Positions 1-47,983 of a DNA stretch of 47,983 bases are shown here, one piece after another. A program made the position numbers and the translations under genes. The notes under the pieces are model-generated. The model ran no database searches. It saw only the letters and a program-made list of their open reading frames with translations, and was not told the origin of the DNA. Source of the stretch: Alphaproteobacteria bacterium MarineAlpha3_Bin7 (GTDB lineage: Bacteria > Pseudomonadota > Alphaproteobacteria > Rhodospirillales > UBA2165); assembly GCA_002937995.1 (NCBI GenBank), contig PTLG01000001.1, positions 1-47,983 on the forward strand, read 5' to 3'. Position 1 is the stretch's first letter, and each line of letters opens with the position of its first letter.

Positions 1-84
1 AAAAAAAATAGAATCTGGTACGTCCCGCCTGGCGAAGACCCACTGGACTTTAGAAAGTGGTGGCCCGAAGTTTTAAACAAATAG
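1..84 (+). CDS. 3' end of a gene cut by the window edge; ends in a W-Y-V-P...F-x-K-W-W module (DUF5710-like)
   Basis: Frame +1 reads KKNRIWYVPPGEDPLDFRKWWPEVLNK, then TAG at 82-84. The same short module recurs twice at the N-terminus of the next gene. Confidence 0.4.
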   Translation, partial: KKNRIWYVPPGEDPLDFRKWWPEVLNK

Positions 85-174
85 ATCACTCAGGAAACTT
101 TCAACGTAGCAGACAGAGATCATGAAAGAAGTAAAAAAGAAAAGTGGAAAAAATAAACATAGTATAGGCTATTC

Positions 175-1407
175 ATGGAATTGGATAAGAGATTATATTT
201 GATTGTACCCTATAAAGAAAAGGACATCGCAAAAGAGAGGGGTGCTAGATGGGATGCAGACGCCAAATTTTGGTATATAGAGGCAAATCTTGATCCTTTG
301 GAGTTTCAGAAATGGTGGGGTATTTTAGAGGATACCTATGAAGATAAGGAGCACATTAAGTCTATGGGAGGGGTGTTTTCGGGAAAGCTCAGAGCCTGGT
401 ATGTACCCAGTAACTTAAAATTTGATAAATTCAAAGAGTGGTGGCCTGCAGTTTTAAAAGAATACATCTTTGAGGACTGCTATATTCTGGAGAAGTGTAT
501 CTTTCGAGGCGGTCAGTCTGATGTTTTTCAGGCTCGCTCAATAAAGGGGAGAAATAAATATGCCGTAAAGTTGTTTTTGTCCGGTGACACACAGGAATTA
601 GCAAAGGATCTGGAGTTAGGTTTCCAAAAAGAAACTCGTGCGTTATTTGAGATGGACAATAGCAAGTATGTTATGAAAGTGCAGACGGCGGGAACTCATC
701 CACTATCCAAGCGTAAATTTGTAATTATGCCCTGGATGCCTATAACTTTAAAAGCGATAATTGGTAAGAGTTCTGAAGAAATAATACGCTTGTTAAATAG
801 TCAAGTGGCATCAACCTCTGATCATAGTGCTAAACACGACCGAGAAATAAAACCCCAGATCTTGCAAACTTCAAATAGAAAACAAGATAGATGGGTGGAA
901 CTATTCAGTAATTATCTTTTGCCTTTACTGGATGGTATAATTCATTGCCATAAAAACGGTTTTTATCATCGAGACATTAAACCTGATAATATCTTTCTAC
1001 GGCCAAAAAAATTAAAAGATAAATTTATTTTTGAGGTGGTTTTGGGTGATTTTGGGATAGGGAAGAACTTTGCCAATCCAATAGTCAGAAATAGGACACT
1101 AGTTGGGAATTATAGTAAAGGTTGGCGACCCGAGAAGGATAAAATGGAAAAAGAGGAGACCTGGGACTTATATTCTTGGGCTGTAGTTTCCATGTCGCTA
1201 GTAACGGGCATACTTCCACAGAGCCCTGAAGACTTCGATAAAATACAAGAAAAGCAGTTGTTAGCCCCGTTGTTAGGGGAGCAAATTTTTGATCTATTAT
1301 CTCAAGCAAAATCGAGCAAAGCTAAAGAGAGGCCTAAGGATATTAGAGAGTTCCGAAAAGATATTCGGAAGTATACTGCTGTGCGTGCTGAGGCAATAGG
1401 GGTTTAG
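175..1407 (+). CDS. Ser/Thr protein kinase with two N-terminal DUF5710-like modules
   Basis: 410 aa. The N-terminus has two repeats: LIVPYKEKDIAKERGARWDADAKFWYIEANLDPLEFQKWW and ...GKLRAWYVPSNLKFDKFKEWW. Kinase motifs are YAVKLF (Lys), HRDIKPDNIFL (catalytic loop) and LGDFGIG (DFG). Confidence 0.8.
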   Translation: MELDKRLYLIVPYKEKDIAKERGARWDADAKFWYIEANLDPLEFQKWWGILEDTYEDKEHIKSMGGVFSGKLRAWYVPSNLKFDKFKEWWPAVLKEYIFEDCYILEKCIFRGGQSDVFQARSIKGRNKYAVKLFLSGDTQELAKDLELGFQKETRALFEMDNSKYVMKVQTAGTHPLSKRKFVIMPWMPITLKAIIGKSSEEIIRLLNSQVASTSDHSAKHDREIKPQILQTSNRKQDRWVELFSNYLLPLLDGIIHCHKNGFYHRDIKPDNIFLRPKKLKDKFIFEVVLGDFGIGKNFANPIVRNRTLVGNYSKGWRPEKDKMEKEETWDLYSWAVVSMSLVTGILPQSPEDFDKIQEKQLLAPLLGEQIFDLLSQAKSSKAKERPKDIREFRKDIRKYTAVRAEAIGV

Positions 1408-1408
1408 C

Positions 1409-2122
1409 ATGAAATGCACAATCGAAGCGTATTCTAGACAAGGTCCTGATCGAAACAAAAACGAGGATGCATGTGGGTTTGCAGATATTGTTCTTTACGG
1501 CAAGAAAGAAAATACGGGAATTTCAAGTTTTGATGAGACAGATTTTCCAGTTTTAACAATTTTGGCGGATGGACTTGGGGGGCACCTTGGGGGGGATATT
1601 GCAAGCCATATGGCGATAGAATTTATATTGGGTTCTTTCCGTAATTCTCCAACACAATTTCAAATTGAAAAAGTAATTGTTGAGGCTCACGAAAAAATAG
1701 AAGACGTGTCGCAAAATCCAAGTCATAGGAGTGCCATGGGAACAACTCTTGTAGGTGCCCTGATAGATAGCCAGAAAATTATTTTTTTTAATGTGGGGGA
1801 CAGCCGGGCCTATACAATCCAAAATAACAATATATCTCAGGTCTCGCACGACGATGTATATCCGGGAGAGCGAACCGGTGTAATTTTACAATGTTTGGGT
1901 GGTGGGGGATTAAAAGCTCCTAAGCCACATATTTTTGAAAGGGAAATTAGTGTTGGTGATGGCTTCATTTTAGTTTCGGATGGTATTACCGATGTTATAG
2001 CTAATGAGATAATTTTAGACCTCTTTCTGAGAAATGAAGGTGATTGCGCCAAGAAATTATGTGAAAAGGCGACTGAACTCGGTGGAGGAGACGATGCAAC
2101 CGCACTAATTTGTACTTTTTGA
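1409..2122 (+). CDS. PP2C-family Ser/Thr protein phosphatase
   Basis: 237 aa. PP2C signature stretches are LADGLGGHLGGDIAS, NVGDSRAY, LVSDGITD and GGGDDATALI. The ATG lies 1 nt after the kinase stop, so the two are probably one operon. Confidence 0.85.
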   Translation: MKCTIEAYSRQGPDRNKNEDACGFADIVLYGKKENTGISSFDETDFPVLTILADGLGGHLGGDIASHMAIEFILGSFRNSPTQFQIEKVIVEAHEKIEDVSQNPSHRSAMGTTLVGALIDSQKIIFFNVGDSRAYTIQNNNISQVSHDDVYPGERTGVILQCLGGGGLKAPKPHIFEREISVGDGFILVSDGITDVIANEIILDLFLRNEGDCAKKLCEKATELGGGDDATALICTF

Positions 2123-2244
2123 TAAAACTTTCCCTAAGTGTTGATTCTTTATTTCTTATGAATCAAGATACCACTTAGTTTGTAATTTGTGATAATTGTA
2201 TATCAGGATTTGAATGCAGAGTTGGGCCGAAATAGGCAAAAAAG

Positions 2245-3018
2245 ATGGCTAGACATAGAGGTAAATTCGACCCTGAAAATCCGGAGCCTTATGAATTAAG
2301 TCGCTCCAGGATAGAAAATTTTATTAAGTGTCCGGCATGTTTTTACCTTCAGCAAGTTGAAAAAATACAGTTTCCCAGTTTCCCCGGATTCAACATAAAC
2401 GAAGCAACTGATATATTGCTTAAGAGAGATTTTGATGAGTATAGGGGGGCTAACCGGACACATCCTTATCTCGAAGAACTTGGGCTTGGCCATTTAATTC
2501 CCTTTCAGCATGAAAATTTTGAATTGTGGACACAGAGTTTACATTTTGGAGCGGAGGGTCGTTTTAATACGGTTCACGAAGAAACCAATTTAAAAATTGG
2601 CGGTGGTATTGATGACGTTTGGGAAAATAAGGAGACAGGACAACTCCATATTGTCGATTATAAAAGTACGTCTCAAAAGACGGAAGGTAGAGAAATTAGC
2701 TTAGAGGATAAATGGAAGGGTGCATATAAGAGACAAATGGACCTTTATGTTTGGGTTTTAAGGCAAAAAGGCTTTGAAGTGTCCGATACCGGTTATTTTT
2801 TATACTGTGATGGAGACCGCTTTACCGATCAGATTTTTCTGAGAGAAGATGATGCGCAGATGCGTTTTAAAATGTCTCTTTTACCATATGATGTTTCAAC
2901 AGACTGGATAGAGCCAACCTTAATAAAAATCAAGAAATTGCTTGGAGAGGAAGTTTCACCTGAACATTCACCGGAGTGTGAATATGGCGAATTTATCAGA
3001 CAAATTAATGAGATTTAG
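2245..3018 (+). CDS. PD-(D/E)XK nuclease, RecB/Cas4-like
   Basis: 257 aa. Core motifs are GGIDDV ... HIVDYKS ... YKRQMDLY (D / D-x-K / Q-x3-Y). Cys residues are N-terminal KCPAC, plus YCDGD and SPECEYG in the C-terminal part. Confidence 0.65.
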   Translation: MARHRGKFDPENPEPYELSRSRIENFIKCPACFYLQQVEKIQFPSFPGFNINEATDILLKRDFDEYRGANRTHPYLEELGLGHLIPFQHENFELWTQSLHFGAEGRFNTVHEETNLKIGGGIDDVWENKETGQLHIVDYKSTSQKTEGREISLEDKWKGAYKRQMDLYVWVLRQKGFEVSDTGYFLYCDGDRFTDQIFLREDDAQMRFKMSLLPYDVSTDWIEPTLIKIKKLLGEEVSPEHSPECEYGEFIRQINEI

Positions 3019-3020
3019 AA

Positions 3021-4037
3021 ATGAAACATAACCAAACCATATGTAAGGCAGTTTCTTGTCTGGTGTTTTCAGCAATTCTAATGTTTTCCCATGCCGCAAA
3101 GGCTCTGCCACCTTGTCCAGAAGACAATAGTGAATGGCATATGTGTATTGGAACATATGATTCTGAGTGGGTTAGGGGTGGTGTGTTCAAAGGTGAGTGG
3201 AGAAGCGGTCGTCCATACAAGGGAACGGAGACCTATAGAAGTGGAAATCAAGCAGGAGAAAAATATGTAGGTATTTTTAAAAAAGGAAAACCCCACGGTT
3301 ATGGAAAATACTTTAACTCCGACGGGAGTACACATGAAGGTGAGTTTAGGCATGGATTGCCCAACGGTGAAGGCAGATACACAAATGCAAAAGGGGAAAA
3401 AAAGGACGGCGTCTGGAAGTCTGGACTATTCATAAAGTCGCAAAAATTTATCAGCGTAGAAGAGCAGTTAGCTCTTGAGAAGGAAAAAGCAAGCCGAGCT
3501 ATAGAGACAAAGGTTAATACACAAGAGGTAAAACCCCAAATAACAAAGCCGTTAAAAAAGGAGAAAAGCCTCTCCTCACTTAATTTGAAGAGGATACAGT
3601 CGGCACTAAAAAGTCAGGGTTTTTACCGAGGTATTCCGGATGGAATTTCGGGTCCCGGAACTATACGGGCAATTGAAGAATGGCAAAATGCCAATGGATA
3701 TTCGGAAAGTGGTATCCTCAGCGACCAACAGGTTATTGAAATTTTAAGGGGTCATAAACCAGATTTAGCCATTGAGGATAAGGCCTCAGAGAAATCTAGT
3801 GCAGGAAGCTCAACTGGAACAGTAAAAGACTCAGACAGTTCTGAAGATATGGATTTGGGTGCGATTTTACTTTTATCTGGAATTGCAATGTTTTTTGTTG
3901 GTGGTTTCTTGATTCCAAAGGAGGACAAAAGATTTAGTACAGGATATAAAAATAATGCGAAAGCGCCAGGTTGTGCTTTCCCAATGCTAGCAATTGGTTT
4001 TTTTGCAGGCATTATTGGTATTATTATGTTACTCTAG
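3021..4037 (+). CDS. Exported/membrane protein with MORN repeats and a peptidoglycan-binding (PG_binding_1-like) domain
   Basis: 338 aa with a signal-peptide-like N-terminus. MORN-type repeats: YVGIFKKGKPHGYGKYF, HEGEFRHGLPNGEGRYT, KDGVWKSG. PG-binding-like segment: IQSALKSQGFYRGIPDGISGPGTIRAIEEWQ. Two hydrophobic helices at the C-terminus. Starts 2 nt after the previous stop. Confidence 0.65.
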   Translation: MKHNQTICKAVSCLVFSAILMFSHAAKALPPCPEDNSEWHMCIGTYDSEWVRGGVFKGEWRSGRPYKGTETYRSGNQAGEKYVGIFKKGKPHGYGKYFNSDGSTHEGEFRHGLPNGEGRYTNAKGEKKDGVWKSGLFIKSQKFISVEEQLALEKEKASRAIETKVNTQEVKPQITKPLKKEKSLSSLNLKRIQSALKSQGFYRGIPDGISGPGTIRAIEEWQNANGYSESGILSDQQVIEILRGHKPDLAIEDKASEKSSAGSSTGTVKDSDSSEDMDLGAILLLSGIAMFFVGGFLIPKEDKRFSTGYKNNAKAPGCAFPMLAIGFFAGIIGIIMLL

Positions 4038-4063
4038 AGTTGCAAATTAGGGAGGAGGTAATA

Positions 4064-4495
4064 ATGGATAAACAGGCAAACATAACACAATTTGCTCGTG
4101 TAACGGCTGCAGTATTGTGGGCCGATGAAAAAGATACACCCGAAGAATGGGTAGCAGCTGAGGCACTTTTTCTTGAAAATAACTTAAATTGGGAAGAAGC
4201 AAAATCACTCGTTGAGGAAGAAATTGAGGCTTTAATCGATGAGGATGAGGAGGGCTCCGAGAGTGAGGAGGATGAAGACCTGGCCTTTGGTGCAATTGAT
4301 CTTGGTGCCGGTGTTGACCCCTATGAAGTTCTGGTTGGTCTAGCGAAACTGGCATGTGCAGACAAGGAGCTTACGTGGAATGAAATCGACATGATACATC
4401 GCCTGGGGGAGGCCATGAATATTCAGGGTGAGATGGTATCGGCAGCATTACTTACAGCGGCAAGCAGTGCTGATGTAAGTGTTGTTTTAGATTAG
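4064..4495 (+). CDS. TerB-like (tellurite-resistance TerB fold) small acidic protein
   Basis: The ATG at 4064 is preceded by GGGAGGAGG (4050-4058). The ORF-track start at 3971 overlaps the previous gene and lacks an RBS. 143 aa. TerB-like segments VTAAVLWADEKDTPEEW and LAKLACADKELTWNEIDMIHRLGE flank an acidic linker. Confidence 0.55.
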   Translation: MDKQANITQFARVTAAVLWADEKDTPEEWVAAEALFLENNLNWEEAKSLVEEEIEALIDEDEEGSESEEDEDLAFGAIDLGAGVDPYEVLVGLAKLACADKELTWNEIDMIHRLGEAMNIQGEMVSAALLTAASSADVSVVLD

Positions 4496-4505
4496 GGAGA
4501 AGATT

Positions 4506-4775
4506 ATGAAAAATAATCCTTTTTTGTTTCGATTTAGAACTGGAGATCAACAGATTACAGATAATTCTTCTGATATGGATGAATTATATTTTTCCCTGGA
4601 TAAAAATGTAAACCTTACCAAAGATGGAGAAATTTTCTGGTCTGCCAGAACACGCAGGCGTCCAACTTCGTGTCATACTTCTGGAAAAAGATTAAAAGCC
4701 GGTTATACGAGAAGTGGTAAATGGAAGCCTTCAAAATGGAGACCGGCAAGGCGTGATAAACGGGCAGGGAAATAA
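4506..4775 (+). CDS. Small hypothetical protein (89 aa); candidate ATP-grasp substrate/precursor peptide
   Basis: AGGGAGA lies 5 nt upstream of the ATG. N-terminal NPFLFRF, an acidic Ser/Thr-rich middle (TDNSSDMDELYFSLDKNVNLTKDGE) and a very basic C-terminal third. Confidence 0.4.
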   Translation: MKNNPFLFRFRTGDQQITDNSSDMDELYFSLDKNVNLTKDGEIFWSARTRRRPTSCHTSGKRLKAGYTRSGKWKPSKWRPARRDKRAGK

Positions 4776-4948
4776 GTAGAAGTGTTAATTAAAGAACTCA
4801 TACCCCACACCTTAAAAAAAAATTTGGGGAAGTTGTTATTCCTGATTGCCGGGAGCGCAAACATCTAGGTAATCAGTGGCACCTCGATGATCTTCGGTCT
4901 CTGATTTCCTTTGATCGGGAGTGGGGTGGTTTAGTAGGACCCGATTGT

Positions 4949-5314
4949 GTGCTTGTAGAGGCGGGTGATATTTTAGCTGTTAGAACTTCCTCAGGTCTTT
5001 TTACCTGGCACAGTCATACTCATGGGGTATGTAGATTCTCTGAGGGAGACTGGGTATCTTTTATTCTCTCTTCGTCTATATGGTCCCTGCTTTTAACACC
5101 TGATAATTCTCAGGTCTATGTAAAGCGATCTGGTTCTCTTTTGAGGGAATGTACAAAATCTATTGTTGGTTATTCTCAAAATATTCCTTCAAATTATCTA
5201 AGGGAGCGTCGATTTATAAAGTATATTGAAAATAAAACTGCACAAAAGTATGACTTGGTAACGGAGCGACAGATAGCAGACGCTCTTGGCATAGAGTTAG
5301 GAGTAGGAAAATGA
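4949..5314 (+). CDS. Hypothetical protein, start uncertain; C-terminal HTH-like segment
   Basis: GTG start in the ORF track. The stop overlaps the ATG of the ATP-grasp gene (ATGA at 5311-5314). The frame stays open upstream to 4793 without a canonical start. The C-terminal TERQIADALGIELG is HTH-like. Confidence 0.4.
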   Translation: MLVEAGDILAVRTSSGLFTWHSHTHGVCRFSEGDWVSFILSSSIWSLLLTPDNSQVYVKRSGSLLRECTKSIVGYSQNIPSNYLRERRFIKYIENKTAQKYDLVTERQIADALGIELGVGK

Positions 5315-6330
5315 CTCGCTCAATTCTTGTGCTTGCAGAAGATCATGATATTCATGCGGATGCAGTCTACGATATGATAAAACAACGAGGAGGTCGTGCC
5401 CACCGTATTAATCCGGAAGTAGATTGGGGTGATACCAATGAAGAGGCCTGGGAGTTACCAAATGGTGAAATAACCTGGCAAGTAGATGGTCGAGTGGGAC
5501 ATAGAGGAAATATAAAGTGGGGAAATCAGGAATTTAATTTAGGCGACATAGGGTCAGTATATTGCAGAAATTTTAGTTTTGCACAGCCGCAGGATAACAG
5601 TTCCATGGAAGAACAGCTTCGCTTGACGGAGAGTTCGGCTGGGCTCTCCCAGACCCTGCAAACAATAAACTGTTTTTGGATGAATGATCCTTTTCATGAA
5701 CTCAAGTTTGATAGCAAGCTTGTTCAGGCCATTGCCGCGAGGAAGTTTAATCTGTTAATACCAAAGACTTTAGTTACCAACAGGCCTTCGGACGCCAGAG
5801 AGTTTATATCAGTAAATAACGATGGCACAGTGATAAAGCAGTTGGGCGACATGGCTTTTACAGATCTTGAGGATCAGTCCATGCAGTCCTTTGGATTTTA
5901 TACTGCGAAGCTGGAGAAGCAAGATCTCGATCAGCTTGATGATGTACGTAATGCACCCTGCCTATTACAGGAGCATATAATAAAATCTTCTGATATAAGG
6001 GTTACGGTAGTTGGTGAAAAACTGTTTGCCCACGAGATTGACTCTCAATCGCGGGCCAAGTCAAAGATTGACTTCAGGAATGTAGAGGACCTGCCAATAT
6101 CGGATTTTGATTTTCCGGTTGAGACGGGTGATAAATTAAAAAATTTATTGCAAGCTAATGGTATTGAATTCGCGGCATGTGATTTTATTTTAACACCCGA
6201 AAATGAGCTATTTTTTCTAGAGGCAAATGTTTCCGGAAACTGGATGTGGCTCGAAACAACTGAAAAACATCCCATACTCGATGCAATTGTCGATAGGCTC
6301 ATAATTATGTCGGATCATCGTAATCGCTAA
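5311..6330 (+). CDS. ATP-grasp ligase of the microviridin MdnC/MvdD (RimK-related, graspetide maturase) type
   Basis: 339 aa. Pre-ATP-grasp N-terminus: ILVLAEDHDIHADAVYDMIKQRGGRAHRIN. Other matches: LIPKTLVTNRPSDAREF, DIRVTVVGEKLFAHEIDSQ, KIDFRN, FAACDFILTPENELFFLEANVSGNWMWLE. This follows, by memory, the layout of MdnC-type macrocyclases. Confidence 0.7.
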   Translation: MTRSILVLAEDHDIHADAVYDMIKQRGGRAHRINPEVDWGDTNEEAWELPNGEITWQVDGRVGHRGNIKWGNQEFNLGDIGSVYCRNFSFAQPQDNSSMEEQLRLTESSAGLSQTLQTINCFWMNDPFHELKFDSKLVQAIAARKFNLLIPKTLVTNRPSDAREFISVNNDGTVIKQLGDMAFTDLEDQSMQSFGFYTAKLEKQDLDQLDDVRNAPCLLQEHIIKSSDIRVTVVGEKLFAHEIDSQSRAKSKIDFRNVEDLPISDFDFPVETGDKLKNLLQANGIEFAACDFILTPENELFFLEANVSGNWMWLETTEKHPILDAIVDRLIIMSDHRNR

Positions 6331-6757
6331 ATCGAATTTTTTGAACTTTTCCATTAGTGGCATCTACTAGAATTACGGTATCTGTATTTCCAACCTTTGT
6401 ATATTCCAGTAATTGTCGGCGTGTCCCTCGGTTCTTGGTTAAAGCTGCATCCCCAGTCTTTACTTCTGCGAGGTATTTAAGGCCGTCTTTTTCCACTATA
6501 AAGTCGGGGCGGACATCAAACTCTTGTTTCAAATCATCGACAAACATATATCCGGGAAAGGACACTTGCGACTGCACCACTTGGTACCCGTTTTTTTCTA
6601 GAATTTTAATAGCGTTTTCTTCACCCAGTTGTCCTCTTCTTCTAATACGGGAAAAAAGGAAGTTTTTCCAGGCTTTACGAATACGCCATCCAAGCCACAT
6701 GAAGAATAGAAGAATTATGACGACCCCAACTAGATAAAGTATATTTTGATCAGTCAA
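6305..6757 (-). CDS. Membrane-anchored restriction-endonuclease-like (PD-(D/E)XK) protein
   Basis: 150 aa. N-terminal TM helix LYLVGVVIILLFFMWLGW. Then GEENAIKILEKNGY ... VRPDFIV ... LAEVKTG ... RRQLLEY, a pattern of E / D / E-x-K / Q. The 3' end overlaps the convergent ATP-grasp gene by 26 nt. Confidence 0.5.
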   Translation of the reverse strand: MTDQNILYLVGVVIILLFFMWLGWRIRKAWKNFLFSRIRRRGQLGEENAIKILEKNGYQVVQSQVSFPGYMFVDDLKQEFDVRPDFIVEKDGLKYLAEVKTGDAALTKNRGTRRQLLEYTKVGNTDTVILVDATNGKVQKIRFSDYDDPT

Positions 6758-6781
6758 AATAAAAATTTCCTAAAAAGATGG

Positions 6782-7288
6782 TTAGGGGCTTGCGATGGCG
6801 AATGTGGCTTTGAGATCATTTAGCTTCTTTTGATAACCCAGTGGGTCATCTATCATCTTGAGAAAAATGTGGCCCACTCCCATGCCCGATATACATACAT
6901 CGCCATAATCAAATATGCGTCCTAAGATAGACTGGTTTAGATTAACTTCTTCCATCCGGTCTATGCGTATTTCTTCCGTTTTTCGAATAATCCAGCCCTT
7001 TTTCTGGATGAACCTTAGATTTGTTAGGACTCTCTCTGTAGTCCACTTCTTTATCATCATATATAGGAAAATTATTAAGCCAACGGCTAGACCGACCACA
7101 CCAACAGACATAATCACTTCAATTGCATTTTGAGTTTGTTCCTCGGTGTAAAGTAAAAATGATCCTATTATGCCTGTTCCACCAAACAGAACTAGAAAAA
7201 AATAGGCGCTAAAAGTCCAAAGCCAGTGAAACTCCACTTCATACTCTATTGTCTCTCCAGTACCAAGGGTGCGCGATACATAACTCAT
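6782..7288 (-). CDS. Membrane protein with bacterial PH (bPH_2 / YdbS-YdbT-like) domain
   Basis: 168 aa. Two TM helices follow GETIEYEVEFHWLW. Then RVLTNLRFIQKKGWIIRKTEEIRIDRMEEVNLNQSILGRIFDYGDVCI, which is typical of bPH_2. Confidence 0.65.
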   Translation of the reverse strand: MSYVSRTLGTGETIEYEVEFHWLWTFSAYFFLVLFGGTGIIGSFLLYTEEQTQNAIEVIMSVGVVGLAVGLIIFLYMMIKKWTTERVLTNLRFIQKKGWIIRKTEEIRIDRMEEVNLNQSILGRIFDYGDVCISGMGVGHIFLKMIDDPLGYQKKLNDLKATFAIASP

Positions 7289-7354
7289 AGGTATTTCCTC
7301 AAAACCTGTTTAAAATTACAAAACCCTACATTCAGAAGATAATTCCTAGTTATT

Positions 7355-7759
7355 TTAGTCCTCTGGATAGATACGCCAGTCGCCCCCGTCGTCTTCAGCA
7401 ATAACAGCTTCATATTCACCTAGGTCAATTGTAGAGGATGCCCATCCTCCCATGTCTGATGACCACTCTTCTAGAAATTCTTCGTTAAAATTTTCCGTGA
7501 TTGCTGCCTCTACCAATACCCAGGCCGTGATTACAGGGCCTTCATCTTCCAGAGTTATGCTAACTTCACCATTTTCTTCCGTAACCTCAAAGTGAGTTTC
7601 CTGCTTTTCAGGATTTGCAAATAATTCGTTTCCGGCATCATCTGACTGGGAGGGGGAAAATTCAAAAAACACTTTTTTTTCTGTTTTCCAGGTATCGTAG
7701 TCATCGGGGTTTTCAAACCTGAATGCCGCCCTGTCAATATGCCATAACAACTTTTTCAT
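7355..7759 (-). CDS. Strongly acidic hypothetical protein
   Basis: 134 aa, very rich in Asp/Glu, with no recognisable motif. First gene of a three-gene minus-strand unit with the bPH and nuclease genes. Confidence 0.5.
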   Translation of the reverse strand: MKKLLWHIDRAAFRFENPDDYDTWKTEKKVFFEFSPSQSDDAGNELFANPEKQETHFEVTEENGEVSITLEDEGPVITAWVLVEAAITENFNEEFLEEWSSDMGGWASSTIDLGEYEAVIAEDDGGDWRIYPED

Positions 7760-7849
7760 TTAAAATAACCATTGTTGTATTTCTTGCTGAGTTTTGAGTA
7801 TAGTAGTATAGGAGATACTTTTCAAATATCAGGAGTAAATGGCAAAAAG

Positions 7850-8536
7850 ATGGCCAAGGAATTTATACCGGATATTGCCCTTCAAGATAATACGAGCCAG
7901 CGCCTCCCGTGTATAATTGTTGTAGATGGATCTAGATCGATGTCCTACAAGAAAGACGGGATAAGGCCCATAGATAGTTTGAATGAAGGCCTCAAGACCC
8001 TTGAGAACGAGCTTAAACAGGACGATACGGCTGTCCAGCGAGTGCAACTATTGGTTATTCGGTGTGGTGATGAGGATAGAGTGGAAATTGTTCAGGATTG
8101 GGTAGACGCCCTTGACTTTTCCGCTCCCGAAATTGTTGCAAAGGGTCGCACGCCATTGGGTGCAGCCGTTGGGGAGGGTCTCAAAAAAATCAGGGAACAA
8201 AAACAAAATTATATGGAATATGGAATACCATATAACCGACCCTGGCTATTTATAATTACCGATGGAGGCCCAACAGACAGGGGGTGGAAGAGGGTTGCGG
8301 ATGAATGCCGTGAAGCGGAAAATAACAATGAAGTTATGGTCTTTCCCATAGGCACAGAGGGAGCCAATTTTGAGAAGCTTAGCCTATTTTCAAACAGATC
8401 CCCCGTTGTGCTGGATGGGTTAAAGTTCAAGGAGATGTTTGTCTGGTTAAGCAGAAGTGTTTCCATCGCATCTGTAGCGGCACAGGGAGAAGAAGTGCAG
8501 ATTGAAGCGCCAGATTGGGGGGTAACAAAAGGGTAG
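7850..8536 (+). CDS. TerY-like von Willebrand factor A (vWA) protein, extra paralogue
   Basis: ATG at 7850 (MAKEFIPDIALQDNTSQRLPCIIVVDGSRSM). MIDAS motif D-G-S-R-S. NRPWLFIITDGGPTD. Clear paralogue of the vWA gene at 11102-11773. Confidence 0.85.
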   Translation: MAKEFIPDIALQDNTSQRLPCIIVVDGSRSMSYKKDGIRPIDSLNEGLKTLENELKQDDTAVQRVQLLVIRCGDEDRVEIVQDWVDALDFSAPEIVAKGRTPLGAAVGEGLKKIREQKQNYMEYGIPYNRPWLFIITDGGPTDRGWKRVADECREAENNNEVMVFPIGTEGANFEKLSLFSNRSPVVLDGLKFKEMFVWLSRSVSIASVAAQGEEVQIEAPDWGVTKG

Positions 8537-8652
8537 AGGTCAATAGCAACCAGATCCCAATTATTTCTTTTTCATCCAGATAAGCATTACAATTATTGCG
8601 ATAACAACAAGCAGTTCTGTGGAATTCTGTGTTATTTGTTCCATTCTGGTTT

Positions 8653-10278
8653 TTACTTCAGCTTAGCAATTAAACTACTATGAACAAATCCATCCAATCC
8701 CGCTAGATTGTTATTTTTTGTGGTTTTAAGAGTTACCAGTAGCCAAGGTTTCCCGTTTACTTTTCCAATTATTCTAATTTCAGATCCTTTGGGTAGGGTA
8801 ATTAGAACAGGGGAGGCTGTTCCGGGCTTTGTTCTTAAATTGGCAATTTTTAGGGTAAATCCGCTACCGTTTAGCTTAGTTATTTTTATGGGAATTTCGG
8901 TATTGGATGTGTCTTTTATTTTTTTTCGGGGAGCCTCTTTCTTTAGCGGTTTGGTTTTTGCAGTAGTTTTAAATTCGTAGTTGCCTAACGGTTTTTCTAT
9001 TTTTTCAGGAGTCTCTTTCCTCGGGGTGGCAGTTTCTTTACTTGTTTTGGTGGCTACATTCCCCGTATCTTCGTGAACCGGCCATAGAAATAAAGCCAGA
9101 CAGGAAGCTATTACGAGCCAAAGAGCTGTTTTTGATTGAAACCATGTTAGGGAAGATAAAGGTATTACTTTTCCCGACTGGTTAGGGGGAGGTGGTTTTA
9201 CTCGAGTAGTTTTTGTGGTTGCATGTTTTTTTGTGCTTTTTTTTCGACTTCTGGTCGGAGCAAGGGAAACGCCAGCTTCAACTGCACAAAAACCGCAACC
9301 CTTTGATTTACTGAAGTAAACGTGCTCGGAGTTTACTGGACACGTTAAAATCTTTTTTGATTTGGGGTCTGTATACTTCCGGAGCGTGCTACACCATTTT
9401 TGGGCACTGGGGCGATCTTCTTCCATAAATGACTGATCAAACATTTTCCTTAATTCATTTGGAAAACTATCATGGATACTTTGGGGTGCCGGCAGAATGG
9501 TCGAATGCACTGTTTGACCATAGCCGTAGTATCCCTTCTTTATCATTTCTGGAATTTGCGTCACCTGCGAACCTTTGGGCATGGAGCCCTGAAAGGGATG
9601 TAGTCCATTGTTGAGAAGTCGGAATATGATTACAGCTAGAGCAAACAGATCCTGTTCAACACCAAGCTCTTCTGGTAATTTCCCCGATCCTTCTGGGCAA
9701 ATATATTCATCTGTGAACTGGCTTGCTGGATATCTCTTATTTCCCTTTTCCTCAATGCTGAAACCATCACTATCCACCAGGGTAACAAACATCTTTTGAG
9801 GATGGATACGGCAATTGACGGGTTTGAGATCTATGATGTGGTGGCCCATCGCATGAAGTGCAGCAACAGAAAGAGAGAGGTTGTAAGCCAGAGTAAACCG
9901 GAAGCCCAGATGCTCGGGTAGTTTGCGATGTTTTCTCATTCGCCGCTGAAGCATATTTTCAAGTGACTTGGAACCCGCCGCTTCAGGCATCACATAACCA
10001 AGAAAATTTCCGCTATTGTCCTCAGCTAGCAGAGTTGGCCAGGTTACCTGGGGAAACCCCTCACTCGGGCTTTTAAATTTTGGGACGCTGGATAACATAG
10101 CGTTAAGCTTGGGTTTGTATTGAGCTCTGTCTTTTTCTGTTTTATAAATTTTCACACATTGCCCGGGCATTGTCGGTAACTTGTGAATATCGCCCGCACC
10201 ACCTCCCGCAAACCGCTTACCTAAAGACGTCTTATTCCGCTTGTTGGCCTTCGGATGCGTAAGGTAAACAGTGTTCAT
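8653..10278 (-). CDS. Ser/Thr protein kinase of the TerY-P triad, with Cys-ribbon, TM helix and C-terminal SH3-like domain
   Basis: 541 aa. Motifs: GGGAGDIHKL, CVKIYK (Lys), HHIIDLKPVNCRI (catalytic loop), LVDSDGF (DFG-like), YICPE. Then CPVNSEHVYFSKSKGCGFC, the TM helix TALWLVIASCLALFLWPV, and an SH3-like tail LKIANLRTKPGTASPVLITLPKGSEIRIIGK. Confidence 0.8.
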   Translation of the reverse strand: MNTVYLTHPKANKRNKTSLGKRFAGGGAGDIHKLPTMPGQCVKIYKTEKDRAQYKPKLNAMLSSVPKFKSPSEGFPQVTWPTLLAEDNSGNFLGYVMPEAAGSKSLENMLQRRMRKHRKLPEHLGFRFTLAYNLSLSVAALHAMGHHIIDLKPVNCRIHPQKMFVTLVDSDGFSIEEKGNKRYPASQFTDEYICPEGSGKLPEELGVEQDLFALAVIIFRLLNNGLHPFQGSMPKGSQVTQIPEMIKKGYYGYGQTVHSTILPAPQSIHDSFPNELRKMFDQSFMEEDRPSAQKWCSTLRKYTDPKSKKILTCPVNSEHVYFSKSKGCGFCAVEAGVSLAPTRSRKKSTKKHATTKTTRVKPPPPNQSGKVIPLSSLTWFQSKTALWLVIASCLALFLWPVHEDTGNVATKTSKETATPRKETPEKIEKPLGNYEFKTTAKTKPLKKEAPRKKIKDTSNTEIPIKITKLNGSGFTLKIANLRTKPGTASPVLITLPKGSEIRIIGKVNGKPWLLVTLKTTKNNNLAGLDGFVHSSLIAKLK

Positions 10279-10293
10279 GCGAGCCGAACTTTT

Positions 10294-11088
10294 TTAGCGC
10301 ATTGCCCATACAAGGGTCTTGTCATCTGGGGTACTACGTCGGACGATTTCTTTAGATAGCGTATTCCTAACAGCAACCTCATTTTTTTCACGTTCATTGT
10401 CGCGGATGAAGGAGAGAAGGGGGCTAACAAATTTCTCAAACGGGTGATTGTGCCCCTTGGACATGGCCATACCTTGGACGCCGTCACTCATTAGGAGTAT
10501 GGTATCACAATACTGGTAAAAAGGTTTTATCCGAAGATGCTCTTCCCAATTGCTCTCTGTAACAAAATAGGTTTGCTCTGCATAACCCCCGTTTGCAGGC
10601 TTGGATACTACACAGGCCATGAGGTTATTGGAACTAAAGGCGGTTCCCACCCCATCACCCACATGTATGAATGCACCACCCCTTTCATTGGCAATTGCAG
10701 CAACCAATGTCGAGTGAAAATCGCGGATTGTGGAAGGCCTTCTACTTTTGTTTTCTCCAGTTGTTAATTCTACTTCCGGGTATTCCAAAAGTAACTTTTC
10801 CTGTGCAGAAGAAATAGCAGAAATTATATTCGACCTAATGTATGCCTCTTCTGGAAAAATACGATCTTCAGGGTAATTTATTAATGCATCCACAACAGCT
10901 TCGGCAAAAACTTTCGAACCAAAATGACTTAGCCGCGCGCTCCCCGCTCCATCACAAACCGCCCCCACAAACGTATTGTTCTTGTTACATGTTAAGGCGT
11001 GAGCGTCCTGGCATGGTATGTTTTCTTCCTCATGAGAAAAACCGGTGACCGAGACCCCCCCATAAATCCAATTTTTCTTGTCTGTCAT
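10294..11088 (-). CDS. PP2C-like phosphatase (PP2C_2 type) of the TerY-P triad
   Basis: 264 aa. Motifs: GVSVTGFSHEEENIPCQDAHA, AVCDGAGSARLSHFGS, HVGDGVG, LLMSDGVQG. It sits 13 nt downstream of the vWA gene and 15 nt upstream of the kinase gene. Confidence 0.8.
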   Translation of the reverse strand: MTDKKNWIYGGVSVTGFSHEEENIPCQDAHALTCNKNNTFVGAVCDGAGSARLSHFGSKVFAEAVVDALINYPEDRIFPEEAYIRSNIISAISSAQEKLLLEYPEVELTTGENKSRRPSTIRDFHSTLVAAIANERGGAFIHVGDGVGTAFSSNNLMACVVSKPANGGYAEQTYFVTESNWEEHLRIKPFYQYCDTILLMSDGVQGMAMSKGHNHPFEKFVSPLLSFIRDNEREKNEVAVRNTLSKEIVRRSTPDDKTLVWAMR

Positions 11089-11101
11089 CGATCAATATTT
11101 A

Positions 11102-11773
11102 TCAGGTTGGGACTGAACCCCAGTCTACCGCCTCAAGCTGTACTTCGCTATCTTGGGCAGCCTGTGATGCAGAAGAGGTGCTCTTGCTAAGCCAGACAAA
11201 AAGTTCCTTGAATTTCAGACCATCAAGTTTAACAGGTTTTAGACTGGAGAATTTTTCTAATATATCAAAATTAGCTTCCTCGGTACCTATAGCAAATATG
11301 GTTACCTTGTTGTCATTTTCAGCTTCTCTGCATTCTTGGGCCGTCTCTTCCCAATCATACTCAGTTGGTTCACCGTCAGTAATCAGAAATATCCAAGGTC
11401 TATTGTAGGGTGTTGAATTTTCCCTAAGTGCTTCCTTCTGGTCTTCGATGCGTTCGAGGGCCATGGACATGGCCTTTCCCATTGGGGTCCTGCCATTGGC
11501 TTCAATTGTTGGTGCCTCAAAATCAACGGCATCAGTCCAGTCGGTTACAACTTCTACTTCGTCGTCATCTCCCATCCTTAGAACGCTTAGTCTTACGCGT
11601 TGGGCGGCAGTATCATCATTCTTGAGTTCCTGCTCCAGCACTTTGAGACCTTCGTTGAGCGCTTTGATTGGTTTTCCATCCATGGATCCAGATCCGTCAA
11701 GCACCAGCACGCAGGGTAGTCTTTGGCTCGTATTATCTGTTAACTGAATATCAGGAATTTCTAGTTCACTCAT
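11102..11773 (-). CDS. TerY-like vWA protein of the TerY-P triad
   Basis: 223 aa. Motifs: DNTSQRLPCVLVLDGSGSM (MIDAS D-x-S-x-S), NRPWIFLITDGEPT, LDGLKFKELFVWLS. Confidence 0.85.
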   Translation of the reverse strand: MSELEIPDIQLTDNTSQRLPCVLVLDGSGSMDGKPIKALNEGLKVLEQELKNDDTAAQRVRLSVLRMGDDDEVEVVTDWTDAVDFEAPTIEANGRTPMGKAMSMALERIEDQKEALRENSTPYNRPWIFLITDGEPTEYDWEETAQECREAENDNKVTIFAIGTEEANFDILEKFSSLKPVKLDGLKFKELFVWLSKSTSSASQAAQDSEVQLEAVDWGSVPT

Positions 11774-11840
11774 ATTACCCTCCTAAGACACAAATAACCT
11801 TGTTTGATGCTAACATATAAAGCCTTATAATTGAAAGTAG

Positions 11841-12449
11841 TTAGAGTTCGAGGCGTGCTAAAAGAAGTTCGTCCTCCAGAAATTTTCGTGTTAAAAAATA
11901 AAGTCCTATCCATATGGCTATTAACAACAATCCCCACCAAAAACCAGTCATAATCAATAGGCCGTAATCCAGAATAAGAACGGAAGCGGTATAACCTAGG
12001 ATTGTTATTCGAGCGAATATGCATCTCGCCTCTGCCTCTAACCAAGGTTTTGCCCTATACCAACCCGCCAAACCCAGTTGCTCTTTTTCTGTTTCTGCCT
12101 TTTGAAGTGTACCCTGAAGCCACAATTCCTTCTTTCTGGCCGATCTTATTTCCCGATTAAGTTTTTTACCGAGGGCACTGCGACTATCAAAGTCACCTTT
12201 TTTATTTCGGCGGACATTTTTTCCTCGTAATTCAATATCATTAATTTGTTGCTCAACCTGTTTTAGGTCATTCCTCACATCCAAGAGTTTTTTTTCGGCA
12301 CCTTGCAACCTCTTGGTTTCAGACCCAGTCAATCTGAAGCTTTCATTGGTTGTATATTTTTTTTTACGGAAATCGAACCATTTTTTTAGCTCAAAGTAGA
12401 TCCAGGAGATCGAAAATATCAAGATACCAAATTTAACTATCATAGACAT
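11841..12449 (-). CDS. Coiled-coil membrane protein, partner type A (paralogue of 17028-18047)
   Basis: 202 aa. N-terminal TM helix IVKFGILIFSISWIYF, a charged coiled coil of ~90 aa containing RNKKGDFDSRSALGK, and a C-terminal TM hairpin. Divergent from the KAP NTPase gene at 12643. Confidence 0.6.
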   Translation of the reverse strand: MSMIVKFGILIFSISWIYFELKKWFDFRKKKYTTNESFRLTGSETKRLQGAEKKLLDVRNDLKQVEQQINDIELRGKNVRRNKKGDFDSRSALGKKLNREIRSARKKELWLQGTLQKAETEKEQLGLAGWYRAKPWLEAEARCIFARITILGYTASVLILDYGLLIMTGFWWGLLLIAIWIGLYFLTRKFLEDELLLARLEL

Positions 12450-12642
12450 AATTTATAACCGTATATCTGGTTACTTTAATGAGTTCATAAAATAATAGCC
12501 CATAATTTGCAGAACGAGATAAAAATACGTTACTATCATTATTAAAATGCCGCAAGTTCATAAGGGAGTTATGATTTAACAACACTATCCAGGCATTTGT
12601 TTAGACCAATTGTACCATGGGTTTTTTCAAAGGGGTCAACTT

Positions 12643-14244
12643 ATGGAAAAGGATACAGATAGTTCCAAACCGATCAGTGAGAGGGTGGGTGTCACAGACT
12701 CACCATTAGATGATCTTGACGACGACAAACTTGAGGTGAGGCATTATGCGACGGCCTTGGCAGAGTTTGTAAAGAAAACAGTTACTCCTATGACAATTGC
12801 CATTCAGGGTGAGTGGGGAATGGGAAAAACCACATTTCTCAACCAGGTTTACAGGCAATTAGAGCCAGGAAAAGAGCAGGTTGAACCGGAAACCACCGAA
12901 GGAGCTAATAGTATTCTGAATATTAAATTAGATGCTTGGGATTATGCTCTCTTTAATGGGCCTGAGGAAGCTTTGCGACAAATAATTCATAAGCTTTCTG
13001 TGCGGATATCAGAGGGGGACCGAAAACAGTCAAGAAAGAAAAAAATTATCAATTCTACTACATCACTTGCCCGAAAGGCTTCTTTATTAGGTTTAGGATT
13101 TTTGCCGGGCATGGGTAATAACAAACTGTTGGAAGGGCTTGATATAATCAAAGACGCCGATTCACAGCATGTGCTTGACCTAAAGGAAAATCTGAAGAGT
13201 TCGGTTGCAGAATTAGGTTCCAGGGAAACTAACTCCTATGAAAGGATAGTAATTTACCTTGATAATCTTGATCGAATTAAGCCTGAAGTTGCAGTTGAAA
13301 TCCTCGATTCCCTTAAGATTATTTTTGATCTGGAAAAATGCGTGTTTCTGCTGGCTATTGACTATGATGTAGTTATCAAAGGGCTCGAGAAAAGGTTTGG
13401 CGTGAAGAGAGGGGAAAACGAGCGAGAATTCAGAGCCTATTTTGACAAGATAATACAATTGCCGTTTATGGTTCCCGGTGAGAAATTTCGTATAGGTAGT
13501 TATGTCAAGGAACTACTGAAGGATATTGGCTATAAAAAGGCCGATAAATTTGAAGTAGGGTTTCTAGAAAGTATTGTAAAATGTACAATCGGTGAAAATC
13601 CCCGGTCTATCAAACGGCTGGTAAATAGCCTGTCTCTTTACCAGTTCATCGACAGAAATGAGGGGCAAGAAAAACCGAAATCTGTGGAAGAACAATATTT
13701 AAGGTTTGGGCTTACATGTCTTCAGATATCAGACCGGAATATATATGATACGTTGCAACGTAATTCTGATTTTTTATCCTGGGATGAGAGTTTTTCAAGC
13801 GATGTAACCTATATCAAAGAGACGGAGGAAAAGGAATTCTCGGCCGCGCTGAAAAAGTTGAAGGAAGCAGGGGATGTAAACAAACCCTGGCAAGTATCAC
13901 TTTTCAAGGTCTGTTATGCCGATGTAGAGCTTAGGGAGAGGCATCAAGAAATTGCAAAGTTTTTTGATGAAGTCGTTGAGATATATGAGAAAAAAGAAAA
14001 AGCACTAAAGGCTCATATGGAGGAGGCAATGAAGTCTACCGAAGTGACAAATACAAGAGCAAAAAGGAGCGTACGTAAAAAAAGGAACTACCACTCCCCT
14101 CAAAAGAAAGAACTTGCTGCAAAACGTTTACAAGAACTGGGAAATACACACCAAAATAGGGTTGAGGTTGGTCGCGAATTTAATGCTCATGCCACAAGTA
14201 TAGGCCAGTGGTATGAAAAACATTATGGTGATAAGAACAAATGA
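12643..14244 (+). CDS. KAP-family P-loop NTPase (soluble) with C-terminal basic/HTH-like tail
   Basis: ATG at 12643 with AAGGGG upstream; the ORF-track TTG at 12610 is less likely. Motifs: Walker A IQGEWGMGKTTF, Walker B IVIYLDNLDR, FLLAIDYDVV, FDKIIQLPFMVP, NPRSIKRLVNS. Tail: RVEVGREFNAHATSIGQWYEKH. Confidence 0.85.
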   Translation: MEKDTDSSKPISERVGVTDSPLDDLDDDKLEVRHYATALAEFVKKTVTPMTIAIQGEWGMGKTTFLNQVYRQLEPGKEQVEPETTEGANSILNIKLDAWDYALFNGPEEALRQIIHKLSVRISEGDRKQSRKKKIINSTTSLARKASLLGLGFLPGMGNNKLLEGLDIIKDADSQHVLDLKENLKSSVAELGSRETNSYERIVIYLDNLDRIKPEVAVEILDSLKIIFDLEKCVFLLAIDYDVVIKGLEKRFGVKRGENEREFRAYFDKIIQLPFMVPGEKFRIGSYVKELLKDIGYKKADKFEVGFLESIVKCTIGENPRSIKRLVNSLSLYQFIDRNEGQEKPKSVEEQYLRFGLTCLQISDRNIYDTLQRNSDFLSWDESFSSDVTYIKETEEKEFSAALKKLKEAGDVNKPWQVSLFKVCYADVELRERHQEIAKFFDEVVEIYEKKEKALKAHMEEAMKSTEVTNTRAKRSVRKKRNYHSPQKKELAAKRLQELGNTHQNRVEVGREFNAHATSIGQWYEKHYGDKNK

Positions 14245-14267
14245 GGACCATATGAATGGGTATTATT

Positions 14268-14285
14268 TCTCAATAATTATTGAGA
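14268..14285. terminator. Perfect 18-nt palindrome between convergent genes (possible bidirectional terminator or protein site)
   Basis: TCTCAATAATTATTGAGA is its own reverse complement. It lies between the KAP gene stop (14244) and the stop of the minus-strand 83-aa ORF (14298). The stem is AT-rich and there is no clear U-tract. Confidence 0.25.
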
Positions 14286-14297
14286 GCTTTGTCGTGT

Positions 14298-14549
14298 CTA
14301 ATTTTCAATAGTCCCATTTAGCACTCCTATTTGGTCAAGAACCAGAATAAGAACACCGAACCAGACTCCTAACGAGTAAACATAAGTCATAAAAGGCGAG
14401 CGAGCGAGTCGGGTTTGTTGTCGAACCATCCCATAGCCCTTTGTATTGCCTACACTCATATACATAAGCCATTGAATTACCATTCCGGGGAAAAGAAAAA
14501 GGCGCTTTAGTATTCCAGGACCAATTCCAGCTATATTGTCTCTTGCCAT
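14298..14549 (-). CDS. Small hypothetical membrane protein
   Basis: 83 aa with two hydrophobic segments (LFLFPGMVIQWLMYM, YSLGVWFGVLILVL). No recognisable motif. Sits between the two KAP genes. Confidence 0.35.
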   Translation of the reverse strand: MARDNIAGIGPGILKRLFLFPGMVIQWLMYMSVGNTKGYGMVRQQTRLARSPFMTYVYSLGVWFGVLILVLDQIGVLNGTIEN

Positions 14550-14802
14550 TGAAAGAACTCTCTGAGAATGGATGTTTGAAACATTATTCTTAGTTTGCCA
14601 AAATGATTAAAAATACTCAACGTCAAATTGGGAGAAAAAATTACATTTGCCGCGATGGGTGTTTACCACTAACAGTGGAGACCTCGTAGGTGTAACGGTG
14701 GATGAATTAAAAGATATAAATGGCGTGAGCCCCGCACAAGCGGAAGTTATACAGCATCATTTCGGGTAAATGTTCACAGGATATTGATGCTTTTGAATTA
14801 AA

Positions 14803-16851
14803 TTATTCAACTTCATAGGTATAATCGGGGGCTAAATATTTAAGGGCCAGATCTCGTACTTGGGAAAAGCTATTTTCCGGGTTTTCCTCATCCCATTTTC
14901 CTTCTTCCTGAATTGCTTCATTTACGGAAGTTAGACTACCTTTCCCGTAGTCTATTTTTAACCTCTTATCCCAGTGATCTGATGCCATCTCTTGGGATTT
15001 GTCAATTAGAGAAAACAGGATATCTCTGTTCTTTTTATAAATAGTAAGGTCTGAAACGTGTACGTTATATCTGTCCGCATTGTGAGTTGTGCTTGCTTTA
15101 CCTGATCTAAATGTCCGGCCTGGCGTTACTGGTATATCAAAGATTTTTGGCATTTTGTAATCATCTTTAAAATGTCTAATTAATTGCAAAGATGTGCCGT
15201 TTTTTATGGATTTGCTAGATTCAAACTGGCATTTTAGAAATTTGTGTTTTGCAATATAGATGCTCATTCCACCAGTGAATAAAAATTCTGCTTCTTGATA
15301 ACGAGTTTTCAGATCATTATACAACACCGTCATAAATTCAACTGCTTCGGGGTTGGCGTTTTTATTTTCCGTTCCATCTAGGATCCAACTGTCAAAACCG
15401 TCCAGAATACGTCTTTTATAGGCTCCTTCTCTCTCAGGTAAGATGGTTTGACCCTGATCCGTGCTTGTTACACTGGTAACGGATGTCTGGCTTAAAATAT
15501 CTGCAATAATGTTACCTAATTCGTCCACTCGATCTTGAAGTATTTCTTCTTTAAGGTAGTTAAAGAACTTAGATATGTCAGTGCTACGTGGTTTAAGTCG
15601 AGGGCGGACATAGCAAATACGGTATAGTGACTGTTCCCAATCCTCGTCAAAATTATCAGATTTTTTTGCATTTTCAAATTCCCGTTCAAAAACACCCTCA
15701 GCATCTTCCTCAGATCGATTTGTTTCCTTAAAGGCCAGATTGTCATCCCAGATGAGAAAGTTAGGTTCTCTGGTTAAAAGGCTATAGACTGGGGGATAGG
15801 CTATTTGCAGGCATAGCAGGGCAAATAGAAGAAATTTTTCATCATTAATATTTTGTTCTTCGTCTTCCGGTTCTGCGATATCCGTTGTGGCAACTTCGTC
15901 CTTATCTATCTTCTCCTGGGTAAATATCTGAATTAGGGAGACGGAATTCACAAGCCTTTTTATAGAACGAGGATTACCTCCAATGGTGCGACGTATAATC
16001 TCCGTTAGTGCCTCTTCGTCCAGATCTGTTTGTATAAAATCCACTTTTCTAAGAAGAGAATTAACGTATTTTCCAATATTATACTGGCCCATAGGCATCA
16101 TAAAGGGAAGTTGAATGATCTTGTCAAAAAATGCCCGAAACTCCCATTCATTTTCTGCTGTCTGTTTGCCAAACTTATGCTCTAAGCCCTTAACCACAAC
16201 CTGGTAGTCAATAGCCAGAATAAAAATACATTTGGGAACACTAAAAATATTTTTTAGTAATTCCAGGATTGCAACTGCATTTTTGGGCTCTATTCGGTCA
16301 AGATCATCCACATAAATTACCACTTTTTCATAAGGGTTCGTGGACCGATCTGCCATTTGTTCCACAACTTCACTTAGTTGCTTGCGTAGTTCCGCTATAC
16401 TCTTTGCACCGGTATCCAGCAGTTCCTTCGCAACCTCTCCCGCAGCATTGCCGAGTGCAACTTGAGCTCCAACCCTCAGTGCTCCTTTAAATATTGCTTC
16501 GGCGCCTCCTTTTATATTTTTTTTTCGAGTTTCATTCGGGTCTGACTCAATCAGTTCATCTATAATTCTATTAATAATTTTTAAGAGGGCTTCCTCCGGT
16601 GTGGAAAGTAGGGAGTACTCCCAGGAATTAATCCAGATCTGTTTTGTTTTCTCATCACCTTCAAAGTGATGGTGAATGCTATTAATAAGTGATGTCTTAC
16701 CGCTACCCCATTCACCCTGTATACCAATTGTAATGGGGGTATTTGTCTTTTCTATAAATTTAATGAGTGAATTGGTGTGGACATTTATATCGAGTTCGTC
16801 AGGATCTTTGCCTGGCACTGGTTCGTCTATGACACCTATTAGTTTATCCAT
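14803..16851 (-). CDS. KAP-family P-loop NTPase (soluble) with ~220-aa uncharacterised C-terminal domain
   Basis: ATG at 16851 (MDKLIGV) preceded by GGGGGGG. Motifs: Walker A IQGEWGSGKTSL, Walker B VVIYVDDLDR, FILAIDYQVV, FDKIIQLPFMMP, NPRSIKRLVNS. Paralogue of 12643-14244. Confidence 0.85.
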   Translation of the reverse strand: MDKLIGVIDEPVPGKDPDELDINVHTNSLIKFIEKTNTPITIGIQGEWGSGKTSLINSIHHHFEGDEKTKQIWINSWEYSLLSTPEEALLKIINRIIDELIESDPNETRKKNIKGGAEAIFKGALRVGAQVALGNAAGEVAKELLDTGAKSIAELRKQLSEVVEQMADRSTNPYEKVVIYVDDLDRIEPKNAVAILELLKNIFSVPKCIFILAIDYQVVVKGLEHKFGKQTAENEWEFRAFFDKIIQLPFMMPMGQYNIGKYVNSLLRKVDFIQTDLDEEALTEIIRRTIGGNPRSIKRLVNSVSLIQIFTQEKIDKDEVATTDIAEPEDEEQNINDEKFLLFALLCLQIAYPPVYSLLTREPNFLIWDDNLAFKETNRSEEDAEGVFEREFENAKKSDNFDEDWEQSLYRICYVRPRLKPRSTDISKFFNYLKEEILQDRVDELGNIIADILSQTSVTSVTSTDQGQTILPEREGAYKRRILDGFDSWILDGTENKNANPEAVEFMTVLYNDLKTRYQEAEFLFTGGMSIYIAKHKFLKCQFESSKSIKNGTSLQLIRHFKDDYKMPKIFDIPVTPGRTFRSGKASTTHNADRYNVHVSDLTIYKKNRDILFSLIDKSQEMASDHWDKRLKIDYGKGSLTSVNEAIQEEGKWDEENPENSFSQVRDLALKYLAPDYTYEVE

Positions 16852-16961
16852 TTTGTTATTCCCCCCCTGAACAACCCTGACCTGTACACTCTCTAGGTGG
16901 TTCTGCAATTTTCAGTAAATTAGTCTCATATCATTATAAAAAAGCATTATTACATTTGTAT

Positions 16962-16997
16962 CAAGGTTGATTTTCCTATCAAAACAAGGTTTGATTT
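16962..16997. repeat. Direct repeat CAAGGTTGATTT / CAAGGTTTGATTT in the divergent KAP/partner promoter region
   Basis: Copy 1 is at 16962-16973 and copy 2 at 16985-16997 (one extra T). Start-to-start spacing is 23 bp. The repeat lies 30-65 bp upstream of the ATG at 17028. Confidence 0.4.
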
Positions 16998-17027
16998 AGA
17001 AAATTAATAAAAAAGGTAGGGGAAATT

Positions 17028-18047
17028 ATGCAAGCATTTATATTTGTAGCGTTTTGGGGCATAGCAGGTCTTATTGTGTATTTTTTAATTGTCGGAGGAA
17101 TACTTATCTGGCCCATCGTAAATGTATTAGCATACCTTAAGGTCTTGTTATTTCCCAGTGCTGTAAGAAAAATTCATGGAGTAGACCTAAATGTTCTCTC
17201 AAATACCCAGTTTACATCTTCAATTTCTTATAGTGATGTGGAGTATTATGAGGAATTTGAAAGTATGACCGAAACAAATGTAAAGGCTATAAAGGCTGAG
17301 AGAACAGCGGACACAGAAATAAAAAAACTTGAAAAATTGATTAAATCGGCAAGTGACCAGTTTGAAGCATTGGGCAACCTCCCAAGAAATAAAGATGGTA
17401 GTATTTCTCAACGAAGTAATAAAGGAAAGCAGGGAGTAGAACTACAGAAGTCTATAAATTCCCATGAACGTGATTTGGGGCAAATTAATGGAAAATATTC
17501 AAGCGAAATAGAGAAGTATGAAAATAGTCTGGAGATTGAGCGCGACAAATTATTTTCTCGACCGTTTAACGATTGGTTAGAGTGGAGAGGCAGAATGGGG
17601 CGATATTTAGGAAACCGGGATGCCATAGTTTTTATGGTGGTGGGCTTCCCTCTTTACTTTTTTATTCTGTCTATCTTTTCATGGCTTGATCTAGAAGACC
17701 CATCTTTTCTGGGCATTATAGAGCTATACGTTTATACAGTCTTTGTGGGTCCAGTGTCTGGAATTTTTGATCTCGATGTTTTTAAAGAGGGAGCATTTTC
17801 TATTCTCATTACTTATGATTATGCCTCATATTTAAGCCGGACTTGGGATAGTGCATTTACATTTTACAACTGGCTCTTACTAACTTTACCTATGCCAATT
17901 CTTACCCTCTGTACTTATGCTCTCCGTTACCATCAGCACACATCAAAAGCTGATACTGTTCGACCGACCGAGAAAATGTCCTTAAAGGAAATAAAGTCAG
18001 CTTTAAAACAAAGGGTAATCGATGACGTTCCTGAAGCGCAAGCGTAG
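17028..18047 (+). CDS. Coiled-coil multi-pass membrane protein, partner type B (paralogue of 11841-12449)
   Basis: 339 aa. GGTAGGGG lies upstream of the ATG. Two N-terminal TM helices, a coiled coil containing RNKDGSISQRSNKGK, and then several TM helices. Divergent from the KAP NTPase gene at 16851. Confidence 0.6.
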   Translation: MQAFIFVAFWGIAGLIVYFLIVGGILIWPIVNVLAYLKVLLFPSAVRKIHGVDLNVLSNTQFTSSISYSDVEYYEEFESMTETNVKAIKAERTADTEIKKLEKLIKSASDQFEALGNLPRNKDGSISQRSNKGKQGVELQKSINSHERDLGQINGKYSSEIEKYENSLEIERDKLFSRPFNDWLEWRGRMGRYLGNRDAIVFMVVGFPLYFFILSIFSWLDLEDPSFLGIIELYVYTVFVGPVSGIFDLDVFKEGAFSILITYDYASYLSRTWDSAFTFYNWLLLTLPMPILTLCTYALRYHQHTSKADTVRPTEKMSLKEIKSALKQRVIDDVPEAQA

Positions 18048-18078
18048 AAACAAAAATAGAAAGTTTATTCTATCCATT

Positions 18079-18288
18079 TTATATACCCTTTATCTCGGCT
18101 TCATCATTCGTCATTTTAGGCTCACATCTGGTGTCCATAGAAATAACGGGTAGAGAAAACTTAAAAGTTTTTGCAGATTTCAAACATTCCTCTTTGTTTT
18201 CTTGAGGTATTCTGAGTTCAAAAGTTTTCTGTTCCTCACCAATTACTGGTGAACCCATCGTAATAATAACGACTAACATAAATTTCAT
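18079..18288 (-). CDS. Small exported hypothetical protein
   Basis: An internal ATG at 18288 (MKFMLVVIITMGSPVIGEEQ...) gives 69 aa with a signal-like N-terminus. It lies 8 nt downstream of the WYL gene stop. The longer ORF-track version overlaps the WYL gene. Confidence 0.35.
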   Translation of the reverse strand: MKFMLVVIITMGSPVIGEEQKTFELRIPQENKEECLKSAKTFKFSLPVISMDTRCEPKMTNDEAEIKGI

Positions 18289-18296
18289 ATTAAACC

Positions 18297-19277
18297 TCAG
18301 AGAGTTCCAAACCATTCTGTTCGATTGGGGTGAACCATATTTGAGAGTTCCTCGGGCTTTATTACCTCTACGTTTTTCCCCCATTGATAGAGGTGCCATG
18401 CCATTTCAAGAATACCCCCAGCCTCAAACTCTACTCTAACAGATCCATCAGGTTCCCGGATTACAATCTGATCAGGATGAAAGCGATAGTTGAGAACATC
18501 TTCCGCAACTTTTGGTGAGAACTTCCAGACGACTTCAAATGGTTCCTCACTAAAAACGCCAAATGATTTATTGGTGTATTCTTCTATAGAAAATTTTTCG
18601 TCTCTTACAAAATATTTTCCGGTTATTTCTACTTCCTCAATATTAGGCATAGCAAATTTTCGTATATCCTTGGCTTTTTCATCGAAAGCTAGAAGATAAT
18701 GTCTATGGCCGTAAATAAGCCCGAGGGGGTGAACTACTCTTTTTGTGCTTCTCTGTGTTTTACGATTTTTATGTCTTATTTTTATTATTTCGCACCCCTT
18801 AATTGCCTCTCTGAGGTCCTCTAGCACAAGTGAACTTATTCTTGGTTTAGGTCCAGGCCTCATCGCTAAGCCTTCTGCTTCTAGGAGTGCCTCCAGGTCA
18901 GGTTCTACTCTTCTAGCGATTTTGCTATCTAATAATGCTCTCAGTTTTGTTGAGAGATCTGCCATGTTTGCCGCGGCGTCCTGCATATTATCACGCTTTA
19001 ATATTTCAACGACAGTATCCAGGTCAGCCAACTCTTCTGGTGTAAATGATATTAGTCGATCCGTTACGCCAGTTGGGATACGCCAGCGTTTTTTTCGGTC
19101 TTCCGAAGTCATTTCGTCAACTTGGGGAAACACCCGCATAACACTATCTTTCATTCTCATTGCAGTCCGTCGACCTACAGAAAAACGCTCCTGGATATCT
19201 TCCAGCGAAACGCCACTGCGGCGGGCCTGCATCTCTAGAGCAAGGTGTATGAGGTCTTCAAATTTTTCGTAACGCAC
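18297..19277 (-). CDS. WYL-domain transcriptional regulator (N-terminal HTH + WYL + C-terminal extension)
   Basis: 326 aa. HTH: GVSLEDIQERFSVGRRTAMRMKDSV. WYL core: VVHPLGLIYGHRHYLLAFDEKAKDIRKF. C-terminal WCX-like region. Confidence 0.8.
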   Translation of the reverse strand: MRYEKFEDLIHLALEMQARRSGVSLEDIQERFSVGRRTAMRMKDSVMRVFPQVDEMTSEDRKKRWRIPTGVTDRLISFTPEELADLDTVVEILKRDNMQDAAANMADLSTKLRALLDSKIARRVEPDLEALLEAEGLAMRPGPKPRISSLVLEDLREAIKGCEIIKIRHKNRKTQRSTKRVVHPLGLIYGHRHYLLAFDEKAKDIRKFAMPNIEEVEITGKYFVRDEKFSIEEYTNKSFGVFSEEPFEVVWKFSPKVAEDVLNYRFHPDQIVIREPDGSVRVEFEAGGILEMAWHLYQWGKNVEVIKPEELSNMVHPNRTEWFGTL

Positions 19278-19329
19278 AGTCTAATCCAAAAAAAAATAGT
19301 AAGTTCGTTTAAATGTGTCCAAAACTGTC

Positions 19330-19342
19330 ATACTCATAGTAT
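19330..19342. promoter_or_regulatory. Short palindrome ATACT-cat-AGTAT in the WYL/PcfJ-like divergent spacer (candidate operator)
   Basis: 5-bp arms separated by 3 nt, located 13 bp upstream of the ATG at 19355 in a 77-bp intergenic region. Short, so could be chance. Confidence 0.2.
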
Positions 19343-19354
19343 CAAATACTTTTC

Positions 19355-20653
19355 ATGATGCAAACAGGTTTAGATTTAGCGGAGAGTAAACCCGTAACAA
19401 AAGCGGTTCCATGGCGCTATCAATATTCAGACAAGAGTCTCGTAGAGGAGGTGCACGATACTCGATATATTTATGGAAACTGGGACCATCTTTTTGGTTG
19501 TTGGAAGCAGGAAACAAATTCCAAGCAGCCAACTGAAATTATTCCACACTGGCTTTTAATAGATGAAAATGGCGTCTGGGTTCAATCGGATGAGGCTTTT
19601 CAGCTTAAATTTCCTAAGATTGGGGCTCGTCAGTCAACTAAGTGGAAACATCAGGAACGGGCAGCCTTTATTGCCTATATTTCTTCTATTCCTAGATCCA
19701 TAAGAAGCCTGGTTGCACCTTTTGGACAATACAGTTGGATATTGTTGGATATGATTTGGCAGATGCCCAAATTTAAGAAATTCCTAGATCAGGAGATAAG
19801 GATAAATCATGGGCAGTATATAGTTGCGGTTTTGGCGCTAGCAAAGGTGCGGGATATAACTCGAGGAGCTAGGCGGCAGATCGCACTCGATATAATGCAG
19901 ACTAAAAGGAAACTAGTGATAGACAGTCTGGTAACTAGTTCCAAAACCAGTATGTTTATCAAATTCCTTCCAAAATTTGGCAGTAATTATTATGAACCGC
20001 AGGTTTATGAGGATGTCCTGAACGCGCTTGTCAGGCCAGGTATTGTAAGGGCAATTTCTGAATTACAGGGCGGAAAACCGGAAATCCTATCCGTTTTGAT
20101 GTGCCTACCTGAAGAGTTTATGGTCCCTGCCGTGGTCCGAATGATCAATTCAGAAAAGTGGGGATATTACGCGAGTTTGAGAAACCTAGTTGCTCTTATG
20201 CGTCTTACGCCAAAGAGTATTCAAACTAGAGTTTTCGATGCTCTTAGAAGCATCCGTACTTCTGAGGAAGCGCAGACCATGGTATCTCGATGGGAGCAGG
20301 CCCTTATAGAAAAAATACATTTTCCAAAACCACCACTGAAGGCTCACAGACAACTCAAGCCAATTACAAGTGCTGCAGAAATGAAGAAGGAAGGCAGAGA
20401 AATGAATAACTGCCTTGCTGATTTAGTCACTGAAGTAATAACCAAAAACAAATATTATTATCGATGGGAAGGACCGGAGCGCGCAACAGTTTGTGTTATG
20501 ATGGTGGGTTTTGGTGAAAATCGCCATTTGACTTCAAACACTGCTGGTGACTGGATATTTTCGCACGCCGCAGGTGTGAAAAACGCGGAACTATCAAACC
20601 AATTAATTGAGTATTTGGCAGGCTTGGTAAAACGACTGAATTTTAGATGTTAG
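19355..20653 (+). CDS. Hypothetical protein with PcfJ-like C-terminal region
   Basis: 432 aa. The C-terminal EMKKEGREMNNCLADLVTEVITKNKYYYRWEGPERATVCVMM resembles the E-G-x-x-M-x-(H/N)-C ... Y ... core I recall for PcfJ-like (conjugative-plasmid) proteins. The rest is unrecognised. Confidence 0.45.
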   Translation: MMQTGLDLAESKPVTKAVPWRYQYSDKSLVEEVHDTRYIYGNWDHLFGCWKQETNSKQPTEIIPHWLLIDENGVWVQSDEAFQLKFPKIGARQSTKWKHQERAAFIAYISSIPRSIRSLVAPFGQYSWILLDMIWQMPKFKKFLDQEIRINHGQYIVAVLALAKVRDITRGARRQIALDIMQTKRKLVIDSLVTSSKTSMFIKFLPKFGSNYYEPQVYEDVLNALVRPGIVRAISELQGGKPEILSVLMCLPEEFMVPAVVRMINSEKWGYYASLRNLVALMRLTPKSIQTRVFDALRSIRTSEEAQTMVSRWEQALIEKIHFPKPPLKAHRQLKPITSAAEMKKEGREMNNCLADLVTEVITKNKYYYRWEGPERATVCVMMVGFGENRHLTSNTAGDWIFSHAAGVKNAELSNQLIEYLAGLVKRLNFRC

Positions 20654-20773
20654 AAAGGTGAGGTTGTAGAAAGTTGATTATCAATAAAAAAATATTTTTT
20701 AGAACAATAATTTCAGAGTTTCGGACGTTTGGTAAATGAAGCACGACACTAAATCTGATGAAAGGCTAGAAAT

Positions 20774-21082
20774 ATGAACAATTGGGTTATCGCGGGTTAC
20801 ACCTGTTCTGATCATGCCCAGAAGCGAATGCAGCAGCGTGGGATAAGGAAAGAGAGTGTTGAGGCCGTATTGATGCATGGTGATAAAAGATCTCATCAGG
20901 GAGGAGATGCGGTTGCGATATTTGTGAGCAAAAGAGCCGGTGGGCAATTGGTAAAAGATAGAGTCATTACACCCGCTCTATTGGAGCGTCTCGTCAACCT
21001 CGTCGTTCTTACTGCTGAAGGTATTATTGTGACAACATTTCCTCGAAAAGGAGGCCGATTAAGGCGTGGGGAACCCGCCTAA
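20774..21082 (+). CDS. DUF4258-like small protein (toxin-type fold)
   Basis: 102 aa. YTCSDHAQKRMQQRGIRKESVEAVLMHGD ... GIIVTTFPR matches the H-A-x-x-R-M-x-x-R-G-I pattern of DUF4258. Confidence 0.5.
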   Translation: MNNWVIAGYTCSDHAQKRMQQRGIRKESVEAVLMHGDKRSHQGGDAVAIFVSKRAGGQLVKDRVITPALLERLVNLVVLTAEGIIVTTFPRKGGRLRRGEPA

Positions 21083-21139
21083 CAATAATAATGGGAATAT
21101 TATCGTTACGTAATTAATAGAAAAGGAAGGATTAAAACA

Positions 21140-21679
21140 ATGAGAACAGCTCGAAAAATAGGACAGGTTTCGCTTTTATTTTGGCTCTTTGTGTTTCTGG
21201 TGGGTTGTCAGACAATGGATCCAAATTTTTCCTCGTTTCTGGATAGTGATTCTAATTTTAATATGCCAGAACAAATAATTTTGCCTAGGGATCACGCTGA
21301 AATTAGAGGAAAAAGTCGGGCAGAAACGAATGTTTACAATGCTATCGAGCTAGGAAAACAAAAGCGTTACACCGAAGCCGATAAACTTCTGCGTGAGGTA
21401 AGAGGACTTCAGTATAAGGAAGGAGAGGCTTATAGATCTATAACTAACGCACTAGCAGTGATCGCTCTGAAACGAGGGGATCTAGGAGCTTTTAGGCGGC
21501 TTGCCGGAGAGCTTGATATTCTTTTAGGTAAGCCACTCAGGGTACCTGGAAAACACTTATCTATAATTTCTTTGGAGCGGGCTATATCTGGCGGCCCACT
21601 GCCTTTAAATGCCCCTGAACGCTTTCGACAGTTCAGGAACAACTATTTTTCTAATCTTTCAAAAACTAGGAAACTTTAA
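21140..21679 (+). CDS. Lipoprotein, helical/TPR-like
   Basis: 179 aa. Signal peptide with lipobox FLVGC. Helical repeats (YNAIELGKQKRYTEADKLLREV; NALAVIALKRGDLGAFRRLAGEL). Confidence 0.6.
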   Translation: MRTARKIGQVSLLFWLFVFLVGCQTMDPNFSSFLDSDSNFNMPEQIILPRDHAEIRGKSRAETNVYNAIELGKQKRYTEADKLLREVRGLQYKEGEAYRSITNALAVIALKRGDLGAFRRLAGELDILLGKPLRVPGKHLSIISLERAISGGPLPLNAPERFRQFRNNYFSNLSKTRKL

Positions 21680-21681
21680 AA

Positions 21682-22662
21682 ATGAAAACATTATTAATAA
21701 TTTTTTTCTCATGTTTGTTTGCTGCGACAAATAGTATCGTGGCTGCAGCTACCCAGTCTTCCATAAACAAGGACATGTTCGACACATACGAAAAAATTAA
21801 CGAGAGGACAATTGATCACGAAGAGAAAGTAGAAGCATTGGATGCTCAGAAGAAGGTCATACACAGCAAAATAATTGACCTAAAAAAGCAGCTGGACAAG
21901 CTCTCGCAAGACAAAAATAAAAAGAACAAAGAGCAAATTCGTCTAATTAGGGCAGAAATGAATGCTCAGTCAGCTCAGTATCTGGCATTGGAATTCAAAC
22001 TAGTCACAAGCGCAAAAAATACAATTTCTTCAAACCTGATGGACATTAACAGGGTTCGCGAGAGGCTAGCTAATTCGCCAGCCTCGAAGGCACAATTTAG
22101 GCAACTCAAGAAGAAAATGGAGAAGAATATACAACTTGGTCGCAGTATGAAGAAAAATCTGATTGTTCTGGATCAGTGGGCACAGTCGGATCCAATACTT
22201 CGGGCAAAAATCAGATCATTAGATAGAATTATGGAAAATCTGGATACAAGAATAGAGATCCAGAAGCGCAAATTTCCGATGGATAACAAGGGAAATCGAA
22301 CCAATATTGATAGTAGAAGGCTAGAGGCCTTAAATTTGGCTAATGATCGTTTAGTTGAAGAGTTATCTTCCATAGAAACGCGAATAGATTGGTTAAAACT
22401 CTATAAGGATAAACTAGAGATTAATCTAGATCTATTCAGGGTTCAAAGAACTCTTGATATCACAAATCAGGCACTTCCTCGGTTGCGAATTGGTGAGACT
22501 GGCGGTGGGAGCCCAAGTGGGAAAGTACTAAATATTATTGACGATCTCAACAACGGGATGATGAAAGACACAGATACTATAATTGAGAACCCAAGTACTG
22601 TGCCCAAACCTGATGCAGGACGACCTATAAAAATAGATTTTAAAAAATTTAAAAACTTTTAA
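21682..22662 (+). CDS. Secreted coiled-coil protein
   Basis: 326 aa. Signal peptide MKTLLIIFFSCLFAATNSIVAAA, then long heptad-like charged sequence. Starts 2 nt after the previous stop. Confidence 0.6.
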   Translation: MKTLLIIFFSCLFAATNSIVAAATQSSINKDMFDTYEKINERTIDHEEKVEALDAQKKVIHSKIIDLKKQLDKLSQDKNKKNKEQIRLIRAEMNAQSAQYLALEFKLVTSAKNTISSNLMDINRVRERLANSPASKAQFRQLKKKMEKNIQLGRSMKKNLIVLDQWAQSDPILRAKIRSLDRIMENLDTRIEIQKRKFPMDNKGNRTNIDSRRLEALNLANDRLVEELSSIETRIDWLKLYKDKLEINLDLFRVQRTLDITNQALPRLRIGETGGGSPSGKVLNIIDDLNNGMMKDTDTIIENPSTVPKPDAGRPIKIDFKKFKNF

Positions 22663-22674
22663 GGAGTTAGTTTA

Positions 22675-23073
22675 ATGAAAAAAAATATTTTAGCAGTTCT
22701 ATTTCTCACATTTGCATTTTCCTTAATACACGGAACATCACATGCAGGAGAAAAAGACCAGTTCAAAAATATTACGGTTAAACTGGTGGAGCAAGCCAAT
22801 CACCTTTGTAACAGTATTATACCCATTTGGATAAAGTCAAAGTCAGGGATGCGTGATCAATCGGTACGGCGCCTGGTGACTGACTGCTATCTGGCTCAAG
22901 CACGTTTACCCGGTATCGGTCGTAAGTCGGAGATATTGGTCAAACCAGTATCTCTTGATGAAGTACCTTTAGCCATCCTAGAAAAACAAACGGGCTTTGT
23001 GTTTAATGAGTATGCGCCGCTTGCCGGTGTTAGATTGCGTGTTCTAAAGACTGGGAAATCCGAAAATGAGTAA
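22675..23073 (+). CDS. Secreted hypothetical protein
   Basis: 132 aa. Signal peptide MKKNILAVLFLTFAFSLIHGTSHA. Its 3' end overlaps the next gene by 8 nt. Confidence 0.55.
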   Translation: MKKNILAVLFLTFAFSLIHGTSHAGEKDQFKNITVKLVEQANHLCNSIIPIWIKSKSGMRDQSVRRLVTDCYLAQARLPGIGRKSEILVKPVSLDEVPLAILEKQTGFVFNEYAPLAGVRLRVLKTGKSENE

Positions 23074-23581
23074 AGCAATCGAAGCACCCAAGCCCGTTTC
23101 TGTGGGTAAAATAGGAAGGGAAATCAATTCGGTACTACTGTCGATTATAGTATTAGTGCTGATAGTTATGTTCCTCGATATAAGCTTCTCCATGGATCAA
23201 TTTGGGGAGGCGGAAAAATTTCTTAACAAGTTTGTAGGAATTGCTTGGCCTTTTTTTGTAATAGTCAGCCTCTTTATTAATTGGGTCTTTGGTGCCTGGT
23301 TAACCGAGGTTTTTGTCTCAGACAGCAAACGGGACTGGAGTAAAGTGGTGCGTTACTTGGACTGGGCTGCAGAGGCTTGCCCATACGTCGGTTTGCTTAC
23401 AACTTTTTTTACATTTCTACGGGCACTCCTGGTCTACAGTGATGCTGGCCCAGGAAACCCCGAGACACAGGCAGCCTTTATAAAGCAGTTTGCAATAGCC
23501 TTTGGTTCCTCAATTACTGGGGGAGTATTGGCCTTGGCAGCATTTACATTGGGTGCATTAGTAACGGGGGGCAGGCGATAA
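23066..23581 (+). CDS. Miniature MotA/TolQ/ExbB-family proton-channel protein
   Basis: 171 aa with four hydrophobic helices. Helix 3, CPYVGLLTTFFTFLRAL, matches the P-x-x-G-L-(F/L)-G-T helix of ExbB/TolQ/MotA. The last helix is FAIAFGSSITGGVLALAAF. Confidence 0.6.
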   Translation: MSKAIEAPKPVSVGKIGREINSVLLSIIVLVLIVMFLDISFSMDQFGEAEKFLNKFVGIAWPFFVIVSLFINWVFGAWLTEVFVSDSKRDWSKVVRYLDWAAEACPYVGLLTTFFTFLRALLVYSDAGPGNPETQAAFIKQFAIAFGSSITGGVLALAAFTLGALVTGGRR

Positions 23582-24040
23582 ATGGAGAATAATAATGATA
23601 TTTCCCACAAGTCGCCAACAACCAGAGGGAAAGCTCTTGGCTCAACCAGATCCAGATCATTAAGGCCCCCAACATTGATGATAGATCTTCTTTTTGGGGC
23701 CCTAATGCTTTTTGCCTTCCAGATGGGGTATGTAGACCAGCCTGTTGTTCCAAAGGATATTGAACTTCCCGCCACGAAGGCAGACGTTAAGTCAAAAACG
23801 AAGGAAATCTTGGCGCTGGTACCTGTAAAGAATAAGGCCGGTAACTGGGAATACAGAGTTCCGAGTGGAAAAATTCTTAGTGCTAAGGCTGTGCAGAAAG
23901 AAGTAGCAAAGAATAACAAGACACCCGTACTTATTTTTTCAAAAAAGACAAGTCTACAGGTTTACCTAGAAGCTGAACAACAATTGCGCGAACTGGGGCT
24001 TAAACCGGGTCTTGCAACTAATAACAAGAAGGGAACTTAG
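23582..24040 (+). CDS. ExbD/TolR-family protein
   Basis: 152 aa. TM helix with a conserved Asp (PPTLMIDLLFGALMLFAF), then KDIELPAT, then TPVLIFSKKTSLQVYLEAEQQLRELGL. This is colinear with E. coli ExbD as I recall it. The ATG directly abuts the previous stop. Confidence 0.7.
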   Translation: MENNNDISHKSPTTRGKALGSTRSRSLRPPTLMIDLLFGALMLFAFQMGYVDQPVVPKDIELPATKADVKSKTKEILALVPVKNKAGNWEYRVPSGKILSAKAVQKEVAKNNKTPVLIFSKKTSLQVYLEAEQQLRELGLKPGLATNNKKGT

Positions 24041-24042
24041 AT

Positions 24043-24690
24043 ATGAAAATGTTACTACTATTAGGAATCATTGCTGTCCTCTTTATTATGGCAAACAAAT
24101 CTGATGACCAGGATATATCGGATGTAGTCAATGAGATTACAACAAAGTCAGAAAAAATAATTGGAGAGATTACTCAGGATAAGGTTAAAACGAATAATTT
24201 ATCTAGGACAACTAGGTCTAGTAATATTCCAACGGAGAAAACTCCTGCTAAGAAAAGGCATATTGTAGTTAAGTCAACTGGCAAAGCGGTCACTCCGATT
24301 GTTACGGAAACTAATAAAGAGAAAATTACGAAGAGGTCTCTCGAAGTTACAAATAAGTCGCATGGCGGTATTCTGGGGGCAGATGTAGAAAAATTGCCTC
24401 TCTTTCAAGAGAAAAATAATTTAAATGCTTCAGAAACGACGAAACAAGACACTACTCAATCAGAAGTAAATGCGGTTCCACCAATTTTGCCTGGTCCGAA
24501 GCCTGTAGAGCAAAGACGGATTAAGGCTCCAAAGGTAGAGCCTAAGAGTAGGACAGAGGTGGCAATAAGTTCCCCGTCTCGAGAAGTGTTAGTGGAGGAA
24601 CCGGATCCAGAGGCAGCTAGGATTGTAAGACAGAAGGAGAAAAAGTTTTTTAACCAGGCTGCTAGGGCACTCATGAGTATCACCGAATGA
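24043..24690 (+). CDS. Single-pass membrane protein with extended low-complexity Lys/Thr/Pro region (TonB/TolA-like anchor 1)
   Basis: 215 aa. N-terminal TM helix LLLLGIIAVLFIMA. Periplasmic low-complexity region ending in VPPILPGPKPVEQRRIKAPKVEPK. Confidence 0.5.
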   Translation: MKMLLLLGIIAVLFIMANKSDDQDISDVVNEITTKSEKIIGEITQDKVKTNNLSRTTRSSNIPTEKTPAKKRHIVVKSTGKAVTPIVTETNKEKITKRSLEVTNKSHGGILGADVEKLPLFQEKNNLNASETTKQDTTQSEVNAVPPILPGPKPVEQRRIKAPKVEPKSRTEVAISSPSREVLVEEPDPEAARIVRQKEKKFFNQAARALMSITE

Positions 24691-25619
24691 GTGCTTTAAG
24701 AACACTGGTTCTCTGTATTTGTGTGGTTTTTATAGTTAGCTTCCTTGTTGTAGCAACAGACCGAGACATTCGTGACCTTGTAGCAAGCCCCGTTTTAAAA
24801 CCTACTGCTAAGGTAATACCTCCACTTGCACAGAAACAAAAAACAAAAACTCAAGTCGTTAAGTTTCCAAAAGTAGTCAATTTGGAAACTTATGGCGATT
24901 TTGGAATCCAAAAGCCGGTTAAAATTTTACCATCAAAAAAACCGCCTAAACCCATAAAGAAAATAGTGAAAAAACCGGTCCCAAAAAATACCCCCGAGAC
25001 GAAAGTTAAAAAAAAGATAAAAGCTCCCAAGGAACGTAAGGTTGTTAACAATATAAGCACACCTAGGTCTGTATCTCTACCTCCAAACCGAGAGACTTAT
25101 CCGCAACTTGAGATTGATTATTCAGAAATAGGGCTCGAAAGGTACCTAATAAAAGTAGAAGAGATCGGGAAGATATATCTGGTGCATATGTCAGGTGAAA
25201 GAGGAGAACGCAGGTCGATTGGGAGACAGGTATCATTTGCGAGACGGAAATTGGGAGATGGAACTTATGGTTCTACCTGGAGGAAAATGAAACTTGCCAT
25301 AGATAGGCCTTATTCCATAACCGACAAGGAACTATCTAGGTACATTGGCCTTTTTGAACTGCCGATAAATGTGATGGACGGACAGTTAATTCTTTTTCTT
25401 ACAAAACCGTTTGATGAAAAGCTTTGGCGAGCCCTTGAGAGGCAATTACAAGAGCAAGGTTTTACCCTTTCAGATATTGCAATTGTCAAGGGTGAGTACC
25501 GTAGTGAGGGTCAGCATGTATGGATTGAAATTACTGAGGCCATTACTAAGAAAAAAAAGGGGGAGCAAAAACTAAGGATTGGAGAGGTAATTAATCTTCC
25601 ATGCAGAGATTGTACATGA
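24687..25619 (+). CDS. Single-pass membrane protein with Lys/Pro-rich spacer and unknown ~170-aa C-terminal domain (TonB/TolA-like anchor 2)
   Basis: 310 aa. ATGA overlap with the previous gene. TM helix LVLCICVVFIVSFLVVA. Spacer KKPPKPIKKIVKKPVPKNTPETKVKKKIKAPKE. The C-terminal domain lacks the TonB_C pattern. Confidence 0.5.
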   Translation: MSALRTLVLCICVVFIVSFLVVATDRDIRDLVASPVLKPTAKVIPPLAQKQKTKTQVVKFPKVVNLETYGDFGIQKPVKILPSKKPPKPIKKIVKKPVPKNTPETKVKKKIKAPKERKVVNNISTPRSVSLPPNRETYPQLEIDYSEIGLERYLIKVEEIGKIYLVHMSGERGERRSIGRQVSFARRKLGDGTYGSTWRKMKLAIDRPYSITDKELSRYIGLFELPINVMDGQLILFLTKPFDEKLWRALERQLQEQGFTLSDIAIVKGEYRSEGQHVWIEITEAITKKKKGEQKLRIGEVINLPCRDCT

Positions 25620-25646
25620 AATTGAAACGAGATTAGGAGAAGCGTA

Positions 25647-26297
25647 ATGAAAATAGTCAAAAGTTTGGTGTTTCTTTCCGTGGCAGTTTTAAGCTTGCAG
25701 GGTTGTCAAACAGGTCGCGAGGCAAGTCCCTTTACCTTTTTGGAGGGAAGGCAAGTTCAGGTTGAAAAGGTGCCCAACTATATATCCAAACTATCCAACT
25801 GTGTAATGGTTATGCCCGTAAGTATTGTTAATGAACGTCTAAAAATCTATGGCCCTAACCTAGAAGACGAACTCGCTCGCTATGCACGGGAAAAATTTGA
25901 CGTGGTGATAAAAGCAGATGAAGTGCGGAAAGTAGCTGACACCAATGGTTATATCCCAACTTTTTCACGGGACCAGCAGCAACTGAGACAAAAGTTGAAT
26001 TGTGAGACAGTCTTGCAGGGACGCTTAGTAGGTCCCGGTGAGAAGAATTTTCTTGTTTGGAGTGGCCACGAAGTGGGTATAGAGATTAGTTTTCCAGATG
26101 CACTATCGATGAAAAATATATGGCAAGGAAGACACGTGACGTCGAGATCTGCAGGTGGCATTCCGTTGTCCCCCGTAGGGGTTCTCATAGATACTACAAA
26201 AGCTCAAATGATGGCAATGAACAGCAACGATGTGGTTGCTTCAGTTATTAGTGATGGTGTGAGGCGTATAATGGCCTATTTTCCTAAAGTCTCCTAA
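25647..26297 (+). CDS. Lipoprotein, possibly DUF799-like
   Basis: 216 aa. Lipobox LSLQGC. The layout CVMVMPV ... VLQGRLVG ... NIWQGRHVTSRSAGGIPLSPVGVLID resembles DUF799-type lipoproteins as I recall them. Confidence 0.45.
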   Translation: MKIVKSLVFLSVAVLSLQGCQTGREASPFTFLEGRQVQVEKVPNYISKLSNCVMVMPVSIVNERLKIYGPNLEDELARYAREKFDVVIKADEVRKVADTNGYIPTFSRDQQQLRQKLNCETVLQGRLVGPGEKNFLVWSGHEVGIEISFPDALSMKNIWQGRHVTSRSAGGIPLSPVGVLIDTTKAQMMAMNSNDVVASVISDGVRRIMAYFPKVS

Positions 26298-26399
26298 AAA
26301 TAATCTGCTATTTTGTGGGGGTTGTGTTTGAAGCACTTCCTATTTGTACCTGCTAATCTTCAAATAAAATAATAATTCCTACAATAAATTTACTCATTC

Positions 26400-26428
26400 C
26401 TCCGTTTAGTAACTAAAGAGAAACGGAG
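26400..26428. terminator. Hairpin between convergent genes (weak terminator candidate)
   Basis: CTCCGTTT-(13 nt)-AAACGGAG forms an 8-bp stem. It lies between the end of the envelope operon (26297) and the end of the minus-strand gene (26478). There is no U-tract 3' of the stem on either strand. Confidence 0.3.
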
Positions 26429-26477
26429 AAAAAATATGTTATTAAAAAAATTAACTAGTATTTTTAAAAATGAGGGC

Positions 26478-26987
26478 CTAATTGATATATGTGGCAGCAA
26501 ATTTTTTAGACTGTAAGTCTTCATCCGGAACAAAAATATATTTATCACTAAGTGAGCCTTCAAAAGACCAGTTTGCCGGCACGGATAACTGTAATCCCTT
26601 CCTTGAAACTTCCTCATCTTGTTGAAATAGGCCATGCTCGCGGAACCAGCATGCTGAAATCTCTCCAATTGTCCCATCTTTTTTTCTATAGGGAAAATGT
26701 CCAAAATCTAGCCATCGGCAAGAAGTTGTGGGGCCTTTTTGCTGGTCAACAACAGCAATATCAATTGCCTTCGTATTTTTTACAAAAATAAGGCCTTTGC
26801 GCTCGAGGCGATCAATAAAGTGACCTACCTCTCGGGGAGATAAGAAGCCAACCCTTGCGATATTGCTATCGTGGCAAAGTGTTTGGTTGGGAACCATATA
26901 ATTAAACTCGCGCCAACCTTGTAGAAGGTTCTCACGAATAGCTCGTTTTTTAATAACTACTGAAATTCCTTCAGCAATAACCGCCAT
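26478..26987 (-). CDS. Hypothetical protein
   Basis: 169-aa ORF with normal-looking composition and no motif I recognise. Confidence 0.5.
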   Translation of the reverse strand: MAVIAEGISVVIKKRAIRENLLQGWREFNYMVPNQTLCHDSNIARVGFLSPREVGHFIDRLERKGLIFVKNTKAIDIAVVDQQKGPTTSCRWLDFGHFPYRKKDGTIGEISACWFREHGLFQQDEEVSRKGLQLSVPANWSFEGSLSDKYIFVPDEDLQSKKFAATYIN

Positions 26988-27172
26988 AGTATCTCTCCTA
27001 GATAGTTACAGTTGGACCTTCTGTGGGGTCTATAAATATTTTAACCAAAGTCCCTGTACATGATGGATACTAGCATTTGTTTAGGACAGAATTGGGCATA
27101 TTTGGGTAGGGGGCAAAGATAGGGCAGAAACAACAAAACATGGGATTTAGGTGCTGTTTATAATTATTATTT

Positions 27173-27391
27173 CTATAACATGACCTCGTCGCCACAGCAG
27201 GCTATAGATTGGCCAGTAATAAAAGAACTACTTGGAGATGCGAGAAACATTACCACTCCAATAACGTTATCGGCAGTTCCTTTTCCCATAGTATAATCTC
27301 CAGCCAAAGGACCCACTATGAGCCCATAAGTAGTTAAACAGTATGGAGTTTTCAGTCCCTGATGAAGAGTTTTACCATTCTTACTTAGCTT
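27173..27391 (-). pseudogene. Remnant of the 3' end of a short-chain dehydrogenase/reductase (SDR) gene
   Basis: The minus-strand frame reads ...GPLAGDYTMGKGTADNVIGVVMFLASPSSSFITGQSIACCGDEVML*. This matches the SDR C-terminal pattern (G-x-pe-D-v-a-x-x-v-x-F-L-A-S-x-x-s-s-(y/f)-I-T-G-Q). No Rossmann N-terminus lies upstream, and a stop bounds the frame at 27392-27394. Confidence 0.5.
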
Positions 27392-27495
27392 CTAGATGCA
27401 ATTCAATTGACCGCAGTTAAACATAGTGTTACGAACCCTTCGGATTAACAAAAATATAATAATTGAATGTAACCAAATTTAGGGAGTATTTAATC

Positions 27496-28473
27496 ATGTT
27501 AATAAAAAGATTTAAGCATACGGTCTCCTATTTGACATTTGCTATTGTGGGCGTTCTGGTTTTTTGCATTTCTTCAGCACAGGCTGAAACACGTGTGACC
27601 TATAAATCTGCAAAGTCAACTTCATCCTACTATCAAATGGCCGTTCAAATAGCAGAGGCAATGAAAGCAGGATCTAATGGCTCAATAATCGTTACAGTTG
27701 AAGAAAGCCAGGGATCTGTTCAAAACGTCAAGGAGGCAGCAAAGCGTTCGGGGAATTATGTTTTTACGACGCCTCCCGTTCTTGTAAAACTTGCAAAAGC
27801 CGGCAAGGCTATGTTCAAGGGCAAGAAGGACCCAAAATTTAATGATATTAGAGCTCTGTTCCCAATTCCTTCTTTGACAATGCATTTTGTAATGTCTAGC
27901 AAAAGCGGCGTTTCCAAGTTTTCTGATCTAAAGGGTAAAACAGTTCTCATCGGTAAAGGGTCCTTTGGAGCTCGAGAAGGAGCCAAGTACCTAAAGCTTT
28001 TTGGTCTTAAGGATCAGGTTAAACTGGCTAATGTTGAGCTCTCAAATGCTGTACCCGCTCTTAAAAATGGTCAGATTGACGGTTTTGTTACCGCCGGTTC
28101 CTGGCCGGCACCAAATGTAATTGAAGCTGCAGCTGGAACTGGTGTTCGTGTATTGTCCCTTGATGATGCCCAAATTAAGAAAACAAAAAGGACCAAGCTT
28201 GTTATACCTGCTGGCACTTATAAAGGTCAGACTGCTGCGATTACAACTACATCTCTGCCTGTAGTTGCATATACCACTACCAGCATGGGGAATTCTACCG
28301 CTTACGCTCTTACAAAAACCTACTGGTCGCAAAAAGGAAAAATGGGAGCTAAAGCTGCTTGGTGGAATGGAGTAGATAAAGGCTTGATGAAAAATATTAT
28401 TGGGAAAATCCATCCCGGTGCCATTAAATATTATTCTGAGGCTGGCTTTTCTATTACAGCTGCCCAGAAATAA
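27496..28473 (+). CDS. TRAP transporter solute-binding protein, TAXI family
   Basis: ATG at 27496 after AGGGAG. Signal peptide. YKSAKSTSSYYQMAVQIAEAMK and the overall layout are typical of TAXI receptors. Confidence 0.8.
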   Translation: MLIKRFKHTVSYLTFAIVGVLVFCISSAQAETRVTYKSAKSTSSYYQMAVQIAEAMKAGSNGSIIVTVEESQGSVQNVKEAAKRSGNYVFTTPPVLVKLAKAGKAMFKGKKDPKFNDIRALFPIPSLTMHFVMSSKSGVSKFSDLKGKTVLIGKGSFGAREGAKYLKLFGLKDQVKLANVELSNAVPALKNGQIDGFVTAGSWPAPNVIEAAAGTGVRVLSLDDAQIKKTKRTKLVIPAGTYKGQTAAITTTSLPVVAYTTTSMGNSTAYALTKTYWSQKGKMGAKAAWWNGVDKGLMKNIIGKIHPGAIKYYSEAGFSITAAQK

Positions 28474-28534
28474 TTTTAATCTATAGACTGGTTGGCTCGG
28501 GGTTATCTCGAGCCACCTTTCTAACCAGTTGGTT

Positions 28535-30292
28535 ATGTCTTTATTTGATCGTCTTTTTTGGGCGGCTTTTGGAGTGTTATCAATAACATTCCACATTTCA
28601 TTAATTTTTTCTGGTCTTGTGCCCAATTTAGTTAGCCGACCCCTGCACATGGTATTTGCTTTACCTTGGGTATTAATCTTTATAGCCAAAACACCCAGGC
28701 AGAAGTTTATCGGAATAATTCACTGTATTGTTTCAAGTTGTTTATGTCTTTGGATTGTATTCAACGAAGATAGTCTTGGGGATCAATATGGATCTCTTGA
28801 GAATCATTTCCAGGTGATAGCTGCGGTCATCCTACTATTATCCGTAACAGAAATGGCCAGACGGGCTATCGGGTGGCCTCTTCCGGTTGTTGCTGTATTG
28901 GCATTAGCATATGGGACCTTTGGTCAATATGTGCCAGGTGAATTTGGCCATCCGGGTATACCTCTTAACAGTTTTCTCGGAACATTAATAATTGCTGAAG
29001 GAGGTATCTGGGGCAAGCTAACCGGGGTTTCCGTAAATATAGTAGCAATTTTTGTGATTTTTGGAGCAGTTCTTAATGCAGGTGAAGCAGGCCAGGGTTT
29101 TATGAATGTTGCGACTGCTGCCGCAGGCCGTTTGAAAGGCGGGGCTGCAAAAGTTGCCGTTTTATCGTCAGCTCTATTTGGCTCAATTTCAGGATCTGCC
29201 TCAGCGAATGTAGCATCTACCGGCGCTATAACTCTACCTGCAATGATAAAGCTCAAGTATCCTAAATCATTTGCCGGGGCTGTAGAGGCCGTTGCCTCTT
29301 CCGGGGGGCAGATCATGCCGCCTTTGATGGGCGCAGGTGCCTTTGTCATGGTTGAATTAACCGGGGTATCTTACGTTGGTATCATGCAAGCGGCCTTTCT
29401 TCCTGCTTTGTTATATTTCTTTGCGGTGTGGATGGGCATTAATGCATTTAGTGCGAGACATCAGTTGGAGAGAGTTCCCGAGAGTGAGCAGCCCTCTCTA
29501 AAAATAGTGGGGATAACAGCTTCGTTTTTTCTTGGGCCGTTTTTTGTGCTTCTTTGGAGTATGTTGGCAATAGGTTTTACGCCTCAATACTCTGCATGTT
29601 TGGCGACAATAGTTGGAGTAATACTTTTAATCCTTGACGGTCGTCTTACTTTTGACTGGCGTCGAACTGTTTTGAGACTTGAGAACGCAAGTATTACAGC
29701 AGGGAGACAAATCGCTACTATAGCTGCAATAATCCTCTGTGCCTCCATTATAATAGGTGTACTTGGTATAACCGGTTTGGGCGTAAAAATAACGTCAGTA
29801 ATTATATCAACCTCAGGCGGGTTGTTGTGGCCGGCCCTTCTGTTGACGGCCTTGGCATGTCTAATTCTTGGCATGGAAGTTCCTACTACGGCAGCCTATG
29901 TAATTTGTGTTTCGGTAGCCGGTCCCGCTCTAATTGAGTTGGGTTTGGAACCACTTCAGGCCCATCTTTTTGTTTTCTGGTTTGCACTGTTATCAACTAT
30001 TACGCCGCCAGTGTGTGGGGCAGTATTTATTGCTGCCGGAATGGTAGATGAGGATTGGTTAAAAGTAGCTGTAAATGCCATGGCACTTGGTGTTGGTTTG
30101 TATCTCATACCTCTTGGTATGATAGCTAATCCCTCGCTTATTCAATTTGGCGCAGAACCATTACCCTCAGTTTTAACAATGTTGAAGGTGGGAGCAGGAT
30201 TGGCTTTGATTTCATATGGGATGATCAAACCTATATCCTTCTATCTCCGATTAATTTTTATAATTCTTGGTGCATTTATCCTTTTTGTTTAA
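28535..30292 (+). CDS. TRAP transporter fused permease (TAXI-associated)
   Basis: ~585 aa, highly hydrophobic multi-pass protein immediately downstream of the TAXI receptor gene. Confidence 0.8.
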   Translation: MSLFDRLFWAAFGVLSITFHISLIFSGLVPNLVSRPLHMVFALPWVLIFIAKTPRQKFIGIIHCIVSSCLCLWIVFNEDSLGDQYGSLENHFQVIAAVILLLSVTEMARRAIGWPLPVVAVLALAYGTFGQYVPGEFGHPGIPLNSFLGTLIIAEGGIWGKLTGVSVNIVAIFVIFGAVLNAGEAGQGFMNVATAAAGRLKGGAAKVAVLSSALFGSISGSASANVASTGAITLPAMIKLKYPKSFAGAVEAVASSGGQIMPPLMGAGAFVMVELTGVSYVGIMQAAFLPALLYFFAVWMGINAFSARHQLERVPESEQPSLKIVGITASFFLGPFFVLLWSMLAIGFTPQYSACLATIVGVILLILDGRLTFDWRRTVLRLENASITAGRQIATIAAIILCASIIIGVLGITGLGVKITSVIISTSGGLLWPALLLTALACLILGMEVPTTAAYVICVSVAGPALIELGLEPLQAHLFVFWFALLSTITPPVCGAVFIAAGMVDEDWLKVAVNAMALGVGLYLIPLGMIANPSLIQFGAEPLPSVLTMLKVGAGLALISYGMIKPISFYLRLIFIILGAFILFV

Positions 30293-30345
30293 TAACAATA
30301 AGTGACATTATATTGTTTTATAGTGATTTATATGGAGGGGCCGTT

Positions 30346-30924
30346 ATGGAGACCATCTCAGTAACTCAAGAGGAAATGGAAAAAAGAGTAGCCCGATATA
30401 AAAACCTTAAACCTTTAAAAATGCAGGAGGAGAGAGAAGTTCCTGTAGAGGCTGCGGATTTGGTTTGGGCCAGGAAGCTTTTGAGTGTTATTAGTCTTGA
30501 AGGTGATCAGGAAACCCCCATTAATTCGTCCGCACCTATAAAAGGTGCTGGCGGTATTACTATTACAAATGCCGAGTGTCCCCCCGGCACAGGCCCCACG
30601 CTTCATGCTCACCGAGAGACCTTTGAGACATTTACCGTTCTTAAGGGCCGATTTAAAGTTTATTGGAACGATGATGGCGAAGCTGAATTTGATCTAGATC
30701 TCCATGATACAATTTCTGTGCCACCAGGGGTTTGCAGAGGTTTTACCAATATTTCTGATGAAGATGGTATTTTGCAGGTAATTATTTCAGGCGGTGTGCA
30801 CGATATGAATGATATCGATTTTACTGCAGACTGTGGAAAACGTATTGAGAATATCCAAATGGGCTTGAGAGAGAAATTTGAGGAAACAGGATTTACATTT
30901 ACCGCAGGTAATGCTGATAATTGA
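30346..30924 (+). CDS. Cupin-domain protein
   Basis: GPTLHAHRETFETFTVLKGRFKVYW fits the cupin G-x5-H-x-H-x3-E motif. The likely start is METISV at 30346. Confidence 0.65.
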   Translation: METISVTQEEMEKRVARYKNLKPLKMQEEREVPVEAADLVWARKLLSVISLEGDQETPINSSAPIKGAGGITITNAECPPGTGPTLHAHRETFETFTVLKGRFKVYWNDDGEAEFDLDLHDTISVPPGVCRGFTNISDEDGILQVIISGGVHDMNDIDFTADCGKRIENIQMGLREKFEETGFTFTAGNADN

Positions 30925-31064
30925 AGGTTAAAGAGTAGGTAGCCCTTTGGCCTAAAGTTTCGTCTTAACAAATTCTCAGTGGATTTTTCGGCTTTACTAT
31001 TTAAAATATATTATAAAAGCAAAAAGTTATTCTGGTTTTTCTTAGGCTATTGGAAAGGTTGTTT

Positions 31065-32738
31065 ATGGCACCAACAGATATAGAAATTGCTCGAGAAGCA
31101 AACTTGGCTCCAATTACGAAAATAGCGTCAAAATTACAAATACCAGAGGATGCGCTAGAGCTATATGGAAATAATAAAGCAAAAATCTCCAACGAGTACA
31201 TAACTAGCCTTCAAAGTGAACCCGATGGAAAACTTGTTTTGGTTACAGCAATTACCCCTACGCCAGCGGGTGAGGGAAAGACAACGATGACTGTGGGGCT
31301 GGGAGATGCTTTAAATAGGATTGGGCGCAGGGCTGGCATTTGTCTTCGCGAACCTAGTTTGGGCCCTTGCTTTGGAATGAAGGGGGGTGCTGCAGGCGGG
31401 GGATATGCGCAGGTTGTTCCAATGGAGGATATCAATCTGCATTTTACAGGAGATATGCACGCAATAGGTGTTGCCCATAATCTCTTATCTGCAATGGTGG
31501 ATAATCACATTTACTGGGGTAACAAAGAAGAAATTGATGTTCGCAGAGTTCAATGGCGGAGGGTTGTCGATATGAATGATAGGGCTCTTCGAGATGTGGT
31601 TTCTTCCCTTGGAGGCGTTGCCAACGGTTTCCCTCGTCAGACAGGTTTTGATATTACGGTTGCCTCGGAGATTATGGCCATATTTTGTCTGGCTGAGAAT
31701 TTAACTGATCTAACTAGTAGGTTAGAAAATATAGTTATTGGTTTTACTAGTGACAAACGGCCCGTCAGAGCCGGTCAGCTAGAAGCTCATGGTGCGATGG
31801 CTGTCCTTTTAAAGAATGCTATTGCCCCTAACCTGGTCCAGACACTTGAAAATAATCCCGCCTTCGTTCACGGGGGGCCGTTTGCAAATATTGCACATGG
31901 TTGTAATTCGGTTATCGCAACCAAAGCTATGCTCAAGATGTCTGATATTGTGGTCACAGAAGCTGGTTTTGGGGCGGACCTCGGAGCTGAGAAGTTTTTT
32001 GATATCAAGTGCCGAAAGGCAGGTTTAAAGCCCGACGTAGCAGTGCTGGTAGCAACTACTCGGGCACTAAAAATGCATGGTGGGGTTGCCAGGGCTGATT
32101 TAGATGCAGAAAATCTGGACGCTGTAAAACAGGGCCTTGCGAACCTTGACCAACATGACGAAAATATAGCTAAGTTTGGTGTCCCCCGGGTCGTAGGTAT
32201 CAACCGATTTACAGGGGATACAGATGCAGAGATCAAAATAATTGTAGATCATTGTGAGGCTAAAGGCCTACCGGTTAGAATCTGTACTCACTGGGCTAAT
32301 GGCGGGGAGGGTGCAGAAGAGCTAGCAAAGCAGGTTGCAGATATGCTTGATAATACCACAGCAAATTTCAAACCATTATATTCGTCTGATAAGCCACTTT
32401 TAGAAAAAATTGAAACTATAGCCAAAGAAATTTATAGGGCAGATGGGGTAAAAGTGGATAAGAAGGTAATAAATCAATTGCAAGATTTTGAGGATGCGGG
32501 CTTTAGAGATTTTCCAATTTGTATTGCCAAGACCCAGTACAGTTTTTCTTCAGACCCTTCGTTTTTAGGAGCTCCTAGTGGTTTCACCATTCCAATTCGT
32601 GAGGTCAGGTTATCAGCAGGGGCAGAATTCGTAGTCGCTATTTCGGGAGATATTATGACCATGCCGGGGTTACCAAGTAAGCCAGCTGCACAGGGTATTT
32701 TTGTCAATGATGAAGGTCAGGTCGAAGGACTGTTCTGA
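31065..32738 (+). CDS. fhs: Formate--tetrahydrofolate ligase
   Basis: [15 protein letters not shown] signature, plus colinear FTHFS sequence for ~557 aa ([14 protein letters not shown]...). Confidence 0.95.
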
Positions 32739-32744
32739 TCCGTG

Positions 32745-33365
32745 CTAAAAAGGTCCCCAGGCACGCTTAACGGCTGGACGGCCGGAAATAGAATTATACC
32801 AACGTTTAATATTTGGGTAGTCTGACAGGCCTATCCATTTGTCATTACCAAAAATATGTGTATCGGAATACATTGAAATGTCTGCTACTGAAAATTCCCC
32901 AGCTATGTACTCTCTATCACTCAGTGCACCGTCAACAGACCTGTACATATCGCGCATTACTCTATCGTAGTGGTCTTTTGCCTCAGGTATATCCTCTGGA
33001 GAACGTATCATAAAAAATCCATATTGTTGGGAAATAGTTGTGAATTGGGCAGATCCATAAAACAGCCATTTGTCCACCTCGATTTGTTGCATGGGATCAT
33101 CTGGATACAAGCGGTTATCCATTTTGGAACCAATGTATTTTAATATGGCGCCCGATTCAAAAAGTATAGCCTGTTGACCGTTTGGTCCATCGGGATCTAC
33201 GATCACAGGTATTTTGTGATGAGGGTTAATTTTTAGATATTTTGGGTCAAATTGTTCTCTTTCCAATAGGTTAACGGGGATAATTTTATATTCCAGCCCA
33301 CTTTCTTCCATCATGTGCCGGGCTTTATAACCGTTGTCAGTGTCCCAAAAGTAGAGATCAATCAT
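32745..33365 (-). CDS. Glutathione S-transferase family protein
   Basis: 206 aa. The N-terminal thioredoxin-like GST domain (KINPHHKIPVIVDP ... LFESGAILKYI) is followed by a helical C-terminal domain. Confidence 0.8.
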   Translation of the reverse strand: MIDLYFWDTDNGYKARHMMEESGLEYKIIPVNLLEREQFDPKYLKINPHHKIPVIVDPDGPNGQQAILFESGAILKYIGSKMDNRLYPDDPMQQIEVDKWLFYGSAQFTTISQQYGFFMIRSPEDIPEAKDHYDRVMRDMYRSVDGALSDREYIAGEFSVADISMYSDTHIFGNDKWIGLSDYPNIKRWYNSISGRPAVKRAWGPF

Positions 33366-33456
33366 GGTTTTCTCCGATAAATATTATCCACATCAGTTAT
33401 AGACTATATTTGTTTGTCGTGGTGCTCAATAATATTAATACTTAGACTTGGTAGCC

Positions 33457-33747
33457 TTATGTTGATTTTATCAAGTGGAAACCGGTTTTGGCTGGAGGGT
33501 CACATTCTCTGGCCTCAACAGATAACACCTCGGCAGCCGAAGGTCCATTTTGGAAGTCTTGTAGCATTTGCCTAACTCCAGATTCGGGTCCGCTGACTAG
33601 TGCTTCCACTGCACCATCGGGCAGGTTTTTCACCCATCCGGAAAGGTCCCTTTTTTTTGCCTGTTGTTCCGTCCATCTACGATACCAGACGCCCTGGACG
33701 CGTCCTTCTATTCTCACAAGATAACTGCAAGATAGTTCTTTCTCCAT
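33457..33747 (-). CDS. acyP: Acylphosphatase
   Basis: 96 aa. VRIEGRVQGVWYRRWTEQQAKKRDLSGWVKNLPDGAVEALVSG matches the acylphosphatase signatures. Confidence 0.85.
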   Translation of the reverse strand: MEKELSCSYLVRIEGRVQGVWYRRWTEQQAKKRDLSGWVKNLPDGAVEALVSGPESGVRQMLQDFQNGPSAAEVLSVEARECDPPAKTGFHLIKST

Positions 33748-33789
33748 TATTTATCAGTTCCTCCATCCTTAAAGTTCATATTTTCTCCT

Positions 33790-34980
33790 CTAGATAGTTG
33801 TGGCGTCATATGAAAAAAGCCAGTCATATCTCTCCTTCACCCGGTCTGGGTGCCACTCTCTGTCAATAAAGGCTGATGCCTCTTCCTTATTTTTTAGAGC
33901 GGAACTATGAAACCGTTTAGCGTTCTCGTTAGACCCATTAACCATTCGCGTGGTTCTTTCTATCCGGGCATTCTCATAGTTGTGAAGAGCTTCTTCAGTA
34001 TCGCTTGTATCTCTAATAAAACGAGCCAGAATGTATCCATCTTCAATAGCCTGAACAGCTCCTTGTGCCAAAGTGGGTAGTGTAGGGTGACACGCATCTC
34101 CGAGTAGGGTTACACGACCCTTCCCCCATTTTTTCAAGGGCTCTCTCATCATTAGGGCCCACTTATAGGGTTTCTCAATATGTTTAATTATACTATGTAT
34201 ATTTTCATTCCAACCCTCGAAATCGTTATGCAATTCATCCCTGTCACCGAGAGTGCTCCAGGACTCTATTTTCCAGTCATCTCGCTCAACAATACCCACG
34301 AAGTTTAAAAGTTCCCCTCTCCTCAAAAAGTAATGAATAACATGTCCACCCGGTCCAACCCAATTGCTTCCCACAGGTCTAACAAGGCCTTTAGGTAAAA
34401 CTTCGGTTCTGATCACACCCCTCCAGGCTAAAATTCCGGTGAATTGGGGATTGTCATCGCCATGTAGTTGCTTTCGGACAATAGAATGAATGCCATCAGC
34501 TCCTATAACCGCAGTACCTGAGATTTTACGGCCATTTTTTAGAGTGATGGAAGCGCCTTTTGTCTGGTCTCCTACGCCAACTATCTGACTATCAAGATGA
34601 ATTGCCCGAGGCTTCAGTTTCCGCACTTCGTCTAATAAAATTTTATGAAGGTCAGCTCTATGGTACATAAAATACGGATAGCCATATCTTTCAGTTGATT
34701 CTGCGCCAAGGTCAAAAAGCTCCCATGTCTCTCCTGTGTTCCATAACCTGATTTCTTTTCCTTCAGGCTCCCACGCTATCTCCCGTAAACTATGTTCCAA
34801 GCCAAGTGCAAACAATACGCGGTTGCCATTTGCACTAATTTGTACACCGGCTCCTACTTCACCTAATTGAGTGGATTGTTCGTAAACATCAACATCTATT
34901 CCATATTTAAGAAGTGCAAGTGCTGCGGTTAGACCCCCAATACCTGCACCAGCAATGATTATATGTGGATCAGTTTCCAA
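33790..34980 (-). CDS. FAD-dependent aromatic monooxygenase (salicylate/3-hydroxybenzoate hydroxylase-like)
   Basis: 396 aa. Motifs: [17 protein letters not shown] (GxGxxG), [34 protein letters not shown]. Confidence 0.8.
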
Positions 34981-35143
34981 GTGTTTTCTCTATGGAAATA
35001 TTGATTATCAGTAAGAAAGGTTAACACCAAAAAGGGAACTGGTCTATATTCGAAAATGATTCAACAATGATTAGAATTATTTTAAATATTCATGTAATAT
35101 GCTAAGCGATAACGATTTAATTAGTAGCCCAGAGGACAAGAAT

Positions 35144-35617
35144 ATGGCAGAAAAACTTGGTATAGGTTCAGCTTTTCCTGATGTGACAATAGATACCGTA
35201 GATGGGGAGTCTTTATCAATACCCGCTAGCCTCGATACAAAATACAAGCTTATTCTCTTTTATAGAGGTCACTGGTGACCCTACTGTCGCCGGCAGTTAG
35301 TCGGCTTTGCTACCGTAAAGGATCAGTTAGACGAAAAGGGTGTCAGTGTGGTTGCAGCTAGCGTAGATCCTCTCGATAAGGCTAAGGAGGTATCTGATGA
35401 GGTTAACTTCCCAATTGGCTTTGGAGTAACTAAGTCTATCGCTGATAGTGTTGGTGCCTGGTGGGAAGAACGAAGGCAAATCATTCAGCCCTCAGAATTT
35501 TTGTTGAATTCCGAGAACAAGGTAATGATATCCAGTTATAGCGACGGGCCTTTAGGCCGTTTTGATGCACAAGATGTAATAAAGCTAATAAATTTTTATG
35601 AGAAGCAAAGTAGTTAG
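35144..35617 (+). CDS. AhpC/TSA-redoxin-like thiol oxidoreductase, predicted selenoprotein (TGA at 35276-35278 read as Sec in H-W-U-P-Y-C)
   Basis: ATG at 35144 with GAGGA 7 nt upstream. The frame is continuous to 35617 except for one TGA, which falls at the first position of the redox C-x-x-C (FYRGHW-TGA-PYCRRQL). The downstream part (VSVVAASVDPLDKAKE...FPIGFG) is typical redoxin sequence. Confidence 0.6.
35289..35305 (+). promoter_or_regulatory. Candidate bacterial SECIS hairpin
   Basis: GCCGGC-AGUUA-GUCGGC: a 6-bp stem (one G-U pair) with a 5-nt loop containing GU. It starts 10 nt after the in-frame UGA. Folded by eye only. Confidence 0.35.
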
Positions 35618-35741
35618 AGTAAAACTAAACTACAAATCATAAAGATTTTAGTTGGTATCTTGAATTGTTTCTCAGCTTAAGTTTTATGCCGTCTGGGTGT
35701 TGAGACCTGTGTAACCAAAAGGTGTGGTTGGGTAAGTTTCT

Positions 35742-36608
35742 CTATCCCTTCACTAACTCATACATATAGGTCCAGTCTAGCTTTCCAAGACCCTTGTCTA
35801 TGCCGGTTTTGTAAACTTTAGAAGCTTCTTTGCCTAATACGGTTGGCGTGCCAATTTGCTCAGCGAGGTCAATGCCAATTTGTAAGTCCTTATAAGCCAG
35901 TTCCAGGGCAAATATAGGATCATAATTATTCTGTAATGCGCGTGCGGGGTATGATTTGTCAATATGGCCATTAGTGGCCGTAGTCTGCCTCATTGTTTTG
36001 AGTGCTAAATCAATATCTAGTCCGGACTTTTTGCACAAATTTAATGTTTCGGCAGTTACTAAATTAGTTACAGTAGTCATATAGTTGTTAACAATTTTCA
36101 TCCTTGAGCCCATACCGGCTCCCCCACAATGAACGATAGTGCTTCCCATTAGATTTAATATAGGCTCAGCTTTTATAAGGGTGGTTTTTGTTCCACCCAC
36201 CATTATTAGAAGTTTTCCGCTTGCAGCCATTGTTGATGTTCGTCCTACGGGGGCATCCAGCATTTCTATATTAATCTTGGATAAGTGTTTATGTAATTTA
36301 TCCGTTGTGTGAGGGTGAGATGTCGTCATATCAATAAAAATGGTTCCAGGAAGAAAAGAGTTAGTCGTAACCTTGTTATTTATCAATATTTCATAGACAT
36401 CTGATGACTGCGGTAGCATCGTTATAATAAATTGAGCGTCTTCAATACATTCCAGGGAACTTTTGGCGACTTCTCCACCAGCTCTCTGAAAAGCAGAGAG
36501 TTTATCCGGGTTTTTGTCAAACCCAGTCACTTTGTGGTCTCCATTAATTAGGTTAATCGACATGGGTAATCCCATGGTGCCAAGTCCGATAAAACCGATT
36601 TTTGCCAT
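35742..36608 (-). CDS. NAD(P)-dependent beta-hydroxyacid dehydrogenase (3-hydroxyisobutyrate dehydrogenase family)
   Basis: 288 aa. KIGFIGLGTMGLPMSINL Rossmann motif, plus family-typical layout. Confidence 0.8.
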   Translation of the reverse strand: MAKIGFIGLGTMGLPMSINLINGDHKVTGFDKNPDKLSAFQRAGGEVAKSSLECIEDAQFIITMLPQSSDVYEILINNKVTTNSFLPGTIFIDMTTSHPHTTDKLHKHLSKINIEMLDAPVGRTSTMAASGKLLIMVGGTKTTLIKAEPILNLMGSTIVHCGGAGMGSRMKIVNNYMTTVTNLVTAETLNLCKKSGLDIDLALKTMRQTTATNGHIDKSYPARALQNNYDPIFALELAYKDLQIGIDLAEQIGTPTVLGKEASKVYKTGIDKGLGKLDWTYMYELVKG

Positions 36609-36716
36609 TATTTAAAACCCCCCTCAAAAGAATAGAGACTTATCTCTTTACTGAATATGGCTCATCAAGATACTGTGTTGTCTAATGGAGAAATAATAAA
36701 ACGGGGAGTGTAAGCA

Positions 36717-38285
36717 ATGCAAACTGCTTTCGATCTCGTATGGATGTCTGCGGAGCGGAATCCTAAACAGGTTGCTCTAGTTGATGACTTATTGGATAGG
36801 AAACTTTCTTATTCGCAGCTTATTTTGGAAGTCGATAGGATTGCCGCTGGGCTTCGAAATAGAGGGATTAAAAGTGGTGACAGGTTTGCTACTGTTTTAC
36901 CTGGTAATTTCGAACATTGCCTATTTCTGCTTGCTCTTCAGCGAATTAACGCAGTTCCAACACTAATAAATTTCCGTTTAGGTGATAAGGATATTCAGAA
37001 GCTAATGGAGTTGGGTAAAGTAAGGGGTGCTATAATTTTATCTAATTCTGATTTGGCCAGGAATGTAAAAAGTGTTTTGCCAGACGGTGGTCCCTTGTTT
37101 GTTGTCGGAGAACCTTGTTCCGAGTGTGAAGATTGGTCAAAGTGTAAAGCAGATCCATCTTCAGAAGTATTTAACACTCCCAAGCCAGAGGATGAGGCTT
37201 TTATATTTTACACCTCAGGAACGACAGGTTTGCCAAAGGGGGTGGTTTTGACACACTCGTGTTCTGAGCCCAGAGTGATTTGGCTTTGTACTCAGGCCGG
37301 CTTGCGGCATGGGGTTCATAATAGAACTCTTGGGTTTATGCCATTAAGTCATGTTATAGGTTTTTTTGGAGTTTTTTTGGCGACCCTAGCGCTTAATGGG
37401 ACCTATTATATTATGACTGCTTTTGATCCTGATGCAGCCGTCGACATGGTTAAAAAACATCAGATAACCTATATGTTTGCGGTTCCACAATTATATTATG
37501 CTATGAGTATATCTCCCAACTATTCTTCAAAAAATATGGAAACCGTTCAGCTTGCTTTATATGGGGGTGGGCAGATTGATAGTAAGCTTCTCGAAAGGAT
37601 AGATAGAGAGTGGTCGGCCACTATTCGACATATTTATGGTACTACTGAGACTATGTGCTCCCTTTATAATCCAGAACCTGTTGGACAACACACCCGTCTT
37701 CGACCTGGGTTTTATTCCAGAGTAAGAGTGATAGATGTTGGCGGAGATGTAACTGGAGAGGTAAGCGTTGGGGAAGAGGGAGAGTTAATCGTAGATGCAC
37801 GGGTAGATACAATATTTAAAGAATATTTAGAAATGCCTTTAGCTACAAAAGAAAAAATTACTGACGGCTGGTATCGTACAGGCGACTTATGTAGATTGCT
37901 TGCGGATGGGGATGTAGACCTTATTGGCAGGACGGATGACATAATTCGGTCTGGTGGTGAAAATATTCATCCGAGTGAGATCGAGCCCATTATTCTTTCG
38001 CATCCAGCTGTTTCAGATGTAAGCGTTTTAGGTATCCCCAGTTCTAGGTGGGGCGAGGCAGTTACTGCCTGTGTAGTAGCAAATAGTATCAGCATAAAAG
38101 AATTACATTCGTTCGTCTCAGACACCGATTTACCGAGCTTTAAGCGGCCCAAGATATATTGTGTCATTGATAAAATTCCAAGAAACGCGGCAAACAAGGT
38201 TTTACGTAAAGACCTTGAAATACAGGTAGATGAAATAATGGCAGAGGGTAATGAAAACTTGTTCTTAAAACTTGATAAAAGTTGA
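36717..38285 (+). CDS. AMP-dependent synthetase/ligase (acyl- or aryl-CoA ligase)
   Basis: 522 aa. Motifs: FYTSGTTGLPKGV (AMP-binding), YGTTE, YRTGD, IRSGGENI. Confidence 0.85.
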   Translation: MQTAFDLVWMSAERNPKQVALVDDLLDRKLSYSQLILEVDRIAAGLRNRGIKSGDRFATVLPGNFEHCLFLLALQRINAVPTLINFRLGDKDIQKLMELGKVRGAIILSNSDLARNVKSVLPDGGPLFVVGEPCSECEDWSKCKADPSSEVFNTPKPEDEAFIFYTSGTTGLPKGVVLTHSCSEPRVIWLCTQAGLRHGVHNRTLGFMPLSHVIGFFGVFLATLALNGTYYIMTAFDPDAAVDMVKKHQITYMFAVPQLYYAMSISPNYSSKNMETVQLALYGGGQIDSKLLERIDREWSATIRHIYGTTETMCSLYNPEPVGQHTRLRPGFYSRVRVIDVGGDVTGEVSVGEEGELIVDARVDTIFKEYLEMPLATKEKITDGWYRTGDLCRLLADGDVDLIGRTDDIIRSGGENIHPSEIEPIILSHPAVSDVSVLGIPSSRWGEAVTACVVANSISIKELHSFVSDTDLPSFKRPKIYCVIDKIPRNAANKVLRKDLEIQVDEIMAEGNENLFLKLDKS

Positions 38286-38309
38286 GCCTGTCTATTAGTT
38301 TAGAAATAT

Positions 38310-39317
38310 TCAATTCCAACCTGATGCGATCATTTGCCAAAGTCTAGCCATATTAGTCTTTCTAAAATTTCGATGAGTAACATATTTTATATGTTGATCG
38401 GGCGAGGCGTTTCTATCCAGTTTTATTGACCACAGCGAAGCTATTTTTTCTGGTAGGGCAGAGTATCTAATATCTCCAATATGGAGAGGCCTGTCGGCTT
38501 CAATTGCAACGTAACCCATACTAAACCATTTAAAACGTTCAATATCTTTTGCCTGTTGGGAATCTATACTTAGCCAGGGTAAGTCTCTATTTATGTTTAA
38601 TTTAGGTGTAGAAGAACCCCTAAATACAACCCTTTTGGGCCCAGCATGGACAGCATCAATATAAAAAATATTTTTATATTCATAGATTGTCTTCCAAACC
38701 CATATATTTGCAAAGCTCGGTTTTACATCTAATTTTTTAGTCTTATGCCCTCTTTCTGTAGCTATCTCAGTAACCATTTCTAGAGCAGTATTTCTATTGT
38801 AAGCGGCTAGTAATAGGTAAGCTATCAGCCAAAAAATACCCATATATACCAGAAATTTGGATTTTCTAATTATTGCTAAAATTAAAAACAAAAGAATGGG
38901 TATTGTGAATAGTGGGTCCACTATTGAAATAATACTCCACGCTACTCTAATCTCGCTAAATGGCCAAAACATTACAGTGCCATAGGAGGTACAGGCGTCC
39001 AGTAGTCCGTGGGTTCCAAGGCCAAGTGAACAAATAAGGCAACTTAATTTAAAATTTATCCCCCAACGCCTTCCAAATAACCAATACATTAAAAAGCCAA
39101 TTATGAGACCTCCTATCGGAATAAAAATGAGGGAGTGGGTAAATTGGCGATGGTACTCTAGTACCATTAGTGGATCTTCCTCGGATCTAATCAATACGTC
39201 CAGGTCAGGGGCTAACCCCGCAAAAAGGCCAAATAATGCAGCAACACCCAGTCTTTTTCGACTGATGATCAATTGCGGCGCTATAGCCCCCAATGTACCT
39301 TGTGACAAAGGATCCAT
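38310..39317 (-). CDS. Membrane-bound metal-dependent hydrolase, YdjM/DUF457-like, with C-terminal extension
   Basis: 335 aa. MDPLSQGTLGA start, several TM helices with conserved His (FTHSLIF, GTHGLLD), and a soluble C-terminal half. Confidence 0.6.
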   Translation of the reverse strand: MDPLSQGTLGAIAPQLIISRKRLGVAALFGLFAGLAPDLDVLIRSEEDPLMVLEYHRQFTHSLIFIPIGGLIIGFLMYWLFGRRWGINFKLSCLICSLGLGTHGLLDACTSYGTVMFWPFSEIRVAWSIISIVDPLFTIPILLFLILAIIRKSKFLVYMGIFWLIAYLLLAAYNRNTALEMVTEIATERGHKTKKLDVKPSFANIWVWKTIYEYKNIFYIDAVHAGPKRVVFRGSSTPKLNINRDLPWLSIDSQQAKDIERFKWFSMGYVAIEADRPLHIGDIRYSALPEKIASLWSIKLDRNASPDQHIKYVTHRNFRKTNMARLWQMIASGWN

Positions 39318-39455
39318 ATTTGATTACTCTTTTTTATAGTTGTATAATTTAAATGCCTCGGTTGGCCAATGGCTAAACTGTTAGGCATATAAAAATCTTA
39401 ATGAGATTATATTATCCCATTTTTGCCTAACTGTTCAGTTACTAGAGTTTAAATC

Positions 39456-40187
39456 TTGTCAATAATTAGTATACCATTTTCTATAGCCCTTCTGACCGCA
39501 CTTATTAGTGGTGTAGCGAGAGGATATAGCGGGTTTGCCAGTGGGCTCATATTGGTACCGATTTTTGCTTTATTATTTGGTCCAATAGAGGGGATTGCTA
39601 TTTCGGCAGTGGCATCCTTTATAGGAGGCCTTCAATTATTGCCGAGGGCTATAAAATTGGCGGATTGGAAAGAACTTACCCCACCCTTGATAGCAGCTGC
39701 TATAGGTTGTTTTTTTGGGGTCAGTTTTTTGGTCTCAAATGAACCAGACACCATAACAAGCCTGATGGGAATAATATTAATCCTAGCTTCCTTGATGTTA
39801 TTATCGGGATGGAAATATAGTGGCCCCCACAATACCTATGCCGGTCTAGCTGTTGGAGGACTCAGTGGAGGATCCTTAGGTGCTTTTGGGGTGCCTGTGG
39901 GGCAATTTTTTGCCTTATATTTCCTATCTTCGTCTGGAGATACAGCAAAACAAAGGGCTCATATTGTAATAGCAGCATCATGTGCAGTAACTTTTTTTGT
40001 TCTTGGTTTATTGTTTGAAGGTAAGGTGGTTTGGTCGACATTATTTTATGCAGCATTTGTAACACCATTTTTCATGTTTGGTGTATGGGTAGGTGCGAGG
40101 CTATTCCAGATCATGCCCTTTAGTTGGTTTTCAAAGGTTGTTGCATGGCTTGTGGCTGCAACCGGAGTAACTCTAATTTTGAGTTAA
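39456..40187 (+). CDS. TauE/SafE (TSUP) family anion exporter
   Basis: 243 aa, multi-pass, with internally repeated Gly-rich helices. TTG start in the ORF track. Confidence 0.6.
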   Translation: MSIISIPFSIALLTALISGVARGYSGFASGLILVPIFALLFGPIEGIAISAVASFIGGLQLLPRAIKLADWKELTPPLIAAAIGCFFGVSFLVSNEPDTITSLMGIILILASLMLLSGWKYSGPHNTYAGLAVGGLSGGSLGAFGVPVGQFFALYFLSSSGDTAKQRAHIVIAASCAVTFFVLGLLFEGKVVWSTLFYAAFVTPFFMFGVWVGARLFQIMPFSWFSKVVAWLVAATGVTLILS

Positions 40188-40262
40188 CATTATTAGGGTG
40201 ATAGTCTCAATCTTTGTTATCCAGATATTTATAGTTTTAGAGCTATTTATCTAATAAATTGT

Positions 40263-40967
40263 TTACTTTATTTTAATCGAGTTTTTAAGTGGCGTCATAG
40301 TTACTTCATCGATTACTGTCCCTGGCCTGGCAGTAATTATATTTTTTATTACTTCAGCTACGTCGTCCGGCTCAATAGCATTGTTTGAATCTGATCCAGG
40401 TTCAAAATCAAGATTATCAAAAAAAGGAGTTCTTACTAGTCCAGGGTTAACAATACTCACACGAACATTACTATTTCTGCACTCCTCTCTAACAGACTGT
40501 GCAAAACCCCTTAAGCCAAACTTTGCTGCACTATATAGGCTTCCCATTTTTTTTCCTTCAAGTGCTGACTCTGAACCCATAAAAATAATGTCTCCACGAG
40601 CATTCTTTTTAAAGTAGGGAATAACTATCCGAGTTATAATCATATGAGAAACTAAGTTTAGGTTTATATATGAAGCAATCTGTTCAGAGGACACATTTTC
40701 GAGGTTATCAAATTTACCAAAACCAGCATTACAAATAAGACCATCTAGGCAGGGAAAGTCAGCTAAAACAATTCTAAGCTCGTTTTCTAAACTTATATTA
40801 TCCCCAATATCGACATTTATATCTGTATATGAAGTGTTTTTTGAAAAAGCTGTATTTTTGGTTCGGCTAACTCCAATTACTTGAGCACCAGTCTCAAGCA
40901 ATGCGGCAACTATAGCCTTGCCTATGCCACTGGAACTTCCGGTTACTAATATGGTTCTGTCATTCAC
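40263..40967 (-). CDS. Short-chain dehydrogenase/reductase (SDR)
   Basis: 234 aa. Motifs: ILVTGSSSGIGKAI (TGxxxGIG), NAG, YSAAKFGL (YxxxK). Confidence 0.85.
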   Translation of the reverse strand: MNDRTILVTGSSSGIGKAIVAALLETGAQVIGVSRTKNTAFSKNTSYTDINVDIGDNISLENELRIVLADFPCLDGLICNAGFGKFDNLENVSSEQIASYINLNLVSHMIITRIVIPYFKKNARGDIIFMGSESALEGKKMGSLYSAAKFGLRGFAQSVREECRNSNVRVSIVNPGLVRTPFFDNLDFEPGSDSNNAIEPDDVAEVIKNIITARPGTVIDEVTMTPLKNSIKIK

Positions 40968-40986
40968 TGGGTAATTTGCCTTTCAT

Positions 40987-41985
40987 CTAGTTACTGCTAA
41001 CACAGTTAAAGATAGCAGATTTGGGTACGAACCTAGAAATATGTTCTAAACAATAATCTGTCATTTCCTTTTCTACATTTTCGGCATAGGAGGGTGTTCT
41101 AGGGCTATTTACAAGGGGTCCCGCAAAAAGTTTTTCTTCAGGGTATAATTTCGAGATGTTTTTGAATATATTCTTTGGGAATCTTAAGGGCCCTACACTT
41201 ACTGAATGTATAGCTGTTTCCGGTACATTAAGCTCAATTTCGTCAAATAGTTCCTTGTAGAGAATTTTCCAATCTTTGCCATGAACCAGCGGGTCAAACC
41301 TTAAACCAATTTTCCAACCCAGTTCGGCCAGCTTTGAAATTGCTTTAATTCTTTCAGAGATCTTCGGAGTTTTATGATCCAGAGAATCCGACATGGCTCT
41401 TGGCATTAAACTAAATGCAATAACGCAGTTTTTCATTGGCGTAAACTCAAGAAGTGGTTTGAGTTGAATACTCTTTGTTCTTAATTCTAATAACGCATTA
41501 TCAAATTTCTGGAATACGGGTAATGTGTGCTCAACAAAACCGGTAATATTTTCAAGAGCTAATGAGTCACAGTCATAGCCAGAGAAAAAAGTTAGATTTT
41601 CATTAGGGTTGGAGTTAACAAGATCTTCAATATTTTTATCAAAATCCTCATAGTTAACAAAAACCACATAATTTGCCGAGGAGTACATCCCCTGAAGAAA
41701 ACAATACCTGCAATCATAGATGCAGTTAAACATATGTGAAAAATAATAATTTTTTGTACCTCCGATGCCGAAGCTGTCGGGCGCATCAAGGACGAGGCCT
41801 TGGTGTTTTCTTGCCAGAATTAGTGCAGGATTACTTTTCTGTAACCTAAAGTTCTGGGATTTTTTGTTAAAAACATCACCGTATCTCTTTATTTTAATTC
41901 TTCGGGTAGAGCCGAACCGGTCTAAGATAGAGAGGGTTCGAGGATGGTCTTTTATTTCATCCTCAATATAAATGCATTTAATCAC
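40987..41985 (-). CDS. Radical SAM protein of the spore-photoproduct-lyase (SPL) family
   Basis: 332 aa. NCIYDCRYCFLQGMYSSANYVVFVNYEDF contains C-x3-C-x2-C followed by (Y/F)-L-Q, as in SplB-type enzymes. Confidence 0.65.
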   Translation of the reverse strand: MIKCIYIEDEIKDHPRTLSILDRFGSTRRIKIKRYGDVFNKKSQNFRLQKSNPALILARKHQGLVLDAPDSFGIGGTKNYYFSHMFNCIYDCRYCFLQGMYSSANYVVFVNYEDFDKNIEDLVNSNPNENLTFFSGYDCDSLALENITGFVEHTLPVFQKFDNALLELRTKSIQLKPLLEFTPMKNCVIAFSLMPRAMSDSLDHKTPKISERIKAISKLAELGWKIGLRFDPLVHGKDWKILYKELFDEIELNVPETAIHSVSVGPLRFPKNIFKNISKLYPEEKLFAGPLVNSPRTPSYAENVEKEMTDYCLEHISRFVPKSAIFNCVSSN

Positions 41986-42823
41986 TATTTATCCAGTCAA
42001 TTTCATATTTTTGTGTATGTTTGGATATTTTACTCAATACAGATTTAGCGTCATTCTCCATACTAATAATAGAAAATAAGTCCTTTGAAGGAAATATAGA
42101 TTCCCATTTTCGAATTAATTCTAGACACTTAGTTTTTTGTGAACTAGTAAAATGCCATGTTTGAATGCATTTTTTATAAGCTTTCGGCTGAGCTAATCTT
42201 TTTGCTTCTCCTAAGCAAATATTCTCTAACTCTTGGACCAGAGTTTTAAGATTATTGATTATTCTACTAATACTCTCTGTAACTGTCTCAGGTTTTATTA
42301 GTTCTAACGGTTCATCCGGTCCATCAGATATTATCTTTAGAATTATAGTTAGTTGTTGCGAACTTAGTCTTGAAGCTATCTCAAAAAAAGCATATCCCTC
42401 CATATCTACAAGGTGACCTTGTTTATAGTTTTTGGAAGGTTTATCCACGGTTATTAAGGAATATCTCCGTAAATTATTTCCAATTACTGGTCCCGGATAC
42501 AGAGTATGGCCAGTTGAGAACTGTTGGACCTCGTCCACTAGGAGAAGGTCTTTTAATTTTTTCCCCCCGTAACCCGCTATACCAATGTTTATCCATCCTG
42601 CCCAGGGTGGAGCATCACTTATTTCCGAGAGATAGGTTGTAGCCGAGGCAGAATTAATTTGGCCTATTCCTGACAAGACTAGCCAATGTTCCTTTTCCCG
42701 ATCACAAAATACGGAAAAGGGTCCGGTATTTATATAGCAATCCATTTTAAAATATTGGATTATAGGTTCGGCTTCGCATTTTAATGCAACAACCCACCTT
42801 ATAGCTTTGTTAAATTCTCTCAC
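41978..42823 (-). CDS. Nucleoside phosphorylase/nucleosidase superfamily (PNP_UDP_1-like) protein with C-terminal extension
   Basis: 281 aa. Motifs: VVALKCEAEPI, LSGIGQINSASATTYL, VDMEGYAFF. Overlaps the downstream radical SAM gene by 8 nt. Confidence 0.5.
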   Translation of the reverse strand: MREFNKAIRWVVALKCEAEPIIQYFKMDCYINTGPFSVFCDREKEHWLVLSGIGQINSASATTYLSEISDAPPWAGWINIGIAGYGGKKLKDLLLVDEVQQFSTGHTLYPGPVIGNNLRRYSLITVDKPSKNYKQGHLVDMEGYAFFEIASRLSSQQLTIILKIISDGPDEPLELIKPETVTESISRIINNLKTLVQELENICLGEAKRLAQPKAYKKCIQTWHFTSSQKTKCLELIRKWESIFPSKDLFSIISMENDAKSVLSKISKHTQKYEIDWINSD

Positions 42824-42834
42824 GTTTATCTACT

Positions 42835-43683
42835 TTATAGTTTATTTAGATAACATAATTCGTCCAATTTTTTTGAGTATATAGACACCGCTTCTTCGTT
42901 AAGCCGTTTTTGGGCGCCATCAATCAGGATCTTGAGTTTTTCTTGAAGTTTTTGTTTTGCGGCCTCCTTCTGCGTACCAGTTAGTTTTTCGCTTTTTATT
43001 ATTTTTTCAATAGCCGCAACCCTAAATCTATCCATCCCCCAGTATTTTTTTGACAATTGGTCCCCATGTCCTCCATGTTTTATTGTCAATGGTTTGTCTA
43101 CAAAAAGAATAGGGTACTTGGAACAAACCCTAAGCCACATATCATAATCCTCGCATGCTGGAAGGTTTTCGTCAAAATAGCCTATATCATCGAAAAGTGT
43201 CTTCTTAACCATTACGCTGCTTGGCGATATGCAGCAAAGTTCAAGACAGCGATCAAATATATATCCCCCGGACTTTTTGTGAATATTTTTTGGATTTACT
43301 CGAACTCCATTTCGATACCATAATTCGTCAGTATGACTTATCATGTGTTCTGAACCTAAGATTTCTCTTGTTTGGAGTTTAAGTTTATCTGGCTGCCATT
43401 CATCATCGGAATCAAGAAACGCTATCCATTCACCAGTTGCCTCATAAATACCCTTATTTCTAGCTCTACTTACACCCTTTTCAGGTTCTAATAAAAGACG
43501 AACTTGGGGAAATTCATTTCGGAGCATCTCTTGAGTGTTGTCATTTGACCCATTATCTACAACTATAACCTCAAACGGTTCAAGGGATTGGGAGAAAATT
43601 GAGAGAAGAGCCCGAGAAAGCATATCTTTCCGGTTGAAAGTGGGCACTACTACACTGATTGAAATACCGGTCATAAAGGTCAA
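42835..43683 (-). CDS. Family 2 glycosyltransferase
   Basis: 282 aa. ISVVVPTFNRKDML, VVDNGSND and FLDSDDEW (D-x-D) motifs. Confidence 0.85.
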   Translation of the reverse strand: MTFMTGISISVVVPTFNRKDMLSRALLSIFSQSLEPFEVIVVDNGSNDNTQEMLRNEFPQVRLLLEPEKGVSRARNKGIYEATGEWIAFLDSDDEWQPDKLKLQTREILGSEHMISHTDELWYRNGVRVNPKNIHKKSGGYIFDRCLELCCISPSSVMVKKTLFDDIGYFDENLPACEDYDMWLRVCSKYPILFVDKPLTIKHGGHGDQLSKKYWGMDRFRVAAIEKIIKSEKLTGTQKEAAKQKLQEKLKILIDGAQKRLNEEAVSIYSKKLDELCYLNKL

Positions 43684-43805
43684 TATCTCTTACAAGTTCT
43701 TCTTAGTCAGACCTTATCATATTCAATGTGTTTCACTAATTTATTGTTTTTTGATGTTAGGTTATTTTGTCTATAGTATCTTGATTAAAATATAGGGGGT
43801 GTTTA

Positions 43806-44795
43806 ATGGCAAATACGATGAAAGCAGCATGTTATAAGCAACTTGGTGGTCCAGAAGTTTTAGAAATACTTGATTTAGAAATTCCTGAACCAGGTCCCGG
43901 TGAAGTCAGAGTAAAAGTTAATGTGTCAGGAGTAAATCCGTCTGACTGGAAGGCCAGAAGAAATGGCAGAGGTGGTGGGATGGGCTTTGACATGATTATT
44001 CCCCATAGTGATGGATCCGGTACTGTGGATGCAGTGGGGGATGGTGTTGAAAGTCCCTTAATTGGTGAAAAAGTATGGACTGTCAACGCACAATACAAAC
44101 GACCCTTTGGCACAGCGGCAGAATATGTGGTGGTTCCAAGAAATTATGTATTTAAACTTCCCAAGAGTACTTCCCTAGAGGAAGCAGCATGTTTTGGTAT
44201 TCCATTTTTGACGGCGTATAGGGCACTAACTGTAGATGGTGATATTAGCGGGCAGAATATATTAATCCAAGGTGGTGCTGGCAGTGTTGGCCACCATCTG
44301 ATTCAAATTGCTAAATGGCTTGGGGCTAAAGTCCTCACTTCGGTAAGTTCTGAGGAAAAAGAGCGTTATGTCATAGACGCGGGTGCGGATGAGGTCTTTA
44401 ATTATCGGGACAGCAAGTTTGTTGAGAATATTTTGTCGTCTACAAATGGTGTAGGTGTTGATAGAATTATCGAGGTTGACGTAGCAAGTAATATAAAAAC
44501 TTATGATCAAATATTAAAACCTAAGGGTGCTGCTATTATCTATGGAACGAGTCTTCCTGTAGCCGAGGCGCCGAGTTACAGCTTTATCGTAAGAGAAGCC
44601 AAGCTTCAGTGGATTCTAGTTTATGAATTAAATGATGAGCAAAGAGAACAGGGTGTTAGCTTGCTAAATGACATGGTTGTAAGTGGTAAACTTAAAACAA
44701 CTATTTCTCAAAAGTTTTCTCTAGAAGAAGTGGCGGAGGCGCATAAAACGGTAGAAGACGCGCAGCATATTGGGAACGTAATATTAGAAATTTGA
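43806..44795 (+). CDS. NADPH:quinone oxidoreductase / zinc-type alcohol dehydrogenase family (MDR)
   Basis: 329 aa. GEVRVKVNVSGVNPSD, and ILIQGGAGSVGHHLIQIAK as the nucleotide-binding motif. Confidence 0.8.
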   Translation: MANTMKAACYKQLGGPEVLEILDLEIPEPGPGEVRVKVNVSGVNPSDWKARRNGRGGGMGFDMIIPHSDGSGTVDAVGDGVESPLIGEKVWTVNAQYKRPFGTAAEYVVVPRNYVFKLPKSTSLEEAACFGIPFLTAYRALTVDGDISGQNILIQGGAGSVGHHLIQIAKWLGAKVLTSVSSEEKERYVIDAGADEVFNYRDSKFVENILSSTNGVGVDRIIEVDVASNIKTYDQILKPKGAAIIYGTSLPVAEAPSYSFIVREAKLQWILVYELNDEQREQGVSLLNDMVVSGKLKTTISQKFSLEEVAEAHKTVEDAQHIGNVILEI

Positions 44796-44866
44796 TCATT
44801 GATGGGTATACAAGGAATACGACAAAACATAAGAAAAATTAAAACTGGTATTGGGGCTAAAACGGT

Positions 44867-45883
44867 ATGGGGATTTTTGAGCGTGGTCTAACATTGTGGA
44901 TAGGGTTGGCGTTGTTATTAGGTATAGGTTTAGGTCAGTTGGCGCCGAGTTTTTTTTCTACCATTGGTGAATTGGAATACGCAAATGTTAACCTAGTAAT
45001 AGCAGTTCTTGTTTGGCTTATGATTTATCCTATGATGTTGCAGGTGGATCTCTCCTCGCTGTTTAGGTTAACCCAAGAACCAAAAGGCCTCCTTTTAACC
45101 TCAATTATTAACTGGCTAGTGAAGCCATTCACGATGGCACTTTTAGCTGTCTTTTTTTTTGAGATAGTTTTTAGGGATTTAATATCACCTCAGGATGCTA
45201 AAGCATATATTGCGGGTTTGATCCTTCTTGGTGCTGCCCCCTGTACGGCTATGGTTTTTATCTGGAGTCAGCTTACAAAAGGAGATGCATCCTACACTCT
45301 TCTTCAGGTTTCTTTAAATGATATAATTATGGTCTTTGCGTTTACACCCATAGTAGCTTTCCTATTAGGTGTTGGTGAAATAATCGTACCTTGGGAAACG
45401 TTGCTGTTATCGGCTGTATTATTTGTCGTCATACCCCTGTTTGCCGGCGTATTTACACAAAAATTACTCAAATCTAAAACCAATATGGGAGTCGAAACAT
45501 TATCAAAACAGCTTAAACCAGTCTCCATATTGAGTTTGATTTTGACCGTTGTCATATTATTTGGTCTTCAAGGTGATATAATACTAAGCCAGCCCGCGAT
45601 AATTGTAATGATTGCTGTCCCACTTCTCATACAGAGCTATGGAATATTCTTTTTGGGGTACGCTATCGCCTGGTTTTTCCAAATACCACACCGAATTTCT
45701 GCCCCGGCAGCTTTGATTGGAACATCAAACTTTTTCGAGTTAGCTGTAGCCGTAGCTATCGGTGTCTTTGGGATTAACTCTGGTGCAGCACTTGCCACAG
45801 TAGTAGGGGTTTTAGTTGAAGTTCCTGTAATGTTATCTTTGGTGGGTTTTACAAATAGGACTAGGCATTATTTTCCAACTTGA
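44867..45883 (+). CDS. acr3: ACR3-family arsenite efflux transporter
   Basis: 338 aa. [20 protein letters not shown] start and [20 protein letters not shown] (ACR3 Cys motif). Ten-TM-like profile. Confidence 0.75.
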
Positions 45884-45933
45884 CGAGTGTCTCGTGACAA
45901 TAGAACTTAGTACAAATAGATTGAAAGTGTCTT

Positions 45934-47079
45934 ATGAGTGTTATTACAACAATTGAAGATTTAAGAGTATTGGCTAAACGTCGTGTGCCGAAGATGTTTT
46001 TCGATTATATGGCATCCGGTTCTTGGACCGAAACTACTCTTAGACAAAATATGGAAGACTTTGAGAAAATTGCTTTTCGCCAAAGGGTCGCAGTTGATCT
46101 GTCCAATAGAACTGTTCAGACAAGTATGTTGGGTGAAACTGTTACAATGCCCGTTGCCTTGGCTCCGACTGGTTTAGCCGGTATGCAGCACGCCAATGGT
46201 GAGATACTAGCTGCAAAAGCAGCAACGAATTTTGGTGTGCCCTTTACTCTCTCTACGATGTCTATCTGCTCCGTTGAAGACTTAGCGGATAATGTTCAAT
46301 CCCCGTTCTGGTTCCAGCTATACGTTATGCGGGACAGAAATTTTTCACACAAACTTGTCAGTCGTGCTCAGAAAGCTGGCTGTTCTGCATTAATTGTAAC
46401 ACTTGACTTGCAGGTGATGGGACAGCGACATCAAGATATAAAAAATGGACTAACCACGCCACCTAGACTAACCCTAAGAAATATTGTGGACATGATGAAA
46501 AGACCCGCATGGTCATGGGGTATGTTGAATACGAAGCGGCGGCAATTTGGTAATATTGTGGGTCATGTGGATGGCGTTTCTGACTTGTCTTCCCTTGCCG
46601 CTTGGACAGCTGAGCAGTTTGATCCAAGTTTGAGTTGGGAGGATATAGCCCGTATTCGTGATTTGTGGCAGGGAAAGTTTGTGCTGAAGGGTATAATGGA
46701 CCCAGAAGACGCTGCAAAGGGTTTAGAAATTGGAGCAGATGCAATAATAGTGTCCAACCACGGCGGTAGACAACTGGACGGATCTAATTCTACCATTAGC
46801 GCATTGCCTGGTATAGCAGAGGCAGTGGGAAAAAACGCTGAGGTCTGGGTAGATGGAGGTATTAGAACAGGCCAGGATGTTCTTAAAGCTATTGCATTAG
46901 GAGCAGATGCGACTTTAATTGGAAGGGCTTATTTGTATGGTCTGGGCGCACTGGGCGAGAGGGGTGTAACTCAAGCGCTTGAAATATTGCATAAAGAATT
47001 GGATATGACTATGGCTCTCTGTGGCCATCGGGTCATTAATGAGGTAGACCGGGACATTTTTTCACGTTGTCCATTCTGA
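45934..47079 (+). CDS. FMN-dependent alpha-hydroxy acid dehydrogenase/oxidase (L-lactate dehydrogenase LldD-like)
   Basis: 381 aa. SNHGGRQLD active-site motif, and DGGIRTGQDVLKAIALGA. Confidence 0.85.
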   Translation: MSVITTIEDLRVLAKRRVPKMFFDYMASGSWTETTLRQNMEDFEKIAFRQRVAVDLSNRTVQTSMLGETVTMPVALAPTGLAGMQHANGEILAAKAATNFGVPFTLSTMSICSVEDLADNVQSPFWFQLYVMRDRNFSHKLVSRAQKAGCSALIVTLDLQVMGQRHQDIKNGLTTPPRLTLRNIVDMMKRPAWSWGMLNTKRRQFGNIVGHVDGVSDLSSLAAWTAEQFDPSLSWEDIARIRDLWQGKFVLKGIMDPEDAAKGLEIGADAIIVSNHGGRQLDGSNSTISALPGIAEAVGKNAEVWVDGGIRTGQDVLKAIALGADATLIGRAYLYGLGALGERGVTQALEILHKELDMTMALCGHRVINEVDRDIFSRCPF

Positions 47080-47102
47080 CATCGAGCCAATCCTTAAAGT
47101 TG

Positions 47103-47672
47103 TTATAATTTAACCCAACCCTCCGGTGGCTTTCCTTTTCCTGGATGTAGTTCTCCGCAGGAGTTGCATGTGCGAGCATTAATATCTTGGTGAAAATTTT
47201 CATAGACCTTGGGGAGTTCAGTAACTATTCCCTCTGAAGATGTAAGACTAACTTCTGCTCGGTAAATTCGTTTTTCACAACTAAAACAATACCATTCAAA
47301 CCCATCCCTCATGCCTAGTTGTCTAGCGCCCTCTACCACTATTCCATAAGAATCCGGGTCGGGCCTTTGGGGGGCATGTAAGACGTGAGAGGGGAGAAAA
47401 AAAATATCACCCTCATTGATACGTACGTCATATATTTTTTCTCTATCAGCTATTTTGAGGATTATATCACCCTTGATTTGATGAAACCACTCTTCGACTG
47501 GGTCATCATGAAAATCTACTCTAGTATTACCACCGCTTACAGCTTGTATTATCATCCCAGCGTCTTCGTGCAGTAATTTGTTGCTAACAGGGGGCTTCAT
47601 CTTGCTCTTATTTTCTTTTATCCATTTATGAAAATTAAAAGCAGATAAAGTTGGGTGAGCTGGCATCCTCAT
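47103..47672 (-). CDS. 3-hydroxyanthranilate 3,4-dioxygenase
   Basis: 189 aa. Cupin core (VDFHDDPVEEWFHQIKGDIILKI ... FFLPSHVLHAPQRP), plus a C-terminal C-x-x-C ... C-x-x-C rubredoxin-like site typical of bacterial HAO. Confidence 0.75.
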   Translation of the reverse strand: MRMPAHPTLSAFNFHKWIKENKSKMKPPVSNKLLHEDAGMIIQAVSGGNTRVDFHDDPVEEWFHQIKGDIILKIADREKIYDVRINEGDIFFLPSHVLHAPQRPDPDSYGIVVEGARQLGMRDGFEWYCFSCEKRIYRAEVSLTSSEGIVTELPKVYENFHQDINARTCNSCGELHPGKGKPPEGWVKL

Positions 47673-47840
47673 ATCTCCAGTTAGTATTTATATTTCTACA
47701 AATTCAAAATAGCACTTTTAAGGGTCGACAAAATTTAATTTATAGGCATCAATCTATCTATCACACGCAACCATATCAAGGGTCATGTTAATAGGCTATT
47801 TGATAGCAAGTACAAATTAACTTAATAGTTGGGGGATAAG

Positions 47841-47983
47841 ATGGGAGAGGTAATTGATATTCATACACATATGCTGAACGACCAATGGCTAGATACAATA
47901 TTAAAGTATGGAGGTTCTTATAGCTTAAAGGAATTGCAAGGCCAAAGAGCAATTCACTATGATGGCGCACCTTTTATGACATT
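47841..47983 (+). CDS. 5' end of an amidohydrolase, ACMSD-like (cut by window edge)
   Basis: MGEVIDIHTHMLNDQWLDTILKYGG... contains the D-x-H-x-H metal motif. It is divergent from the HAO gene, which is a kynurenine-pathway context. Confidence 0.5.
   Translation, partial: MGEVIDIHTHMLNDQWLDTILKYGGSYSLKELQGQRAIHYDGAPFMT

What the first reader, a model, noticed from the sequence alone, without database searches (positions are those of the whole stretch)
11841..18047. Two 'soluble KAP NTPase + coiled-coil multi-pass membrane protein' modules: a possible split form of transmembrane KAP (PifA/Tmn-type) defence NTPases
Seen: there are two paralogous KAP-family NTPases (12643-14244 +, 14803-16851 -). 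They share Walker A GEWG(M/S)GKT, Walker B (I/V)Y(L/V)D(N/D)LDR, F(L/I)LAIDY, FDKIIQLPFM and NPRSIKRLVNS.

Each sits head-to-head, across a ~190- or ~175-bp spacer, with a membrane protein (11841-12449 -, 17028-18047 +). Both membrane proteins have the same build: N-terminal TM helices, a ~90-aa charged coiled coil and a C-terminal TM bundle. The pair is duplicated, not just the NTPase, which argues the two genes function together.

Established: KAP NTPases (named after Kidins220/ARMS and PifA) characteristically carry TM helices inserted in the P-loop domain. PifA mediates T7 exclusion. To my recollection, a TM-containing KAP NTPase (tmn) was reported as an anti-phage gene.

Seen: neither NTPase here has a convincing TM insert between Walker A and B; there are only short amphipathic stretches.

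Inference: the membrane component is supplied in trans, giving a two-gene membrane-coupled NTPase sensor/effector present in two diverged copies.
Basis: partly seen in the sequence, partly recalled or inferred. Interest (0 to 1): 0.75.

Follow-up and report, generated by a model that had tools for sequence, protein, structure and literature searches.

The report
KAP NTPases beside hairpin membrane proteins
Two soluble KAP-type NTPase genes each sit next to a membrane protein from one previously undescribed family. Only one pairing recurs in other genomes; the other membrane protein belongs to the neighbouring TerY-P kinase/phosphatase defence operon, which the second KAP gene has interrupted.

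Summary
Two KAP P-loop NTPases (37% identical, no TM insert) each lie head-to-head with a membrane protein.

The two membrane proteins are homologous. They belong to an unannotated superfamily (at least 180 clusters) with this plan: N-terminal TM helix or helices, a cytoplasmic helical hairpin tipped by the loop [RK]-N-K-D-G-x-x-x-x-R-S-x-x-G-K, then C-terminal TM helices.

The "two duplicated KAP + membrane modules / split TM-KAP" reading is only half right.

- **memA (202 aa).** All three independent homologues with readable context sit directly upstream of vWA(TerY)–PP2C–Ser/Thr kinase, with no KAP nearby. In one of them the 83-aa TM gene at 14298-14549 has a homologue immediately before memA. 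In the window KAP1 lies between these two genes on the other strand, so it looks like an insertion into a five-gene TerY-P operon.
- **memB (339 aa).** Its family is next to KAP2-clade genes in 4 of about 10 fully assessable loci, in three different arrangements. Two distant family members also sit directly upstream of KAPs. But only 2 of the 80 best-matching KAP loci have such a partner, and the closest KAP2 orthologues have none. The pairing is real but facultative.

PifA lacks TM helices and Tmn belongs to the YobI family, so the "split" premise is weak. Mechanism remains inference.

The parts
8653..10278 (-). Ser/Thr kinase with a C-terminal SH3_3 domain and a hydrophobic segment between the two; last gene of the TerY-P-type operon
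   Evidence: Pfam Pkinase 9e-09 and SH3_3 9e-10. Orthologues are 43-48% identical in L113 and L116 in the same operon position.
10294..11088 (-). PP2C phosphatase of the TerY-P-type operon
   Evidence: Pfam PP2C_2 4e-40. Orthologues in L113 and L116.
11102..11773 (-). TerY-like vWA protein
   Evidence: Pfam VWA 1e-12. PADLOC TerY 1e-05. 69% identical orthologues in L113 and L116.
11841..12449 (-). memA: short-form hairpin membrane protein; conserved gene directly upstream of the TerY-P triad
   Evidence: Homologues P0075, P0136 and P0195 sit directly upstream of vWA-PP2C-kinase. Subfamily HMM E=9e-48. AF2 pLDDT 85.5.
12165..12209 (-). memA hairpin-tip loop RNKKGDFDSRSALGK (residues 81-95)
   Evidence: N82, R90, G94 and K95 are invariant; G85 and S91 are at least 90% conserved in alignment A5. 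The loop lies between helices H42-75 and H92-163 in the AF2 model.
12450..12642 (.). 193-bp divergent spacer between memA and KAP1
   Evidence: Read directly from the sequence. No convincing operator repeat or promoter consensus.
12643..14244 (+). KAP1: soluble KAP P-loop NTPase, 533 aa; lies between small83 and memA on the opposite strand
   Evidence: Pfam KAP_NTPase 1e-36. PADLOC PifA 2e-30. No TM segment. Position relative to the L116 operon.
12808..12831 (+). KAP1 Walker A GEWGMGKT
   Evidence: Alignment.
13252..13275 (+). KAP1 Walker B IYLDNLDR
   Evidence: Alignment.
14298..14549 (-). small83: 83-aa TM protein; likely first gene of the ancestral small83-memA-TerY-PP2C-kinase operon
   Evidence: A 60% identical homologue lies directly before (ending at the start of) the memA-like gene in L116-118. 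One hydrophobic segment at residues 52-81.
14803..16851 (-). KAP2: soluble KAP P-loop NTPase, 682 aa, with a roughly 210-aa C-terminal region that has no Pfam match
   Evidence: Pfam KAP_NTPase 2e-38. PADLOC PifA 5e-33 and PDC-S20 1e-30. C-terminal region without Pfam hit. 435 relatives found in the GTDB species-representative genome scan.
16693..16716 (-). KAP2 Walker A GEWGSGKT
16294..16317 (-). KAP2 Walker B IYVDDLDR
16852..17027 (.). 176-bp divergent spacer between KAP2 and memB
   Evidence: Only one weak 14-nt inverted repeat.
17028..18047 (+). memB: long-form hairpin membrane protein; facultative neighbour of KAP2-clade NTPases
   Evidence: 39 homologues. KAP adjacent in L004, L016 and L021. 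AF2 pLDDT 89, pTM 0.70.
17385..17429 (+). memB hairpin-tip loop RNKDGSISQRSNKGK (residues 120-134)
   Evidence: N121, G124 and R129 are invariant; S130, G133 and K134 are at least 90% conserved in A1. The loop lies between H96-114 and H131-176.
18297..19277 (-). WYL/WCX transcription regulator, convergent with memB; possible regulator of the island
   Evidence: Pfam WYL 4e-12 and WCX 1e-12. WYL/WCX homologues lie next to KAPs in L030 and L058.

Best explanation
The region is a defence island holding two separate systems that share one kind of membrane protein.

**System 1: a membrane-anchored TerY-P operon.** Its genes on the minus strand are small83, memA, the TerY vWA protein, PP2C and a membrane Ser/Thr kinase. 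A solo KAP NTPase gene (KAP1) has landed between small83 and memA in the opposite orientation.

**System 2: KAP2 plus memB.** This is a facultative two-gene module. A soluble KAP NTPase with a variable C-terminal region is encoded beside a hairpin membrane protein.

memA and memB belong to one undescribed superfamily. Its cytoplasmic helical hairpin carries an almost invariant tip loop, N-K-D-G-x4-R-S-x2-G-K.

**Inferred mechanism.** The membrane protein is the membrane-side output or anchor. The tip loop is where the cytosolic partner docks. That partner is the vWA/kinase/phosphatase set in TerY-P and the NTPase in KAP2-type loci. Phage sensing by the cytosolic partner is passed to the TM bundle and perturbs the membrane, in the manner of RexA/RexB or PifA.

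Shown: homology, architecture and gene linkage. Inferred: docking, topology and membrane output.
For: **KAP identity and lack of TM.**

**One superfamily.**
- An exhaustive profile search finds 180 cluster representatives at E<=1e-3.
- Most of the listed full-length representatives carry the loop motif with TM segments on either side.
- The non-circular HMM gives memB 2.8e-17 and memA 5.2e-17.
- The two AF2 models share the same plan.
- No Pfam or NCBIfam model covers the family.

**memA belongs to TerY-P.**
- The P0075, P0136 and P0195 contexts all read mem, vWA, PP2C, kinase, with gaps from -11 to 43 nt and no KAP.
- TerY is 69% identical to the window's.
- The small83 homologue directly precedes the memA-like gene in L116-118.
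- Superfamily members fused to TerB domains (P0103, P0150) tie the family independently to the Ter network.

**KAP2-memB link.**
- KAP then mem in L004/5/6 (92-nt gap) and L016/17 (67-nt gap); mem then KAP in L021 (overlapping); divergent in the window.
- Distant members sit directly upstream of KAPs in Marinicella (L075) and Sulfurospirillum (L034).
- The KAP clade gave only 435 matches across 185,579 species genomes, so immediate adjacency in six independent loci is far above chance.
Against: **The KAP2-memB pairing is not obligate.**
- At least six fully assessable memB-family loci have no KAP: L001, L014, L019, L109, L110 and L111. Four more show none on the visible side.
- Only 2 of the 80 best-matching KAP loci have a family member adjacent.
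- The closest full-length KAP2 orthologues (L025-L031) have none.
- KAP and partner do not clearly co-diverge (rho 0.44, p 0.10).

**The insertion of KAP1 rests on thin evidence.** It depends on a single orthologous operon that has small83. There is no GC signature or clear target-site repeat.

**A KAP-TerY-P link cannot be excluded.** A KAP directly precedes a TerY-P triad in L054.

**The docking idea is untested.**
- The near-invariant Ser is Asn in TerY-P-linked P0136, which weakens a phospho-switch role for that residue.
- No structural analogue was found to suggest pore activity.
Confidence: 0.6

Rival explanations
1. First reader's model. There are two diverged copies of one two-gene system, a soluble KAP NTPase plus a membrane partner supplied in trans. 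The system is a split version of transmembrane KAP defence NTPases.
For: Both KAPs are soluble and each is divergently paired with a homologous membrane protein across a similar spacer of about 180 bp. memB-type and more distant family members recur next to KAPs.
Against: - memA homologues are conserved with TerY-P and not with KAP in 3 of 3 cases.
- KAP1 separates small83 from memA, which are adjacent elsewhere.
- KAP1 is not a local duplicate of KAP2.
- No KAP-membrane fusion was found among the ten longest listed proteins, and the KAP HMM does not hit the membrane proteins.
- Most KAPs of this clade are solo.
- PifA lacks TM helices and Tmn is YobI-family.
Confidence: 0.1
2. Nothing is paired. 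KAP1 and KAP2 are autonomous single-gene defences (KAP domain plus a variable C-terminal region). memB is an autonomous island gene. Adjacency only reflects crowding in defence islands.
For: - Single-gene KAP proteins with uncharacterised C-terminal regions protect against phage (PMC13552941).
- 78 of the 80 best-matching KAP loci lack a partner, and their neighbours are assorted restriction genes.
- Most memB homologues lack a KAP and sit beside integrases, resolvases or transposases.
Against: There are six independent immediate adjacencies. They include overlapping or tightly spaced co-directional pairs (26-134 nt gaps or overlap) in three phyla-level lineages and three gene orders. That is far more than expected for a KAP clade that gave 435 matches across 185,579 species genomes.
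Confidence: 0.22
3. One supersystem. The KAP NTPases, hairpin membrane proteins, TerY-P triad and WYL regulator act together, with the KAPs as extra sensors feeding the TerY-P and membrane output.
For: - L054 has KAP, TerY, PP2C and kinase as one tight co-directional cluster.
- In the window KAP1 abuts the TerY-P operon.
- WYL/WCX regulators flank KAPs in L030 and L058.
Against: Orthologous TerY-P operons with memA-like genes have no KAP within 6 kb. Only 1 of the 80 surveyed KAP loci has TerY-P. The sister-strain locus L008 differs by an extra gene exactly at the KAP2/small83 junction, as expected for separate modules.
Confidence: 0.08

Closest known systems
PifA (F plasmid, T7 exclusion), KAP family
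   Same: It is the best PADLOC match for both NTPases (E=2e-30 and 5e-33). It is a KAP fold without TM helices, and it acts at the membrane by depolarisation and nucleotide leakage (PMC13001434). From my own knowledge, overproducing the inner-membrane protein FxsA suppresses F exclusion (Wang, Cheng and Molineux 1999, listed among the references seen). That is a precedent for a soluble KAP working with a membrane protein.
   Different: The match covers only the NTPase part (profile positions 7-400 of 720). The C-terminal regions are unrelated. FxsA is not encoded next to pifA. No sequence relation between FxsA and memA or memB was tested.
Single-gene KAP NTPase defences with variable C-terminal regions (EF_KAP and relatives)
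   Same: These have a KAP domain followed by an unannotated C-terminal region, and they depend on Walker B (PMC13552941). Most members of the KAP2 clade are likewise solo genes in defence islands.
   Different: EF_KAP has TM helices; KAP1 and KAP2 have none. A subset of the KAP2 clade has an adjacent hairpin membrane protein.
TerY-P triad (vWA TerY + PP2C + Ser/Thr kinase)
   Same: The three domains occur in the canonical order and tight spacing at 8653-11773. TerY-P-like modules are stand-alone antiphage systems (PMC10542128).
   Different: - The triad is preceded by a conserved hairpin membrane protein, and sometimes by an 83-aa TM protein.
- The kinase carries SH3_3 or Sel1 domains instead of the OB fold or zinc ribbon described in the literature.
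- Only TerY hits a PADLOC model, and weakly.
Tmn (YobI-family transmembrane NTPase)
   Same: It is a membrane-coupled P-loop NTPase defence.
   Different: It belongs to a different NTPase family and has two TM helices inside the P-loop domain. It is a single gene forming a decameric Mg2+ exporter (PMC13001434). Pfam and PADLOC scans of KAP1 and KAP2 listed no Tmn or YobI model.
RexA/RexB of phage lambda (from my own knowledge)
   Same: This is a functional analogy only: a cytosolic sensor encoded beside a polytopic membrane protein that depolarises the cell.
   Different: No sequence or fold relation was found or tested. RexA is not an NTPase.
QatA of QatABCD
   Same: NCBIfam QatA and PADLOC QatA hit both NTPases (E as low as 6e-32).
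   Different: The scores (75 and 111 bits) are far below the equivalog cut-off of 600. No QatB, QatC or QatD-type domain was found in the flanking genes scanned.

Membership tests
KAP family P-loop NTPases (Pfam PF07693) | Match to the family profile above the curated threshold, with intact Walker A and Walker B | tested here: met
   127 and 133 bits against a cut-off of 20. GEWG[MS]GKT and D[ND]LDR are present.
KAP family P-loop NTPases (Pfam PF07693) | Transmembrane helices associated with the NTPase (typical of the family but absent from PifA) | tested here: not met
   No hydropathy peak of TM grade between Walker A and Walker B. The literature states that PifA also lacks them, so this does not exclude membership.
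PifA orthologue | Full-length similarity to PifA, including its C-terminal half | tested here: not met
   PADLOC PifA matches cover only profile positions 7-400 (KAP1) and 8-316 (KAP2) of 720.
Tmn / YobI-family NTPase | YobI-type P-loop domain with two TM helices inserted after Walker A | tested here: not met
   No TM insert. The best families are KAP, PifA, PDC-S20 and QatA, with no YobI or Tmn model among the hits. Family definition from PMC13001434.
QatABCD | QatA equivalog score plus adjacent QatB, QatC (QueC-like) and QatD (TatD-like) genes | tested here: not met
   75 and 111 bits against a cut-off of 600. The neighbours scanned carry no such domains.
TerY-P triad | Adjacent co-directional genes for a TerY-like vWA, a PP2C phosphatase and a Ser/Thr kinase | tested here: met
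   VWA 1e-12, PP2C_2 4e-40 and Pkinase 9e-09 at 11102-11773, 10294-11088 and 8653-10278, all on the minus strand.
TerY-P triad | Kinase fused to a C-terminal OB fold (validated defence version) or zinc ribbon (CoCoNuT-linked version) | tested here: not met
   The C-terminal domain is SH3_3. Orthologues have SH3_3 or Sel1. Definition.
Hairpin-loop membrane protein superfamily (defined here) | N-terminal TM helix or helices, a helical hairpin with the tip loop N-K-D-G-x4-R-S-x2-G-K, and C-terminal TM helices | tested here: met
   memA has RNKKGDFDSRSALGK and memB has RNKDGSISQRSNKGK. Independent HMM E=5e-17 and 3e-17. AF2 models.
Two-gene KAP + hairpin membrane protein module (proposed) | Conserved adjacency of the two genes across lineages | tested here: inconclusive
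   For memB-type and distant members there are six independent adjacencies. But at least six loci lack a KAP, and 78 of the 80 surveyed KAP loci lack the partner. For memA-type, 0 of 3 are next to a KAP.
Two-gene KAP + hairpin membrane protein module (proposed) | Physical or genetic dependence between the two proteins | not testable with these tools
   No multimer prediction or experiment was available.

The most novel reading that the evidence does not exclude
The hairpin-loop membrane proteins are a shared membrane output or adaptor module that different conflict systems plug into. These systems include the TerY-P kinase/phosphatase/vWA triads, soluble KAP NTPases, Ank-repeat proteins and TerB-domain proteins. 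On this reading the family is the missing membrane component of TerY-P. The invariant cytoplasmic tip loop is the switch through which phosphorylation or NTP hydrolysis opens or assembles the TM bundle.
Probability: 0.3. Interest if true: 0.75.

Novelty: new variant of a known kind. Interest (0 to 1): 0.5.

Why it matters
KAP NTPases and TerY-P triads are both recognised antiphage components, but how either produces its effect is unknown. The main result here is a sizeable, unannotated membrane-protein family with a near-invariant cytoplasmic loop.

- Its short form is consistently the gene directly upstream of TerY-P triads.
- Other forms recur beside soluble KAP NTPases.

This suggests a concrete, mutable membrane partner for both systems. 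It also gives testable constructs: the triad with and without memA and small83, KAP2 with and without memB, and loop point mutants.

The work is also a caution. Two look-alike gene pairs in one island are not necessarily copies of one module.

Tried and rejected
- **Direct memA versus memB comparisons.** BLASTP (E=0.007) and hhalign (E=4.8e-4, 28 columns) were too weak on their own. The question was settled only through the wider family.
- **Pattern scans for memB relatives.** GTDB representative genomes and IMG/VR gave nothing. A degenerate-motif DNA scan of IMG/VR gave nothing. tblastn of a typical member against plasmids and phages gave nothing.
- **Third word-indexed protein search.** Run with a mixed alignment, it was capped at 8000 candidates and returned only 6 proteins.
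- **Foldseek.** Both models against the PDB and memB against BFVD gave no match better than E=0.3, only generic coiled coils.
- **PDB sequence search of KAP2.** No hit.
- **Promoter, terminator and inverted-repeat scans of the two divergent spacers.** Nothing above chance and no shared operator.
- **Signatures of KAP1 insertion.** Gene-by-gene GC and GC3 do not discriminate. The only flanking repeat is a 20-nt, 75% inverted pair (I2), too weak to use.
- **Co-divergence of KAP and partner.** Not significant.
- **Fission of a TM-KAP.** Considered and rejected: there is no profile similarity and no fusion.
- **L016 392-aa ORF.** It hit my KAP HMM (2e-24) but shows no BLASTP similarity to its neighbouring KAP and no Pfam hit. 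Left unexplained.

Full report
**Source and observation**

The window comes from the MAG 'Alphaproteobacteria bacterium MarineAlpha3_Bin7'. The six genes of interest are deposited as hypothetical proteins PPR66301-06.

Both NTPases are clear KAP-family members: Pfam PF07693 E=1e-36 and 2e-38. Their best antiphage-library match is PifA (2e-30 and 5e-33), followed by PDC-S20 and QatA.

A 19-residue hydropathy scan finds no TM-grade segment in KAP1 (maximum 1.48). KAP2 has two peaks of 1.78-1.79, at residues 193-220 and 340-360, outside the Walker A-B interval where KAP TM inserts are expected; I read them as core elements of the fold. The spacers are 193 bp and 176 bp, and memA ends 67 nt before the vWA gene.

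**The two membrane proteins are homologous**

Direct comparison of memA and memB is marginal: BLASTP E=0.007 and hhalign E=4.8e-4 over 28 columns. The 39 memB homologues show why those 28 columns stand out. They share an almost invariant stretch, L-G-x-L-x-[RK]-N-K-D-G-S-I-S-Q-R-S-x-x-G-K. memA has the same residues at the same spacing (RNKKGDFDSRSALGK).

An exhaustive profile search of 1.84 billion representatives found 180 clusters at E<=1e-3. Most of the listed full-length proteins are 190-350 aa and have N-terminal TM segments, the loop [RK]N.DG....RS..GK, and C-terminal TM segments.

A profile built only from 66 mid-sized members, with all memA and memB relatives excluded, scores memB at 2.8e-17 and memA at 5.2e-17, each over nearly its full length.

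The AF2 models are confident and share one plan: TM helix or helices, a long antiparallel helical hairpin with the conserved loop at its tip, and a second helix that runs on into the C-terminal TM helices.
- memB: pLDDT 89.0, pTM 0.70.
- memA: pLDDT 85.5, pTM 0.66.

By the positive-inside rule the hairpin is cytoplasmic, because K/R clusters flank it on both membrane-proximal sides. This is inference from the sequence.

No Pfam or NCBIfam model covers the family. Foldseek finds no analogue in the PDB or BFVD.

**memA belongs to the TerY-P operon, not to KAP1**

memA itself has only near-identical relatives in the word-indexed search. The exhaustive search, however, revealed a short subfamily with the loop RNK.G[DE]FD.RS.LGKK.

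All three subfamily members that lie on long contigs have the same context: the membrane gene is followed directly by vWA, PP2C and a Ser/Thr kinase. The gap to the vWA gene ranges from -11 to 43 nt, and no KAP lies within 6 kb. The TerY proteins of L113 and L116 are 69% identical to the window's, so these are orthologous systems.

In L116-118 a 60%-identical homologue of the window's 83-aa TM ORF (14298-14549) ends at the start of the memA-like gene. In the window, small83 and memA are on the same strand, but KAP1 separates them on the opposite strand.

The simplest reading is a five-gene operon (small83, memA, TerY, PP2C, kinase) into which KAP1 has inserted. I found no GC signature and no convincing flanking repeat to confirm this.

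KAP1 is also not a local duplicate of KAP2. It is 30-39% identical to every surveyed member of the clade, KAP2 included.

**memB and KAP2: a real but facultative link**

| Arrangement | Loci | Spacing |
|---|---|---|
| KAP then mem, co-directional | L004/5/6; L016/17 | 92 nt; 67 nt |
| mem then KAP, overlapping | L021 | overlap |
| Divergent | window and sister strain L008 | 176 bp |
| mem directly upstream of KAP (distant members) | L075 Marinicella gelatinilytica; L034 Sulfurospirillum MAG | 134 nt; 26 nt |

The KAP clade gave 435 matches across 185,579 species genomes. Six independent immediate adjacencies in three gene orders cannot be chance.

The link is nevertheless far from universal.
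- Six memB-family loci with both flanks visible have no KAP (L001, L014, L019, L109, L110, L111). Four more show none on the visible side.
- Many of these sit next to integrases, resolvases or a transposase.
- Only 2 of the 80 best-matching KAP loci have a family member adjacent.
- The closest full-length KAP2 orthologues (L025-L031, 49-59% identity) have none.
- A domain census of 137 KAP neighbours shows no dominant partner, only assorted restriction genes: GIY-YIG, PvuRts1I/SRA, GmrSD and DUF2779.
- KAP and partner divergence correlate weakly (rho 0.44, p 0.10).

**The 'split TM-KAP' idea**

- The KAP profile does not hit memA or memB.
- None of the ten longest of the 150 listed superfamily proteins carries a KAP domain. 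Their fusions are to Ank repeats, TerB+DnaJ, TerB+TM2, TonB_C and DUF4190.
- The literature states that PifA lacks TM helices and that Tmn is a YobI-family NTPase, not a KAP (PMC13001434).
- Soluble KAPs are normal. Single-gene KAP proteins with unannotated C-terminal regions have been shown to be antiphage defences (PMC13552941).

**Most likely mechanism (inferred)**

The membrane proteins are the membrane-side anchor or output element. The invariant cytoplasmic tip loop is the contact site for the cytosolic partner.

- In TerY-P loci the partner would be the vWA/kinase/phosphatase set. The TerB fusions tie the family independently to the Ter network.
- In KAP2-type loci the partner would be the NTPase, whose variable C-terminal region would sense infection.
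- The outcome would be membrane perturbation, by analogy with PifA and RexAB (my own knowledge).

The nearly invariant Ser of the loop is Asn in TerY-P-linked P0136. A simple phospho-switch at that residue is therefore unlikely to be general.

A KAP that directly precedes a TerY-P triad in a Flavobacteriales MAG (L054) keeps open a looser KAP-TerY-P connection.

**Verdict**

The more interesting result is the undescribed hairpin-loop membrane-protein superfamily and its consistent position directly upstream of a TerY-P variant. The descriptions of the TerY-P triad that I could read mention three genes only. I rate it as a new variant of known kinds of system and of moderate interest. Gene contexts for the bulk of the superfamily could not be surveyed because the context look-ups were exhausted.

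Noticed in passing
window 21140-26297 (+): Eight consecutive co-directional ORFs (179, 326, 132, 171, 152, 215, 310 and 216 aa) with no Pfam hit at all. This is an unexplained operon just right of the island.
   Followed up: no
window 175-4037 (+) and 7772-8536 (+): A second eukaryote-type signalling set. It comprises a DUF5710+Pkinase protein, PP2C, a PD-(D/E)XK nuclease and a MORN+PG_binding protein. A weak second vWA gene lies at 7772-8536, with an ATP-grasp-like gene and a bPH_2 gene in between. It may be another TerY-P-like system.
   Followed up: no
L054 4063-9844 (Flavobacteriales MAG DUAL01000237.1): A KAP NTPase of the same clade is followed by TerY (27-nt gap), PP2C and a 743-aa kinase on the same strand. 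There is no hairpin membrane protein. GmrSD is encoded divergently upstream.
   Followed up: partly
L008 2330-2719: The sister-strain locus carries an extra 129-aa HHH-motif gene exactly between KAP2 and small83. The window has only a 253-bp gap there (14550-14802).
   Followed up: no
P0059, P0062, P0103, P0150, P0096, P0177; L105 2051-2314: Superfamily members are fused C-terminally to Ank repeats, TerB+DnaJ, TerB+TM2, TonB_C or DUF4190. In L105-108 an Ank-repeat gene overlaps the end of the membrane gene.
   Followed up: partly
L004 1344-3544, L032 7016-9247, L017 2311-4539: A protein with an N-terminal 2-TM segment and a C-terminal AAA ATPase (one 743-aa protein, or split in two) recurs next to KAP genes of this clade. 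A PvuRts1I/SRA type IV restriction enzyme and a Band_7 gene are often nearby.
   Followed up: no
L016 4938-6116: A 392-aa ORF with an N-terminal TM segment lies just downstream of the memB homologue. It hit my local KAP HMM at 2e-24, yet it has no Pfam hit and no BLASTP similarity to the adjacent KAP.
   Followed up: partly
window 14020-14244 (KAP1 C-terminus): The last 40 or so residues of KAP1 (GNTHQNRVEVGREFNAHATSIGQWYEKH) look like a helix-turn-helix by eye, but no Pfam model matches.
   Followed up: partly
L112 2-1371: A mid-sized superfamily member (P0087) lies 80 nt downstream of an Ion_trans cation-channel gene on the same strand. Ion_trans and TrkA_C genes also appear twice each among the KAP neighbours.
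   Followed up: no
window 18297-19277; L030 4024-4992; L058 7784-8686: WYL/WCX-type regulators lie next to KAP-clade genes in at least three loci. This suggests BrxR/CapW-style transcriptional control of these NTPases.
   Followed up: partly

Follow-up and report, generated by a model that had tools for sequence, protein, structure and literature searches.

An eight-gene operon (21140-26297) in the 47,983-nucleotide stretch of Alphaproteobacteria bacterium MarineAlpha3_Bin7 DNA analyzed here (the window) probably encodes an undescribed motor-driven envelope system, possibly with an immune role, the functions being inferred from its DriD-type regulator wiring and from the anti-phage genes that surround it. 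The operon is composed of a proton-motor pair, distant relatives of TolQR/ExbBD, and six envelope proteins of unknown family. As in the original prediction, it could not be matched to a described system, here by searches of Pfam, NCBIfam 2026, PADLOC v2, PHROGs and the full-text literature. The best reading is plausibly a Tol-like trans-envelope machine that is induced by single-stranded DNA (ssDNA) and driven by protons; an anti-phage role is likewise plausible, its function being inferred. We give even chances to the fuller proposal, in which a minimal ion-channel stator under an ssDNA-responsive DriD-type regulator forms the base of a horizontally mobile trans-envelope machine whose likeliest role, by association only, is an envelope-level response against phages or mobile elements.

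The eight ORFs all start with ATG, and several of the starts are preceded by Shine-Dalgarno-like sequences (Table 1). The junctions from G1 to G8 were +2, +12, -8, 0, +2, -4 and +27 nt, exactly as predicted, with the G4 and G5 genes abutting at the gap of 0 nt. The order G1-G2-G3-G4-G5-G6-G7-(SLT)-G8 was kept in every long-enough locus (7 genome loci, 51 metagenome loci and further assembly contigs), a recurrence that rules out a chance arrangement. The optional ninth gene, found in about a third of loci, encodes a lytic transglycosylase (SLT), and the predicted absence of an enzymatic effector thus held for the window and not for the family. Conservation of gene order extended across more than 50 marine metagenomic loci; around G4 and G5, the two lipoproteins, two secreted proteins and two single-pass inner-membrane proteins invariably occurred in a fixed order. 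The distant branch L073, too, retained a lipoprotein, then two secreted proteins, then G4 and G5, and after these a TM/Pro-rich protein. The census showed that the set recurs, usually with defense genes (no matched control), and the envelope targeting of the remaining proteins was recovered from lipoboxes in G1 and G8, signal-like N termini in G2 and G3 and single membrane passes in G6 and G7.

Table 1. Positions of the operon genes and upstream features in the window
Feature	Position	Strand	Basis
DriD-like wHTH-WYL-WCX transcription regulator	18297..19277	-	Divergent from system; Pfam, phmmer
Putative DriD-type operator box GTGTCCAAAACTGTCAT	19315..19331	+	Family consensus GTGAC-N7-GTCAC
"PcfJ-like" 432-aa cytoplasmic protein	19355..20653	+	Weak Pfam PcfJ matches, co-occurrence
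DUF4258 (BrnT-type toxin-like) ORF	20774..21082	+	Pfam 30.3 bits, cutoff 25
G1, 179-aa lipoprotein, helical	21140..21679	+	Lipobox LVGC
G2, 326-aa secreted coiled-coil/helical protein	21682..22662	+	Signal-like N terminus, helical period
G3, 132-aa secreted protein, two invariant Cys	22675..23073	+	Signal-like N terminus
G4, 171-aa predicted minimal MotA/TolQ/ExbB-type channel subunit	23066..23581	+	Family-level and fold evidence
G5, 152-aa predicted TolR/ExbD-type subunit, TM Asp35	23582..24040	+	Family-level and fold evidence
G6, 215-aa single-pass inner-membrane protein	24043..24690	+	N-terminal TM, 39-homolog consensus
G7, 310-aa single-pass protein, Lys/Pro-rich spacer	24687..25619	+	TM prediction, consensus
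G8, 216-aa lipoprotein, probably GNA1162/DUF799-like	25647..26297	+	Lipobox LQGC, weak profile matches

The operon was present in only 7 of 185,579 species genomes (Gammaproteobacteria, Rhodospirillales and Myxococcales metagenome-assembled genomes), and its family comprised 31 clusters among 1.84 billion representatives. All of the carriers are uncultured bacteria. The window also carries KAP NTPases and a TerY-like VWA protein, and other loci were flanked by Dnd, DarT, ZorA-like, BREX, Mokosh-like, Hachiman-like and GajB-like proteins as well as by caspases, NERD-UvrD and ARPP-1. The operon is usually flanked by defense genes (no matched control loci), and the predicted defense-island setting beside a WYL regulator was found both in the window and elsewhere.

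The neighboring regulator scored 46.5 bits for WYL and 48.4 bits for WCX in Pfam, as foreseen, and phmmer searches of the PDB matched its residues 1-315 to Caulobacter crescentus DriD (8tp8 and 9pfq; E 7e-61 to 8.5e-61), with no WYL regulator other than DriD matching at E<=0.01. The homology covers its whole length (E 1e-61), and R36, R37 and T38 fall at reported DNA-contact positions, judged by numbering without a checked alignment. The known regulon of DriD concerns DNA-damage repair and cell division rather than immunity, and DidA, a division inhibitor, is among the products that DriD activates in Caulobacter. The putative targets here are instead an envelope operon and genes of the island, as opposed to recA, didA and others of that kind. 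A DriD-like regulator adjoined the operon in 16 of the 24 loci with enough flank. The putative box was the only match in the 48-kb window with one mismatch allowed; a box lay before the PcfJ-like gene, in the WYL-proximal intergenic region, in 14/14 distinct divergent loci, and a second one directly before G1 in at least 13 homologous loci, though not in the window. Across 547 kb of loci the motif matched 42 times versus about 2 expected, nearly always adjoining a promoter. Because the box overlaps the -35 position, which is itself a difference from the DriD regulon, activation cannot be distinguished from repression. The window box resembles the DriD consensus ATACGAC-N7-GTCGTAT (PMC10853764), sharing its 5-N7-5 layout and T-rich center, and the center of the didA site, CGTTTCT, also occurs in boxes of several homologous loci; the half-sites of the operon family, however, are GTGAC/GTCAC rather than ACGAC/GTCGT. 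Judged from these motifs, the DriD-like regulator is tied to the operon by conserved DriD-type boxes, a link that goes beyond the original prediction.

DriD senses ssDNA (PMC9186387, PMC10853764) and activates an SOS-independent damage response (PMC9186387). As it is the closest characterized relative of the regulator, the operon might be a damage-response envelope module in which the DriD-like factor turns on a Tol-like machine that stabilizes the outer membrane or holds back constriction during repair. The nearest functional analog, Tol-Pal, is established to act at the division site (PMC12204202), and family and defense model searches found no nuclease or other classical immune effector encoded in the window. 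We nevertheless consider this rather unlikely, since so rare and patchy a distribution is unlike that of a housekeeping damage response, the neighbors are overwhelmingly conflict-system genes (no matched control) and the operon carries its own copy of the regulator along. 

Neither G4 nor G5 of the window reaches its Pfam cutoff, and the motor assignment is founded on family-level and fold evidence. On that evidence, G4 is a very divergent member of the MotA/TolQ/ExbB type and G5 of the TolR/ExbD type, in line with the original prediction of such a pair at the center of an all-envelope eight-gene module. G4, which contains CPYVGLLTTFFTF, has four TM helices and no cytoplasmic domain, and its AF2 model (pLDDT 86) shows four long helices and one short one. 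Its sole Pfam match was MotA_ExbB (15 bits, below the cutoff of 22.9). The predicted relationship to MotA/ExbB models was borne out through the family: two distant members, P0213 (E 4e-27 against the G4 profile) and P0225 (E 1e-14), pass this cutoff at 34.6 and 34.0 bits. Top Foldseek matches of the G4 model were nearly all TolQ, ExbB, PomA or MotA chains (probability up to 0.95), with weak statistics (E no lower than 0.16, TM-scores of 0.3-0.4 and an rmsd near 21 Å). Residues P106, G109, L110 and T113 are invariant, the last aligning with TolQ Thr145, the hallmark pore Thr.

G5 contains LRPPTLMIDLLFGALMLFAF, and its membrane Asp35 was invariant in 48 homologs. Its periplasmic domain was modeled at a pLDDT of about 90 and is predicted to have a TolR/ExbD-like fold, the top Foldseek matches being TolR 5by4 (probability 1.00) and ExbD 8vgc, 8vgd and 8p9r (0.97-0.99). 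The closest E. coli protein was TolR, with which hhalign aligned 110 columns including the Asp (P 3e-4, best of 153 comparisons). HMM profiles of the G4 and G5 families found no ExbB, TolQ, ExbD or TolR chains in the PDB. The proposed HMM check against ExbD gave a partial result: this was the commonest weak Pfam match among G5 homologs, and the window G5 stayed below the cutoff. It is conceivable that G4 and G5 are nonconducting relics, forming either a passive envelope scaffold or a stand-alone, toxin-like channel that depolarizes the membrane without force transduction, as G4 keeps none of the cytoplasmic elements found in its relatives and the known plug, D-box and SHLS features could not be identified. 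This is improbable, for the G5 Asp and the pore-helix Pro, Gly and Thr of G4 are invariant across families only 40-60% identical, which argues for a conserved ion path.

The genes upstream of the operon were only partly as predicted. The PcfJ-like designation is weakly supported, the best Pfam score being 19.5 bits against a cutoff of 25, with any match at all in 3 of 15 family members (E 0.02 to 9e-4); no TM segment was predicted in the protein. Homologs, which form 12 clusters in a word-index search, lay upstream of G1 in most loci and after G8 in one (L001). The PcfJ-like protein was present in 16/24 loci, with both it and the regulator missing nearby in 8/24, and it is a frequent component of the system and not a mere neighbor. 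WYL and PcfJ-like genes travel with the operon in most loci that have enough flank. The DUF4258 ORF, although its predicted identity was upheld, was seen only in the window and in one other locus (L007) and is an incidental accessory insertion outside the conserved system. The name PcfJ derives from a conjugative-plasmid gene, although the matches here are weak, and the SLT, the lipoproteins, the bitopic proteins and the PcfJ-like protein would recall type IV secretion accessory genes, with SLT in about a third of loci and transposases or integrases on some contigs. We give little credence, however, to machinery by which a mobile element would transfer or exclude others from the surface: the operon was absent from 72,556 plasmids and 2.9 million viral contigs, VirB4/VirD4/relaxase-type genes were absent from every neighborhood read, and none of the eight operon proteins matched a type IV secretion family in Pfam.

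Among the partner proteins, G1 has its lipobox at residues 20-23, with Cys C23 invariant in 10 homologs and no Asp at +2 in any homolog aligned. Neither G1 nor G3 matched anything in family/defense model and PDB searches; Cys C45 and C71 of G3 were invariant in 11 homologs. The lipobox Cys of G8 (C20) was likewise invariant in the homologs aligned, and from its sequence G8 probably resembles GNA1162/DUF799, the best PDB match of its family profile being GNA1162 4hrv (E 0.0072), although the suggested comparison with Pfam GNA1162-like yielded 16.3 bits, below the cutoff of 25.9. In 10/10 homologs tested, hydrophobicity along the G2 core repeated every 3.42-3.44 residues, Pro+Gly was low and about 40% of the residues were charged/polar, as would suit a long coiled coil or a helical bundle. 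The C terminus of G2 is conserved as Phi-x-N-F (F/L/Y-x-N-F in 32/33 distinct homologs). G6, whose place between G5 and G7 is conserved, varies in its spacer, while its TM helix, the juxtamembrane stretch and a C-terminal helix with the motif yYEnAsRlL.EIK are conserved. The Lys/Pro-rich spacers had been predicted for both single-pass proteins; the G7 spacer fits (24 Lys and 18 Pro in the 111 residues 30-140), whereas that of G6 is rich in K/T/E/V/S with only moderate Pro. In G7, the TM helix is followed by a short conserved linker motif (VVNLETYGDFGI in the window; family consensus rlvPLYp.GDl), then by the spacer and finally by a C-terminal domain that spans about 170 aa, is conserved and belongs to no recognizable family; G7 had no Pfam or PDB match. 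With neither the SHLS motif (absent from the G7 sequences) nor TonB_C, the apparent resemblance of G6 and G7 to TonB/TolA is one of architecture only.

For an ssDNA-induced, proton-driven envelope machine, we propose that the DriD-like factor would switch expression on ssDNA buildup during phage replication or DNA damage, and that G4 and G5 would form a 5:2 proton-driven rotary unit. Since G4 has no cytoplasmic domain, output would have to go outward, passing from the G5 periplasmic domain to the extended, membrane-anchored G6 and G7, of which G7 may be a TolA/TonB-like force transducer with a different C-terminal domain. The force may act on the outer-membrane lipoproteins G1 and G8 and the periplasmic G2 and G3, with peptidoglycan opened by the optional SLT and the PcfJ-like protein serving as a cytoplasmic partner. 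The result could be exclusion of further entry, or aborted infection through damage to the envelope or the proton motive force.

This layout is close to that of Tol-Pal (TolQ-TolR-TolA-TolB-Pal-CpoB), in which a TolQ-like gene is likewise followed by a TolR-like gene whose product has a TM Asp and shares the periplasmic fold, then by genes for bitopic inner-membrane proteins with long spacers; periplasmic proteins (one a coiled coil, compare the CpoB N terminus) and outer-membrane lipoproteins also belong to the set. G4, however, has 171 aa and four TM helices and lacks a cytoplasmic domain, whereas TolQ has 230 aa and three TM helices; the SHLS motif, TolA domain III, TolB propeller and OmpA-like Pal are lacking, and the operon is rare, island borne and DriD regulated, while Tol-Pal is core. 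The Ton system shares the channel protein followed by an Asp-bearing partner, the ExbD-like periplasmic fold (8vgc, 8p9r) and, in G7, a TonB-like arrangement in which a Pro/Lys-rich spacer connects the TM helix to a C-terminal domain. An ordinary Ton/Tol paralog for uptake or outer-membrane maintenance, odd-looking merely through divergence, is nonetheless scarcely credible despite the TolQR/ExbBD-like G4 and G5, two G5 homologs named "ExbD" by JGI and a TonB-dependent receptor that lies on the opposite strand at a distance of about 5 kb in L073, because no TonB_C, SHLS motif, TonB-dependent receptor, TolB or Pal was found in or beside the window operon (as predicted), regulation is of the DriD type and not by Fur or similar, and a presence in 7/185,579 species is not that of a core-genome gene, the outcome that would have refuted the original prediction.

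Zorya (ZorAB with ZorC/D/E) also has a MotAB/ExbBD-type pair in defense islands; PADLOC ZorA was the only defense model touching G4 (E 0.012), and a ZorA-like gene neighbors one of the homologous loci. The long cytoplasmic tail of ZorA, however, signals inward to nuclease/helicase effectors, whereas G4 has no cytoplasmic part, G5 lacks the OmpA-like peptidoglycan-binding domain, and there are no ZorC/D/E relatives, the partners all being periplasmic or outer-membrane proteins. Myxococcus Agl-Glt/Nfs likewise combines a TolQR-type motor with TonB-like bitopic proteins, periplasmic helical/TPR proteins and lipoproteins, but its outer-membrane barrels and cytoplasmic platform were not detected in the operon, and beyond the motor no homology was detectable (no Glt/Nfs-specific models used). 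We treat this resemblance as an architectural analogy only. Williams-Jones et al. (2025; PMC12204202) described tolQ/tolR-like genes syntenic with a TPR gene and vWA "force transducers" and noted that further 5:2-motor envelope systems remain to be found. The operon differs from theirs in gene set, regulation and island context, in lacking the SHLS His and in a C-terminal domain that is not vWA (no Pfam match), but the concept is shared, including TM helix-linker-globular proteins that end in a domain unlike that of TonB or TolA.

The run of eight genes noted in the sequence was reproduced exactly: G1 to G8, all on the + strand, are separated by junctions of +2, +12, -8, 0, +2, -4, and +27 nt, and each begins with an ATG start codon. 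The targeting signals read from the sequence were likewise recovered, G1 and G8 being the two lipoproteins and G2 and G3 the two proteins with signal-peptide-like N termini. G2 is also the protein that had been described as a coiled coil, and a hydrophobic period of 3.42 to 3.44 residues was found in all ten homologs tested, together with a low Pro and Gly content, as would suit a long coiled coil or a helical bundle. When 7 loci from genomes, 51 from metagenomes, and several assembly contigs were compared by BLAST and HMM searches of six-frame ORFs, the order G1-G2-G3-G4-G5-G6-G7-G8 was constant wherever the contig was long enough. G1-G8 is a conserved module and not a chance run of ORFs. Scans of the window for tRNAs and Rfam families found none, and scans with promoter and terminator consensus sequences produced matches no more frequent than in shuffled sequences.

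Features of the operon and its surroundings, with positions in the window
Feature	Position	Strand	Remarks
541-aa ORF	8653-10278		Next to the PP2C and VWA genes; unmatched in the PDB and PADLOC
PP2C phosphatase	10294-11088		Beside the TerY-like VWA protein
TerY-like VWA protein	11102-11773		Adjoins the PP2C phosphatase
KAP-family P-loop NTPase pair and 339-aa membrane ORF	12610-14244, 14803-16908, 17028-18047	+, -, +	Just upstream of the system
Regulator	18297-19277	-	WYL and WCX domains; divergent from the operon
DriD-type box	19315-19331		GTGTCCAAAACTGTCAT
PcfJ-like gene	19355-20653	+	432 aa
DUF4258 ORF	20774-21082	+	
Inverted repeat	21080-21090 / 21098-21108		11 nt; immediately upstream of G1
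G1	21140-21679	+	179 aa, lipobox LVGC
G2	21682-22662	+	326 aa, signal-like N terminus, helical core
C-terminal motif of G2	22651-22662		F/L/Y-x-N-F (Phi-x-N-F)
G3	22675-23073	+	132 aa, signal-like N terminus
G4	23066-23581	+	171 aa, several hydrophobic helices
G5	23582-24040	+	152 aa, single N-terminal hydrophobic helix
G6	24043-24690	+	215 aa, single N-terminal hydrophobic helix
G7	24687-25619	+	310 aa, single N-terminal hydrophobic helix
G8	25647-26297	+	216 aa, lipobox LQGC
169-aa ORF	26478-26987	-	Convergent with the operon; weak LexA DNA-binding-domain match (E value of 0.0048)

The P-x-x-G-L channel-helix motif reported for G4 is a property of the whole family, with P106, G109, L110, and T113 invariant in 42 sequences. 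By hhalign, E103-A-C-P106-x-V-G109-L110-L-T-T113 of G4 aligns with S135...P138...G141-L142...T145 of TolQ, so that T113 falls on the essential pore threonine, which is T145 in TolQ and T148 in ExbB (PMC12905483). The original prediction that the protein would match MotA/ExbB models failed for G4 itself, which scored 15.0 bits (E value of 0.021) against Pfam MotA_ExbB (PF01618), under the gathering cutoff of 22.9 bits, but stood at the level of the family. Two distant members, P0213 and P0225, matched the G4 profile in an exhaustive search (E values of 3.8e-27 and 9.6e-15) and scored 34.6 and 34.0 bits on PF01618, which was the best or only match for 6 of 10 distant members, including four with a weak match. 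Since distant members lie above the cutoff, the G4 family joins MotA/TolQ/ExbB by transitivity. A profile of 42 family members matched no ExbB, TolQ, or MotA chain in the PDB at an E value of ≤10. Four long helices and a short fifth one make up the AF2 model of G4 (pLDDT of 86), and 48 of the 50 Foldseek matches listed for it were TolQ, ExbB, PomA, or MotA chains, with weak scores (E values of 0.16 to 3, TM-scores of 0.26 to 0.42, and rmsd of about 21 Å). G4 is smaller than TolQ (230 aa), ExbB (244 aa), and MotA (295 aa) of Escherichia coli and, in the model, stops 3 to 4 residues past the last TM helix. The model gives G4 the four-TM topology of MotA but essentially no cytoplasmic residues.

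The proposed colinearity of G5 with ExbD/TolR was upheld in the TM aspartate, the fold, and the alignment itself but not in the Pfam search, where G5 of the window did not match ExbD (PF02472). Four of 48 G5 homologs matched this family weakly (best E value of 0.0065), making it the most frequent family among them, and the G5 family profile retrieved neither ExbD nor TolR from the PDB sequences. The TM segment LRPPTLMIDLLFGALMLFAF is almost invariant, and Asp35 within it is invariant in 48 sequences. In the single N-in TM helix, D35 aligns with D23 of TolR, the essential aspartate (D25 in ExbD). The periplasmic domain (residues 70 to 148) was modeled with a pLDDT of about 90, and TolR (5by4; E value of 2.8e-3, probability of 1.00) was first among its Foldseek matches; ranks 1, 2, 4, and 5 were taken by TolR 5by4 and ExbD 8vgc, 8vgd, and 8p9r, the ExbD structures having probabilities of 0.97 to 0.99 and TM-scores to the target of 0.53 to 0.59. 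In hhalign, the G5 family aligned with E. coli TolR over 110 colinear columns, Asp on Asp, with a P value of 3e-4, the best of 153 comparisons between operon families and E. coli proteins, unrelated controls included. The alignment with ExbD was likewise colinear (P value of 0.15).

Because the transitive, fold, motif, and TolR-alignment evidence converges, we take G4/G5 to be a TolQR/ExbBD-type pair, though a very divergent one, for which 5:2 assembly and ion-driven rotation are inferred. Within an established superfamily, this motor represents a new branch of unusually small size. Ion-driven 5:2 motors form a small set, comprising MotAB, ExbBD, TolQR, GldLM, and ZorAB, which transmit energy from the inner membrane elsewhere, and each new output found for them so far has brought new insight.

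The remaining proteins are far less familiar. No match to Pfam, NCBIfam, PHROGs, PADLOC, or PDB sequences was obtained for G1, G2, G3, G6, or G7, and searches of the PDB with the G1, G3, and G7 family profiles gave no informative match. G3 has two invariant cysteines. The C-terminal motif of G2 occurs in 32 of 33 distinct homologs; on this helical protein it resembles a docking peptide or a C-terminal signal of the kind found on outer membrane proteins. In G6, the TM helix, the juxtamembrane helix, and a C-terminal helix are conserved, and the spacer varies. In G7, a variable K/P-rich spacer links the TM helix (residues 6 to 24) to a C-terminal domain of about 170 aa that is conserved; the spacer holds a short conserved linker motif (consensus rlvPLYp.GDl), and we infer, without binding data, that this motif binds G5. 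As predicted, no Pfam match to TonB_C or TolA domain III was found in G6 or G7. G7 was rejected as a divergent TonB, its hhalign score (P value of 0.008 over 24 columns) being at the level of unrelated controls. The SHLS motif, Ser-x3-His-x6-Leu-x3-Ser in a TM helix (PMC12905483), has no counterpart in G6 or G7, where alignment and consensus revealed no conserved His/Ser pattern in the TM helices. Judged on sequence, G6 and G7 are TonB/TolA-like in layout only. Two independent matches, both weak, connect G8 with GNA1162/DUF799 lipoproteins: G8 scored 16.3 bits against GNA1162-like PF05643 (cutoff of 25.9 bits), and GNA1162 (4hrv) was the best PDB match of its family profile (E value of 0.0072).

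The claim that the operon corresponds to no described system was sustained, as no PADLOC v2, NCBIfam, or Pfam model matched it. Against PADLOC-DB v2, the eight proteins gave nothing beyond noise at E values of 0.008 to 0.04, PHROGs likewise yielded no match for any of the eight, and a literature search found neither an ExbBD/TolQR-type defense system nor a G1-G8 gene set. Pfam searches of the eight proteins and the window neighbors scanned also agreed with the reported lack of Ton and Tol-Pal partners, revealing no TolB propeller, OmpA-like Pal, or TonB-dependent receptor. The operon thus differs from Tol-Pal in lacking TolA domain III, TolB, and Pal, and from Ton in lacking the TonB_C domain and the receptor. 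Unlike Zorya, it has no long ZorA cytoplasmic tail, no ZorB with a peptidoglycan-binding domain, and no ZorC/D/E; the PADLOC ZorA model reached only 12.5 bits on G4, in the TM region alone, and none of the other seven operon proteins matched a Zor protein in PADLOC. No partner protein shared with Agl-Glt was detected, although Glt/Nfs models were not tested, and none was shared with the vWA force transducers (PMC12204202), the operon proteins having no vWA domain. We rate the system as a probable trans-envelope system of the 5:2-motor type with a new partner set, regulatory input, and genomic niche.

The operon was found in 7 of 185,579 species genomes, all MAGs, labeled Rhodospirillales, Myxococcales, Dehalococcoidales, or "uncultured," and every carrier is an uncultured marine bacterium. 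Only 31 clusters emerged when 1.84 billion representative proteins were searched exhaustively with a profile, and the operon was in none of the viral contigs and plasmids searched. A core-genome Ton/Tol paralog present in all relatives, the outcome that would have refuted the prediction, is therefore excluded by rarity. G4 has 70 homologous clusters, each of 170 to 178 aa, exclusively from metagenomes or MAGs and all without a Pfam domain, and G5 has 161. In 8 of the 34 loci having both G7 and G8, an extra 0.45 to 0.6 kb lies between them and encodes, wherever annotated, a lytic transglycosylase (SLT; PF01464); this gene is in 4 of 5 JGI gene lists, missing from one, and not in the window operon. 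A distant branch (loci L073/L074) retains the order of the genes, a lipoprotein gene being followed by those for two secreted proteins, G4, G5, and a TM/Pro-rich protein, with only G4 and G5 detectable by sequence similarity. There, at 2047-13170, the genes ahead of the conserved core encode a DUF4384 protein and an SLT, along with three unknown products of 544, 184, and 443 aa; the other strand carries a caspase-family gene and one for a TonB-dependent receptor. The operon is conserved, rare, and horizontally distributed, and its TolQR/ExbBD-type pair has intact ion-path residues.

The divergent regulator, which also matches the PADLOC WYL models, is a full-length homolog of Caulobacter DriD (8tp8 and 9pfq, entries whose identity was checked; E value of about 1e-61). 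A BrxR/CapW-type repressor was considered and rejected, as DriD is the closest solved relative and no other WYL regulator in the PDB matched at an E value of ≤0.01. A motif with the consensus GTGACCG-N4-TGACAC (equivalent to GTGAC-N7-GTCAC) recurs in each of the 14 distinct intergenic regions that separate the regulator from the adjacent gene. The DriD consensus is ATACGAC-N7-GTCGTAT (PMC10853764); the family box has the same 5-N7-5 layout and T-rich center as the DriD operator, and in several loci the exact center of the didA site, CGTTTCT. In the window the box is the sole match in 48 kb with one mismatch allowed, and in 547 kb of loci the pattern [AG]TG[AT]CC-N5-TGNCA[CT] had 42 matches versus about 2 expected on the assumption of uniform base composition. 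Boxes precede the PcfJ-like gene, and at least 13 loci have a second copy immediately upstream of G1; in three of these loci the regulator sits downstream. The conserved box provides a promoter-regulator pair. A -10-like hexamer lies 12 to 13 nt past the box, which accordingly overlaps the -35 position, so sequence alone does not reveal whether the regulator activates or represses.

DriD-type control of the operon family is very probable; for G1-G8 of this window we are less confident. The window has no G1-proximal box, which was lost or never present, and G1-G8 are therefore inferred to be read through, probably, from the promoter of the PcfJ-like gene. The place of the missing box is occupied by the DUF4258 ORF, found otherwise only in locus L007; this ORF (region 20774-21139) resembles a BrnT-type toxin but is an orphan, without an antitoxin ORF beside it. 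Operator binding by DriD follows its binding of ssDNA (PMC9186387, PMC10853764), from which we infer that the operon may respond to ssDNA, in the absence of data on ssDNA binding by the regulator itself.

The PcfJ-like protein, predicted to be cytoplasmic, accompanied the operon in 16 of the 24 loci whose upstream sequence extends for 2.6 kb or more, and the fraction was equal for the regulator. It is upstream in most loci but follows G8 in L001, and as it co-occurs despite this varying position, it belongs to the system and not merely to the neighborhood. The other 8 loci have neither gene nearby, which makes G1-G8 the core. The PcfJ assignment is weak: the window protein scored 15.2 bits and the best family member 19.5 bits against PF14284 (cutoff of 25 bits), with any match in only 3 of 15 family members. 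A word-index search found 12 clusters. The family profile had no informative match among PDB sequences, and both this protein and the DUF4258 ORF gave only noise (E values of 0.008 to 0.04) against PADLOC-DB v2.

The original prediction placed the operon in a defense-type island, and the gene makeup is indeed typical of such islands, a qualitative judgment made without a matched control. Upstream in the window are two KAP NTPases (PifA/QatA/PDC-S20-like), a TerY-like VWA protein, and a PP2C phosphatase; the 339-aa membrane ORF beside the NTPases had no family match. A complete TerY-P triad was considered but not accepted, as the 541-aa ORF matched nothing in the PDB or PADLOC and a kinase is therefore not shown; the region 8653-12449 resembles a TerY-P-type module that is either incomplete or a variant. 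The ORF with the weak LexA match, convergent with the operon, was not found beside it in other loci. Neighbors on other contigs include Dnd genes, DarT, a ZorA-like protein, NERD-UvrD, PD-(D/E)XK and UvrD pairs, CHAT-TPR, SNF2 helicases, DUF2779, and ARPP-1, and when 140 proteins from the flanks of 19 loci were scanned, the PADLOC models matched were those for KAP NTPases (4 proteins), caspases (3), GajB (2), BrxA, BrxB, MkoA, MADS, type IV restriction, HmaA, and others.

We consider it likely that the operon is a stator-based envelope machine, whose proton dependence is inferred. In the proposed mechanism, G4/G5 would form a 5:2 proton motor whose work would be delivered outward, because nothing of G4 is in the cytoplasm, through the periplasmic domain of G5 and then the anchored, extended G6 and G7. 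The targets would be the lipoproteins G1 and G8 and the periplasmic G2 and G3. The logic would be Tol-Pal-like with unrelated parts, the SLT serving as an optional peptidoglycan opener, and the trigger would be ssDNA arising during phage replication or through DNA damage.

The most likely function of such a machine is defense at the envelope level, either excluding phages or mobile elements or countering them through abortive damage to the envelope or PMF. The main rival is a non-immune module acting on the envelope or division upon DNA damage, and DNA-damage control of envelope or division is the role of DriD in Caulobacter. That the operon is an immune system is accordingly held only tentatively, at somewhat less than an even chance, without data on induction or phenotype. 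Zorya acts inward on DNA, whereas the proposed G1-G8 motor would act outward on the envelope. Under the defense reading, this would be the second motor-based phage defense system after Zorya and the first with DriD-type control, in which the sensing of ssDNA would be coupled to a response of the envelope. It is possible, though less likely than not, that it represents a new immune class in which invader ssDNA acts through a DriD-type regulator on a proton-driven rotary motor and, via G6/G7, on outer membrane lipoproteins, so that entry is blocked or the cell is sacrificed, with G4 as the smallest functional MotA/ExbB-type stator subunit so far. A motor stripped to its transmembrane core would, if real, help define the minimal functional stator, and it is accompanied by six partner proteins without known relatives.

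On contigs that are otherwise unrelated (L001, L017, and JGI sample 3300072015), genes for SNF2 helicase, DUF2779, ARPP-1, and NERD-UvrD are found repeatedly at no more than 10 kb from the system; they may be hitchhiking island cargo or functional partners. Boxes before other island genes suggest an island-wide DriD-like regulon of conflict genes. Such boxes were seen in L017 (14220), L039 (15879, - strand), L034 (7526), L044 (3253), L049 (12040 and 12637), and L024 (2013), and the ARPP-1 gene of L017 is one non-operon gene with a DriD-type box before it.

Follow-up and report, generated by a model that had tools for sequence, protein, structure and literature searches.

Selenoproteins of the Prx-like 1 family

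Selenoproteins named 'Prx-like 1' or 'Prx-like thiol:disulfide oxidoreductase' have been catalogued since 2005 (Zhang, Fomenko and Gladyshev; PMC1088965). Table 2 of the GOS study describes 'Prx-like 1' as a pfam00578 family with a UxxC motif and 225 selenoprotein sequences (Zhang and Gladyshev, 2008; PMC2398784), and Dataset S1 of the same study places about 30 RGHWUP sequences under '#Prx-like 1', e.g., FYRGHWUPYCRRQL...IIQPSEF (PMC2398784). The consensus of bacterial SECIS elements is a small hairpin whose apical loop has a G (PMC1088965). According to a 2026 review, the 'Prx-like thiol:disulfide oxidoreductase' is 'predicted with high confidence' and not experimentally verified (PMC13188914).

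The gene described here lies in a 47,983-nt stretch of DNA of Alphaproteobacteria bacterium MarineAlpha3_Bin7 (GCA_002937995.1, contig PTLG01000001.1, positions 1 to 47,983), the whole of which is called the window below. It is a genuine selenoprotein gene with a predicted selenocysteine (Sec) at UGA codon 45, a reading to which we assign a probability of about 0.95, and it is a member of the published, already known Prx-like 1 family; the novelty implied in the preliminary description of the locus thus falls away. The window protein shares 61% identity over 144 aa (E 3e-75) with JCVI_READ_1093012132367, a GOS sequence of Dataset S1, and has in common with Prx-like 1 the PF00578 domain, the UxxC motif, the signature FYRGHWUPYCRRQL...IQPSEF...SYS.GP.GR., the marine origin and a small SECIS hairpin whose apical loop contains a G. 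There is no difference of kind: the gene is a further unannotated member, found in a marine bacterium that has not been cultured and whose genome measures about 2.6 Mb. Prx-like 1 is a broad bin, and the window gene belongs to its cytoplasmic 156-aa subgroup, recognized by the motif GHWUPYCRRQL.

A redoxin frame with one internal UGA

The redoxin frame that opens at 35144 has a single in-frame TGA, at codon 45, within the peptide F-Y-R-G-H-W-U-P-Y-C-R-R-Q-L, and is then open to the TAG at 35615-35617 (Table 1). An ORF finder reports the gene as two ORFs in one frame, the first of 59 aa (35099..35278) and the second of 89 aa with a GTG start (35348..35617). When a Cys is placed at codon 45, the translation matches the Pfam families AhpC-TSA (PF00578; E 2.5e-19) and Redoxin (E 1.5e-13); the AhpC-TSA match covers residues 7-127, and the domain therefore spans the TGA. 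The preliminary description had placed the ATG, the GAGGA motif, the TGA, the stop and the 89-aa ORF correctly, each position being confirmed on the sequence. A Shine-Dalgarno-like motif is found no more than 20 nt upstream of the start in 84 of 99 orthologues. The gene is intact and monocistronic.

Table 1. Coordinates of the UGA-containing redoxin gene, its neighbours and related loci. Plain numbers are window positions; C and L designate other contigs of the host assembly and loci of the comparative set, respectively.
Feature	Position	Strand	Basis or remark
Glutathione S-transferase	32745-33365	-	
FAD-binding monooxygenase-like gene	33790-34980	-	divergent, upstream of the redoxin
In-frame upstream ATG extension, 15 codons	35099..35143	+	ORF list; used by database entry P0001
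Shine-Dalgarno-like GAGGA	35132..35136	+	read directly; 7 nt ahead of the ATG
Complete predicted selenoprotein CDS, 157 codons + TAG	35144..35617	+	translation with TGA = U, PF00578, orthologue alignment, AlphaFold2
UGA codon 45, predicted U45, directly before helix 46-57	35276..35278	+	orthologue column, Cys homologues, metagenomes
TGT codon 48, second (resolving) Cys of U-P-Y-C	35285..35287	+	C48 invariant in the orthologue alignment
Predicted bacterial SECIS hairpin: 6-bp stem 35289-35294/35300-35305, loop AGUUA 35295-35299	35289..35305	+	RNAalifold, covariation
Spurious 89-aa GTG ORF, C-terminal fragment of the real gene	35348..35617	+	ORF list; same frame as 35144
3-hydroxyisobutyrate-dehydrogenase-like NAD-binding protein	35742-36608	-	convergent, downstream of the redoxin
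Prx/Bcp-like candidate selenoprotein, STPGUTKEG (TxxU)	C228:13732-14097	-	
Deiodinase-like candidate selenoprotein, GSYTUPPF	C252:9833-10279	+	
AhpD/CMD-like CxxU candidate selenoprotein, NCNYUGN	C201:17066-17230	+	
AhpD/CMD-like CxxU candidate selenoprotein, QCAYUTSH	C170:1644-1841	+	
AhpD/CMD-like CxxU candidate selenoprotein, ECFYUTSS	C206:32763-32894	-	
Cys form P0004	L117:3001-3477		
Cys form P0008	L118:3001-3480		
Subclade with a U-U mismatch in the hairpin	L040, L046, L053-L056, L065, L070, L083, L085, L087, L088, L090, L098		

The 15-codon extension ahead of 35144 is probably not translated. Among the 99 orthologues, the 30 nt that precede the position equivalent to 35144 have no codon periodicity (entropies 1.77/1.76/1.75 at the three codon positions), and a start equivalent to 35144 is present in every one.

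Conservation of the UGA codon and coding constraint on both sides

Orthologues were gathered in two parts. A six-frame search of 60 related genomes yielded 19, with 48-59% identity, 18 of them from 12 other genera of the window's own family and one from a different family within the order; each has exactly one in-frame TGA. Species-representative genomes contain at least 542 relatives, the best 80 of which were examined and come from Alphaproteobacteria, Burkholderiales and other Betaproteobacteria, and one Gemmatimonadaceae MAG. Together, the 19 and the best 80 make 99 orthologous loci with 48-68% identity, in which the window's own family is represented by about 14 genera, and the U45 column is TGA in 99/99. 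The start codon lies exactly 44 codons 5' of the TGA in all 99 (98 ATG, one GTG), and a further in-frame stop occurs in none.

In these 99 loci, the entropies at the three codon positions are 0.73/0.45/1.46 for codons 2-44 and 0.73/0.51/1.55 from codon 65 onward. The values are alike on both sides of the UGA and the periodicity is absent from the leader; therefore, purifying selection acts on both halves, which form a single translated frame. The N-terminal 44 residues, which the preliminary description had counted as part of the protein, are kept in 99/99 homologues with the same periodicity as the downstream part. Invariant residues are found on both sides of the UGA in the orthologue alignment, the upstream ones being G8, F11, P12, P27 and Y40-W44; R41 and U45 do not vary within the family. 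Neither the orthologues nor the metagenome populations carry additional frame disruptions.

This pattern bears on the reading of the locus as a pseudogene, in which a nonsense mutation has turned the TGY (Cys) codon of a CxxC redoxin into TGA and the frame is still undegraded. The splitting of the gene by standard ORF calling is what a pseudogene would be expected to give, but a TGA held in 99/99 orthologues, with intact starts, no other stops and the periodicity of purifying selection on both sides, is not. The reading is effectively refuted by the TGA conservation.

A second alternative takes the functional product to be the downstream fragment alone, initiated at TTG 35297 or GTG 35348, with the upstream 44 codons serving as a leader or remaining untranslated. 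This is how gene callers treat the family. The best 120 database relatives comprise 78 truncated entries, 35 with Trp at the UGA position, six with a real Cys and one with Arg (P0011, 226 aa); none has U. The 78 truncated entries span 89-108 aa, and most of them take codon 52 (TTG or ATG) as the start, giving products of 105-108 aa from L52/M52. Such a product would, however, be missing the entire UxxC centre along with beta-strands 1-3, the 44 codons upstream are as constrained as the rest and contain the invariant residues named above, and the supposed start at codon 52 falls in the SECIS loop. It is highly improbable that the fragment is the functional form.

A covarying hairpin 3' of the UGA

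In the SECIS elements of the E. coli fdhF type, a hairpin with a G-U in its small apical loop is located directly 3' of the UGA, within the coding region. The window hairpin, GCCGGC-AGUUA-GUCGGC, starts 10 nt 3' of the TGA, and its loop G at 35296 is 18 nt from the A of the UGA; the position and the GU loop are those given in the preliminary description, which had proposed a SECIS element here, and the comparative data back that proposal. The predicted element resembles the fdhF type in its location in the coding region, in the spacing of about 10-11 nt between UGA and stem and in the G-U of the small loop, but has a shorter stem (6 bp) without a bulged U and a loop of the form AGUUR.

As a single sequence, 35270-35335 folds no better than its dinucleotide shuffles (z = -0.55). 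The hairpin alone is thus unremarkable; it is the comparison of orthologous sequences that puts it far beyond chance. In the ungapped alignment of the 19 orthologues, the RNAalifold consensus is exactly the 35289-35305 helix and nothing else. All 108 of 108 stem cells (100%) are paired in this set, against at most 60% with slid partners; compensatory double changes are present at four of the six stem pairs; and the covariation score is reached by none of 500 shuffles. The pair 27-41 occurs as C-G, U-A, G-C and U-G and links the synonymous wobble base of Arg49 with the non-synonymous second base of codon 54, a coupling for which no protein-level constraint accounts. In one orthologue (L031), RR has become QQ, and the 3' arm has changed to match.

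The pattern extends to 94 distinct sequences, in which 97.3% of stem cells pair, slid partners reaching no more than 54%; 92 of these sequences have AGUUG or AGUUA as the loop. In one Rhodospirillaceae-like subclade, columns 30/38, which form the pair adjacent to the loop-closing one, are a U-U mismatch (CGU ... GUC); the predicted SECIS evidently tolerates a non-canonical pair at this place. The conservation of the hairpin sequence is owed in part to the conserved peptide RRQL. An Rfam scan of 34000-37000 with E values up to 10 returned no SECIS family and only chance snoRNA-like matches.

Decoding capacity of the genome

The host assembly (2.58 Mb in 271 contigs, 92% complete, 39.5% GC) contains the complete machinery for Sec insertion, a point on which the preliminary description had made its proposal depend. 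The genes for selA (TIGR00474, 571 bits) and selB (TIGR00475, 444 bits) adjoin each other, selD is present as well (TIGR00476, 400 bits), and all three are above the model cut-offs. ARAGORN identifies a tRNA-Sec with the anticodon UCA, and Rfam RF01852 confirms it with 70.7 bits, the gathering score being 47.

The genome encodes at least five further candidate selenoprotein genes of redox type, each with an in-frame TGA inside a Pfam match (Table 1). Each of the five is followed by a hairpin that has a G in its loop and lies 11-18 nt after the UGA.

The UGA could in principle be read as another amino acid, through a reassigned code or near-cognate read-through, and Trp would be the candidate. 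The 35 Trp entries among the best 120 database relatives (HWWPYC) agree with such decoding, but presumably stem from short contigs called automatically with table 4. In this genome, TGA terminates 188 of the 1021 ORFs of at least 300 codons, with the next stop a median of seven codons further on, and RF2 is present (503 bits); an ordinary TGA stop together with RF2 rules out the table-4 reading. The column is Cys in true homologues, and TGG occurs in none of the 99 loci and four Cys-form loci examined. Codon 45 is also the first position of the CxxC redox motif, where Trp would be inactive, and the genome has a dedicated tRNA-Sec with the anticodon UCA, along with SelB, for this codon. Decoding as Trp, or as any other amino acid by these routes, is therefore exceedingly improbable.

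Cys homologues and the direction of change

Alignment to Cys homologues places the TGA column at the Cys/Sec position, as the preliminary description had supposed: under an exact table 11 translation, the U45 column is Cys in P0004 (TGT), P0008 (TGC) and the distant P0118 (TGC). In a quick ML tree, P0004 and P0008 nest within Sec clades, and in both the SECIS hairpin is still present; the hairpin is absent from P0118. The close Cys forms are therefore recent Sec-to-Cys conversions. Their hairpins look like fossil SECIS elements, and in P0008 the GU of the loop has become GC.

The existence of Cys forms is the other point that a pseudogene would share, a change from TGY to TGA requiring a single base. 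The nesting of these forms in Sec clades with a retained hairpin speaks against it, in that the direction is from Sec to Cys, as do the covariation of the downstream hairpin and the completeness of the Sec machinery. With the UGA conservation already considered, a pseudogene is very improbable. The 157-aa Sec-containing redoxin that the preliminary description had preferred to a pseudogene is supported by the conserved TGA, the covarying hairpin and the Sec machinery alike.

Fold, active site and proposed mechanism

The AlphaFold2 model built from the orthologue alignment has a pLDDT of 91.8 and a pTM of 0.88, with U45 immediately before helix 46-57. In a Foldseek search against the PDB, the top 50 matches are all peroxiredoxins (TM 0.79-0.86, probability 1.00), the best, at TM 0.80-0.86, being Bcp4 (3hjp, TM 0.84), the Aeropyrum pernix Prx and Prx6-type enzymes. 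The best PDB match by sequence is StoA (3erw, E 3.4e-7), whose W-C-P-P-C is aligned with W-U-P-Y-C. In the HMMER alignment to the 1-Cys Prx LsfA (7kuu), which has PADFTPVC, the Pro is aligned with R41, the Thr with U45 and the peroxidatic Cys with C48. The assignment of codon 45 to the catalytic Cys of a redoxin, made in the preliminary description, thus holds in the thioredoxin-like CxxC sense, where U45 corresponds to the first Cys of StoA WCPPC, and fails in the peroxiredoxin fold, where it occupies the Thr position.

The window protein is best described, on the strength of the model, as a predicted cytoplasmic peroxiredoxin-fold scaffold with a thioredoxin-like U45-P-Y-C48 selenol/thiol pair. 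It shares with the canonical peroxiredoxins (Bcp/PrxQ, Prx6, AhpC) the overall fold and a Cys at the peroxidatic position, C48. It does not count as a canonical Prx, since two residues of PxxxTxxC are missing, with R41 in place of the Pro and Sec in place of the catalytic Thr. It also differs from Sec-Prx, in which Sec replaces the peroxidatic Cys (TxxU; the candidate on contig C228 is an example from the same genome), whereas the Sec of the window protein is three residues upstream. The NCBIfam peroxiredoxin models score far below their cut-offs, Bcp being the best at 34 bits against 140.

The extracytoplasmic oxidoreductases TlpA, ResA, StoA and CcmG have a W-C-P-x-C that aligns residue for residue with W-U-P-Y-C. 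Unlike them, the window protein has no export signal or anchor, and the fold search favours peroxiredoxins. Neither a signal peptide nor a membrane anchor was found, the N-terminus, MAEKLGIGSAFPD, being hydrophilic and free of hydrophobic segments. Membership in the TlpA/ResA/StoA group was rejected, the NCBIfam models for StoA, ResA and TlpA giving 20-34 bits against cut-offs of 170-230. The SelL-related and WAxxUGC selenoprotein families were likewise set aside, since their NCBIfam models score far below cut-off.

The machinery and the conserved RNA element suggest how recoding may proceed. The hairpin at 35289-35305 would bind SelB carrying GTP and Sec-tRNA(Sec), and SelB would bring selenocysteine to UGA-45 in competition with RF2; the Sec-tRNA(Sec) would be made by SelA with selenophosphate from SelD. 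In the folded protein, to judge from fold and motif, the U45 selenolate at the N-terminus of helix 46-57 may attack a disulfide, a sulfenic acid or a peroxide as its oxidised substrate. C48 would then resolve the intermediate to give an intramolecular selenenylsulfide, to be re-reduced by a cellular thiol system, thioredoxin or glutathione. We infer the actual incorporation of selenium, and likewise the substrate and the reductant.

Members of the GHWUPYCRRQL subgroup are nearly all Sec forms (99/99 genome loci examined), the few Cys forms being recent derivatives that have the hairpin. It is possible, if doubtful, that the subgroup represents a mechanistically distinct peroxiredoxin-fold enzyme and not a generic thiol:disulfide oxidoreductase. 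Were this so, Sec at the catalytic Thr position beside a Cys at the peroxidatic position would form an obligate Se-S centre with a substrate of its own.

Neighbourhood and possible horizontal transfer

All-against-all clustering of the flank ORFs of the 99 loci revealed no conserved neighbour common to more than 17 loci; a cluster of 37 loci consists of an antisense ORF within the redoxin gene itself. The genomic context therefore gives no substrate. The glutathione S-transferase, monooxygenase-like and dehydrogenase-like genes of the window (Table 1) are not conserved partners of the redoxin in other genomes.

In a comparison with loci L015-L032 and L037-L116, the window protein is 61-68% identical to copies from unrelated Alphaproteobacteria and Burkholderiales MAGs, against 48-59% within its own family. 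In the quick ML tree, the window copy lies inside an Alpha-/Betaproteobacteria clade apart from its own family, with 98% support and a long branch of 0.46. The GC content of the redoxin gene, 42.8%, matches that of the flanks. Judged from these sequence comparisons, and with a long-branch placement in a quick tree, the pattern suggests either an old horizontal transfer or the retention of a different paralogue.

Consequences for annotation

The locus should be recorded as one CDS of 157 codons with a translation exception for Sec at 35276-35278, and not as an 89- or 106-aa 'redoxin domain-containing protein'. The misannotation is systematic across databases, as gene callers routinely cut genes of this family in two. 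No NCBIfam model is above cut-off for the GHWUPYCRRQL subgroup; with at least 542 loci in species-representative genomes, hundreds of records stand to be corrected by a curated selenoprotein model. The main value of the present case is this correction of annotation: the gene is genuine but ordinary and raises no new question. It adds one more data point to the observation that free-living marine proteobacteria with small genomes keep a multi-member selenoproteome.

Metagenome and transcript data

Two metatranscriptome runs contained none of the stretch. Contigs of four marine metagenomes from different studies have no variant at the TGA (35276-35278), which is therefore not an assembly error. 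Polymorphisms of the hairpin in metagenome contigs keep its structure, 35299 A>G being in the loop and 35305 C>T turning a G-C pair into G-U. Over 35271-35308, which comprises HW-UGA-PYCRRQL and the hairpin, contig depth rises 3- to 10-fold in runs X7 and X13 as other species align; this segment is thus the family's most conserved nucleotide stretch, as expected where protein and RNA constraints overlap.
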